Source: a virus
Taxonomy: Duplodnaviria > Caudoviricetes
Virus record (IMG/VR): IMGVR_UViG_3300034375_003668
Coordinates: 1 to 39,925 of that record
Length of the DNA: 39,925 nt
Direction: 5' to 3' (one strand)
Shown one piece after another: positions 1 through 39,925 of this stretch. Each line of letters starts with the position of its first letter. Position 1 is the stretch's first letter. A program made the translations under genes and the position numbers. The notes under the pieces are model-generated. The model searched no databases, was not told where the DNA came from, and was given only the letters and a program-made list of their open reading frames with translations.

Positions 1-46
1 CCTTACCGCTACCAGCCTCGCCAATAAGAAAAATAATATTACTCAC
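1..46 (-). CDS. 5' end of a P-loop NTPase, probably a nucleoside monophosphate kinase (partial; runs off the window)
   Basis: Not in ORF track. GTG at 46 reads MSNIIFLIGEAGSGK: a hydrophobic strand followed by Walker A at the extreme N-terminus, typical of NMP kinases. Overlaps the stop of the upstream gene. Confidence 0.6.
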   Translation of the reverse strand, partial: MSNIIFLIGEAGSGK

Positions 47-260
47 TAGTAACGAAAGCTACTAGTTCTTTAGCTTCTTTGATAGCCTCCTTAGAGTTAT
101 TAGCGTAACCGCCAGAAACAACTAAGTGTAAACAATCAATACGTAAAGCTTTTCTTTCAGCACGCTTCTGCATCAAGGCAGCAGCTTGCATCTTCTTTAC
201 TTCAGCATTCTTGTCTAGCTCTAATGGCTTAGCCTGTGTGAAGTCTACTTTGTTTGACAT
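39..260 (-). CDS. hypothetical protein (ATG at 260 preferred over TTG at 290)
   Basis: ORF track 39..290. ATG at 260 (MSNKVDF...) follows an A-rich leader, and the TTG at 290 lies inside a TAGTTTTG promoter-like element. Confidence 0.75.
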   Translation of the reverse strand: MSNKVDFTQAKPLELDKNAEVKKMQAAALMQKRAERKALRIDCLHLVVSGGYANNSKEAIKEAKELVAFVTSE

Positions 261-287
261 AATAAATTGTATTAAATTAATATACTC

Positions 288-295
288 CAAAACTA
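288..295 (-). promoter_or_regulatory. Bacteroidota-type -7 promoter element TAGTTTTG
   Basis: Matches TAnnTTTG upstream of the leftward gene; no correctly spaced -33 TTTG found. Confidence 0.4.
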
Positions 296-331
296 ATAAA
301 ATATACCACTCAAATAACAGATGTTAATAAG

Positions 332-398
332 ATTCATATATCTATTCATATATAGCATATGCACGTAGCATTGCTATTAGCATATGCTCGAGCATTAA
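332..398 (-). repeat. GCATATGC/TGCT..AGCA array, copy A
   Basis: attcatatatctattcatatatagcatatgcacgtagcattgctattagcatatgctcgagcattaa; aligns with the reverse complement of 4758-4825 and with 24752-24794. Confidence 0.8.
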
Positions 399-454
399 GA
401 TTCTATGAGTCAATAAGTTACGGGGCTTCCAAGTAGCATTTTAGCATTTTGCGA

Positions 455-715
455 CATATATATATAATATATACTATATAATATATATGTTGTAAGTGGG
501 TAAAAAAGGGTGGCACGTACAGAGATTTGGGATTATATATATATATACGCACGTATAACGCACAACGGAAACCCGATACCTGTACCCGTGTACCCACGTA
601 TGCACACGCAGGCATAGGCACGCACATACACGCTTGCGCTCACGTACACACTCGCACACACATGATGGGCGCATGCACATGACACGCATAGGGGCGCATA
701 CACGCACGCACAACA
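455..715. repeat. low-complexity alternating purine/pyrimidine tract ((TA)n, then CA/CG/TA-rich)
   Basis: Examples: catatatatataatatatactatata, tatatatatatatacgcacgtata, gcacgcacatacacgc, cacgtacacactcgcacacacatg. Confidence 0.85.
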
Positions 716-908
716 ATGGAGCTAGTAGATACTACCTTTGCAAAAAGATAGCCCGTTACACGTCACTAGATTACGGCTAGATAGACAGACAGGCGGCACA
801 ATCCACCCCCCACTAGATACGGCACTAGATACAGATAAAAAATTTACCTTTGTAACTTACTGAGAAACAGCACGTTATAAACTTTTTTCAATCTTTTTAC
901 GTTTTTTG

Positions 909-939
909 TTTGGTAGTTAAAAATAATTTCCGATATTTG
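909..939 (+). promoter_or_regulatory. Bacteroidota-type promoter P1 (TTTG-N19-GATATTTG)
   Basis: -33 TTTG at 909-912; -7 element at 932-939 with one mismatch to TAnnTTTG; near-duplicate of P2. Confidence 0.6.
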
Positions 940-1120
940 CACCAGCAATGAGGGTAAACGAACCCGATTAATTTTTGACGTACTGGAGTAACACTAGAGA
1001 AGGTCGGACTTGTCCGATTACTAGAAATAGTACTAGATTAGTAAAAACATCCGAAAGGATGGCGGAACCTTGAACGTCTAGAGTAACACTAGAGTAAATT
1101 AAAAATTCTTTCAAAAAATG

Positions 1121-1152
1121 TTTGCCAGTTTAAAAAATTAGTTGTATCTTTG
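1121..1152 (+). promoter_or_regulatory. Bacteroidota-type promoter P2 (TTTG-N20-TATCTTTG)
   Basis: Perfect match to the Bacteroidota housekeeping -33/-7 consensus, upstream of the early gene block. Confidence 0.8.
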
Positions 1153-1403
1153 CCCCAGCAAAAACAAAGAAAGGTCACGCAAGTGAGTACATTATCTGAC
1201 TCAGTAACTACTAGATAACTGTATACTGGAACACAAAAGAACTCATTGGGAGAGGTACGCTAGGTTGGAAACTAGGGCTGAACTCTGAGTAGTACAAAAA
1301 ATGCCCGTAATTTTTTATCGTTTTAAGGCATAGGTGTAAACGATAGCTACCTGACTGCCAGGGAGCAGACCAATGGAGATGGTCTATAATTAGCAAAGAA
1401 CTA

Positions 1404-1502
1404 GGTGGACTAGATGACTAGGTGTAATCTATTCGTTGTTGGAGGTCGGACTATCCGACTTGTCGTACCAACATACACAAGGGAGCGATGCCCTTTCCAC
1501 TA
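1404..1502 (+). ncRNA. tRNA-like cloverleaf element 1 (non-canonical)
   Basis: Acceptor-like GGTGGA/TCCACT (1404-1409/1496-1501); D-like TAGAT/ATCTA with a GG-containing loop; long arm TGTTGG/CCAACA enclosing the GTCGGACTATCCGAC hairpin; T-like arm AAGGG-AGCGATG-CCCTT. Confidence 0.4.
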
Positions 1503-1525
1503 TCTAACTAACTAAATTCAATACA

Positions 1526-1945
1526 ATGAGCAATTTCAAGTCGCAGTTAAAAACTGCAATCACATCGTCAATCCGTAACGGAGCAAAAGTAACTGAACTA
1601 ATCAAGCAATCCTTGATAGGTGAAGATGGCAAATCACTATGCGAATTGGCTACCGAGAGCTACGCTAAAGCTGGAGCTAAGGGTAACAAATTCGTAGACA
1701 CGCTAACCAGAACGATACGCAAGGTAACCAGTCACAAAGATTGGGATGGTACACCGCTAAAAATGGTGCTAGATAAAGCTACAAAGGAATACTACATTAC
1801 AAACCACAAGCCGAAAGTCAAGGAGGTTGATACGCTAGAGCAGATTATCAAGCTAGTTGAATCGGATGACTGCACCCTTACAAAGGATGAGTTCGCTATT
1901 ATCGGGGAGGCACTTGCAAAGTGTCTTACTCCTGAAATGGCGTAG
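1526..1945 (+). CDS. hypothetical early protein (139 aa)
   Basis: First ORF after P1/P2, with an A-rich start context. Confidence 0.85.
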   Translation: MSNFKSQLKTAITSSIRNGAKVTELIKQSLIGEDGKSLCELATESYAKAGAKGNKFVDTLTRTIRKVTSHKDWDGTPLKMVLDKATKEYYITNHKPKVKEVDTLEQIIKLVESDDCTLTKDEFAIIGEALAKCLTPEMA

Positions 1946-1961
1946 TCGGACTATCCGACCA

Positions 1962-2027
1962 AGTTACACTGATGAGGACAGAAGTCCGAAACAAGGAAGA
2001 AGTACAGAGTATTCCTTGTCTGTAACT
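1962..2027 (+). ncRNA. type I hammerhead ribozyme
   Basis: Stem I AGTTACA/TGTAACT (1962-1968/2021-2027); core CTGATGA (1969-1975); stem II GGAC-AGAA-GTCC; GAA; stem III ACAAGGAA/TTCCTTGT (1991-1998/2012-2019); GUC cleavage triplet, predicted cut after C2020. Confidence 0.93.
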
Positions 2028-2041
2028 AAATCTATATTACT

Positions 2042-2206
2042 ATGGAAAACGAGCAACTAGATAGGTTTGAGAACGATACTTATCAGAAGGAAAAAGAAGA
2101 ATTTATGTCCGATAAATGTTCCGATTGCATGGGGTACCTTAATAAGGATACCGATGAATGCGATAATGATTTTTGTGAGGGCAAGATACCACCAGAGTAC
2201 AAATAG
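2042..2206 (+). CDS. small acidic Cys-containing protein (54 aa)
   Basis: Not in ORF track: MENEQLDRFENDTYQKEKEEFMSDKCSDCMGYLNKDTDECDNDFCEGKIPPEYK, with CxxC...CxxxxC; a palindrome copy starts immediately after its stop. Confidence 0.7.
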   Translation: MENEQLDRFENDTYQKEKEEFMSDKCSDCMGYLNKDTDECDNDFCEGKIPPEYK

Positions 2207-2227
2207 GTCGGACAATCCGACTACAAT

Positions 2228-2300
2228 AGTACGAAAGGGGACAAGCAATTTTCGTTTTCTTCTAATGCTTGAGCTGGTTCGAGTCCAGTGCGTACTACTA
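2228..2300 (+). ncRNA. tRNA-like element 2 (acceptor stem and T-arm, no D-arm)
   Basis: AGTACG/CGTACT acceptor-like stem; T-arm GCTGG-TTCGAGT-CCAGT (2273-2289); central stem CAAGCA/TGCTTG with a U-rich loop; ends in ACTA rather than ACCA. Confidence 0.55.
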
Positions 2301-2316
2301 ATCAATACTAACTAAT

Positions 2317-2424
2317 ATGAGAAAGAAAAAGAAAGTAATAGTAGAAGCTATTGAGTTTGCCCTAATGTATTTAGGACTTGTAACAATAGCGACATTAATA
2401 ATCATTAACCTTTTAATACACTAA
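2317..2424 (+). CDS. small single-TM membrane protein (35 aa)
   Basis: Not in ORF track: MRKKKKVIVEAIEFALMYLGLVTIATLIIINLLIH; fills the gap up to the ORF at 2427. Confidence 0.55.
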   Translation: MRKKKKVIVEAIEFALMYLGLVTIATLIIINLLIH

Positions 2425-2426
2425 AG

Positions 2427-2675
2427 ATGAACAAGTACGAATTAACACAGAAGATTACTAGAGCAATTCTTATGGGACAGGACACGTACGTTTTCAGTCA
2501 AGGAGATGCGCCTAGCTTAACTTGTAAGCTACCAAGCCCACAAAGAGCAGGTACATACACGCAACAGGAAACATACGCTAGAATGCAAGCTAGTGCCATA
2601 GTGGATTTGTTTCAAGAAAAAGTAAACGGGTCGGACTATCCGACTACAACAAGTGACAGATATGACATACGATAA
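2427..2675 (+). CDS. hypothetical early protein
   Basis: ORF track; tightly packed, co-oriented gene array. Confidence 0.7.
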   Translation: MNKYELTQKITRAILMGQDTYVFSQGDAPSLTCKLPSPQRAGTYTQQETYARMQASAIVDLFQEKVNGSDYPTTTSDRYDIR

Positions 2676-2883
2676 CTACAAACTATCCAATCCACAAGAT
2701 GATGGCTGGACTTCTGATGAGGTTACGAGTTGCTGTGGAGATGAGTGTGAAAAGATAGAAGATGAGAACTGCGAACTGCAAATAGTTTGCATAGCATGTG
2801 GGTATTACTGCGATATGATAGAACCATACGAATACGAGGAAAACCAGCGTGAAAAATACGAAGAAATGAAGGAGGATTACTAA
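2662..2883 (+). CDS. acidic Zn-ribbon-like hypothetical protein
   Basis: ORF track 2653..2883; ATG at 2662 preferred; SCC...CxxC pattern. Confidence 0.75.
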   Translation: MTYDNYKLSNPQDDGWTSDEVTSCCGDECEKIEDENCELQIVCIACGYYCDMIEPYEYEENQREKYEEMKEDY

Positions 2884-2952
2884 TGACACCAATAGATTTA
2901 ATAGTTTACTTAATTTTCTACTACTACATAGTAGCATTTAAAAGGTTTATAT

Positions 2953-3552
2953 ATGAAAACAAAGCAACAATTCAAGGGACAAATTCTAACGAGGACAAAA
3001 GTTAAGAATAACATTCTTCACTTCTACAATCAGTCGGACAAATCCGACCGATATGATTGGTACGCAGAGGCTAACAAGTTTGCTCAGAAGTTATCAGATG
3101 ATTACGATATACCACACACATCATCTTGTGGCATCATATCAGCACTAAGTCCTCTTAAAACTTGGAACAATAACAAGCAATGCGCCATATCATTCCTAGA
3201 AACAGGAGATGGTAAGCACATGAAAACTTTCCAAAGCAAAGCAGAACGGATACTTCAGTGCGATGGTAACGAAGAGTGTATCAAAGATATACTGAGGGGC
3301 AACAAGATTATATCATTCTTTGAGAACATCCTACACCCACACAAAGCAGACAAGGTTACGATAGATAGACACGCTTTGTCCGTAGCACTACGCAGGTGGA
3401 TTAGAGAGGAGGATTACGCAGGTATAACCAAAGTTCAGTACAGATTTCTGGAGGACTGCTATAAGTACACAGCTAATCAGATAGGTATTAGCCCTGTACT
3501 ACTACAAAGTTCTACTTGGGAGAGGTTTAGAAAGATTAAAACTAATTACTAA
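2953..3552 (+). CDS. phage protein resembling the DUF7178 / HhH-GPD glycosylase-like family
   Basis: Motifs DWY, ISALSP..W.NN, G.KI.SF, VTIDRHA and LQ...W. Confidence 0.6.
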   Translation: MKTKQQFKGQILTRTKVKNNILHFYNQSDKSDRYDWYAEANKFAQKLSDDYDIPHTSSCGIISALSPLKTWNNNKQCAISFLETGDGKHMKTFQSKAERILQCDGNEECIKDILRGNKIISFFENILHPHKADKVTIDRHALSVALRRWIREEDYAGITKVQYRFLEDCYKYTANQIGISPVLLQSSTWERFRKIKTNY

Positions 3553-3980
3553 TAGGGTCGGACTATCCGACTATAATAAACACTAATCAAAACTATATTA
3601 CAATGAAGCATTTAAAAAGAGATGAGATGATGCAATGGATACTTGAGATGTTGACTCAAGAGAACAACGACAGAGTATTTGTTGGAACATCTGAAGATTT
3701 CAATGGCTCTGAAGGAGGTATACACTTATGTGGTGAATCTATGGATGAGTACAAGGGTGAGGTGATTTACGATTACTACTCTGAAGATTATGTGAATAGA
3801 GAATTTGGGGTACTCAATAAGTGGGAGAAAGAACTTCAAAAGAGGGGATGGTACTCTGAATGGTATGATGCTGGTACAATAAGTTTGTACACAATTTAAA
3901 ATGAGAGGGAATTGCCCTCTGTCAGTTACAACTAAAACTAATTACTAACAGTCGGACAATCCGACTATAATAAACACTAA
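3537..3980 (+). repeat. ~50-bp direct repeats (3537-3586 and 3933-3980) flanking gene 3603..3899
   Basis: TAAAACTAATTACTAA-(TAGG/CA)-GTCGGAC(T/A)ATCCGAC-TATAATAAACACTAA occurs twice. Confidence 0.9.
3603..3899 (+). CDS. hypothetical acidic early protein
   Basis: ORF track; bracketed by direct repeats. Confidence 0.8.
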   Translation: MKHLKRDEMMQWILEMLTQENNDRVFVGTSEDFNGSEGGIHLCGESMDEYKGEVIYDYYSEDYVNREFGVLNKWEKELQKRGWYSEWYDAGTISLYTI

Positions 3981-3981
3981 A

Positions 3982-4248
3982 ATGACTGGAGAACAAATTG
4001 AAAACTACATTAGGGAGGAGTTAAACTCTGAACCTAGACACAACTGCATAGCTTTAGCTGAAGCTATCAATCATGTAAGCAATGAGGTTGAATACGACTC
4101 ATTCGCACTAATGCAACTGCTACTAGAGAACAAACCAATAGACGCATTGCATACACATAGCTACGGATTCCATACAGCTAACGGAAGGTCGCTGATTGAA
4201 GCTATGCAAAACACTTATCACAAAGAAGTACAATTTTATATAGATTAA
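3982..4248 (+). CDS. hypothetical early protein
   Basis: ORF track; packed gene array. Confidence 0.8.
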   Translation: MTGEQIENYIREELNSEPRHNCIALAEAINHVSNEVEYDSFALMQLLLENKPIDALHTHSYGFHTANGRSLIEAMQNTYHKEVQFYID

Positions 4249-4259
4249 AAATAATTATT

Positions 4260-4541
4260 ATGGAAGACAACACATTAATAGCAGAATTTATGGGTATGGA
4301 ATTGGGCGATGATAAGACCGTGTATTATGATGATGCAGAAAATCTACACCCACCAACACCCGTCAATGAATTACAATTCCACACATCATGGGACTGGTTA
4401 ATGCCAGTAGTATATAAGATATTATGGCTAAAGGGTTACGAAGATGAAAGTTATGAAGACATTCACAACGGGTTAACTAACGCATTACTAACCCAAACTT
4501 ATGATGCAGTAGTAGAATTTATTAAACAATACAAACAATAA
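4260..4541 (+). CDS. hypothetical protein, paralog of 5516..5833
   Basis: Shared motifs N.LIAEFMG, ELQ.H.SWDWL.PV and Y..VVEFIKQY. Confidence 0.85.
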   Translation: MEDNTLIAEFMGMELGDDKTVYYDDAENLHPPTPVNELQFHTSWDWLMPVVYKILWLKGYEDESYEDIHNGLTNALLTQTYDAVVEFIKQYKQ

Positions 4542-4545
4542 AATA

Positions 4546-4761
4546 ATGGGAGGAATAAGAAAAACACAGAAGATAGTTTTCTACGAAGAAGATGGTAACG
4601 TAGATACAAGACACTTAAAAATACCAAAGGTAATAAATACAGACATCAGCTTTCAGTTGCAGTTTGGATTTGACTACCCACCATCACCACCAGAAAGGTT
4701 TAAACCACACAGGGAAGAGGTTTATATTAAGGGTATAAGTATCTCGGAATCAATAGGTTAA
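4546..4761 (+). CDS. hypothetical protein
   Basis: ORF track; packed gene array. Confidence 0.7.
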   Translation: MGGIRKTQKIVFYEEDGNVDTRHLKIPKVINTDISFQLQFGFDYPPSPPERFKPHREEVYIKGISISESIG

Positions 4762-4825
4762 TGCTCAAGCATATGCTACAAGCATATACTAATAGCATAT
4801 GCCATAAATATATGAATATATGAAT
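4758..4825 (+). repeat. GCATATGC/TGCT..AGCA array, copy B
   Basis: ttaatgctcaagcatatgctacaagcatatactaatagcatatgccataaatatatgaatatatgaat. Confidence 0.8.
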
Positions 4826-5017
4826 GTAATAAATTACTTAAAAGAAAAGGCGAAGTCCTACGTACATCAAGGTAATGTGTGTGAGATAGCCGAGATAATA
4901 GAGGGGTATAACTCCGAACTAATAAGAGAAAACAAAATGCTTAGGAGTAAAATCTCAAGGATTAGAAAAGCATTAGGAGATGAATTAAATAAGTCGGATA
5001 ATCCGACCAGTAAATAA
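4820..5017 (+). CDS. hypothetical coiled-coil protein
   Basis: ORF track. Confidence 0.65.
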   Translation: MNVINYLKEKAKSYVHQGNVCEIAEIIEGYNSELIRENKMLRSKISRIRKALGDELNKSDNPTSK

Positions 5018-5035
5018 CTAACTAAATTAAATATT

Positions 5036-5284
5036 ATGACTAGAGAAAAATGTCAAGAGGTTTACGACAAGATTGCGGATGCGTTTCACAATCAATCTGG
5101 AGGAGATTACAACGACACCATGTACTATCAATTGCTTGGCGCATCAGAGGAGATGCAAGAGGCAGATATTGATGGTGATTGGGAGTACACATACAAAACT
5201 CTATCAGAGTGTTGGAAGTATGTAGAACATTGCAAAAAGATTGATGACCTACAACAGAATATGCCTAAAGAAATATATTGTTAA
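5036..5284 (+). CDS. hypothetical protein
   Basis: ORF track. Confidence 0.8.
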   Translation: MTREKCQEVYDKIADAFHNQSGGDYNDTMYYQLLGASEEMQEADIDGDWEYTYKTLSECWKYVEHCKKIDDLQQNMPKEIYC

Positions 5285-5529
5285 CTATGATTAAACACAG
5301 AATACCAAACGACAAATGGATGGAGTTTATTAGCGAGATAGCTACACAACTCACCGAACTAAACTTTCACGAAGATACCTTTGAAGTAATAGGTGAGAAG
5401 GGTATACATTTGCGTTTTACAGAAGATGCGCAAGATTTCTTCAATGAAAGATATGACGAAGTAGAAACACTACTAGAGAACACACTAGATATAACTAACG
5501 ATAAACCAGAGTATTATGAAGGACAATAA
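5278..5529 (+). CDS. hypothetical acidic protein (start may be the ATG at 5287)
   Basis: ORF track. Confidence 0.75.
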   Translation: MLTMIKHRIPNDKWMEFISEIATQLTELNFHEDTFEVIGEKGIHLRFTEDAQDFFNERYDEVETLLENTLDITNDKPEYYEGQ

Positions 5530-5833
5530 ACTGATAGCAGAATTTATGGGATGCACAAACCCATTTAATGAGATACATGACGCAACCTTATACAAGGTTG
5601 AGCAAGGTACATTTGAACTTGACGAACTGCAATACCACGAATCTTGGGATTGGCTTATACCTGTAATAAAAAAGATAGATAGCTACGCTTGTGAGGAAAT
5701 GGACTTTTCTGACTATGATGATTACAGAAATAAATATGTATTTATACACAACATTTCGTTGCATAATGATATAAGAGAAGTTTACAATCAAGTAGTAGAA
5801 TTTATTAAACAATACAATAAAGATGAAAGTTAA
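5516..5833 (+). CDS. hypothetical protein, paralog of 4260..4541
   Basis: Shared N- and C-terminal motifs, with nucleotide identity at both ends. Confidence 0.85.
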   Translation: MKDNKLIAEFMGCTNPFNEIHDATLYKVEQGTFELDELQYHESWDWLIPVIKKIDSYACEEMDFSDYDDYRNKYVFIHNISLHNDIREVYNQVVEFIKQYNKDES

Positions 5834-6197
5834 ATTTGAATGGACAACTAGGGAGGCGTATCTCCTAGACAAACTAGAAAGGAATACGATAGGTAAATTA
5901 AAAGAAGCAACAACAAAAGTTAAAACTAAACTGCAAAACATTATGGACAAACTAATGGCAAACAAAATTACACCAGAACAATATGATGAGTTATGGGAAA
6001 CAATACAAGACAGACTAGAGGACCTGTACGACAACAACCCCGATAGCTACGACCTAGAGGACTACGACTTTAGATTAGAGGGTAATGAGATTTTTGTAGA
6101 TGATATAGTGATGGGTTACGACCATAACTACAAGGCAGATGTAATACTAAAGCTATTGGTAGAAGAAGGTGTAATCAAAGTAAAAGATAAAAAATAA
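5823..6197 (+). CDS. hypothetical protein
   Basis: ORF track. Confidence 0.8.
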   Translation: MKVKFEWTTREAYLLDKLERNTIGKLKEATTKVKTKLQNIMDKLMANKITPEQYDELWETIQDRLEDLYDNNPDSYDLEDYDFRLEGNEIFVDDIVMGYDHNYKADVILKLLVEEGVIKVKDKK

Positions 6198-6213
6198 ATT
6201 AAAACTAAATAAA

Positions 6214-6363
6214 ATGTTAAACACTAGAAAAATTTTCTTAATACTTGCAATGGCAAGTTTAGTATTATCAGTATCAATGTGGTTCTTTGGAGACAGACAA
6301 TCAGCTATCTACGTTGGTTTGTGGGTTCCAACTATACTACTATTAGGTCAGTATAAGTTATGA
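6214..6363 (+). CDS. small two-TM membrane protein (49 aa)
   Basis: Not in ORF track: MLNTRKIFLILAMASLVLSVSMWFFGDRQSAIYVGLWVPTILLLGQYKL; ATGA overlap with the next gene. Confidence 0.7.
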   Translation: MLNTRKIFLILAMASLVLSVSMWFFGDRQSAIYVGLWVPTILLLGQYKL

Positions 6364-6641
6364 TTACTAAAAAGTATCTAAAGAAACTTAACAAGGTTAG
6401 GCTTCTTTTTGCAGACTACTGTCCTAGAATATACTACTCAAAAAACTATCATGCAAACATTGAGGTTGCATTAGCTGAGTGTGATGAAGAAACTCTTGAT
6501 GACTTCATGGCTTTTGAAAAGTATTGCAAGACAAAAGGATTAGGCAATCTAATATCTCAAACTTTCCAGCATGATATTGGCGGTCTAATGAGTAGCGATA
6601 AACATTTTGTACCCAGAGTTGCTGGGTTTAGGGAAGACTAA
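6360..6641 (+). CDS. hypothetical protein
   Basis: ORF track. Confidence 0.75.
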   Translation: MITKKYLKKLNKVRLLFADYCPRIYYSKNYHANIEVALAECDEETLDDFMAFEKYCKTKGLGNLISQTFQHDIGGLMSSDKHFVPRVAGFRED

Positions 6642-6865
6642 CACACGGAGGTGCGTAAAATTGTGCGTGTAAGCACCTAAAAACGTTCTTATGAGTTGAG
6701 CATTGAGCAACTCTACTTAGCGGTAGAGTGGTTGTCTTTATCCCCTTCTGTATTTTTTAATTATTATTAAGTGGATTTGGTCGTCTGCTATACAGAGGGG
6801 GGTTGGATAGCTTTAATTGTTAATAACTTTTGAACACAGGGCATGCTATTATTGAAGTATATTTA

Positions 6866-6873
6866 TATATTTG
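6866..6873 (+). promoter_or_regulatory. -7 element TATATTTG upstream of the recombination/replication block
   Basis: TAnnTTTG 33 nt before the ERF start; no well-spaced -33 element. Confidence 0.55.
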
Positions 6874-6906
6874 TAAAGCAAAATTAAACAAGTTAAATTT
6901 TATTTT

Positions 6907-7488
6907 ATGGAAGCAAACAAAAAATTCATTGGGAAACTTATGCAAGTTCAACAAGAACTTAAGGCTCCTAAAAATCAGTACAACAAATTTGGTAGGTACT
7001 CTTACAGGAATCAAGAGGATATTCTTGAAGCTGTTAAGCCACTATTAAAATCAAACGGACTAGCAATGACTATCATTGATAATGTCAAAGAGGTTTGTGG
7101 TATGCCATTTGTTGAGGCAACAGTCACAATCACAGATGGTGCCAGTGATATTACTGCAACAGCACAAGCTGGTATTGATGTAAACAGAAAGGGTATGGAT
7201 ATTGCTCAGTCATTCGGAGCTTCATCTTCTTACGCTAGAAAGTACGCACTCAATGGCTTATTCTTAATTGATGATACTAAAGATGCTGATGCTACAAACA
7301 CTCACGGAAACTCTAACAGCAGACCTAAGTCGGATAGTCCGACTGCTAAAGTAAAGATGACTCAAGAAGTTATGACAGCTATGATGGGTGCAATCAAAGA
7401 GGGCAAGGTTGATGTTGTTAAAAGTAGAATGTCATCCTACACAATGACAAAAGCACAGAGAGATAAATTAAATAAAGCGTTATCATGA
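6907..7488 (+). CDS. erf: ERF-family single-strand annealing protein
   Basis: LKAPKNQYNKFGRYSYR..EDILEAVKPLL and the ERF signature AQSFGASSSYARKYALNGLFLIDDTKDAD. Confidence 0.92.
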   Translation: MEANKKFIGKLMQVQQELKAPKNQYNKFGRYSYRNQEDILEAVKPLLKSNGLAMTIIDNVKEVCGMPFVEATVTITDGASDITATAQAGIDVNRKGMDIAQSFGASSSYARKYALNGLFLIDDTKDADATNTHGNSNSRPKSDSPTAKVKMTQEVMTAMMGAIKEGKVDVVKSRMSSYTMTKAQRDKLNKALS

Positions 7489-7745
7489 AATATATAAGTG
7501 AATTACCAAAGATACTTCGTTATCACGGAGTTAGGAAGACAGCAAAAGCTAAACAGATAGGCATTGCTCACCAAACATTTAGTCAAAAGATACTTGAACC
7601 AAACAGGTTTACTGTACAAGAAATTATTGACCTATGTCAAAGCACTCCAGAAATAAATCTTAAACCTCAAGAGATGTTTGAGTTTATAGTTGATGAGATT
7701 AACACATTAAAAAAGCTAGAGAAAAGTGGAGTTAGTAAAGTTTAA
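7485..7745 (+). CDS. putative Cro/XRE-like helix-turn-helix protein
   Basis: KTAKAKQIGIAHQTFSQKI..P.RFTVQEI pattern. Confidence 0.6.
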   Translation: MKYISELPKILRYHGVRKTAKAKQIGIAHQTFSQKILEPNRFTVQEIIDLCQSTPEINLKPQEMFEFIVDEINTLKKLEKSGVSKV

Positions 7746-8469
7746 GACAGACGAAGAGTATTATGCTGATAGAGAGTATGTTACAAACTCTCAACTAGGA
7801 TACCTCAACAGGTCACCTCAACATCTTCAGATGTATTATGATGGAAATGGAGACAGCTCCTCAGCTTTAGAGGTTGGTAAGTTAGTTCATCAATACATAC
7901 TAGAGCCAGAAAAGATTTCTGAAAACGACATAGTTTGTTTTGAAGGAAGGAAGTATGGCAAGAAGTGGGATGAGTTTAAATCTAAAAACTCAGACAAGAC
8001 AATACTGTCTATGAGAGATTTTGAATCTATCAAGGGTGTGGTTGGCAGCTTCTTTAAGAACGATGATGCTGTTGAACTTATTGCAGATGGCTTGAAAGAG
8101 GTAACTAACTGCTGGGTAGATGGTGACACCTTCGTGAAATGCAAGGGTAAGGCTGACGTTTTAAATCCTAATGGGATAATAGATATTAAAACAACAGCCA
8201 ACATTGACCCTCACTCATTCAGGAACTCATGCTACAAGTATGGTTACAACAGACAGGCTGCATTCTACTGCGATGGTTTTGGTGTTGAGAACTTTACATT
8301 TATTTGTGTAGAGAAAGAAGCCCCATACAGAGTGGCTGTTTACGAGTGTTCTCCAGAGTTCATTGAATCAGGTAGGCAAGAGTATAAAAGACTGCTACAA
8401 ATGTACTTTGAATACTTCGTTGAGCAATCTAATGATGTAGAAGACTACTACATACAGGGCGTTCTGTAA
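7726..8469 (+). CDS. RecE/exonuclease VIII-like PD-(D/E)XK exonuclease (DUF3799-like)
   Basis: EYYA..YVTNSQL, G.LVH..ILEP, CKGKADVL...IIDIKT, YGYNRQAAFY, F.FICVEKEAPY; located near ERF. Confidence 0.88.
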   Translation: MELVKFKTDEEYYADREYVTNSQLGYLNRSPQHLQMYYDGNGDSSSALEVGKLVHQYILEPEKISENDIVCFEGRKYGKKWDEFKSKNSDKTILSMRDFESIKGVVGSFFKNDDAVELIADGLKEVTNCWVDGDTFVKCKGKADVLNPNGIIDIKTTANIDPHSFRNSCYKYGYNRQAAFYCDGFGVENFTFICVEKEAPYRVAVYECSPEFIESGRQEYKRLLQMYFEYFVEQSNDVEDYYIQGVL

Positions 8470-8550
8470 TGTTAACCGCATTAATCATTGGTATTTTTAT
8501 AGGGATGTTTATAAGACAATCCTGGGTAGATAATTTTAAATGTAAACAAG

Positions 8551-9042
8551 ATGAGAAATAGAGATGAGCACGACACTTACGTCAATAATATAGATAACCT
8601 TAACTTTATATTAGATGAGGTATCTAAGACTTTAGGTGTTCCAAAGGAGCATATGGTTTCAAGGAAGAGAAAGTCTTTTATAGTTGATGCCAGGTGTATA
8701 TACACAGCTATAGCTAGGGAGTCAACAAACGAGAGCCTCGAGTCTATTGGAAGCATGATTAATAGAGACCATAGTATGTCTATACATTATTTAAAGAAGC
8801 ATGATGCTTATGTCTCTACAGACTTAAACTATAGACAGAAGTATAATGACTGCTGTTATGTTGGAAAGTCTTTAGCTGAACCAGAGTTCGGTCACCGCTC
8901 CATAGTTGACAGGCTTATGATTAGAAACTCTATTCTTTCTGAGAAGTTTAGATACGAAAAGAGCGAGAAAGAAAAAGCTCAGCATCAAGTTCTTAGAATG
9001 AAACAGTTTTTAAAGAGTAGTAAAAATTACTTTGAATGCTAG
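8551..9042 (+). CDS. protein with a DnaA C-terminal (domain IV) HTH and a coiled coil
   Basis: SRKRK..IVDAR...SLESIGSMINRDHSMSIH resembles DnaA domain IV (SL..IG..F..RDHTTV.H). Confidence 0.75.
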   Translation: MRNRDEHDTYVNNIDNLNFILDEVSKTLGVPKEHMVSRKRKSFIVDARCIYTAIARESTNESLESIGSMINRDHSMSIHYLKKHDAYVSTDLNYRQKYNDCCYVGKSLAEPEFGHRSIVDRLMIRNSILSEKFRYEKSEKEKAQHQVLRMKQFLKSSKNYFEC

Positions 9043-9368
9043 AGAACAAGAAGAAATACTTCATCAATCTCAAGCATCATGGTAAAGCGATAGTCCACCT
9101 AAGAAGAAGTAAAAAGATAACAAGGACAGACTTAGATGTTGTTCTATGGTGTTATCACTACGGAGTCTTCAGTGTTCAGAAGTTTAACAAAGAGTTTGAC
9201 AAGGGAATAAATAGAAGCAGACAACACATATCGCAGCTAATAGAAAAAAGATTAATAAAAAGAAAGCAAGGGTACAAGTTAAACAATGGTGCGTTCCCTT
9301 ACTATCTTACACCAAAGGGCTTAGTAGTTGCCCGTGAATACTACAGAGTTTTAAAAGGATTACAGTAA
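9036..9368 (+). CDS. winged-helix (MarR-like) DNA-binding protein
   Basis: ISQLIEKRLIKR...YYLTPKG wing motif. Confidence 0.65.
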   Translation: MLENKKKYFINLKHHGKAIVHLRRSKKITRTDLDVVLWCYHYGVFSVQKFNKEFDKGINRSRQHISQLIEKRLIKRKQGYKLNNGAFPYYLTPKGLVVAREYYRVLKGLQ

Positions 9369-9391
9369 TCAATTAATTAATTATTTTTATT

Positions 9392-9673
9392 ATGAGTTCA
9401 ATCATTAATGTGTCTATTAACTTAGACAAAATCGACAAATCAAAAATCATTGCAGGTAAGAAAGGTAAGTATCTAAACCTTACCGTGGGTGCAAACAGAA
9501 ATGGCGAAGACCAGTTTGGTAACACTCACTATGTTGCAATCTCTCAGACAAAAGAAGAGAGAGAAGCTAAATCTCCAAAGGTTTACTTAGGTAACGGGAA
9601 GGAGTTTGTTTTTAGTGATGGTCCTGCTCCAGCTCCAGCAAACGCTGGTAATGATGGAGACCTACCATTCTAA
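9392..9673 (+). CDS. ssb: single-stranded DNA-binding protein (Bacteroidota-phage type)
   Basis: SINLDKIDK...GKYLNL...DQFGN...YLGNGK, with an acidic C-terminal DGDLPF tail. Confidence 0.75.
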   Translation: MSSIINVSINLDKIDKSKIIAGKKGKYLNLTVGANRNGEDQFGNTHYVAISQTKEEREAKSPKVYLGNGKEFVFSDGPAPAPANAGNDGDLPF

Positions 9674-9697
9674 GTTTTTCATAGTTTTTAGTTAGTT

Positions 9698-9732
9698 AGA
9701 GGGTGGTGTTGTAATGACACCCCCTCTTTTTT
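9698..9732 (+). terminator. intrinsic terminator after ssb
   Basis: AGAGGG(T)GGTGTTG-TAA-TGACACCCCCTCT hairpin followed by a T-run. Confidence 0.7.
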
Positions 9733-9745
9733 AAAATCAAATTAC

Positions 9746-10420
9746 ATGAGTTTAGTACAACCTTATTTTGCTCACGACATAAACGCAGTCAATGACTTCA
9801 AGATTCAAACAATGATGTATGAATTTGGAGTGTCTGGATACGGTATGTTCTGGGTTATATGTGAAGCTCTAGCCTCTCAGAAGAGTTGTTCTCTACCACT
9901 AAAAGAATCATATGTAAGAGCTCTTTCATCCAAGGCTATGGTTGATGTTGAGCAAATGAATCACTTCATCAAATCTTGCTGCGAGGAGTATGAGCTTTTT
10001 GTTACTGATGGTGAATCCATATGGTCTGAAAGTTTATCCAAGAGGATGGAGAAGAGTAGAAGCAATGTTGACAGAGCTAAGAGAGCGGCAAAGGCTAGAT
10101 GGTCTAAGCCTAAATCAAAACCTAAGTCGGACAGTCCGACTAAAAAATCAACCAATAAAATAAAAGCTGTATCTATTGAAGATAGGAAGCTTACGTTTGG
10201 AGAATCACTTAGTCCTTTTGTAGAAGAGTTCGGTAGAGATATGGTTAAAAACTTCTATGAATACTGGACTGAGCATGGAGACAATGACACTAAGATGAGA
10301 TTTGAAAAGCAAAAGACTTGGAGCACTAAGTCCAGGCTTAACAGATGGAGGTCTAACAATTTTGGCGGAAACAAAAAGGAATCAGTAAGCACTAATAATA
10401 TATTTAACTTTGGCAACTAG
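9746..10420 (+). CDS. replication initiator / replisome organizer (DUF4373/Lin1244-like N-terminus)
   Basis: YFAHD.NA.ND.KI..M..EFG.SGYG.FW...E.L; KRAAKARW; C-terminal FYEYWTE...MRFEKQKTW; immediately upstream of the helicase. Confidence 0.8.
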   Translation: MSLVQPYFAHDINAVNDFKIQTMMYEFGVSGYGMFWVICEALASQKSCSLPLKESYVRALSSKAMVDVEQMNHFIKSCCEEYELFVTDGESIWSESLSKRMEKSRSNVDRAKRAAKARWSKPKSKPKSDSPTKKSTNKIKAVSIEDRKLTFGESLSPFVEEFGRDMVKNFYEYWTEHGDNDTKMRFEKQKTWSTKSRLNRWRSNNFGGNKKESVSTNNIFNFGN

Positions 10421-11366
10421 AAACATATTTAAGAAACCATCGACATTCTTTGATGACATAGATAATCTAAGAGAGTACGGTGAGGAGAAGGGTGTGTATC
10501 ACGGCTTCCAAAGCCTAGATGATTACATATCTTTCAAGGAGGGGTGCACAACAATAATATATGGAGCACCTTATTCTGGAAAGTCTCAGTTCACTTTTGA
10601 GGTTCTTGTAAACCTATCAGAATACTACGGACAGAAGCACGCTATATACAGCCCAGAGACTGGTAGTAAAGAAAGGATTGCAGCAGAGGTGATGGCTGTG
10701 TTCTGTAGGAAGAGAAACATATTTAATGACTCTGAGTATTCTATAAATGAAAGGATGTTTGAGAATGCTAAAGACTTCTTAGACAAGCACTTCTTTATAG
10801 CTGAAGACTACGAGGGTATCACTGTAGAAGACTTCTTTAGCAGCATTGAATCTATAGAGTCAGAGTATAACATAAAGATAAACAACAGTGTCATAGACCA
10901 TATGGGTCTTTTGAATCAGGACTTAATTAGTTTTGGGGGTAGGGAGGACAAGTGGATTTCACACGCACTAAAAGTTGTTAACAATGATGCGTTGAAAAAT
11001 AACAGACACAACATAGTTGTAGCGCACGTCATATCACAAAAACCTATAATAACAAATGGTGTATCCTGGTTTCCGCCAGCACACCCGAGGGAGATAGCTG
11101 GGGGTCAGAATTATTTTAGATTAGGTCAACAGATAATTTTAGTTTACAGACCTCCAGCCAATCTACCTGATGAGACAGGTGTTCCCTACGAGGAGAATGC
11201 TGTTATAATATCCGTCAGAAAATCAAAGCCTAAGGGTATTGGTAAGCTTGGTCAAGTAAAAATATTCTATGACTGGAAGACAAATAGGTATTACGAGATT
11301 GACTCAATTACGCAGGATATATCTTACGCTAAATCAAAAGAAGTTGAACAGAAAAAACTATTTTAA
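10410..11366 (+). CDS. DnaB-like (SF4) replicative helicase
   Basis: Walker A GAPYSGKS, YSPE, VIDH (Walker B), VVAH, and K.KPK.IGKLG. Confidence 0.85.
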   Translation: MATRNIFKKPSTFFDDIDNLREYGEEKGVYHGFQSLDDYISFKEGCTTIIYGAPYSGKSQFTFEVLVNLSEYYGQKHAIYSPETGSKERIAAEVMAVFCRKRNIFNDSEYSINERMFENAKDFLDKHFFIAEDYEGITVEDFFSSIESIESEYNIKINNSVIDHMGLLNQDLISFGGREDKWISHALKVVNNDALKNNRHNIVVAHVISQKPIITNGVSWFPPAHPREIAGGQNYFRLGQQIILVYRPPANLPDETGVPYEENAVIISVRKSKPKGIGKLGQVKIFYDWKTNRYYEIDSITQDISYAKSKEVEQKKLF

Positions 11367-11368
11367 TT

Positions 11369-11674
11369 ATGAATATTATGTTTGAAAAGGTTGTATGTTA
11401 CGGACATTTATTATCTTTGAGGGTAGATGTTGAGGATAAACTGGAGCAAACCAGGGAGAACATCAGCGAAGAAAGAGTGCAAACACTAGAGAAAACAATA
11501 GATAGTTTAAATCATATCATGTACGTGATGGACCAGCTATTTCATAGAGCAGAGATGGTTAATATAGAGTCATCTAAAACGCACAGAGCCAGTCTTGAGT
11601 TGACTGTTGAGAACAGCAGACTCAAGGGTGAGAATGATTTAATGAGAGAACAAATAAGAGAGTGGATGTTATGA
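11369..11674 (+). CDS. hypothetical coiled-coil protein
   Basis: ORF track. Confidence 0.75.
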   Translation: MNIMFEKVVCYGHLLSLRVDVEDKLEQTRENISEERVQTLEKTIDSLNHIMYVMDQLFHRAEMVNIESSKTHRASLELTVENSRLKGENDLMREQIREWML

Positions 11675-11865
11675 GTGAATACAAAAAACTAACAAAGGAA
11701 AGATTAAAGTACATCGTAAAGGGTGCTGTGTCAAACTGCGAGGAGTCTAAGCAAAGCTACGCAAAAGAGATAGCTATAGCTTACTCATCTTACTGCGTTG
11801 GCTGCACAAAGAATCTCATGTTACCCATGGGTTACGATGATTGGTTAAGTAAATACAATAAATAA
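11662..11865 (+). CDS. hypothetical protein
   Basis: ORF track (ATG at 11671 is an alternative start). Confidence 0.7.
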   Translation: MDVMSEYKKLTKERLKYIVKGAVSNCEESKQSYAKEIAIAYSSYCVGCTKNLMLPMGYDDWLSKYNK

Positions 11866-11873
11866 TTTTAGAT

Positions 11874-12128
11874 ATGAAGAAAGGTAATTTAAAAACACAG
11901 ACAGTTGAGATTTTAAAAACAGTAACCAAGCACATAGAGGGTGGTTCGTATGACTACGACTCACAAGACATGAGGGCTTTGTTTTCAGAAGCTTTGGCTT
12001 ACTATGACTTATATTTGTTAAAGAAAAACAATAGAAGAATAGCCGCTCAGAAGCTTGAGTCTATGCTTGTCCCTAGTTGGGAAGAGGGATTAAGAGCTGA
12101 GATTAGAGAATACTTTGACGAGCACTAA
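11874..12128 (+). CDS. hypothetical protein
   Basis: ORF track. Confidence 0.75.
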   Translation: MKKGNLKTQTVEILKTVTKHIEGGSYDYDSQDMRALFSEALAYYDLYLLKKNNRRIAAQKLESMLVPSWEEGLRAEIREYFDEH

Positions 12129-12634
12129 TGGCTAACTATGACTTCAATAAAGACCTTCTTCTTGGTGAAGAGGGGGAGAAGATTATTGCCCTGTATCTTA
12201 TGCTTGGTCACAACATGAAGTTCATTGGTTATAACGATGACAACAGGTTTGATATATTAATGAGTAAGAGAGACACTGACGAAAAGAAAACTTTTGAGGT
12301 TAAGACTGATTACTACGTTAAAGAGGGTAATGATACGGGCAACATAGCTGTAGAGATTAGACACAACAATAAGCCTAGCGGTATTTCTGTTACTAAAGCG
12401 GATGTGTTTATATATTATTTTCGTAACTTGCCCGAAGATAATATGTGGGTGATTAAAACATCCGAGCTAAAAAGTTTAATCAAAGATAACATTTCGGAAA
12501 TGAGAGTGGTGATGGGAGGTGACTCAAACACAACCCAAATAGTCTTGATTCCGAAGCACAAGTTTAAGTCTAGCTTTTATATTGATGAGGTTAAAATTCA
12601 AGAGGAAGAAAGGAAAGAAGAATACCAACGCTAA
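12128..12634 (+). CDS. PD-(D/E)XK restriction-endonuclease-fold protein
   Basis: F..DL..G..GE, FDI...FEVKTD, TGNIAVE, PSGISVTKAD. Confidence 0.75.
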   Translation: MANYDFNKDLLLGEEGEKIIALYLMLGHNMKFIGYNDDNRFDILMSKRDTDEKKTFEVKTDYYVKEGNDTGNIAVEIRHNNKPSGISVTKADVFIYYFRNLPEDNMWVIKTSELKSLIKDNISEMRVVMGGDSNTTQIVLIPKHKFKSSFYIDEVKIQEEERKEEYQR

Positions 12635-13043
12635 GGTAACAACAATTGATGGTATCAAGTTCGCATCTGGACTTGAGGCTTACTGCTACCAGCAATTGAA
12701 GAAAGCAAAAGTAAAAGCAGACTACGAGGGTAGGAAGTTCGAGCTGATAGAAAAGTTTAATTATCCTGGAGACGTTTATGATAAAGGTAGAGAAAGGGGT
12801 GTCAAGGTTTACAAGAAAAAGACTGGTAACGTTAGGAATATATCCTACACTCCAGACTTCATATCTGAAGAGCACAGATTTATTATCGAAACAAAAGGTC
12901 TAAGGACACCAGAGTTTAACATGAGGTTTAAATTATTTTTTAAAAAGCTTGTTGATGATGGCAACATATACGACATATACATTCCATCTAACAGAAAAGA
13001 GGTGGACAAAACTATTGAACTAATCAAATCAAAAATAAAATGA
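12582..13043 (+). CDS. endonuclease / Holliday-junction resolvase-like protein (T7 endonuclease I / DUF1064-like)
   Basis: IDGIKFASGLE...YTPDF...IIETKG. Confidence 0.8.
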   Translation: MMRLKFKRKKGKKNTNAKVTTIDGIKFASGLEAYCYQQLKKAKVKADYEGRKFELIEKFNYPGDVYDKGRERGVKVYKKKTGNVRNISYTPDFISEEHRFIIETKGLRTPEFNMRFKLFFKKLVDDGNIYDIYIPSNRKEVDKTIELIKSKIK

Positions 13044-14314
13044 ACACCAGCGATTACAACTCTGTAATACTTAAGCTGTGGAATGAGGGGTTGAATTACA
13101 CCGAGATAGCGGAAAGGCTTATTGAAATGCACGGTCTAAAAGAATCTCAAAGAAGAAACTTAAGAAGACACGCATCTAAAATTATTAAAGAGGCAACAGA
13201 GAAAAACTCTTACAGATGGGATGAGGCAGACTCTAATGCTTCTGTAGAATACACAACTACCGCAAGGATAGAGACCCTTGAGGATGCTATTGCTTTTTCT
13301 AAAGTAGATACGAATCTTTGGGAGGTAGAAAGATGGACCTTTAATAAGTGGGAGACTACTGTTGAAGGTAACCCAACACCGCTAATACAGGTTAAGGTTT
13401 GGTTTAAGAAAAAGAAAGAGGATGAGGTAACCATTGAGGATATTAGAAAGGATATTATAGAAGAGGTTAAGTCATACGCTCCTAAGTTTAAAACTATCAA
13501 CTACAACTTTAATAGTAAGGATAGAAATCTACTTGAGATAAACCTCTTTGATGTTCACTTTGGCAAGCTTGCTTGGCACGAAGAGTCTTCAGACAACTAC
13601 GACCTTAAGATTGCTTCTGATAGAGTATACGAAGCTGTAGAAGGATTGTTACAAAAGTCTAAAGGTTTTCCTATAGAAAGAATATTACTACCAACTGGCA
13701 ACGATTTATTTAACTCCGATAAGGATTATCCATTTTCTAGCACAACCGCTGGCACACCTCAACATGAGGATGCTAGGTGGCAGAAAACTTTTAGGACTGT
13801 TCGTAAGGTCATATCTGATGTTATACTTAGCTTATCAGAGATAGCACCTGTGGATGTTCCTATTATACCAGGTAACCATGATAAAACAAAGTGTTTCTTT
13901 TTAGGAGACTCTTTGGAGGGTTGGTTCCACAACAACCCTCAGGTTACCGTGGATAATTCACCTAAGACTAGGAAGTATTATATGTACGGTCAAAACCTAA
14001 TAGGTCTTTGTCACGGAGATAAAGAGAAGCTTGTGGAGCTACCACTGATTATGGCTCAAGAAGTTCCTGAGATGTGGGCTAACACAATACATAGAGAGTT
14101 TCACCTAGGTCACTTCCATCATAAGAGAGATATGAAGTGGATGTCAACTCAAGAGTTTAAGGGAGTAGTAGTAAGATTGCTACGCTCATTATCTGGTAAT
14201 GACGCTTGGCATTTCGAGAAGGGTTATATTGGAGGAGTGCCCAGTGCAGAGGGATTCATATGGAATAATAATAAAGGTATGGTAGCCAACCTAATTCACG
14301 CAACAAATGTCTAG
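13040..14314 (+). CDS. calcineurin-like metallophosphoesterase with an N-terminal HTH-like extension
   Basis: Metal-binding motifs DVHFG, GNDLFN, GNHD, HGD and GHFHH. Confidence 0.85.
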   Translation: MNTSDYNSVILKLWNEGLNYTEIAERLIEMHGLKESQRRNLRRHASKIIKEATEKNSYRWDEADSNASVEYTTTARIETLEDAIAFSKVDTNLWEVERWTFNKWETTVEGNPTPLIQVKVWFKKKKEDEVTIEDIRKDIIEEVKSYAPKFKTINYNFNSKDRNLLEINLFDVHFGKLAWHEESSDNYDLKIASDRVYEAVEGLLQKSKGFPIERILLPTGNDLFNSDKDYPFSSTTAGTPQHEDARWQKTFRTVRKVISDVILSLSEIAPVDVPIIPGNHDKTKCFFLGDSLEGWFHNNPQVTVDNSPKTRKYYMYGQNLIGLCHGDKEKLVELPLIMAQEVPEMWANTIHREFHLGHFHHKRDMKWMSTQEFKGVVVRLLRSLSGNDAWHFEKGYIGGVPSAEGFIWNNNKGMVANLIHATNV

Positions 14315-14969
14315 ACCAAACAAATCAAAGACACCACCTAAAACATCGGTTAGGTTTTCAATCACGCTATCCGAAGAGCAGAAGAATGCAAAGGCAGAGA
14401 TTCTTAAACACCCCTTCAACTTCGTGGTTGGTAGAGCTGGTAGTGGTAAAACACTTCTAGCCGTTCAGGTTGCACTAGACCAATTCTTTAAACGTCAATA
14501 CAATAAGATTATTATAACTAGACCTACCGTATCCACAGAGGACAACGGATTTCTGCCTGGTTCTGAAAAAGAAAAGATGGAGCCATGGCTGGTTCCAATC
14601 AAGTCAAACATGCGAAAGGTTTACAACAAACCAGAGAAGCTTGAGAAGATGGAGCAAGACGAAGAGATAGAGCTTGTGTCTCTCGCTCATTTTAGAGGGC
14701 GTACGTTTGACAACTCTATAGTTATAGTAGATGAGTTCCAGAACCTAACTAAGTCGCAGCTAAGAATGGCTCTTGGTAGATTAGGTAAAGATTCAATGAT
14801 GATATTCTGCGGTGACCTACAGCAGATAGATTTGAAGGACTCTAACTACTCAGCTATACATGAGATAGCGAAGATAAAAGATTCTGGTTATGTCTACAAA
14901 ACTGTGCTGACAGACAACCATAGACACGAATCAATTGAAGAAATATTAAAGCTACTAACAGGGTATTAA
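14307..14969 (+). CDS. phoH: PhoH-family ATPase
   Basis: GRAGSGKT, IIITRP, GFLPG, RGRTF, IVDEFQN, GDLQQID. Confidence 0.93.
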   Translation: MSRPNKSKTPPKTSVRFSITLSEEQKNAKAEILKHPFNFVVGRAGSGKTLLAVQVALDQFFKRQYNKIIITRPTVSTEDNGFLPGSEKEKMEPWLVPIKSNMRKVYNKPEKLEKMEQDEEIELVSLAHFRGRTFDNSIVIVDEFQNLTKSQLRMALGRLGKDSMMIFCGDLQQIDLKDSNYSAIHEIAKIKDSGYVYKTVLTDNHRHESIEEILKLLTGY

Positions 14970-15027
14970 TGAAAAAGAAAACAACCACATCAAATATAGT
15001 TGTTATTTGGTGCTAAATTAAATTGAT

Positions 15028-15219
15028 ATGGCAAAGTTTAAATGCGCATGCGGTGATATAAGAACCGTAAGAAATACAACCATAAAGATTGTTAATGGAA
15101 ACATAGTTACACCAGAGTCTTACTGTGAAAAGTGTAAGCAGTACGGTGAGTACATAAAGGAACACACTGGCTTTGGTGGTATAATAAAAAGAAAGGGAGG
15201 GAAGGTAGGTAAGCTGTAG
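15028..15219 (+). CDS. small Zn-ribbon-like protein
   Basis: CxC...CxxC; last gene of the rightward block. Confidence 0.65.
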   Translation: MAKFKCACGDIRTVRNTTIKIVNGNIVTPESYCEKCKQYGEYIKEHTGFGGIIKRKGGKVGKL

Positions 15220-15220
15220 A

Positions 15221-15472
15221 TTACTTTCTACGTATAGCTTTAGCTCGCTTACCCATTCCTGTTTTTTTCTTATCAGCTATAGCCTTTCTCCTTTGAGCAG
15301 GAGTTAACTCCTTCCAGGTTACAGGCGTATCTTTAGAAACCTTTTTACTAGGTCTACACTTCTTGGTGTTCTTATTCTTCGCAGAACCACAAGGGTTCCC
15401 CTTTTCGTCAACCCACTTCTCTTTGAACCAACGCTTTAGAGCTAGACCTTTCTTTGTTTTTCTAACAGCCAT
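15221..15472 (-). CDS. small basic protein (DUF5872-like)
   Basis: LKRWFKEKWVD...CG...CRP.K.VSK.TP.T..EL. Confidence 0.75.
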   Translation of the reverse strand: MAVRKTKKGLALKRWFKEKWVDEKGNPCGSAKNKNTKKCRPSKKVSKDTPVTWKELTPAQRRKAIADKKKTGMGKRAKAIRRK

Positions 15473-15474
15473 TA

Positions 15475-15948
15475 TTAAGCAGTAGCTACTACTATTTCTA
15501 CATCAGTTTCAGCTCCGCCAGTTACTATGACTGCATTCTCTACAAAGTGAGGGCAGCTGGTTATAGTTGTACCACTAGCGTTTCCATCCATGTTTAAAGC
15601 AGTAACAAGGTAGCTTTGACCAGCGTTTAACTGAACAGCCATAGCTGCATCTGATGCGTCAGTAAAACATAGGTTTACTGCGCTAGTATCATCTAAGTTT
15701 GTGATACGCATGTACTTAAAATCCTCTGTATCAAACTTCCCACTTGTTGGGTCTGACGCAAAACTTATCAAGGTGTGAGTTGTACTAGCTTTTAGCTGAT
15801 ACACTCTGCTACTAATATTAGCAACACCTGTAATCGAAGCCGTTACAGTCTTGTTGTGTTTGATATTATTTGTTGTGTCAGCGTGAGCTATTGTCAACCC
15901 TTCTGATATAGTGACCGTTAATGTTCCAGCCGTTAATCTACTCGCCAT
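15475..15948 (-). CDS. probable virion structural (beta-rich) protein
   Basis: Thr/Ala-rich, with KYMRITNLD; lies in the late block. Confidence 0.65.
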   Translation of the reverse strand: MASRLTAGTLTVTISEGLTIAHADTTNNIKHNKTVTASITGVANISSRVYQLKASTTHTLISFASDPTSGKFDTEDFKYMRITNLDDTSAVNLCFTDASDAAMAVQLNAGQSYLVTALNMDGNASGTTITSCPHFVENAVIVTGGAETDVEIVVATA

Positions 15949-15966
15949 CGTTGTTTATTTTATATA

Positions 15967-16083
15967 TTATTTTTTCTTTCTTTTTTTCTTACCCCTAAGA
16001 ATAGCTAAGTCCTTCTCGTTTAACACGCTATAAGGAGGAGCTACTTTAGCAATCTTCATTTGTTTAGGACTTAACTTTTTCAT
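15967..16083 (-). CDS. basic micro-protein (38 aa)
   Basis: Not in ORF track: MKKLSPKQMKIAKVAPPYSVLNEKDLAILRGKKKRKKK. Confidence 0.65.
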   Translation of the reverse strand: MKKLSPKQMKIAKVAPPYSVLNEKDLAILRGKKKRKKK

Positions 16084-16095
16084 ATTTAAAATATT

Positions 16096-16257
16096 TTAGT
16101 ATGACGACTTGGAAGTCCTAGTCATTTTCTTATTAGGTTCAGAGTGAGTATACCCCATTCTTTTCATTCGCAAATGGTCATCCATTGTGTTAGCCATAGT
16201 TCCAACCCCAGTCTTAGGATGATACATCATGTGTTTTTTAAATTTCTTAGCCATCAT
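16096..16257 (-). CDS. basic micro-protein (53 aa)
   Basis: Not in ORF track: MMAKKFKKHMMYHPKTGVGTMANTMDDHLRMKRMGYTHSEPNKKMTRTSKSSY; start overlaps the upstream stop. Confidence 0.7.
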   Translation of the reverse strand: MMAKKFKKHMMYHPKTGVGTMANTMDDHLRMKRMGYTHSEPNKKMTRTSKSSY

Positions 16258-16412
16258 TTTCTTTTCTTTTTTCTTTTATTCTTAGTAGTCTTTGAGTTGC
16301 CCCAGTTGGCAGCACCCACTTTACGACATTTAGCAATAGCCCCACTAGCGTATGCCGATGGGAATACTTTGTATCTCTTTTTTACTTTATGGTAACAAGC
16401 ATCTTTAGCCAT
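16254..16412 (-). CDS. basic micro-protein (52 aa)
   Basis: Not in ORF track: MAKDACYHKVKKRYKVFPSAYASGAIAKCRKVGAANWGNSKTTKNKRKKKRK; TAATG coupling with the upstream gene. Confidence 0.75.
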   Translation of the reverse strand: MAKDACYHKVKKRYKVFPSAYASGAIAKCRKVGAANWGNSKTTKNKRKKKRK

Positions 16413-16705
16413 TACTTTTTCTTATTGTGTTTTTTACGAATGGCTTCCTTGCCCTTCTTAAATATACTAACCACCTGATTCTTACCCATAACCTTAGCTC
16501 TCTGCTCACCAACAGTTAGTATCTGTATCTTCCTAGCAAATGGTTTTCTTATTCTCTTAACCTTTGCTACAGTAGCCCTAGCGTCAGCAGGTGTTGCGAA
16601 CTTTATACGAACAGTATCCTTTGGATTCTCGTCTGTATATAACCTTCTACCGCTACCCTTTGGCTTCTTACCAGTGCCTACTTTCGGGTCTCTCTTCTTA
16701 GCCAT
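16412..16705 (-). CDS. small basic protein (97 aa)
   Basis: ORF track; GTGKKPKGSGRRLYTDENPKDTV; K/R-rich. Confidence 0.8.
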   Translation of the reverse strand: MAKKRDPKVGTGKKPKGSGRRLYTDENPKDTVRIKFATPADARATVAKVKRIRKPFARKIQILTVGEQRAKVMGKNQVVSIFKKGKEAIRKKHNKKK

Positions 16706-17002
16706 CTAGTATTTTCCCTTTCTAGATTTAGGAGAGGACTTTGTGGAGCCACCTGGTCCAGCCCATAAATGTTTACAAGCCCAATACTTAGCTGAAAGCT
16801 TATTATTTGCAGAGCCACACTTGTGTCTAGCTCTAAATGATTTACGTGCAGCCTTAGAATAGTTATGACCATATCCTGTAGCACCGAAATGGATTACCTT
16901 TTCTTTGCCACCAGAACATGCTTTAACCATCTTCTTCTTGCCAGGTCGTGTAGATTTCATGACCTTGTTGCACTTCATTTTAGACTTGTCTACCCTAGGC
17001 AT
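16706..17002 (-). CDS. small basic Cys/His protein (98 aa)
   Basis: ORF track; KK.MVKAC..G.EKVIHFG...KSFRARHKC...YWAC..LW. Confidence 0.8.
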   Translation of the reverse strand: MPRVDKSKMKCNKVMKSTRPGKKKMVKACSGGKEKVIHFGATGYGHNYSKAARKSFRARHKCGSANNKLSAKYWACKHLWAGPGGSTKSSPKSRKGKY

Positions 17003-17083
17003 TTACTTTTTCTTAACCGAAGACTTGTAAGACTTTTTAGTAGTCTTTTTCTTAGTCATCTTCTTCTTCTTACCGTACATCAT
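17003..17083 (-). CDS. Lys-rich micro-protein (26 aa)
   Basis: Not in ORF track: MMYGKKKKMTKKKTTKKSYKSSVKKK; abuts both neighbours. Confidence 0.55.
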   Translation of the reverse strand: MMYGKKKKMTKKKTTKKSYKSSVKKK

Positions 17084-17205
17084 TTCTTTCTAATTTTAGG
17101 TTTTTTACTCACCAACATAATCAATTCTGGAGTTACCCTAAGCTTCCTGCTTTTGCTGTGAGCCTTGGAATATCTTTGATTGTTATGTTGACACATACAT
17201 TTCAT
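17080..17205 (-). CDS. basic micro-protein (41 aa)
   Basis: Not in ORF track: MKCMCQHNNQRYSKAHSKSRKLRVTPELIMLVSKKPKIRKK; ATG 5 nt after a TATATTTG element. Confidence 0.5.
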   Translation of the reverse strand: MKCMCQHNNQRYSKAHSKSRKLRVTPELIMLVSKKPKIRKK

Positions 17206-17210
17206 AGCTA

Positions 17211-17218
17211 CAAATATA
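17211..17218 (-). promoter_or_regulatory. -7 element TATATTTG heading the basic-protein cluster
   Basis: TAnnTTTG just downstream of a terminator. Confidence 0.6.
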
Positions 17219-17231
17219 CTAAATTATTAAC

Positions 17232-17261
17232 AAAAAAAGAAAGCCTATCTAGTGATAGGCT
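17232..17261 (-). terminator. intrinsic terminator
   Basis: AGCCTATC-ACTA-GATAGGCT followed by TTCTTTTTTT on the minus strand. Confidence 0.8.
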
Positions 17262-17331
17262 CCCTCAGCAAACAAAAAACAAAAAAAGGACAGGGAGAAT
17301 TAAGAAGCTGTCTCCCTAGCAGCCATATTTT

Positions 17332-18093
17332 TTAATATCCACCACCACCACCACCGTGAGAAGAACTCAAACCAAATGGGCGTAATGTTTGAGACCCTGT
17401 GGCTTCTACAGGTAAAGAGGTTTCATCGTCAATAGCAAGACGGGAATCAAATACTTCATAAAAAAGTTTTACAGAAACATTGTCTGGACCACTGTGTTTT
17501 AAGTTCTTAGCTCTAACATACATAGTCGTGGAGCCGTTAACAACAATACCCCCAAGAGGATAGGAGTGAGTATCCTTGTCAGTATCCCAATATATTGTTG
17601 AAATTACAGTGTCATTTTTACCACTATTAATCACTATGCTTATTTCGTATATAGTGTTGCTATCCGTACTGTCTCCGTATATGCAAATAGAATGTAACCT
17701 GTGACTCCTGTCTAAATATACAAAAGCATCATTAACCTTTCCGTAATCAGATTTTATTTTAGATATTGTATTGGAGCCGTTAGTTATTGTTATATCACCA
17801 TCAATTCCATTAGCCCCACTATCAGAAATAGATACATTAACTATCTCAGTAAAGGTAGCCGTTGTTGTAACGTTTGCTGTTCCATTCATTGTCACAGACT
17901 CCTGCACGAACTCAAGGGCGTTAAATCCAGAAAGAGTTAACTCACGAACACCAGTTCCGCCAGACGTATCGTTTGCGTTAGAACTAACAACAACAATTCT
18001 ACTACCTCCAGCACTAACAGGTGAAGTCAGACCGCTCTGACCAACAACAGAGTGGGTGTTTTCTACGGGACCGTTAGCGTGAAGAACTCTCAT
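17332..18093 (-). CDS. probable structural / beta-sandwich protein
   Basis: VSSNANDTSGGTGVRELTLSG...ESVTMNGT..VTT pattern; Gly-rich C-terminus. Confidence 0.7.
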   Translation of the reverse strand: MRVLHANGPVENTHSVVGQSGLTSPVSAGGSRIVVVSSNANDTSGGTGVRELTLSGFNALEFVQESVTMNGTANVTTTATFTEIVNVSISDSGANGIDGDITITNGSNTISKIKSDYGKVNDAFVYLDRSHRLHSICIYGDSTDSNTIYEISIVINSGKNDTVISTIYWDTDKDTHSYPLGGIVVNGSTTMYVRAKNLKHSGPDNVSVKLFYEVFDSRLAIDDETSLPVEATGSQTLRPFGLSSSHGGGGGGY

Positions 18094-18500
18094 TACTTAT
18101 CTTTTTTTGAAGAACCCCCAAAGAAGAAGTCTACTATTGTGTTTACCTTTGCTGACATTGCTCCAAAGATAGTGGAAATAAAGCTAATTTCAAACTCTCC
18201 AAGGTCTAAAGAGCCAGTAACAAAGTAGCTAAACATAACAAAACTAATCCCAAAGTACGCAACAGTAAACAAAGTTGCTAATACCTTTTGAATAATTGCA
18301 TCATCTTTATACATGTCACGTGCAGACTTTCTGTCTTCCACTTCTTTTGCAAACGCTTCTTTCTCAGCGTCTAACAAAACCTTTCGTAGTTGTAGCTTTG
18401 CCTCTTCACGCTCCTTGTCGGTAGTGATTACAGCATCTAGTATGCCCTCAGCATTATCTACAACCTTACCTAGTATTCCTCCTAACAAATTCTGTATCAT
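18093..18500 (-). CDS. holin-like membrane protein (3TM-holin type)
   Basis: ILD..ITTDKER, EVEDRKSAR, two TM segments, FFFGGS; adjacent to the endolysin. Confidence 0.75.
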   Translation of the reverse strand: MIQNLLGGILGKVVDNAEGILDAVITTDKEREEAKLQLRKVLLDAEKEAFAKEVEDRKSARDMYKDDAIIQKVLATLFTVAYFGISFVMFSYFVTGSLDLGEFEISFISTIFGAMSAKVNTIVDFFFGGSSKKDK

Positions 18501-18502
18501 AA

Positions 18503-18970
18503 CTAATCGAAATCTATATATTCTATTGTAACTTCTTCACCATCAGCTATTGCTTTTGCAATGACTGGATAAATCCTTTTGTACGCATTAACACTTTTAC
18601 CAACGAATCCATCAGGAAGTAGTTGATTATTTTCCTGCGCATCACCCACGATGAGACAGCCAGCAGTATGCTCGTCAGTGTTTCCAGTATGAATAAGGAT
18701 ATACTCAAAGTTAGGAACGTCAGTGATATGCAACATACCACGATGTATGCCAGGGTATTTCTTAGTATATCTATCATGGAATCCTCCTTCTTTTCTTAGT
18801 TCTATATTATACGTACCAGCAGGCACACGGGTTTCACCCCTTACCTTTAATGCTCTTCTCTCGTCTTCAAGAGTGTAACACATAAACCTCATTCCCAGGT
18901 CTGTGTCTTGAAATAGTAATCCAGAAGTAGAGTCTGCCTCTGAACTAAATCTTAATACTTTTAATTTCAT
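18503..18970 (-). CDS. DUF5675-family putative endolysin (L,D-transpeptidase-like)
   Basis: CYTLED...ETRVPAGTY...VPNFEYILIHTGNT..HTAGCLIVG. Confidence 0.85.
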   Translation of the reverse strand: MKLKVLRFSSEADSTSGLLFQDTDLGMRFMCYTLEDERRALKVRGETRVPAGTYNIELRKEGGFHDRYTKKYPGIHRGMLHITDVPNFEYILIHTGNTDEHTAGCLIVGDAQENNQLLPDGFVGKSVNAYKRIYPVIAKAIADGEEVTIEYIDFD

Positions 18971-19223
18971 TGTCTAATAATTCTTTTAGCTCAGCACACT
19001 TCTCGTACTCTTCATAGTAGGCAAAGTGTTCTATGTGATTGCTAATTATTTCCTCTGTTATCTCGTCTGAAGGGTCAAAGCTTATTGGTAGTATACGACC
19101 TTCTCTAAAGTATTTTCTCAACTCTATATTAAAGTCAATCTTGCCAGTGAGAATAAGATAACCATTCTCCATGCTTTCTATAGCAAACTGTTGTGCTAGT
19201 GCTTCATCCATTATAAATCGCAA
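18945..19223 (-). CDS. hypothetical protein with a UVR-like C-terminal motif
   Basis: IEHFAYYEEYEKCAELK. Confidence 0.7.
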   Translation of the reverse strand: MRFIMDEALAQQFAIESMENGYLILTGKIDFNIELRKYFREGRILPISFDPSDEITEEIISNHIEHFAYYEEYEKCAELKELLDNEIKSIKI

Positions 19224-19531
19224 CAGTTATTTGACTTGTCGTCACAGCAATTACAAGAATCGCAATTATCTTGGCAGCAACAACAACCCTCACAGTATTT
19301 AATTTTTTGAATGGTCTCACTCCATATCTCAAAACCAGGACCTTCGCTGCATTTTTCACACTCACTCATCTGAGCAGTCCTTGTTTCAACCCACTCCTTC
19401 AGCCTCTTCTGAACAGCTTCAGAGTACAAACATATACATTCTTCTAGATTTCTCTCGCATGAGCAGTCAGTATTTTTTTTATCATCACCCATATTTCTAG
19501 TATAATCGTAGTAGTATTTAGACTTTGTCAT
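19211..19531 (-). CDS. Cys-rich small protein (metallothionein-like tail)
   Basis: C-terminal CEGCCCCQDNCDSCNCCDDKSNNCC. Confidence 0.65.
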   Translation of the reverse strand: MTKSKYYYDYTRNMGDDKKNTDCSCERNLEECICLYSEAVQKRLKEWVETRTAQMSECEKCSEGPGFEIWSETIQKIKYCEGCCCCQDNCDSCNCCDDKSNNCCDL

Positions 19532-21903
19532 TGTATGATAAGCTTTGTGGTTACGTTTAGTTTATCTTTAGATATTTTGATTAAGTAGATACCTTTACTA
19601 AGCTTTATGGTATTCACCCTGTCTTCTATAATAAACTCTCCAAGTGTGTTGTACACTTTAACATCTACCTCAGATGTGAAGTTTACCACGCCTGTTGATG
19701 GGTTTGGATATGGTAATAATTCAAGCCTTTCAAACATTGCAATATCAGTTGGTCCTGACCAACCGTCTACACAATAAGCATATAACGTTCCACATGTTGC
19801 ATCCCACGTGTTGTCACAGCAATACGGGTCAATATCTATCACCCATTCAAAGCACTCATTAGGCACATAATATATATCACCAGAGTTACAGCCAGCAGAA
19901 TAGTAGCAAGTAGAGTCCTCCATGTTAGCTGACGCATTGTAATTAATAGCGGTTGCATCAGTACACCCAGGCAAAGGATAAATACACCAAGAGCTATCAG
20001 GCGTATAGTTAGCCATTGCATTGTAGTTAATAGCTGTGGTATCAGTACATCCATAAATAAACGGTATACAGCTTCCATTATCTGTGTTTGCGTTAGGGTT
20101 GTAATTAAACATCGTGTTGTCTATACATCCAAATATAACAGGAATACAAGAACCATCATCAACATTTGCCGATAAATTATAATTGAACGAAGCAGCATCT
20201 GTACATCCTAAAACTACAGCTATACATGAGCCGTCATCAACATTAGCGGCAGGTTCGTAATTTAAAGCTGTAGAGTCGGTGCACCCTGGGACAGGATAAA
20301 TACAACTACCATCGTTAGTATTGGCTAGTGGGTTGTAGTTTAAAGCGACACTTTCAGTACATCCGTATACATAAGGAATACAAGAGCCATTGTCGGTGTT
20401 AGCTAAAGGGTTGTAATTGAATTGTGTTGAGTCGGTACAGCCATAGGTAAATGGTATGCAGCTTCCGTTGTCTGTGTTGGCTGAGATGTCGTAATTAAAC
20501 ATGCTAGGGTCGGTGCATCCAAACACTACCTGAACGCAGCTTCCATCATCTGTGTTGGCTAGTGGATTATAGTTAAGTGCATCAACATCTGTACAGCCTA
20601 GTATTGCAAAGACACAGCTATTGTCATCTGTGTTAGCTGCAACGTCATAGTTCAAGGCTGTAGGGTTTGTACATCCCTCAACAACAGCTATACAGGTGTC
20701 ATCAACATTTGCATTAGGATTATAGTTGAATGCTAATGGATTCATGCAACCTTCTACGATAGCAATACAAGAGTTAAGTAACTCCACATTAGCCAATGAA
20801 TCGTAATTAAGTGCAGTTGAGTCCATACATCCATATACAACCACTGTAGCGCAGCTACCATCATCGTAGTCGTAAGACGAATCATACTCCAAATAAAGCG
20901 GATTAGTACACCCTGGATTATAATAACAAGTTCCGTCATCTGTATTTACTGTATCGTTATAATTTACCGCTAAGCTGTCCGTACAGCCATATGTTTTTTC
21001 TATACAATTATCACCACAATAAGGTAGCCCGTAGTTTGTTTGAAAAGGAGCAAGTGGATTGGCAAATCCTCCTGGCTCATACATTGCAATATGCTCATCA
21101 GAGTATAAACTATAACCACATTGAACAGCGGTAAAGTCTGATTGCTGTGTTATGTTAAACTTAATTCCTACAGGTTCTGATATGCTTAGCTCGAAAGTAA
21201 ATGTGGTGTCAAATCCATTGTCAAGTGTAAATATTCCAAGGAAGTTGTTGCCTTGAAACACTTGTAAATAAGAGCCAGCCCAACCGTTTCCAGCTAAATC
21301 CGTAAGCTCTAAGGTATGTGTGCAACTATCAGTTAGTATATCTGTGTTAGCAGAATCTACATAGTTGTAAGCTAGTGAGTCAGTGCATCCATACACCCTA
21401 GGGGTCAAGCACATACCCGTGTCTACAGTTGCTACTGGTAAAAACTCTACAAAGTTTGGGTTCATGCAACCATATATAGGTGGAGGAGGTGCACAATCAT
21501 CTAATGTAAACCCATGAAAAGCAGAGAAACCAAAGTCCGCATCATCTATATCTACTATTGTATCACCGCAATGAACTATGTAGTAAGAACCATCTTGACC
21601 ACCCCATAAACTACCAGCAACACCATCCCCAAATGAATCATATATTTCAAATGTGTAGTCACCATTAGGCACACATAGTTGTGTAACCTGAGGTGAGTAA
21701 TCAACTATATTGGTGTATGGTCCTCCAGAAACAACTGTGTCTAAATTTTCATCTAACACAGCCCAAGATGTTTCTTCTGGGTATTGGTCTGGATTAATAA
21801 TTATATCTAGATATGTTCCGTTAGCGCACTGACCAAGAGCTGTAGCCGCAGTAAAGACAAGCACCATAATTAGTGCGTATAAAAACTTTGTAAACTTATT
21901 CAT
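19528..21903 (-). CDS. secreted GCTD-repeat protein with a T9SS type A C-terminal sorting domain
   Basis: Signal peptide ending ALG|Q; about 16 repeats of GC(T/M/I)(D/N/E)..A.NY...AN.DDGSC; C-terminal PYPNPSTG...VYNTLG...KGIYLIKI...TTKLIIQ. Confidence 0.9.
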   Translation of the reverse strand: MNKFTKFLYALIMVLVFTAATALGQCANGTYLDIIINPDQYPEETSWAVLDENLDTVVSGGPYTNIVDYSPQVTQLCVPNGDYTFEIYDSFGDGVAGSLWGGQDGSYYIVHCGDTIVDIDDADFGFSAFHGFTLDDCAPPPPIYGCMNPNFVEFLPVATVDTGMCLTPRVYGCTDSLAYNYVDSANTDILTDSCTHTLELTDLAGNGWAGSYLQVFQGNNFLGIFTLDNGFDTTFTFELSISEPVGIKFNITQQSDFTAVQCGYSLYSDEHIAMYEPGGFANPLAPFQTNYGLPYCGDNCIEKTYGCTDSLAVNYNDTVNTDDGTCYYNPGCTNPLYLEYDSSYDYDDGSCATVVVYGCMDSTALNYDSLANVELLNSCIAIVEGCMNPLAFNYNPNANVDDTCIAVVEGCTNPTALNYDVAANTDDNSCVFAILGCTDVDALNYNPLANTDDGSCVQVVFGCTDPSMFNYDISANTDNGSCIPFTYGCTDSTQFNYNPLANTDNGSCIPYVYGCTESVALNYNPLANTNDGSCIYPVPGCTDSTALNYEPAANVDDGSCIAVVLGCTDAASFNYNLSANVDDGSCIPVIFGCIDNTMFNYNPNANTDNGSCIPFIYGCTDTTAINYNAMANYTPDSSWCIYPLPGCTDATAINYNASANMEDSTCYYSAGCNSGDIYYVPNECFEWVIDIDPYCCDNTWDATCGTLYAYCVDGWSGPTDIAMFERLELLPYPNPSTGVVNFTSEVDVKVYNTLGEFIIEDRVNTIKLSKGIYLIKISKDKLNVTTKLIIQ

Positions 21904-21910
21904 TGTTGTT

Positions 21911-22624
21911 TTATAAACTTATTCCTACTCTACTAGCTATATTTTCTCTAACTAGCGTAGCGTCTGAGTCGCTAAGTAATTCGTTATATATAGCGACTTC
22001 GTATATTGTTCCATTAAAAGCATTAGAACCTCCTGAGCCTTGAGAGCCCAATACGCTGAAGTCCATTGCTTCTCCTGTACTATTTGATAGAGCAAAATTG
22101 TCAATATCATTGTTTACTCCTATGCTCACCGTGTTATCAGCTTCTTGCCTAAACATTACTATAAACCTTTCAACTCCTCCATTTCCTTCAAAGCTAAAAT
22201 CTGTAGAGTGACTTACGTTAAGGTCAAATCCAGAATTTCTTTTAGTTCTAAACTCATTGTCTGCACTTTGGTTAATTCTCATAAAATCGCTAGTACCATG
22301 AGATAAAAAAGCCATTGAAGAAGAACTGTCTGGCTCCATAGCAACAAACACGGTAAACGTAGCTGTTGTTATTGTAGATGTAAAATCCATGTGGTTTTGT
22401 GCAGCATTAAAGTCAATACCACCATCCTCTACAGAGCCTCGTTTTGATGAATCTGATTGAACGACGTGATTACTATTGCCGCTAGAGTCATTCCATTGAG
22501 CAGCAGTAACTCCTTCTCCGTTTTTTAACCAAAGCTGTAACCCACTAACATCAAGCAAAGAAAACTCTGCACCAACAGCTCCAACATTTGGAGTAACTAA
22601 GTTGTTATTTAATCCTAACTTCAT
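21911..22624 (-). CDS. LamG/concanavalin-like lectin-fold protein
   Basis: LQLWL...WNDSSGNSNH..Q...FNGTIYEVAIYNELLSD. Confidence 0.75.
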   Translation of the reverse strand: MKLGLNNNLVTPNVGAVGAEFSLLDVSGLQLWLKNGEGVTAAQWNDSSGNSNHVVQSDSSKRGSVEDGGIDFNAAQNHMDFTSTITTATFTVFVAMEPDSSSSMAFLSHGTSDFMRINQSADNEFRTKRNSGFDLNVSHSTDFSFEGNGGVERFIVMFRQEADNTVSIGVNNDIDNFALSNSTGEAMDFSVLGSQGSGGSNAFNGTIYEVAIYNELLSDSDATLVRENIASRVGISL

Positions 22625-22625
22625 T

Positions 22626-22949
22626 TTAAAATTTGCTTATAATTAGTTCGTCAATATAACTTTGTATTTCTTTTCTTGTAGCAACCATAGAAAAGCTTAT
22701 GTCTGCCTGAAACCTTTTAACCTCTTCACCATCATCAAATATTATTATAGTAGGTACAACAGCTATTTGATATTTTTTTTGATAATCTTTATCTTCAATT
22801 AGTAAAGACTGTTTATCACAATCCCCTAGCTTATTGAACCACTCTACATTATTATTGGAGTTCCAGTCAGCATTAAAGTGTATAGCCTTAACCTGACCAA
22901 AGCAAGTCGTTGCAATAAATACTACAATAATACTGAGTAAAAATCTCAT
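22626..22949 (-). CDS. exported thioredoxin-fold protein lacking CxxC
   Basis: Signal peptide CFG|Q; HFNADWN in place of FxAxWCxxC; I..VPTIIIF.DGEEVKRF. Confidence 0.75.
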   Translation of the reverse strand: MRFLLSIIVVFIATTCFGQVKAIHFNADWNSNNNVEWFNKLGDCDKQSLLIEDKDYQKKYQIAVVPTIIIFDDGEEVKRFQADISFSMVATRKEIQSYIDELIISKF

Positions 22950-23221
22950 TATCTTAGTGCGTCAATTTTGTCTTCCATTCTAATCATACGCTCTTCAAGT
23001 TTCTCTACGTTTCTTTCCGTATTCTTAATTGACTGACGTATGTTAACATCTTTCATATCAAATTCCATCTTTGATATTTCAGGTTTCGGAAGTTCTTTTG
23101 CTTCAGATATGTCGGCTTGTAATGTAAACCACATACCGACAAGCGTGAAGATTAAGGCTGCTATACCACCTAAAGTTTTAATACTTATCTTAAAGCTAGT
23201 ATCTTCATTTAGCTCTTTCAT
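22949..23221 (-). CDS. single-TM coiled-coil membrane protein
   Basis: TM segment LGGIAALIFTLVGMWFTL followed by a heptad-rich tail. Confidence 0.75.
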   Translation of the reverse strand: MKELNEDTSFKISIKTLGGIAALIFTLVGMWFTLQADISEAKELPKPEISKMEFDMKDVNIRQSIKNTERNVEKLEERMIRMEDKIDALR

Positions 23222-23222
23222 T

Positions 23223-24287
23223 TTAAAATATTATATAGTTTACACCAAGTTTAAAGTCATACCACTCTCTGTTCCAATATTTGTGGTATTTACCTTCTAC
23301 AAAAGTACCTAAATGTTTTGTAATTTTCAAACCAAATATCAGACCGCCAGAGTAGTCATACCACTGTTCTCCATTGTTGAAGTTGTGGTAAGAATATTGG
23401 CTTCCGTCATCATAGTGATAAGGAATAAAGTTACCCCAAGAGTGTAGCCAAAAGTTTTTAGTATAGGTGTAGTAATCAAACCCTAAAACTATAGAGTTAA
23501 CCCATTGATTATCAAGCTCATTTCTTTTTCTTTCAGCATAATCCGATAGCACCTGTGGTATTACTATCTCCTTCCAGACATCAGAGCTTGTAGCTACTAT
23601 GTCTCCATCTGGATTCATATATTGGTTATCGTAAACGTCTATACTATATCCTTCCTCAATCGCCAACTGAGTGTAGTGTAGGTTTCCATTAGAAAGAATC
23701 CAATCAGCTAAAGGGTCGTAACCGTAAGGTTCTGAAAGCCTCTGTATTGCTCCTATGTTAAAGGATAATTTCTTTTTACCTCTAACTCTAAATCTTTGAG
23801 TAACCTCAAAATACTCTACATCTGCAAAACCATCCAAAACGTACTCAGCTTTAGCAAGCCAAGAGTTTTCTACGTATCTTATAAAGTGTGTCTGGTCTAT
23901 ATACTCTATACCTTCCTGTCTTCTGTAGTCTATTTCAAATAAATACTCAAAAGGAGATAAGCCAATAGTAGCAGCGTCACTGTATGTCGTTTCAGTACCA
24001 TCTTTAAACGGACTAGTAGCTTCATACTGGAACCTTTTAATTTTTCTAATACCTGCTGTAAGTGAGTAATCATAAGGGGTTTCTATTATGTCTTTAGATA
24101 ATTGGTCTGCAACAGAAAAAACATCCCTATCAGAAAGAGATGTTCCACCATTTGCGGCTACGTAAAATGTAGAGAACTTTACAGCCTTCTTAATCCCCTG
24201 TCCAAAAGCAGAGGTAGATACTAAAATAAGTGATAGTATATATACAAAAAATAGTACCTTAAATATATAAGTTATAGCTCGTATCAT
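23223..24287 (-). CDS. exported protein, probable outer-membrane beta-barrel
   Basis: Signal peptide AFG|Q; aromatic alternating strands; C-terminal FKLGVNYIIF beta-signal-like end. Confidence 0.7.
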   Translation of the reverse strand: MIRAITYIFKVLFFVYILSLILVSTSAFGQGIKKAVKFSTFYVAANGGTSLSDRDVFSVADQLSKDIIETPYDYSLTAGIRKIKRFQYEATSPFKDGTETTYSDAATIGLSPFEYLFEIDYRRQEGIEYIDQTHFIRYVENSWLAKAEYVLDGFADVEYFEVTQRFRVRGKKKLSFNIGAIQRLSEPYGYDPLADWILSNGNLHYTQLAIEEGYSIDVYDNQYMNPDGDIVATSSDVWKEIVIPQVLSDYAERKRNELDNQWVNSIVLGFDYYTYTKNFWLHSWGNFIPYHYDDGSQYSYHNFNNGEQWYDYSGGLIFGLKITKHLGTFVEGKYHKYWNREWYDFKLGVNYIIF

Positions 24288-24302
24288 TTTAAAATAAAAG
24301 AA

Positions 24303-24695
24303 TTAGATTCTTCTATAGCAAATAACTAAGCCAGAGTTCACAACAACCTTTGTAAATGGAAGGTATATGATGTGACCCTTTAATAACGTGGCACTCTGTA
24401 GGTTAGATGTAGCACCGTCAACCATAGTGTTAACTGTGTTAGCAGAACCACCACTAGGGGTGTAAGATTCTACAGGAGTTCCGTCAGGATTTAAGGTTTG
24501 TAGTGTAATGTCATCTGAAGCACCAGTCGCACCTTTGATTGTTGTTTTAATAACAGTCGTGTCTAGGGTTAACGTAGTGAATGTGGTGTCTTCAATTGCC
24601 TGAATAGCAAGACCCTTGATATTATCTACTGTATCTCCATCGTGAAGTATAACAGCTCCAGCATATCCCAATGCTTCTTGTTCAAATTTACTCAT
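24303..24695 (-). CDS. hypothetical (probable structural) protein
   Basis: ORF track; first gene after promoter 24718-24749. Confidence 0.75.
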   Translation of the reverse strand: MSKFEQEALGYAGAVILHDGDTVDNIKGLAIQAIEDTTFTTLTLDTTVIKTTIKGATGASDDITLQTLNPDGTPVESYTPSGGSANTVNTMVDGATSNLQSATLLKGHIIYLPFTKVVVNSGLVICYRRI

Positions 24696-24717
24696 TTTTA
24701 AAAGTGTTTATAGTGTA

Positions 24718-24749
24718 CAAAAATACTATTTTTAATTCATTAATACAAT
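24718..24749 (-). promoter_or_regulatory. Bacteroidota-type promoter (ATTG-N20-TATTTTTG)
   Basis: -7 element at 24718-24725; -33-like ATTG at 24746-24749; GCATATGC array immediately upstream. Confidence 0.55.
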
Positions 24750-24751
24750 TA

Positions 24752-24794
24752 ATATATTCATGGCATATGCTAATAGCACATGCTCAAGCATTAA
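24752..24794 (-). repeat. GCATATGC/TGCT..AGCA array, copy C
   Basis: atatattcatggcatatgctaatagcacatgctcaagcattaa. Confidence 0.8.
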
Positions 24795-27700
24795 TAGTTA
24801 AACCAAACCCCAGTGCTACTTCCTAAATAAAGCTCTCTTCGAACCTGTTTAGGTAATAAAATTTTAGGGCTATTAATCATTTTCTTTATTTCAGAGTTAG
24901 GAACCCCTAACATTCTAGCGGAGTCAATTAAGTCTTTCACATAAGAAACCTCTTCGTTTAGATTGTTTATCGAGCTTCTATACTGCTCTGCACTTCTGTC
25001 TTTGTAGGTCAAGCTTCTTTCTCCTGAAATTTTTCCAGATAAGTTTTCTAGCTCTCTTCTAATTTTAAACCTTGGGTCTGATTTAGATTCTCTAACACCA
25101 GTAAGCATGCTTTTCATGGTCTTAATTTTATCCTCAGACTTTGCAACTTTATCTATTTGAGTAACAAATCCTGGCAACAAAACATCCATCTCTGATAATA
25201 GTTTAGAAACCTTAACGTCATCAGTTAAAGCAGGGTCAGAAAGTATGTCTCTGATTTGTAGGGTAGCATCTGTACCCATACTTAATCCAAGATAAGAGCC
25301 TATATAGTTTCCTATACTTTTGCTAATCGCAATAGCTAAAGACTCGTCACCATAATCTGGGTCAGATAATAAATCTATAGATGTAAGAACCTCCTCTAAG
25401 TCAGAGTGTGGGTCAACAGCACCAACGTTGGTGTATTCAAATGTTCCGTCAGGATTTATCTTTGTTACATTCAGAGAGCCAAACTCATCATACTCTGGCA
25501 AGAACTTTCTACAAGCTAATATTTTTCTCTTCTCTTCTTCATCCTCTCCTCCAAACAATCCTAAGAAAGCGTTAGAAGCAAACCCTCCAATAAGCTTAAA
25601 CGCAGCAGTTTTTAAACCTAAGTAGCCAATAGTTGAAGCCATCCTTTTAGCTCCCTGAACTCTAAGGTCTGGGTCCATCATATCACTTTTAGCAATAAGG
25701 ATACTATTCTTCATTGTTCTTATAGACTCGTATTTAAACGACAAGAAGTCTCCTAAGAAAGGAACTCTTCTAATATACTCAATACCCTTTCCAACTCTAG
25801 AGTATGTAGGATAAGTATTCTTTACTCTTTCAGCAACGAAGTCATCTATCTCAGCTTCAGTCATGCCCTTCTTTCTTAAGGCAGACTCGTATCTGTTACG
25901 CTCCATTGCAAATGCGTAAATCTTAAACATGTCATCCTCAGCCTGATACAAGTCTTGAGCCTTTTTTCTGCTCATATCTATACCTTTCTTCCCCTTACTC
26001 ATCATCATCTTCAACCTGTTGTTTTCATTTGACTGGTATCCATCCATATTTTTAGAAAAGTAGTAGTCGAAGTCACCATTCTGAGATAAATCTATAATAT
26101 CATTAACAGAAACGTTTTGTCTAATAACACCAAGAGCTGTAAGCTTTTGTATTTGCTGCTCAACCTCTTGTCTATCCTGGTCTGTAAGAACTTTTTTCGC
26201 ACCAAGAAGCTTAGCCATTTTAGAGTCTAAAATGTTAAGGTCATACATGACGGTTCTTATAGAGTTTCCGCCTGCTTTTGGGCTTGTAAATCCTATATGA
26301 CCATTCATCATTATGAATCCTAAGTTACCAATAACATTTCTCGCATGAGTCATTGGAGATAAAGTAGTTTTACTCTCTCTAGTCCAGCTCACAAAATCAA
26401 ATACTTTCTGTAAAAGAACTCCTCTTTGTTGAGGACTTGTAACATCTTGTATTTCAGCAAGAACCACAGGGTCTATATACATTCCATTCAAGGGGGCTAA
26501 AGCACTATTAGATTCAGCAGCTATTCTAACAGCATCCCCTGGTCTATTAGGGTCGTTGGGTTGATATATAAAATCGTTCATCCCAACTTCTTTTAATTTT
26601 TTAAGAAGTTTTTGTTGCTCAATTAGTGAAAACACCTTCATAACAGTGTTAGCGTAATTGTACATTGGGTCATTATATTCTCCCATCAAAGCTCTAAGTT
26701 CTGGAGATATTTCTTTTCTTTTCTTTAATACATTAGAATCCTTTGTTGATAAAGCACCAGCAACACCTAAGAAAGAAACCTCTTCTTTATTTAATATGCT
26801 ATCAACAACATTAAGCAATTCATTTTCAAAAGATTCAGTTAACTTTCCATCTTTATTGTTTAAGATGTCGACAATTTCAGACCTTTGTGATTCGTAATCT
26901 TCTTTGGTTATTTGACCATTTTGATATTGCTGATTTACTCTAGTCAACTCTCCTTCGTAAAAGTCCATCAACCTTTCATATATTTGATTAGACTGCTCTC
27001 TTCTAAGGTAATTTATTGCGTTGTTAAGTATAGCAGACTTGTTAGGGTCTTTAGCAAAAGCCTCTCTAATTTCTGGACCAGTCTTACCGCTAAACGCAGG
27101 GTCGTCATATATTGCATAAGAACGTGTTAAATAAGAACCAAGGTTGTCTTCAATCTTAAGCTTAATTTCATCTTGAGTAAATCCAGACTCTATAAGCTGT
27201 GATGACAACCCGTCTATTTGATTTCTCATAGACTCAACAGTCTCAGACACTTCTACACCATACATATTTGTTAGTTCACCAAATGTAATCTCACCTCTTA
27301 ATGCCTTCTCAATATCTTTTATTGTTTCAGCATAATTAGGATTATCCATTGTCATAGAGCCCTCAACAATACCCTTTAAGTATTTGTTTAATTTTCTTTG
27401 AGTAAACTGAACATCAGCAATCATAGACCTTACATTCTGACCCTTCTCCTCTATAAGAGTATAAACCTCTTTTCTTAACTGACCTTGAGGCGTAAATAAA
27501 TTTGCAAAATAATTTCCTGCATTTTTTAGTTTATCAGTAATACCCTGCCAAATAGAAACATCTTCATTAGAACTAACAAGCTTATTTTGTCTTGGAGCTT
27601 CTTGCTCTTTAACAAAGTTATTTTTAATGCTATCCTTCATCAAGGCATCAAAGGCTGCACTAATATCGTTCAAGTCGTAACCTTTATTCGAAAAGGCTTC

Positions 27701-30700
27701 TAGTATTTGACCCTTAGTAAATCCTTGCTCAACTAAATTAGACACTACCTTTTTAATATCAGATTGAGTAGGTTTAGAAAACTTAGCCGTGCTGTAGTCT
27801 TTAGAGTATACTGACTTAGCCTGGTTGGGGTCGAATATAGCAATGTTCTTGCGACCTCCTTCTCCTACATACATAGAATCATATCCAAGTGATTTTATTT
27901 TATCACCAAAAGGCTCTAAGTATCCCCAGTTGTTACGTGTGTTATTCGATATAATTATAGCAATATTAGACCTACTGTTTTTGCTTGGGTCGATACCCTG
28001 ACTTATAGCAAACAACTCAACATCCATCTTACTTAAAGAATTGATAAGTCTACTTAAGTGACTTGGATTCTCATAATCAAAAGGATTTTGCACGCTTATA
28101 TATGCAGGCATTACGTTGGGTAAAACAGAGTCCCCTCTAACCTTTTCTGCTGCTGATGGCTCTGTATATTTATTAGCGAACTCTGGGTCAGGACTAAAAA
28201 ACATAGCACCAACAAGCTGTGATGTTCTACCCATATCAAAGTTGTCAAACACACGAGTTGTTCCATGATAGTAAACCTGTGGAGCACCCTCTTCATTTAC
28301 TGCTTTAGAATCTTTAAACCAATCATCAAAACCTTTTCTGTCCTCTTTAAGTGCTGTTATAATAGACTTATCTATAGGTATTATTTCGTAAGCATCTTTT
28401 AATTTTTCTGAGTGTTTTAATTCTGGTTTTGTAGTAACGATAGCATCATAACCCTGCTCCTGCAATTCTTTGATTTGTGAAGCCGAATATATTTTAGGTT
28501 TTTTTTGATAAAAAGGTTTCTTTGGATTTATTTTTGCTGAAAACTTTCTACCTCCATACCCCTTAAAGGCAGTTGAAGAAGGTGTGAAAAATACTAAATT
28601 ACCAACCTTGTCGACTCCGCTTGGCATTTTTTCACCAGTCTCAAAATCTAAGTCCTTCATTATATTGCTACCATCATTCGTGTTTCTATAAAATGTGGTA
28701 ATAACATTTTCTGTTTCTGAAGCAAAACTAAATCTAGGTTTTATTTTTTCCTGCGCTTGCTTTACGCCAAGCTCCATTACCTTGCTGATTATTTGTTCAC
28801 TGCTTGAAAATAAATCTGTCTCAAACTCTCTAGATGTTTCAGCAAGAATATATTGTGCGTGAGAAACAACTATAGAATTTTTTATGTCTCCAAAATCAAT
28901 AACATCTTCATTTAGTTGTTCTTGAGTCATATTCATTCTATCCTGAACAATCCTTGCTTCTTGCTCTCCAAATAAATTTTGGTAAGCTTCAAATGTTTTC
29001 TTGTATTTTTCTTCCTTTGTTTTTGTGTCATCCGCAACATACTCTCTTAGGGCTGCATCAAATATAGAAACCATTTCCATGTTCCCACCTTTCGAAACAC
29101 TAGCAAGCCCTTGTGCTACATGTTGCTGTTCGTGAACAAAGGTGCTTTTTATTTCTTCAAAAAGATTATTATAAAAAACCTCTTTCCTTTCTTCAACAGT
29201 TGCAGCCTCAGCCTCCATCATCATAAGCTCTGCCTCTGCGTATGCTTTGTTTTCAGGTACAATTGTTAATCTATCAAAAGTATTTTCTAAAAAAGGATGA
29301 GTTTTTTTAATTTTATCTTGAATATCTAATATTTCTGCTACTATTTCAAAATATTTATTAACATCTTCTCTTGCATCACTATCCTTTACAGAATCTCTTT
29401 GTTTAAGCAATGCTCTAACTTCAGCGACTTCTTGTGAAAAAATTGCTGAAAGGTACATAGCCTTGTATTTATCCGAAGATACTAAAGGATTTACGCTTAT
29501 GTCATTTGTTATCTTATTTAAACCTATTCCATCAGCAAAGTCATCAATCATGCTGACTAACTCGCTTCTATCTTTATCACTAATCTCTAAGCTTTCATTA
29601 TCTAATAAAGCAGCAGCGTCAACTATATGTCTTGGCATTATTGTTTTTACAGCTCCTTTACTAGTGCCGCTACCCTCAAAAAGATTAAAATCTACATTGA
29701 TGTTTTTTATTTCTGGATAAAACTCTGCCAAAACATTACCATCAAATAATGATGAAATTTTATCAGAAAACTCTAATAGACTTTCGTTTCCTCTTGCAAA
29801 AAATAATTCAAAGCTATCAATAATATCTGATTTTACTTTTGGATTAAAATTTAAATCTGCATCAGAAACCTCAAATCTCCAGAACCCATCAGGACCTTGA
29901 GACCACCCAGTAGCTTTTGCTATTAATTTAGCATCCATTCCTTCCTGAACATAATTCTTAGCCTCTCTTAGAGACTCTAGTATTCTAGATTGAACAACAG
30001 CTTCGTTGTTAGGGTCTAATCCGTTATCGTATACAAAAGAAAATAAAGCTTTTAGTTTAGGGTCTGAATCTATCTCTTTTAACTCTTCTGCTGTTATGTC
30101 AGAAATAGTTTCTCCAGATGTTAATCTTCCAGCAACAAAGTCTGTGTACTGCCCCAAGGTTAGGTTCACAGGAATACCCTTGTTTTTGATTATATCAAAT
30201 AACTTCTTTAACCAAGCCTGGAATCCTTCTCTCTTATTCTGCTCCAACAAAGCACCCTTCTCACCAATAGCCTGAGCGAGAGCCTCTTCTAATATCCCCT
30301 CTTCGCTAAGGTTACTATAGTTAGGGCTGTTTCTAACATCCTGCTCATACTTAGTTCCCTTAACCAATTCTAAACCTTTCTTGTATAGTTCTGGCTCGTA
30401 CTTCTTAGCATAAGAATTGAATATGTGAGCCATCTCGTGGATAGGAGTATCCATGGTAATATTATCTGCTACTAAATAAACCTTTCCACCATAAGCAAAA
30501 CCTTTTGATTTTCCTGCGTTAGTGCCAGGAAGTATGGACTCCGCTTGTTTGCTATTAATTATAGCGATTGGAGCATTAGGGAAAGCGTTTTGTAATCTAT
30601 CTACTAAGTGCTGTAATCCTTTTCCTTTTAAAGACGTTTTAGACAAAGCAGACATTTCTATTTGCTCTTCAATCTTTTCAATGTCAGTTTTATTCTCCTC

Positions 30701-33700
30701 CTCTATCCTAACTTCTTCATCAGTCTTTTCTATCTTCTCACTTATTTCTTGCTCAGTAACAGTTTCTATACCGTACTGAATCGTTTCAATATCTTGTTCA
30801 AATATTGGGTTAACCTCTTCGTGCTTTTCAATAGCTAAGTCCATGACTAAAGTAGGGTCTACAACGGTCATGTTGGTGTCTCCAAACTTTAATTGTACAG
30901 AAGCAGGTCTGTCAAACTCATCCATCTCTACATTTTCAATGGATATTTCATTAGGATTATTTGTTCCTAAATCTATACGTTGACTTCTAGTTCCACTTTC
31001 TCGGTCTACAACCTCAATGAATACTCCGTCATTATCTTGGTTAATAACGGCTACACTTCCCTCTGGAAGCTCTAAGCCTTCAACCTGAACTATCCTTCCA
31101 ACGAGCCTTTCTCTTGCTGGTCTGACTTGTTTTGAGTATTCTGAGACTCTTTTCTTAATCGCACCTCTCTCAGCGTACGTTCCAACTTTGGTTTCGACAA
31201 CTGTGACAGTCTTAGTAGTAATGATGTTTTCATAATTATCAATGGTATTTTCAACAAGCTCAAGATATTGTGCTACAATATTTTTTCCTTGCTGAGTTAT
31301 ATTAGAATTTATTACCTGGTCAAATATTTGGTCTAGATATTTTTTAGCGTCATCAATATCTTTCTCTGTAAGGTCTTCTTGATTTTCAATCTTAGCAAGA
31401 ATATTGTCAAGCTCTACATCTAAGTTGTTAAGGACTAAGTCTTGGAAAGGAGTATCAAGAACTCTTCTTTGAGCCTCAACATCAGTCATCAACTCAACAG
31501 GAAGCAGACCAGCTTTTTGCGGAGCGTAAGGTCTCATAGACAAAGGAACAAATCCAGCCTCTCCCTTCTTTGGTATTTTTCCATCTTCATTTCTAAGATG
31601 AGAGCCAAAGTTGTTATAACTATTTTGACCCATAGTTTCTGAGAATAAAGCTCTCTGAGCTAAAGGGCTGTAAGTTTTTGCGTGACCAAGATAAGCATTT
31701 GTTTGACCTAGTGGTCCAAACTGAAATCCATGAGCAGCGTGACCAGCCATATCATGAACAGCTCTAAACATATCATTAAATGATAGCTCATACCCATCAA
31801 CAACAATTCCTGTTTTTTCTAATAGTGGGTGGTCCACAGAAGCGTCACCAGTTTCAAACTCATTCTCAGTAGGTGAAAACTTAAGGGTCTTATTATCAGC
31901 AACATCATCAGCCATTTCCTTAGAAGTACCATAAGCCTGACCTTCTTTTTGAGGTATAAACTTAAACCCTAAGGATTGGAAGTGTTCAAACTGCTCTTTT
32001 GTTTCTCGCTTAAAAGCATCGTATGCTTGCTTAACCTCTGTATCATTAGGGTTGCTTTGCATTGCCTCGTAAGCATCAGCTATAGCAATTCCCTTCTGAA
32101 TGCTTATTGGTTGAAGAGCCTGCTTTTTACTAAACTTTCTACCAATCTTTTCTCCAAAGCTTTGTATTGCATCTAAAACAACACCCTTACTTGGGTTAAC
32201 TATTGACTTAAGCTTAGCATCATACTGCTCTTGAGTTATTTCACCAGATATGTATTGTTGATTTAACTGAGATAGTTTAGGAGCCTTTTCTACATTTAGG
32301 TTCTCAACTCTTTCATTAAAAAATAATCTTGGTGACTTAGAGTTTATGATGGCATTTATTTCTTTATCAATCTGATTTACAGTTGTTTCATATTGCTTTC
32401 CAAATACAGCATCAGAAGACTTTTGCTCCTTCAAGGCTTTGTTCTTAAGTAACTGTAACTCAAGTATTTGACTTTCCATTGCTGGGGTATACTTTCCTTC
32501 TGGTAGCTTAGAGAATAAATCTTTAGCCTCAATAATTGACTCTTTAGCACTATCAGCAGCGTCTTGCTCTATAGTTCCATCCTCAACCATCATATCAAGT
32601 TTCTGAAACATCTTGCCTTGGTCTTTATTTTTAGCCGCAGTATATAAAGCGTTTGATTCTAGGGTAGAAATTTTTTGAGATGAAGTTTGAGTTTTTCCAG
32701 CTAAAGCCCCCGTACTTAAAGTTGTCAATATGACGGTTTCCAAAAGCTCCTCTTTACTTATCTCCACATCAAAATAATCATTGCCTAATATAGAGTTAGC
32801 TGAAGCCTTAACAACTCTGTCAGCAACTGTTTGAGAAATCTCCTGTATGTTTTCTTTTTTTATTTCAGTAGAAACATTTCTAGCAATAACCCTAGCAACG
32901 TCACCTCTTGTTGCTTTACCCTTTGCTAGTATTTTTAAATAATCTTTTGCTATTTTTTTCTTTACAGCACCATCGAATATAGCATCTCCAGGACTTAAGT
33001 TTTCCAACGAACCTATAATTGCAGCACCAGCCATAGCAAATTTACCAGCATCATCTTTAGACATGCCCTGCTCAACAGCTTCATTATAAAGACTGTTGTG
33101 TTCAAAAACATAACCAGCAGAGGTAAGACCAGCAATTTTGTTAAACTTATTGAACTTGCTTAAAGCAGATAAGGATTTTGTAGCAAACTGACCACCATAT
33201 ATTAAAGCAGCCATATCAACAGATGTGTCTACAAACTTTGTAAATAAAATATCATCATTTACTTCCGTAACTTCTTTTGGTCTTTCATCTTCAGGAATGC
33301 TTAAAAAATCAGCAATAACCTTTTTAGATGTCATTGTATTTCTAACCTTATAACCATCCTTATCTCTAACCTGAACAACTTCTCCATTATCATCTAAGGT
33401 TAATCTAAAATCTGAAAAAGGAACAACCTTCTCAACCAAAGCTCTTTCATTGCTAGAAGACTGAACTTGATTATCTTCCAGATTGTATTCAACCAAATCT
33501 CCAAGTTTTTCTAAAACGTCATAGTCATCACCAGCAGTAGCTGTTCTACCAAGAGTTAATAAGCTTTCAGCATACTGAGAGCCCTTCCTGTTTACATAAT
33601 TCAAAACAGACTTAACAGTAGCCCCAACATCTCCTTTAAGCCTCTCCCTTCTAGTAATGTCTAACTCTATTTGTTTATCCTCAAGCTCTTGTTTTCTTTT

Positions 33701-35248
33701 CAATGCTTCTGGATATTTTTTTATTATATCTTCTGTGTTTTGGTAAACATTATCATAATTAGAAATAATATTTTTATACTCTACAAAATCATCAGAGCCA
33801 ATAATATTATTAAAAGAATCTACAGAAACTTTATACTTATCGTATGTAGAAGCTCTTTGTCTATTTAGCGTATTTATTTCATCACGTATATCATTAAATC
33901 TAGGAGAATACTTAGCTGTTACATCTATCTCTAACTTAGCAATATCCGACTTTAGCCTATTATTTATATTATCTAACTCCTCTTGAGTTGTGGCATTATT
34001 AGCCATCTCTTGATAAGAGGAGATTATCTTGTCAGCTTCAGAGTTAAACTCATTTTGCATAGAAGACTTTAAAGATTCTGACGCTGATGTAGAACTTTCT
34101 ATTTTATTTTTTATCTTTTTATCTAAATCAACTAAAGTTTTTTCTGAGTCTTTAATATTTTTTGTCAAATTATCAGACTCATTAATCACTTCTTGAAGAG
34201 TGTATTCTGCACCAGTTTCAGGGTCTATTCTTTTTTTATTTTTAGCTAACTCTAAAGAAGTATTAATTTGTTGATTGTACCAGTTGTTAGCGTCTATTTC
34301 AAAATCAGACTTAGCTTTATCTAATAACTTTTCTTCTTGAGAAACAAAATCAACTTTACCACCCCTTTCACTAACCATTTCTCTAAACTTCTGCTTGTCT
34401 TTAGCTTCTTCCTCTAAAGCAGAGGTCTTTACGTTATACTCTTCTAGTTTCTTAGGATTAGTTTCTTCTAAAAATCTTTTATAAGTAGTTAAAAAAATAT
34501 CATCATCAGAACCTTTTACGGAACCTAAGTCTTCACCAGTCTCTGCATCTTCAATACTTCCTGTTGGTTGATATATTGCAGTCTCTTCAGTTGCGCCTAA
34601 TACATTTGAGTTAAACCAGTTAGCGTCTTTTATTTTTGAAACACCAGGAGTCATCATATCTCTCTGAGCCTCTAGCTCTTTTATTTTTTGGTCCACTGTG
34701 TTATCAGAGTCAAAAGGGAGATTTGTGTCTTGTCTTTTTAAAGATTCTATTTGACCTTGTAAAACATCAAACTGCTCAACACTAGATTCTGGATTAGCTA
34801 TTATGTCTGCTTCAACTGCTTTTTGTGCAGCCTTTACTTTTTCTTTTCTTTCAGCTTCAGACTTTAGAACATTTTTAGCAGCCTGCTCGCCAGTATCATC
34901 ACCTAATAAACTAGCAACACCACCTGCAAAAGTAGCGGTAGTTTCAACAGTCCAATCACTAAATTGTCTCCACAAACTTTTAGAAGCCTCATCTGTTGCG
35001 ATAGATTTGGCTTCTTCAGTAGTCATTTCACTAGACTCTGTAGAAGGGGTTTCTGATTCTAATGGAGCAGATGTATCTGTAGATTCTGGTAAAGACTCCT
35101 CTTTTTTTTTAAAATCTACTTGCTCAGAATAGCTGGGATATTTTTGTAAAATACTTTCTACTAAAGCATTATCCTCAACATTTTCATACTGAGGATATTT
35201 AGATTTAATTTTTTTAGCAAAAGCTTCTGCACTTAATTTATCAGACAT
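24791..35248 (-). CDS. giant polyvalent protein (3485 aa), probably an internal virion protein ejected into the host
   Basis: Zincin-like HEMAH...EEALA and HEQQH...GEQEAR; FRAVHDMAGH; LPD23-like TGWSQGPDGFWRFEVSD; ADP-ribosyltransferase-like YYHGT...FFSPD..FANKY...VMPAYISVQNPFD. Confidence 0.85.
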   Translation of the reverse strand: MSDKLSAEAFAKKIKSKYPQYENVEDNALVESILQKYPSYSEQVDFKKKEESLPESTDTSAPLESETPSTESSEMTTEEAKSIATDEASKSLWRQFSDWTVETTATFAGGVASLLGDDTGEQAAKNVLKSEAERKEKVKAAQKAVEADIIANPESSVEQFDVLQGQIESLKRQDTNLPFDSDNTVDQKIKELEAQRDMMTPGVSKIKDANWFNSNVLGATEETAIYQPTGSIEDAETGEDLGSVKGSDDDIFLTTYKRFLEETNPKKLEEYNVKTSALEEEAKDKQKFREMVSERGGKVDFVSQEEKLLDKAKSDFEIDANNWYNQQINTSLELAKNKKRIDPETGAEYTLQEVINESDNLTKNIKDSEKTLVDLDKKIKNKIESSTSASESLKSSMQNEFNSEADKIISSYQEMANNATTQEELDNINNRLKSDIAKLEIDVTAKYSPRFNDIRDEINTLNRQRASTYDKYKVSVDSFNNIIGSDDFVEYKNIISNYDNVYQNTEDIIKKYPEALKRKQELEDKQIELDITRRERLKGDVGATVKSVLNYVNRKGSQYAESLLTLGRTATAGDDYDVLEKLGDLVEYNLEDNQVQSSSNERALVEKVVPFSDFRLTLDDNGEVVQVRDKDGYKVRNTMTSKKVIADFLSIPEDERPKEVTEVNDDILFTKFVDTSVDMAALIYGGQFATKSLSALSKFNKFNKIAGLTSAGYVFEHNSLYNEAVEQGMSKDDAGKFAMAGAAIIGSLENLSPGDAIFDGAVKKKIAKDYLKILAKGKATRGDVARVIARNVSTEIKKENIQEISQTVADRVVKASANSILGNDYFDVEISKEELLETVILTTLSTGALAGKTQTSSQKISTLESNALYTAAKNKDQGKMFQKLDMMVEDGTIEQDAADSAKESIIEAKDLFSKLPEGKYTPAMESQILELQLLKNKALKEQKSSDAVFGKQYETTVNQIDKEINAIINSKSPRLFFNERVENLNVEKAPKLSQLNQQYISGEITQEQYDAKLKSIVNPSKGVVLDAIQSFGEKIGRKFSKKQALQPISIQKGIAIADAYEAMQSNPNDTEVKQAYDAFKRETKEQFEHFQSLGFKFIPQKEGQAYGTSKEMADDVADNKTLKFSPTENEFETGDASVDHPLLEKTGIVVDGYELSFNDMFRAVHDMAGHAAHGFQFGPLGQTNAYLGHAKTYSPLAQRALFSETMGQNSYNNFGSHLRNEDGKIPKKGEAGFVPLSMRPYAPQKAGLLPVELMTDVEAQRRVLDTPFQDLVLNNLDVELDNILAKIENQEDLTEKDIDDAKKYLDQIFDQVINSNITQQGKNIVAQYLELVENTIDNYENIITTKTVTVVETKVGTYAERGAIKKRVSEYSKQVRPARERLVGRIVQVEGLELPEGSVAVINQDNDGVFIEVVDRESGTRSQRIDLGTNNPNEISIENVEMDEFDRPASVQLKFGDTNMTVVDPTLVMDLAIEKHEEVNPIFEQDIETIQYGIETVTEQEISEKIEKTDEEVRIEEENKTDIEKIEEQIEMSALSKTSLKGKGLQHLVDRLQNAFPNAPIAIINSKQAESILPGTNAGKSKGFAYGGKVYLVADNITMDTPIHEMAHIFNSYAKKYEPELYKKGLELVKGTKYEQDVRNSPNYSNLSEEGILEEALAQAIGEKGALLEQNKREGFQAWLKKLFDIIKNKGIPVNLTLGQYTDFVAGRLTSGETISDITAEELKEIDSDPKLKALFSFVYDNGLDPNNEAVVQSRILESLREAKNYVQEGMDAKLIAKATGWSQGPDGFWRFEVSDADLNFNPKVKSDIIDSFELFFARGNESLLEFSDKISSLFDGNVLAEFYPEIKNINVDFNLFEGSGTSKGAVKTIMPRHIVDAAALLDNESLEISDKDRSELVSMIDDFADGIGLNKITNDISVNPLVSSDKYKAMYLSAIFSQEVAEVRALLKQRDSVKDSDAREDVNKYFEIVAEILDIQDKIKKTHPFLENTFDRLTIVPENKAYAEAELMMMEAEAATVEERKEVFYNNLFEEIKSTFVHEQQHVAQGLASVSKGGNMEMVSIFDAALREYVADDTKTKEEKYKKTFEAYQNLFGEQEARIVQDRMNMTQEQLNEDVIDFGDIKNSIVVSHAQYILAETSREFETDLFSSSEQIISKVMELGVKQAQEKIKPRFSFASETENVITTFYRNTNDGSNIMKDLDFETGEKMPSGVDKVGNLVFFTPSSTAFKGYGGRKFSAKINPKKPFYQKKPKIYSASQIKELQEQGYDAIVTTKPELKHSEKLKDAYEIIPIDKSIITALKEDRKGFDDWFKDSKAVNEEGAPQVYYHGTTRVFDNFDMGRTSQLVGAMFFSPDPEFANKYTEPSAAEKVRGDSVLPNVMPAYISVQNPFDYENPSHLSRLINSLSKMDVELFAISQGIDPSKNSRSNIAIIISNNTRNNWGYLEPFGDKIKSLGYDSMYVGEGGRKNIAIFDPNQAKSVYSKDYSTAKFSKPTQSDIKKVVSNLVEQGFTKGQILEAFSNKGYDLNDISAAFDALMKDSIKNNFVKEQEAPRQNKLVSSNEDVSIWQGITDKLKNAGNYFANLFTPQGQLRKEVYTLIEEKGQNVRSMIADVQFTQRKLNKYLKGIVEGSMTMDNPNYAETIKDIEKALRGEITFGELTNMYGVEVSETVESMRNQIDGLSSQLIESGFTQDEIKLKIEDNLGSYLTRSYAIYDDPAFSGKTGPEIREAFAKDPNKSAILNNAINYLRREQSNQIYERLMDFYEGELTRVNQQYQNGQITKEDYESQRSEIVDILNNKDGKLTESFENELLNVVDSILNKEEVSFLGVAGALSTKDSNVLKKRKEISPELRALMGEYNDPMYNYANTVMKVFSLIEQQKLLKKLKEVGMNDFIYQPNDPNRPGDAVRIAAESNSALAPLNGMYIDPVVLAEIQDVTSPQQRGVLLQKVFDFVSWTRESKTTLSPMTHARNVIGNLGFIMMNGHIGFTSPKAGGNSIRTVMYDLNILDSKMAKLLGAKKVLTDQDRQEVEQQIQKLTALGVIRQNVSVNDIIDLSQNGDFDYYFSKNMDGYQSNENNRLKMMMSKGKKGIDMSRKKAQDLYQAEDDMFKIYAFAMERNRYESALRKKGMTEAEIDDFVAERVKNTYPTYSRVGKGIEYIRRVPFLGDFLSFKYESIRTMKNSILIAKSDMMDPDLRVQGAKRMASTIGYLGLKTAAFKLIGGFASNAFLGLFGGEDEEEKRKILACRKFLPEYDEFGSLNVTKINPDGTFEYTNVGAVDPHSDLEEVLTSIDLLSDPDYGDESLAIAISKSIGNYIGSYLGLSMGTDATLQIRDILSDPALTDDVKVSKLLSEMDVLLPGFVTQIDKVAKSEDKIKTMKSMLTGVRESKSDPRFKIRRELENLSGKISGERSLTYKDRSAEQYRSSINNLNEEVSYVKDLIDSARMLGVPNSEIKKMINSPKILLPKQVRRELYLGSSTGVWFNY

Positions 35249-35259
35249 TCTTTTTTTTA

Positions 35260-36618
35260 TTAAAGGTTTAATCCTAAGGGGTCGTTATTGGTCTCAACCT
35301 CTTCTTCTGTTTGCTGTGGTTTAGCTGTACCCTTAAACAAACCACGCTCTTCCAGTGTGTTGTACAAGAAGTTGTAATGTGTATTGATTTGAGTTTTAGG
35401 TATCTTATCAGTAAATATCATTACATTTCCATCTAAAGCGTTAACAGCTTCTTCAGCCTGTTTTGTAGCTTCCTCTGGACTTATATTATCCAAAATAAGT
35501 TCACTTCTCTTATTCGAAATAAGAGTTTCTTTTTCACTAGTAGTTAATGCTTTTGCATCCTTATAAAAACTCATATATTGATTGCCTTCATTATCAATAA
35601 TAAATGACTGAGGAATTACATCTTTGTAATCTGTTCCGTCTTTATCTCTAAATGTTATCGGCTTTGTTTCTGATGTACCAGTTGAAAAATCAATCTTTCT
35701 TAAATTAGAAACCTGACCACCTTCTGGATTCAATAAGGGTCCTTTGCCTCTTCCAATAGGGGTGAATAAATTTTCATCAGCAAATAAATCCGTAGCTGCT
35801 TGAGAGTCAAGCTCCTCAAAGTCGTAAGCAATCTTTCCAACTCTACCTCCGCTACCAAACTGAAGATTAAAGTCTCCATCACCCTCTCTGGTAAGTTGAT
35901 AATCCTGCTTAATTCTTCCCTTAATATTTTTCTTTATAAAATCTCTAGCTTCTTTCTCTGTATCAAAATCATTTTCATATTCCATTTGATATTGATTGTA
36001 GAATAAATCCACAGCATTATCTAAAGCGTCTTCTTTTATCTTAAAGGTTTTTGTTTTAACACCTTGCTCGTTTTCATATGTTGTTTCTGTATGAAGGTCT
36101 TTAACAGGTACTGCTGCAAGAGCAGCATTTGTGTCTCTTCCTGGCTGAAACGATAAAGCACCCTGGAATCCATCATCATATATAGATGTTTCATGAAGTG
36201 TGTTTGCTCCTTTAACATTAGATGAGTTGTAAAACTCCTCTCTACCCTTAAATATAGTGTCACTCATTGTATTATGAGTAGCTTGAGCTTGCTTAGACAT
36301 AGCAACGTCTTGCAACAACTCATTCTTTTTAACTTGAAATTGTTGAAATATTGCTGGGTTTTTAGAAGGGTTCTTAAGGTCTACCTGATTTTTAGCAGAC
36401 CACTCCATAAACTCATTATACTTTTCAGTAAATCTAGGAACATCAACAGCACGAACTCCTTTGGAGTCAACCGATAAAGATTTAAGAAACTTTTCATCAT
36501 CGGCTTTCGCATCCTTTTCTTTTTTTGCTAAAGCTGATTTATAAGCATTTACAGAGCGGCTAGTATCAAATACTTGTGCTGCACCATAGCCTATTAGGTT
36601 GTCACTCATTTTTGCCAT
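35260..36618 (-). CDS. probable internal virion (ejection) protein
   Basis: Helical, charged 452-aa ORF between the tail gene and the giant protein; podovirus-like synteny. Confidence 0.6.
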   Translation of the reverse strand: MAKMSDNLIGYGAAQVFDTSRSVNAYKSALAKKEKDAKADDEKFLKSLSVDSKGVRAVDVPRFTEKYNEFMEWSAKNQVDLKNPSKNPAIFQQFQVKKNELLQDVAMSKQAQATHNTMSDTIFKGREEFYNSSNVKGANTLHETSIYDDGFQGALSFQPGRDTNAALAAVPVKDLHTETTYENEQGVKTKTFKIKEDALDNAVDLFYNQYQMEYENDFDTEKEARDFIKKNIKGRIKQDYQLTREGDGDFNLQFGSGGRVGKIAYDFEELDSQAATDLFADENLFTPIGRGKGPLLNPEGGQVSNLRKIDFSTGTSETKPITFRDKDGTDYKDVIPQSFIIDNEGNQYMSFYKDAKALTTSEKETLISNKRSELILDNISPEEATKQAEEAVNALDGNVMIFTDKIPKTQINTHYNFLYNTLEERGLFKGTAKPQQTEEEVETNNDPLGLNL

Positions 36619-36626
36619 AACTAATC

Positions 36627-37430
36627 TTATAAACCGTAACTTGTAGTTATCGGAACGTTAACAGCGTTTAGTCCATCAAAAGGACCTGGGGCTGAACTTC
36701 CTGCAAATTGTTGATTAGCCATACTCATTTGATTATTAATAAGGGGATTATCAACAACTGGACCCATCGAGCCTAAATCTGTATTTCTTATAGCTCTCCT
36801 GTTTTGAATATTTTGTATTTGATTTTGTAAGAAGCCACCTACTTGATTTTGTAAGAATCCACCTACAGCAGTCTGTCCAAAAGACTTTGATTCACCTCCT
36901 GAACCACCACCATCTTCAAGCATTTTTGCCTGACCAACAGTTTGAAGACCTCCCATAAAGTTTTGCATACCAGCACCAATTAATGACTGAGCTTCGGCAT
37001 ACTTTTGCTCATATGGTTGCATTTCATTTATCTCAAAAGCTTTATCCCTATACTGAGCCATTGTTTGTCTCATGCTTTGTGCGGTCTGTATATTCTGCAT
37101 TCTTTGCTGAACATCAGCAGAAAGAAGATTCATGTAAGCATCTTGCTGTGTTTGCTGAGCTACAGATACAGCTCCTATACCACCCTTTCTGTCAGAAATA
37201 CCTCTAAGAGCACCTTGTGTGCTTCTTTGAATATTCTGCATGTATTCAGCCTTTTGAGCATCTGGCATACCATAGTATGACATAAGCTCGGCTTCACTCA
37301 TATTCTTCTCTATTTCTGGTGGTATGTGATATTGGGGTCTAGTTAAATTCTTCTTTTGAATAAAACCAGCAACAGCTTGTCCAACACCCATTGCTGCTTG
37401 AACCCCTCCTATTATCATTGGTATTGCCAT
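36627..37430 (-). CDS. probable internal virion (DNA pilot/ejection) protein
   Basis: Gly/Ala hydrophobic N-terminus (MAIPMIIGGVQAAMGVGQAVAG), Gln/Met-rich helices; synteny. Confidence 0.65.
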   Translation of the reverse strand: MAIPMIIGGVQAAMGVGQAVAGFIQKKNLTRPQYHIPPEIEKNMSEAELMSYYGMPDAQKAEYMQNIQRSTQGALRGISDRKGGIGAVSVAQQTQQDAYMNLLSADVQQRMQNIQTAQSMRQTMAQYRDKAFEINEMQPYEQKYAEAQSLIGAGMQNFMGGLQTVGQAKMLEDGGGSGGESKSFGQTAVGGFLQNQVGGFLQNQIQNIQNRRAIRNTDLGSMGPVVDNPLINNQMSMANQQFAGSSAPGPFDGLNAVNVPITTSYGL

Positions 37431-37436
37431 AGTTTA

Positions 37437-37468
37437 CAAAATTAATCTTTTTAGTTTTAAATTACAAA
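37437..37468 (-). promoter_or_regulatory. Bacteroidota-type promoter (TTTG-N20-TAATTTTG)
   Basis: Both elements correctly spaced; ATG only 6 nt downstream, implying a nearly leaderless transcript. Confidence 0.65.
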
Positions 37469-39925
37469 TTATACAACCCCCGACTTTTGACTAGCGGTTA
37501 GCCCAACATTGATAGCATGAAGCCTTAGGTAGGTATTGGTTCTCCATGATGTTCTCATGGTTGCATCTGTAGACCTAATTCTTTCTCCGTTTATCATTCC
37601 AGCTAACTGATTAGTAGAATCAAAAGCACTAAAGCTGTTTATGTCTCCGTATATATTTGAGTAGTAAAAGTTCTCTCTTTCCTTCCAGTAAGAGGTAAAT
37701 ATCTTGCTATACTGTCTATAGTTATTCTGTATCTCAAACAATAACGGGGTCTCGTTACACTCTAAACCTATTGCGTTATACACTTTGTTTAGTGAAGGTT
37801 CTGTGTTGCTAACATTAATTACAGAAGATGTTACAATATTCTTACCATTTGTAGAAGGCTCTGTAGTTGATGTTGATTGTGAATAAAACTCGCCATAATT
37901 TTCTGGATTAAATGATGTATCAAAATCTTCTCTTCTTAACACGTAAAGAAGTCCACCAGAATGGGTTCCTCCTAAAGGACAAGCGTTACTCGCAGAACTC
38001 ATGGTTGGAGAAAAATGAACTACCTCGCTATTTAAATACTCACACATTCCGTGTATATCCATAAAATAAGTCCACCTATTAGCACCCTCGCTAAACACAA
38101 CAGTTCTTTTTGCTAATTCTTTTCTTTTTAAATCAGTAATACTTTGTGCTTGGGTATTTGATGAAAAGGTATTTCTTATTCCAAAATTATCAAAGTAAGC
38201 TCCCTCTCTAGCTTCGTTAAGGAGATTATCTGAGCCATGAGTATGAGATTGCTCAAATATAGTGTAAGCATCAAACCTGTCTAGGCAAAGCATATACTCT
38301 TTATCTTTAGGATTAAAAGAACCATAAATCTTAGTTCTTCTTCTAGCATTATCAGTCAAATCATATCTACTTAGTATTCTGAAAAAATCAGTAAAGTAGT
38401 TTTTCATTTGATACTCAGATATTGGTGTGATACCATTCTGAGAAAGCCTAAGAACTGCGCCTCTTCGTAAGTCAGTAAAATATAATACTTCAGCATACTC
38501 TGCAAAAGATTCTGGATTTGTAGAAATACCATACTCTCCAGCGTAAGGAATAGCTTGAGATATAACAGCACCTTGAGCTGTAAGTATTTGGTCTCCACTA
38601 CCAGTGGTTACAATATCTCTATTTACCTGAGCCCTAGAAACTTTATCCTCTTGAAAAATAATTAATTGATTTTCTCTAGAGTGTAGTTTTTGTATAGACC
38701 CATAAGACTTATCAAACTCTTCGTAAGTATCGTCTGGGAAAATAGAGCTTAAGCCATTTATGTTTGTATTAGCAATTAGTGGGTCGCTATAAAAAACAGT
38801 AGATGGTCTTACCGTTTGTCGGTATTGTGGATTTATAACATTAGTTCTCCCTGAATCCCAGTTCTTAGAAGAGAAATAATCAGAAGCCTGAAAGTCTTCC
38901 ACGTAATCTAATACAGTGCTTCCAAAAGTAGGTCTTAATCTATGATAAACATCACCTCTATCAATAAATAAAATAGCACCAGAGCCAGCCGTGTCTATAG
39001 CTGTTTGATTTGCATTAGTGACTGTTTGATTAGCAGTCCCATCAGAAAGATTTAAGTCAGTATATGACGTAGCTTCAGAAACATTATGATAGTATTCTGA
39101 GTCACCACTATCAAACACAATAGGATGTCTTTCTCCTATTTCGTAATAAAAAACATCATCATCATCAACATCTTTCCTTGGTCTAAAAACTTCTACCAAA
39201 GCATCTTCAAAAAATTCAGCCGTACCTGGACCAATAAGAGAAATTTTATTATCTATAATAAATCTATAATTACTTGAACCTCCAGGCTCTACACTAAGTA
39301 TTTTAAAATTAGCAGATGAACTTAAAAGTGTTCCGTCATGCTCAATAAACAAAACTCTATCACCTTCCGCAAAATCATACTCTTTAGAGGTCTGACCACC
39401 TTCCGAAAAAGTATCTGATATAGTAGTAACATCCATAACAAATTTGCTTCCAGTGTCTTCAACCTTTAAAATTCTATATCTCCAAGAATCCTCAACATTT
39501 CTATTTCCACTATAAACTAATTGCCATCCTGTAGCCCAAGATGGAGGTGAGTGTTTTATTTCAAACTTAAGATGAGCCGCATGAAAAGTGATGTTTGTTG
39601 CTCTGTCTGCATTTGCTGGTATAAACTTATCTTCATGTATAGGGCAAACAGCACTACTTCTATTTGCATCATCATAATAAACTATACCAAAGCTATGATA
39701 GGTATTTGACTTAAATCCCATAGGACCTGTGTTCTGACTAGGAAGAGCAAATGTTTCCAGACCAAGTTGTAATAGTTGCTTTCCATTATTATAAAGATAA
39801 CCACTGTTACCACCCAGGTCATTCCAACAGTTTCCTAAAATGGTTTGGGTTTCGTTAAAAACGTGACCACTCTGTCTATTCCAAATAGTTTCCTGCCCCT
39901 GTGCATACCCAGGTATAGTGGTTGG
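37469..39925 (-). CDS. tail stabilisation / tail tubular protein (5' partial)
   Basis: Frame stays open from 39721 to the window end; motifs FGIVYYD..NRSS, INGLS, YGSIQKL, GEYGISTNPESFA, YFTD.RRGAVLRLS.NGITPIS recall short-tailed Bacteroidota phage tail proteins. Confidence 0.8.
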   Translation of the reverse strand, partial: PTTIPGYAQGQETIWNRQSGHVFNETQTILGNCWNDLGGNSGYLYNNGKQLLQLGLETFALPSQNTGPMGFKSNTYHSFGIVYYDDANRSSAVCPIHEDKFIPANADRATNITFHAAHLKFEIKHSPPSWATGWQLVYSGNRNVEDSWRYRILKVEDTGSKFVMDVTTISDTFSEGGQTSKEYDFAEGDRVLFIEHDGTLLSSSANFKILSVEPGGSSNYRFIIDNKISLIGPGTAEFFEDALVEVFRPRKDVDDDDVFYYEIGERHPIVFDSGDSEYYHNVSEATSYTDLNLSDGTANQTVTNANQTAIDTAGSGAILFIDRGDVYHRLRPTFGSTVLDYVEDFQASDYFSSKNWDSGRTNVINPQYRQTVRPSTVFYSDPLIANTNINGLSSIFPDDTYEEFDKSYGSIQKLHSRENQLIIFQEDKVSRAQVNRDIVTTGSGDQILTAQGAVISQAIPYAGEYGISTNPESFAEYAEVLYFTDLRRGAVLRLSQNGITPISEYQMKNYFTDFFRILSRYDLTDNARRRTKIYGSFNPKDKEYMLCLDRFDAYTIFEQSHTHGSDNLLNEAREGAYFDNFGIRNTFSSNTQAQSITDLKRKELAKRTVVFSEGANRWTYFMDIHGMCEYLNSEVVHFSPTMSSASNACPLGGTHSGGLLYVLRREDFDTSFNPENYGEFYSQSTSTTEPSTNGKNIVTSSVINVSNTEPSLNKVYNAIGLECNETPLLFEIQNNYRQYSKIFTSYWKERENFYYSNIYGDINSFSAFDSTNQLAGMINGERIRSTDATMRTSWRTNTYLRLHAINVGLTASQKSGVV

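What the first reader, a model, noticed from the sequence alone, without database searches (positions are those of the whole stretch)
1962..2027. Intact type I hammerhead ribozyme between two early genes
Seen: all conserved core nucleotides (CUGAUGA, GAAA, GUC) with three fully paired stems (7, 4 and 8 bp) on the sense strand. It begins 2 nt after a palindrome copy, and the predicted cut after C2020 leaves a 21-nt leader for the unannotated 54-aa ORF at 2042. Established: hammerheads occur in some phage intergenic regions, but their roles are largely unknown.
Basis: partly seen in the sequence, partly recalled or inferred. Interest (0 to 1): 0.85.

Follow-up and report, generated by a model that had tools for sequence, protein, structure and literature searches.

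The report
Hammerhead ribozyme punctuating phage early genes
A marine bacterial virus carries a complete self-cutting RNA motif (a hammerhead ribozyme) between its first two early genes, one of roughly a thousand similar viral copies that likely cut a long message into gene-sized pieces; the arrangement has been known since 2011, so this is a clean new example.

Summary
Confirmed. Window 1962-2027 is a type I hammerhead with a perfect core. It is the only descriptor hit in the window; 1 of 500 shuffles gave one as good. Rfam misses it. It belongs to a large phage family: about 1,100 IMG/VR stretches match a core pattern, and 131 of 143 sampled cores fold as type I. Members lie just behind a stop codon and cut 16-36 nt before the next ATG (90 of 116; 16% by chance), up to 8 per genome. 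One correction: stem I is most likely 6 bp, with U2027 pairing to loop-II A1983. These two positions covary across the family (A:U 81, U:A 18, C:G 2 of 116), and a close strain breaks the seventh pair while keeping both bases. In close strains the ribozyme stays behind gene 1 while the next gene changes. Likely role: cutting the early transcript into units with defined ends. Cleavage itself is untested. Clustered phage hammerheads were described by Perreault 2011, and this scan noted them on other genomes (25 notes). Not found in my searches: the family's size, its fixed spacing, and the reversed A1.7:U contact of most members.

The parts
1962..2027 (+). type I hammerhead ribozyme (functional unit most likely 1963-2027)
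1963..1968 (+). stem I, 5' strand (positions 2.6-2.1); A1962 = 2.7
1969..1975 (+). catalytic core C3-A9 (CUGAUGA); G5 = 1971, G8 = 1974
1976..1987 (+). stem II (4 bp) with tetraloop 1980-1983; A1983 is the last loop base, predicted partner of U2027
1988..1990 (+). core G12 A13 A14
1991..2019 (+). stem III (8 bp, 1991-1998/2012-2019) with a 13-nt loop; would end the upstream product as a hairpin
2020..2021 (+). predicted cleavage site, after C17 of GUC
   Evidence: chemistry from established hammerhead knowledge
2021..2027 (+). stem I 3' strand (1.1-1.6) and U1.7 (2027); start of the 21-nt leader
2021..2041 (+). predicted 5'-OH leader of the downstream product, AU-rich, no Shine-Dalgarno
1526..1945 (+). 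first early gene (139 aa, no Pfam or PHROG hit); its TAG stop (1943-1945) lies 23 nt before C3
2042..2206 (+). 54-aa ORF with a Cys cluster; few homologues; exchangeable between strains
1945..1959 (.). palindrome copy (6-bp arms, 3-nt spacer), one of 11 in 1003-10140; folds on its own and does not compete with the ribozyme
1122..1152 (+). match to the Bacteroidota-type promoter consensus (consensus recalled); likely start of the early transcript
   Evidence: the loose motif also matches 18 other places in the window

Best explanation
This is a type I hammerhead ribozyme motif with a complete core between the first and second early genes of a marine phage, and it likely cuts the long early message at 2020/2021 into pieces with defined ends. 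Inferred steps follow. Host RNA polymerase transcribes the early operon from about 1160. Once 2021-2027 is made, stems I-III close and U2027 docks on loop-II A1983, allowing cleavage at cellular Mg2+. The weak 6-bp stem I then falls apart, so the cut is not undone. The upstream piece (139-aa gene) ends in the stem III hairpin and a 2',3'-cyclic phosphate. The downstream piece starts with a 5'-OH and a leader of about 21 nt, roughly a ribosome-binding length, whatever lies upstream. The effect would be an enzyme-free processing site that sets the stability and translation of adjacent early genes separately and tolerates gene swapping, much as the synthetic RiboJ insulator does.
For: Shown: perfect core and three stems, above chance. 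Family of about 1,100 viral stretches; 131 of 143 cores fold as type I with many compensatory pair types, against 23 of 117 cores in cellular genomes. A core-free scan of 195 kb found 38 perfect cores and none with 1-2 core changes. Cut 16-36 nt before an ATG in 90 of 116 (random 15.6%); upstream stop within 14 nt of C3 in 93 of 102. Up to 8 copies per genome, co-oriented and mostly clustered. A close strain keeps the core, U1.7 and loop A, and has a different gene 22 nt behind the cut (L378/L379). Contigs show the ribozyme with other upstream and other downstream neighbours. No + strand terminator-like site between 700 and 6243. Literature: tandem prophage hammerheads cut native ~2-kb transcripts in vitro and in E. 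coli, and a halovirus transcript 5' end maps within 3 nt of a hammerhead cut 13 nt before an early gene (PMC3088659).
Against: No cleavage was observed here. Four contigs from RNA libraries run across 2020/2021, so uncut RNA or DNA is present; these libraries hold 22-67 kb contigs and probably DNA, and contigs cannot show ends. The cut does not free the start codon in folding predictions, so there is no unmasking effect. A1962 can pair with U2027, which in an engineered hammerhead halved turnover (PMC11875169). The cultured relative Maribacter phage Panino has no hammerhead core match, and distant homologues of the 54-aa gene have none in front, so the element is dispensable. Whether a 5'-OH end stabilises or destabilises RNA in the host was not tested.
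Confidence: 0.62

Rival explanations
1. The cut is a timer for decay: like glmS, it exposes one or both products to host nucleases and so limits or shuts off early genes.
For: glmS cleavage is followed by degradation (PMC6765202 passage). Copies sit at the head of early regions, whose expression should be short-lived.
Against: A leader of constant, ribosome-sized length is kept behind the cut in both SD-using and SD-free phages (90 of 116; SD-like in 43 of 92). The upstream piece ends in a hairpin. In E. coli circuits cleaved RiboJ messages are modelled as the more stable form (PMC7536230 passage).
Confidence: 0.18
2. A translation-coupled switch: ribosomes ending on the upstream gene melt the 5' strand and core, so cleavage reports how the upstream gene is translated.
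For: In 93 of 102 members with an upstream ORF the stop lies within 14 nt of C3, often inside the ribozyme (19 use the core UGA, 12 end right before C3).
Against: In this window the stop is 23 nt away with a hairpin between. Tight spacing is normal in phage genomes and no random control was run for it. No alternative fold was found.
Confidence: 0.1
3. Pairs of ribozymes excise gene units for circularisation or splicing, or the motif is a selfish mobile element.
For: Tandem copies flank single genes in many relatives. The motif is shared by phages that lack the window's helicase and mostly its ERF gene, which suggests spread between lineages.
Against: This 64%-complete record has one copy. Stem I is short and weak (median duplex -4.1 kcal/mol), which disfavours re-ligation. 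Copies in one genome differ in sequence but not in structure. Perreault et al. looked for circular and spliced products and found none.
Confidence: 0.07
4. A chance or dead look-alike with no function.
For: 12 of 500 shuffles give a loose hit. No direct sign of cleavage. 4 of 18 consensus hammerheads tested by Perreault et al. were inactive.
Against: Orthologous copy with structure-neutral changes. Same stem I at the syntenic place in G024 with a different stem II. Family-wide covariation and no decayed cores.
Confidence: 0.03

Closest known systems
Clustered hammerhead ribozymes flanking single genes in prophages and phages (Perreault et al. 2011, PMC3088659; passages, sections 7, 11, 17 and part 1 of Dataset S1 seen)
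   Same: Consensus core, intergenic sense-strand position beside small unconserved genes, tandem copies in relatives, proposed processing of polycistronic RNA; the halovirus HHphage sits 13 nt before an early gene.
   Different: A uniform type I family (6-bp stem I, 4-bp stem II) in free aquatic phages with a fixed cut-to-ATG distance. No multi-base pseudoknot; instead one or two single-base cross contacts. The paper's alignment pages could not be read, so some members may already be among its environmental sequences.
Minimal fast hammerhead with the U1.7 : loop-II last A contact (O'Rourke et al., not read; as described in PMC11875169, passages seen; conserved reverse Hoogsteen pair noted in PMC6155905, passages seen)
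   Same: The window copy has U at 1.7 and A as fourth base of a tetraloop after a 6-bp stem I; 12 of 14 tetraloop members do too.
   Different: Natural, cis-acting. 80 of 102 pentaloop members carry the reversed A1.7:U pair plus an almost invariant A2.7 and U first in the loop (101 of 102), a combination not found in my searches.
Rfam hammerhead models (release 15)
   Same: Same catalytic class.
   Different: No Rfam family scores this sequence, even at E up to 10.
RiboJ-type ribozyme insulators (PMC7536230, passages seen; Lou et al. 2012 not read) and T7 early RNase III sites (recalled)
   Same: Works like them: a cut shortly before a start codon gives the downstream gene a fixed 5' end.
   Different: Natural and enzyme-free; type I topology leaves almost the whole ribozyme on the upstream product; no added hairpin behind the cut. 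Not a member of either.

Membership tests
Hammerhead ribozyme | Core C3 U4 G5 A6 N7 G8 A9, G12 A13 A14, A15.1:U16.1, H17 | tested here: met
   1969-1975, 1988-1991, 2019, 2020; criteria as in PMC3088659 methods
Hammerhead ribozyme | Three helices around the core, core-adjacent pairs intact | tested here: met
   7(6)/4/8 bp; minimum-energy fold
Hammerhead ribozyme | Helices supported by compensatory change in relatives | tested here: met
   All variable stem pairs are the top 12 mutual-information pairs in 116 members; the descriptor required pairing, so the swap control (stem I of 6 bp in 8% of random pairings) is the fair comparison
Hammerhead ribozyme | Site-specific self-cleavage giving 2',3'-cyclic phosphate and 5'-OH | not testable with these tools
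   Only contigs were available; four RNA-library contigs cross the site
Type I hammerhead | Stem I open-ended, stems II and III closed by loops | tested here: met
   no type II or III reading
Fast natural hammerheads | Tertiary contact between stem I periphery and loop II (U1.7 with last loop-II A) | tested here: met
   By covariation only: Fisher p 3e-17; within stem-I strata 33 of 36 against a mean of 24.4, p 1.3e-4; kept in the orthologue. Geometry not tested.
Pseudoknot hammerheads (Perreault 2011) | Several Watson-Crick pairs between loop II and stem I flank | tested here: not met
   Only 1.7/last loop base and 2.7/first loop base covary; 1.8-1.10 do not
Rfam hammerhead families | Score at or above a gathering threshold | tested here: not met
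Clustered phage hammerheads flanking genes | Several co-oriented copies between small genes | tested here: inconclusive
   One copy in this 64%-complete record; 2-8 core matches in 12 of 22 other records

The most novel reading that the evidence does not exclude
Aquatic phages of several host phyla use one standardised hammerhead module as a natural insulator: it gives each swappable early gene a fixed, ribosome-sized 5' leader independent of its upstream neighbour. Most members reach full speed through an undescribed two-point clamp (A1.7 with the last and A2.7 with the first U of a five-base loop II), the mirror of the known U1.7:A contact that this copy uses.
Probability: 0.3. Interest if true: 0.62.

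Novelty: new member of a known kind. Interest (0 to 1): 0.36.

Why it matters
What self-cleaving ribozymes do in bacteria and phages is an open question (PMC6765202, PMC6155905). This copy adds little alone. Its family gives over a hundred natural variants with a fixed geometry (stop codon, ribozyme, cut about 26 nt before ATG), which narrows the options to mRNA end-setting and is easy to test. One member lies between two genes of a cultured Flavobacterium (L361). The covariation gives natural support for the single tertiary pair proposed for minimal fast hammerheads and points to a reversed form. The family is invisible to Rfam here and would justify a new model.

Tried and rejected
Rfam at two thresholds: no hammerhead. 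Palindrome as a switch that sequesters the core: its 5' arm is complementary to 1984-1989, but that pairing has probability 0.03 or less; rejected. Palindrome as part of the family: the palindrome-plus-core pattern gave 5 viral loci, 1 the near-identical record and 4 GC-rich phages without a hammerhead; the palindrome alone is arrayed only in that record among 13 loci. Cut unmasks the start codon: no change in predicted accessibility. Link to the 54-aa gene: of 11 metagenome loci, 3 near-identical ones have the same layout, 2 have another ORF inserted behind the ribozyme, 4 distant homologues have no ribozyme, 1 is cut at the contig start and 1 looks unrelated. A2.7 as a by-product of stop codons: a stop triplet covers 2.8-2.6 in only 26 of 116. 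Longer stems instead of a cross pair: possible for 10 of 116 members only. Cultured phages: blastn with two ribozymes gave short hits only; the two followed up were no hammerheads (one checked by pattern and sequence, one inside a coding gene); Panino has no core match. RNA evidence: 8 of 11 listed runs hold part of the region, none as raw reads, so no ends could be mapped. Protein-led searches of the viral collection returned only the near-identical record. Pfam and PHROG gave nothing for the two flanking genes. Literature searches listed no paper on this family or the reversed pair; the library lacks most subscription papers. The search of Perreault's supplements found no match, but only 300 of 1,018 pages of Dataset S1 are held and the alignment starts on page 651.

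Full report
Observation. A descriptor for all three hammerhead types finds one hit in the whole window, type I with core at 1969 and stems of 7, 4 and 8 bp. Of 500 dinucleotide shuffles, 12 give any loose hit and 1 gives one as well paired. The hammerhead is the minimum-energy and centroid structure and stays so with about 110-120 nt of flank on each side, at 37 and 15 C; with about 220-260 nt of flank stem I falls to 0.3-0.65. Rfam does not score it.

Setting. The window is a 39.9-kb viral record, 64% complete. Small + strand genes at the left lead to ERF, a PDDEXK nuclease and a DnaB-like helicase; structural genes lie on the other strand. The host is likely a flavobacterium. The best cultured hit of the DUF7178 gene is Maribacter phage Panino, which has the same early layout; 94 of 100 helicase hits are Flavobacterium or Riemerella phages; 0 of 16 early leaders carry a Shine-Dalgarno motif, as expected for Bacteroidota (PMC6847099, abstract). 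The runs labelled by organism that hold the region are marine. A promoter-like site at 1122-1152 (recalled consensus) and no + strand terminator-like site before 6243 suggest one long early transcript through the ribozyme.

Family. An exact pattern of core plus stem II gave 24 viral loci with 25 matches; 23 fold as type I, 1 as type III, 1 is cut by the locus end. In 22 of those records a looser core pattern found 1-8 matches each, always on one strand per record, against 1 control match in all. A broader pattern that fixes neither loop II nor position 1.7 matched an estimated 1,100 stored stretches; 132 loci were returned. Of 143 distinct cores, 131 fold as type I, 119 of them with a 6-bp stem I. 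I dropped 1 with a truncated flank and merged duplicates, leaving 116. The near-same pattern in cellular genomes gave 23 type I folds among 117 cores, so the high pass rate is viral, not an artefact of the descriptor. A scan that asked for the stems and allowed up to three core changes found 38 perfect cores, none with one or two changes, one with three, and none in reversed sequence (195 kb); these regions were chosen for holding at least one perfect core, so this is support, not proof, of selection on catalysis.

Position. The cut lies 16-36 nt before an ATG that opens 25 codons or more in 90 of 116 members (median 26; random places on the same strand 15.6%). An upstream ORF ends within 14 nt of C3 in 93 of the 102 members that have one (no random control for this second count). 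Of 92 leaders, 43 carry an SD-like motif, so the family spans hosts with both initiation styles. Carrier phages are diverse: 2 of 16 share the window's ERF gene and 0 of 16 its helicase. In the two with ERF the ribozymes lie about 4-5 kb upstream of it, as here, and G024 has the same stem I with a different stem II.

Tertiary contact. The top non-stem signal is position 1.7 with the last base of loop II: A:U 81, U:A 18, A:G 11, A:A 3, C:G 2, U:G 1 of 116 (Fisher p 3e-17; pentaloops alone 1e-7). It survives permutation within identical stem-I sequences (33 of 36 complementary, mean 24.4, p 1.3e-4; with loop length also fixed, 8 of 9, p 0.04), and neighbouring positions 1.8-1.10 show nothing like it. 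In the cellular set 22 of 23 are complementary, but 10 of those rows come from one genome bin. No tree-based test was run. The window copy has the U:A form with a tetraloop, the contact described for minimal fast hammerheads (PMC11875169 passages; PMC6155905 passages). Most members have the reverse, A1.7:U, in a pentaloop that starts with U opposite an A at 2.7 (101 of 102). The window copy lacks this second contact. In a close strain (L378, L379; upstream gene 97% identical) position 2.7 is U, the loop is GGAA and the last stem II pair is a wobble, while the core, stem III, U1.7 and the loop A are unchanged. Stem I is therefore best read as 6 bp.

What it is tied to. In that strain a different short ORF starts 22 nt behind the cut and the 54-aa gene follows it; four distant homologues of the 54-aa gene have no ribozyme. 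Contigs of public runs show gene 1 plus palindrome continuing without the ribozyme, the ribozyme behind another upstream sequence, and its 3' half before another gene; each rests on one low-depth contig. Cassettes between palindrome copies are gained and lost. The palindrome neither belongs to the family nor competes with the fold.

Mechanism. Shown: structure, conservation, position, exchangeable neighbours. From established chemistry: a cut after C17 leaves a cyclic phosphate and a 5'-OH. Inferred: cleavage during or soon after transcription; release of the weak stem I (median -4.1 kcal/mol); an upstream message capped by stem III; a downstream message with a fixed short leader. I put cleavage at about 0.9 and end-setting of the early message as its purpose at about 0.62. 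Rivals are decay timing (0.18), a translation-coupled switch (0.10), circles or selfish spread (0.07) and no function (0.03). Against my reading: the cut does not open the start codon; four RNA-library contigs cross the site, though DNA is probably in those libraries; Panino does without it. Nuclease preferences for 5'-OH ends are recalled and were not tested for this host.

Comparison with what is known. Perreault et al. 2011 reported multiple hammerheads flanking single genes in prophages, showed that three such clusters cut their transcripts, proposed processing into gene-length mRNAs and found no circles. Reviews still call the role open (PMC6765202; PMC6155905). A 2026 paper links type I hammerheads in 5' UTRs of fungal RNA viruses to translation initiation (PMC13725137, abstract only), a eukaryotic parallel. 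The engineered counterpart is RiboJ (PMC7536230 passages). Earlier notes of this scan report similar arrays in other phages; none concerns this genome and none matched words for the tertiary pair. My five literature searches listed no description of this family or of the reversed contact, but Perreault's alignment pages were unreadable and may hold members.

Verdict. A real, well-supported type I hammerhead; a new member of a known kind. Interest 0.36, earned by the size and regularity of the family and by the covarying tertiary pair rather than by this copy.

Noticed in passing
window 1003-10140: Eleven copies of a 15-16 bp palindrome, all in the early and replication region, none in the remaining 30 kb apart from one weak match. 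Five lie inside ORFs (2630, 3033, 4993, 7329, 10126), two of them in linkers with the same PKSDSPT peptide, which suggests a DNA-binding site. Arrayed only in this lineage.
   Followed up: partly
window 3564-3959 and 2228-2315: Strain contigs lack the 394-nt cassette with the 98-aa gene between two palindrome repeats, or carry 376 extra bases behind the 2207 copy: the repeats act as gene-cassette boundaries (also L378, L381).
   Followed up: partly
L233 (G024) early region: One hammerhead at the head of the operon, then a different GC-rich hairpin right behind nearly every stop codon, in the places where this window has its palindrome.
   Followed up: no
G018 (L057, L058): Eight or more hammerheads in about 5 kb, with both the A1.7:U and the U1.7:A form in one genome; some have long stem III insertions.
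   Followed up: partly
L361:1549 (Flavobacterium sp. A45); L364:1501 (Mucilaginibacter pedocola): Family members in genomes of cultured Bacteroidota: one between two lipoprotein-like genes, 20 nt before the ATG; one about 290 nt before a 309-aa transposase-like ORF (likeness judged by eye).
   Followed up: partly
L366:1501-1760 and L371 (two Daejeonella genomes): Two hammerhead-like cores about 200-225 nt apart with a conserved non-coding stretch between them, in both genomes; could release a small RNA.
   Followed up: no
L078, L129, L130: Cores followed directly by a leader and ATG without a type I stem III: probable type III or II hammerheads in the same intergenic position; L012 also reads as type III.
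   Followed up: no
window 4260-4541 and 5516-5833: Two paralogous small early genes (93 and 105 aa) sharing an N-terminal LIAEFMG and a WDWL motif; contigs join across them.
   Followed up: no
window 24791-35248 (-): A 3,485-aa virion-type polyprotein, probably an injected protein.
   Followed up: no
window 350-410 and 4760-4830: The ATAT/GCATAT-rich inverted repeats near 350-410 resemble, in reverse, those near 4780-4820; 440-720 is a low-complexity AT then CA-rich tract that may be the genome end or origin (by eye).
   Followed up: no
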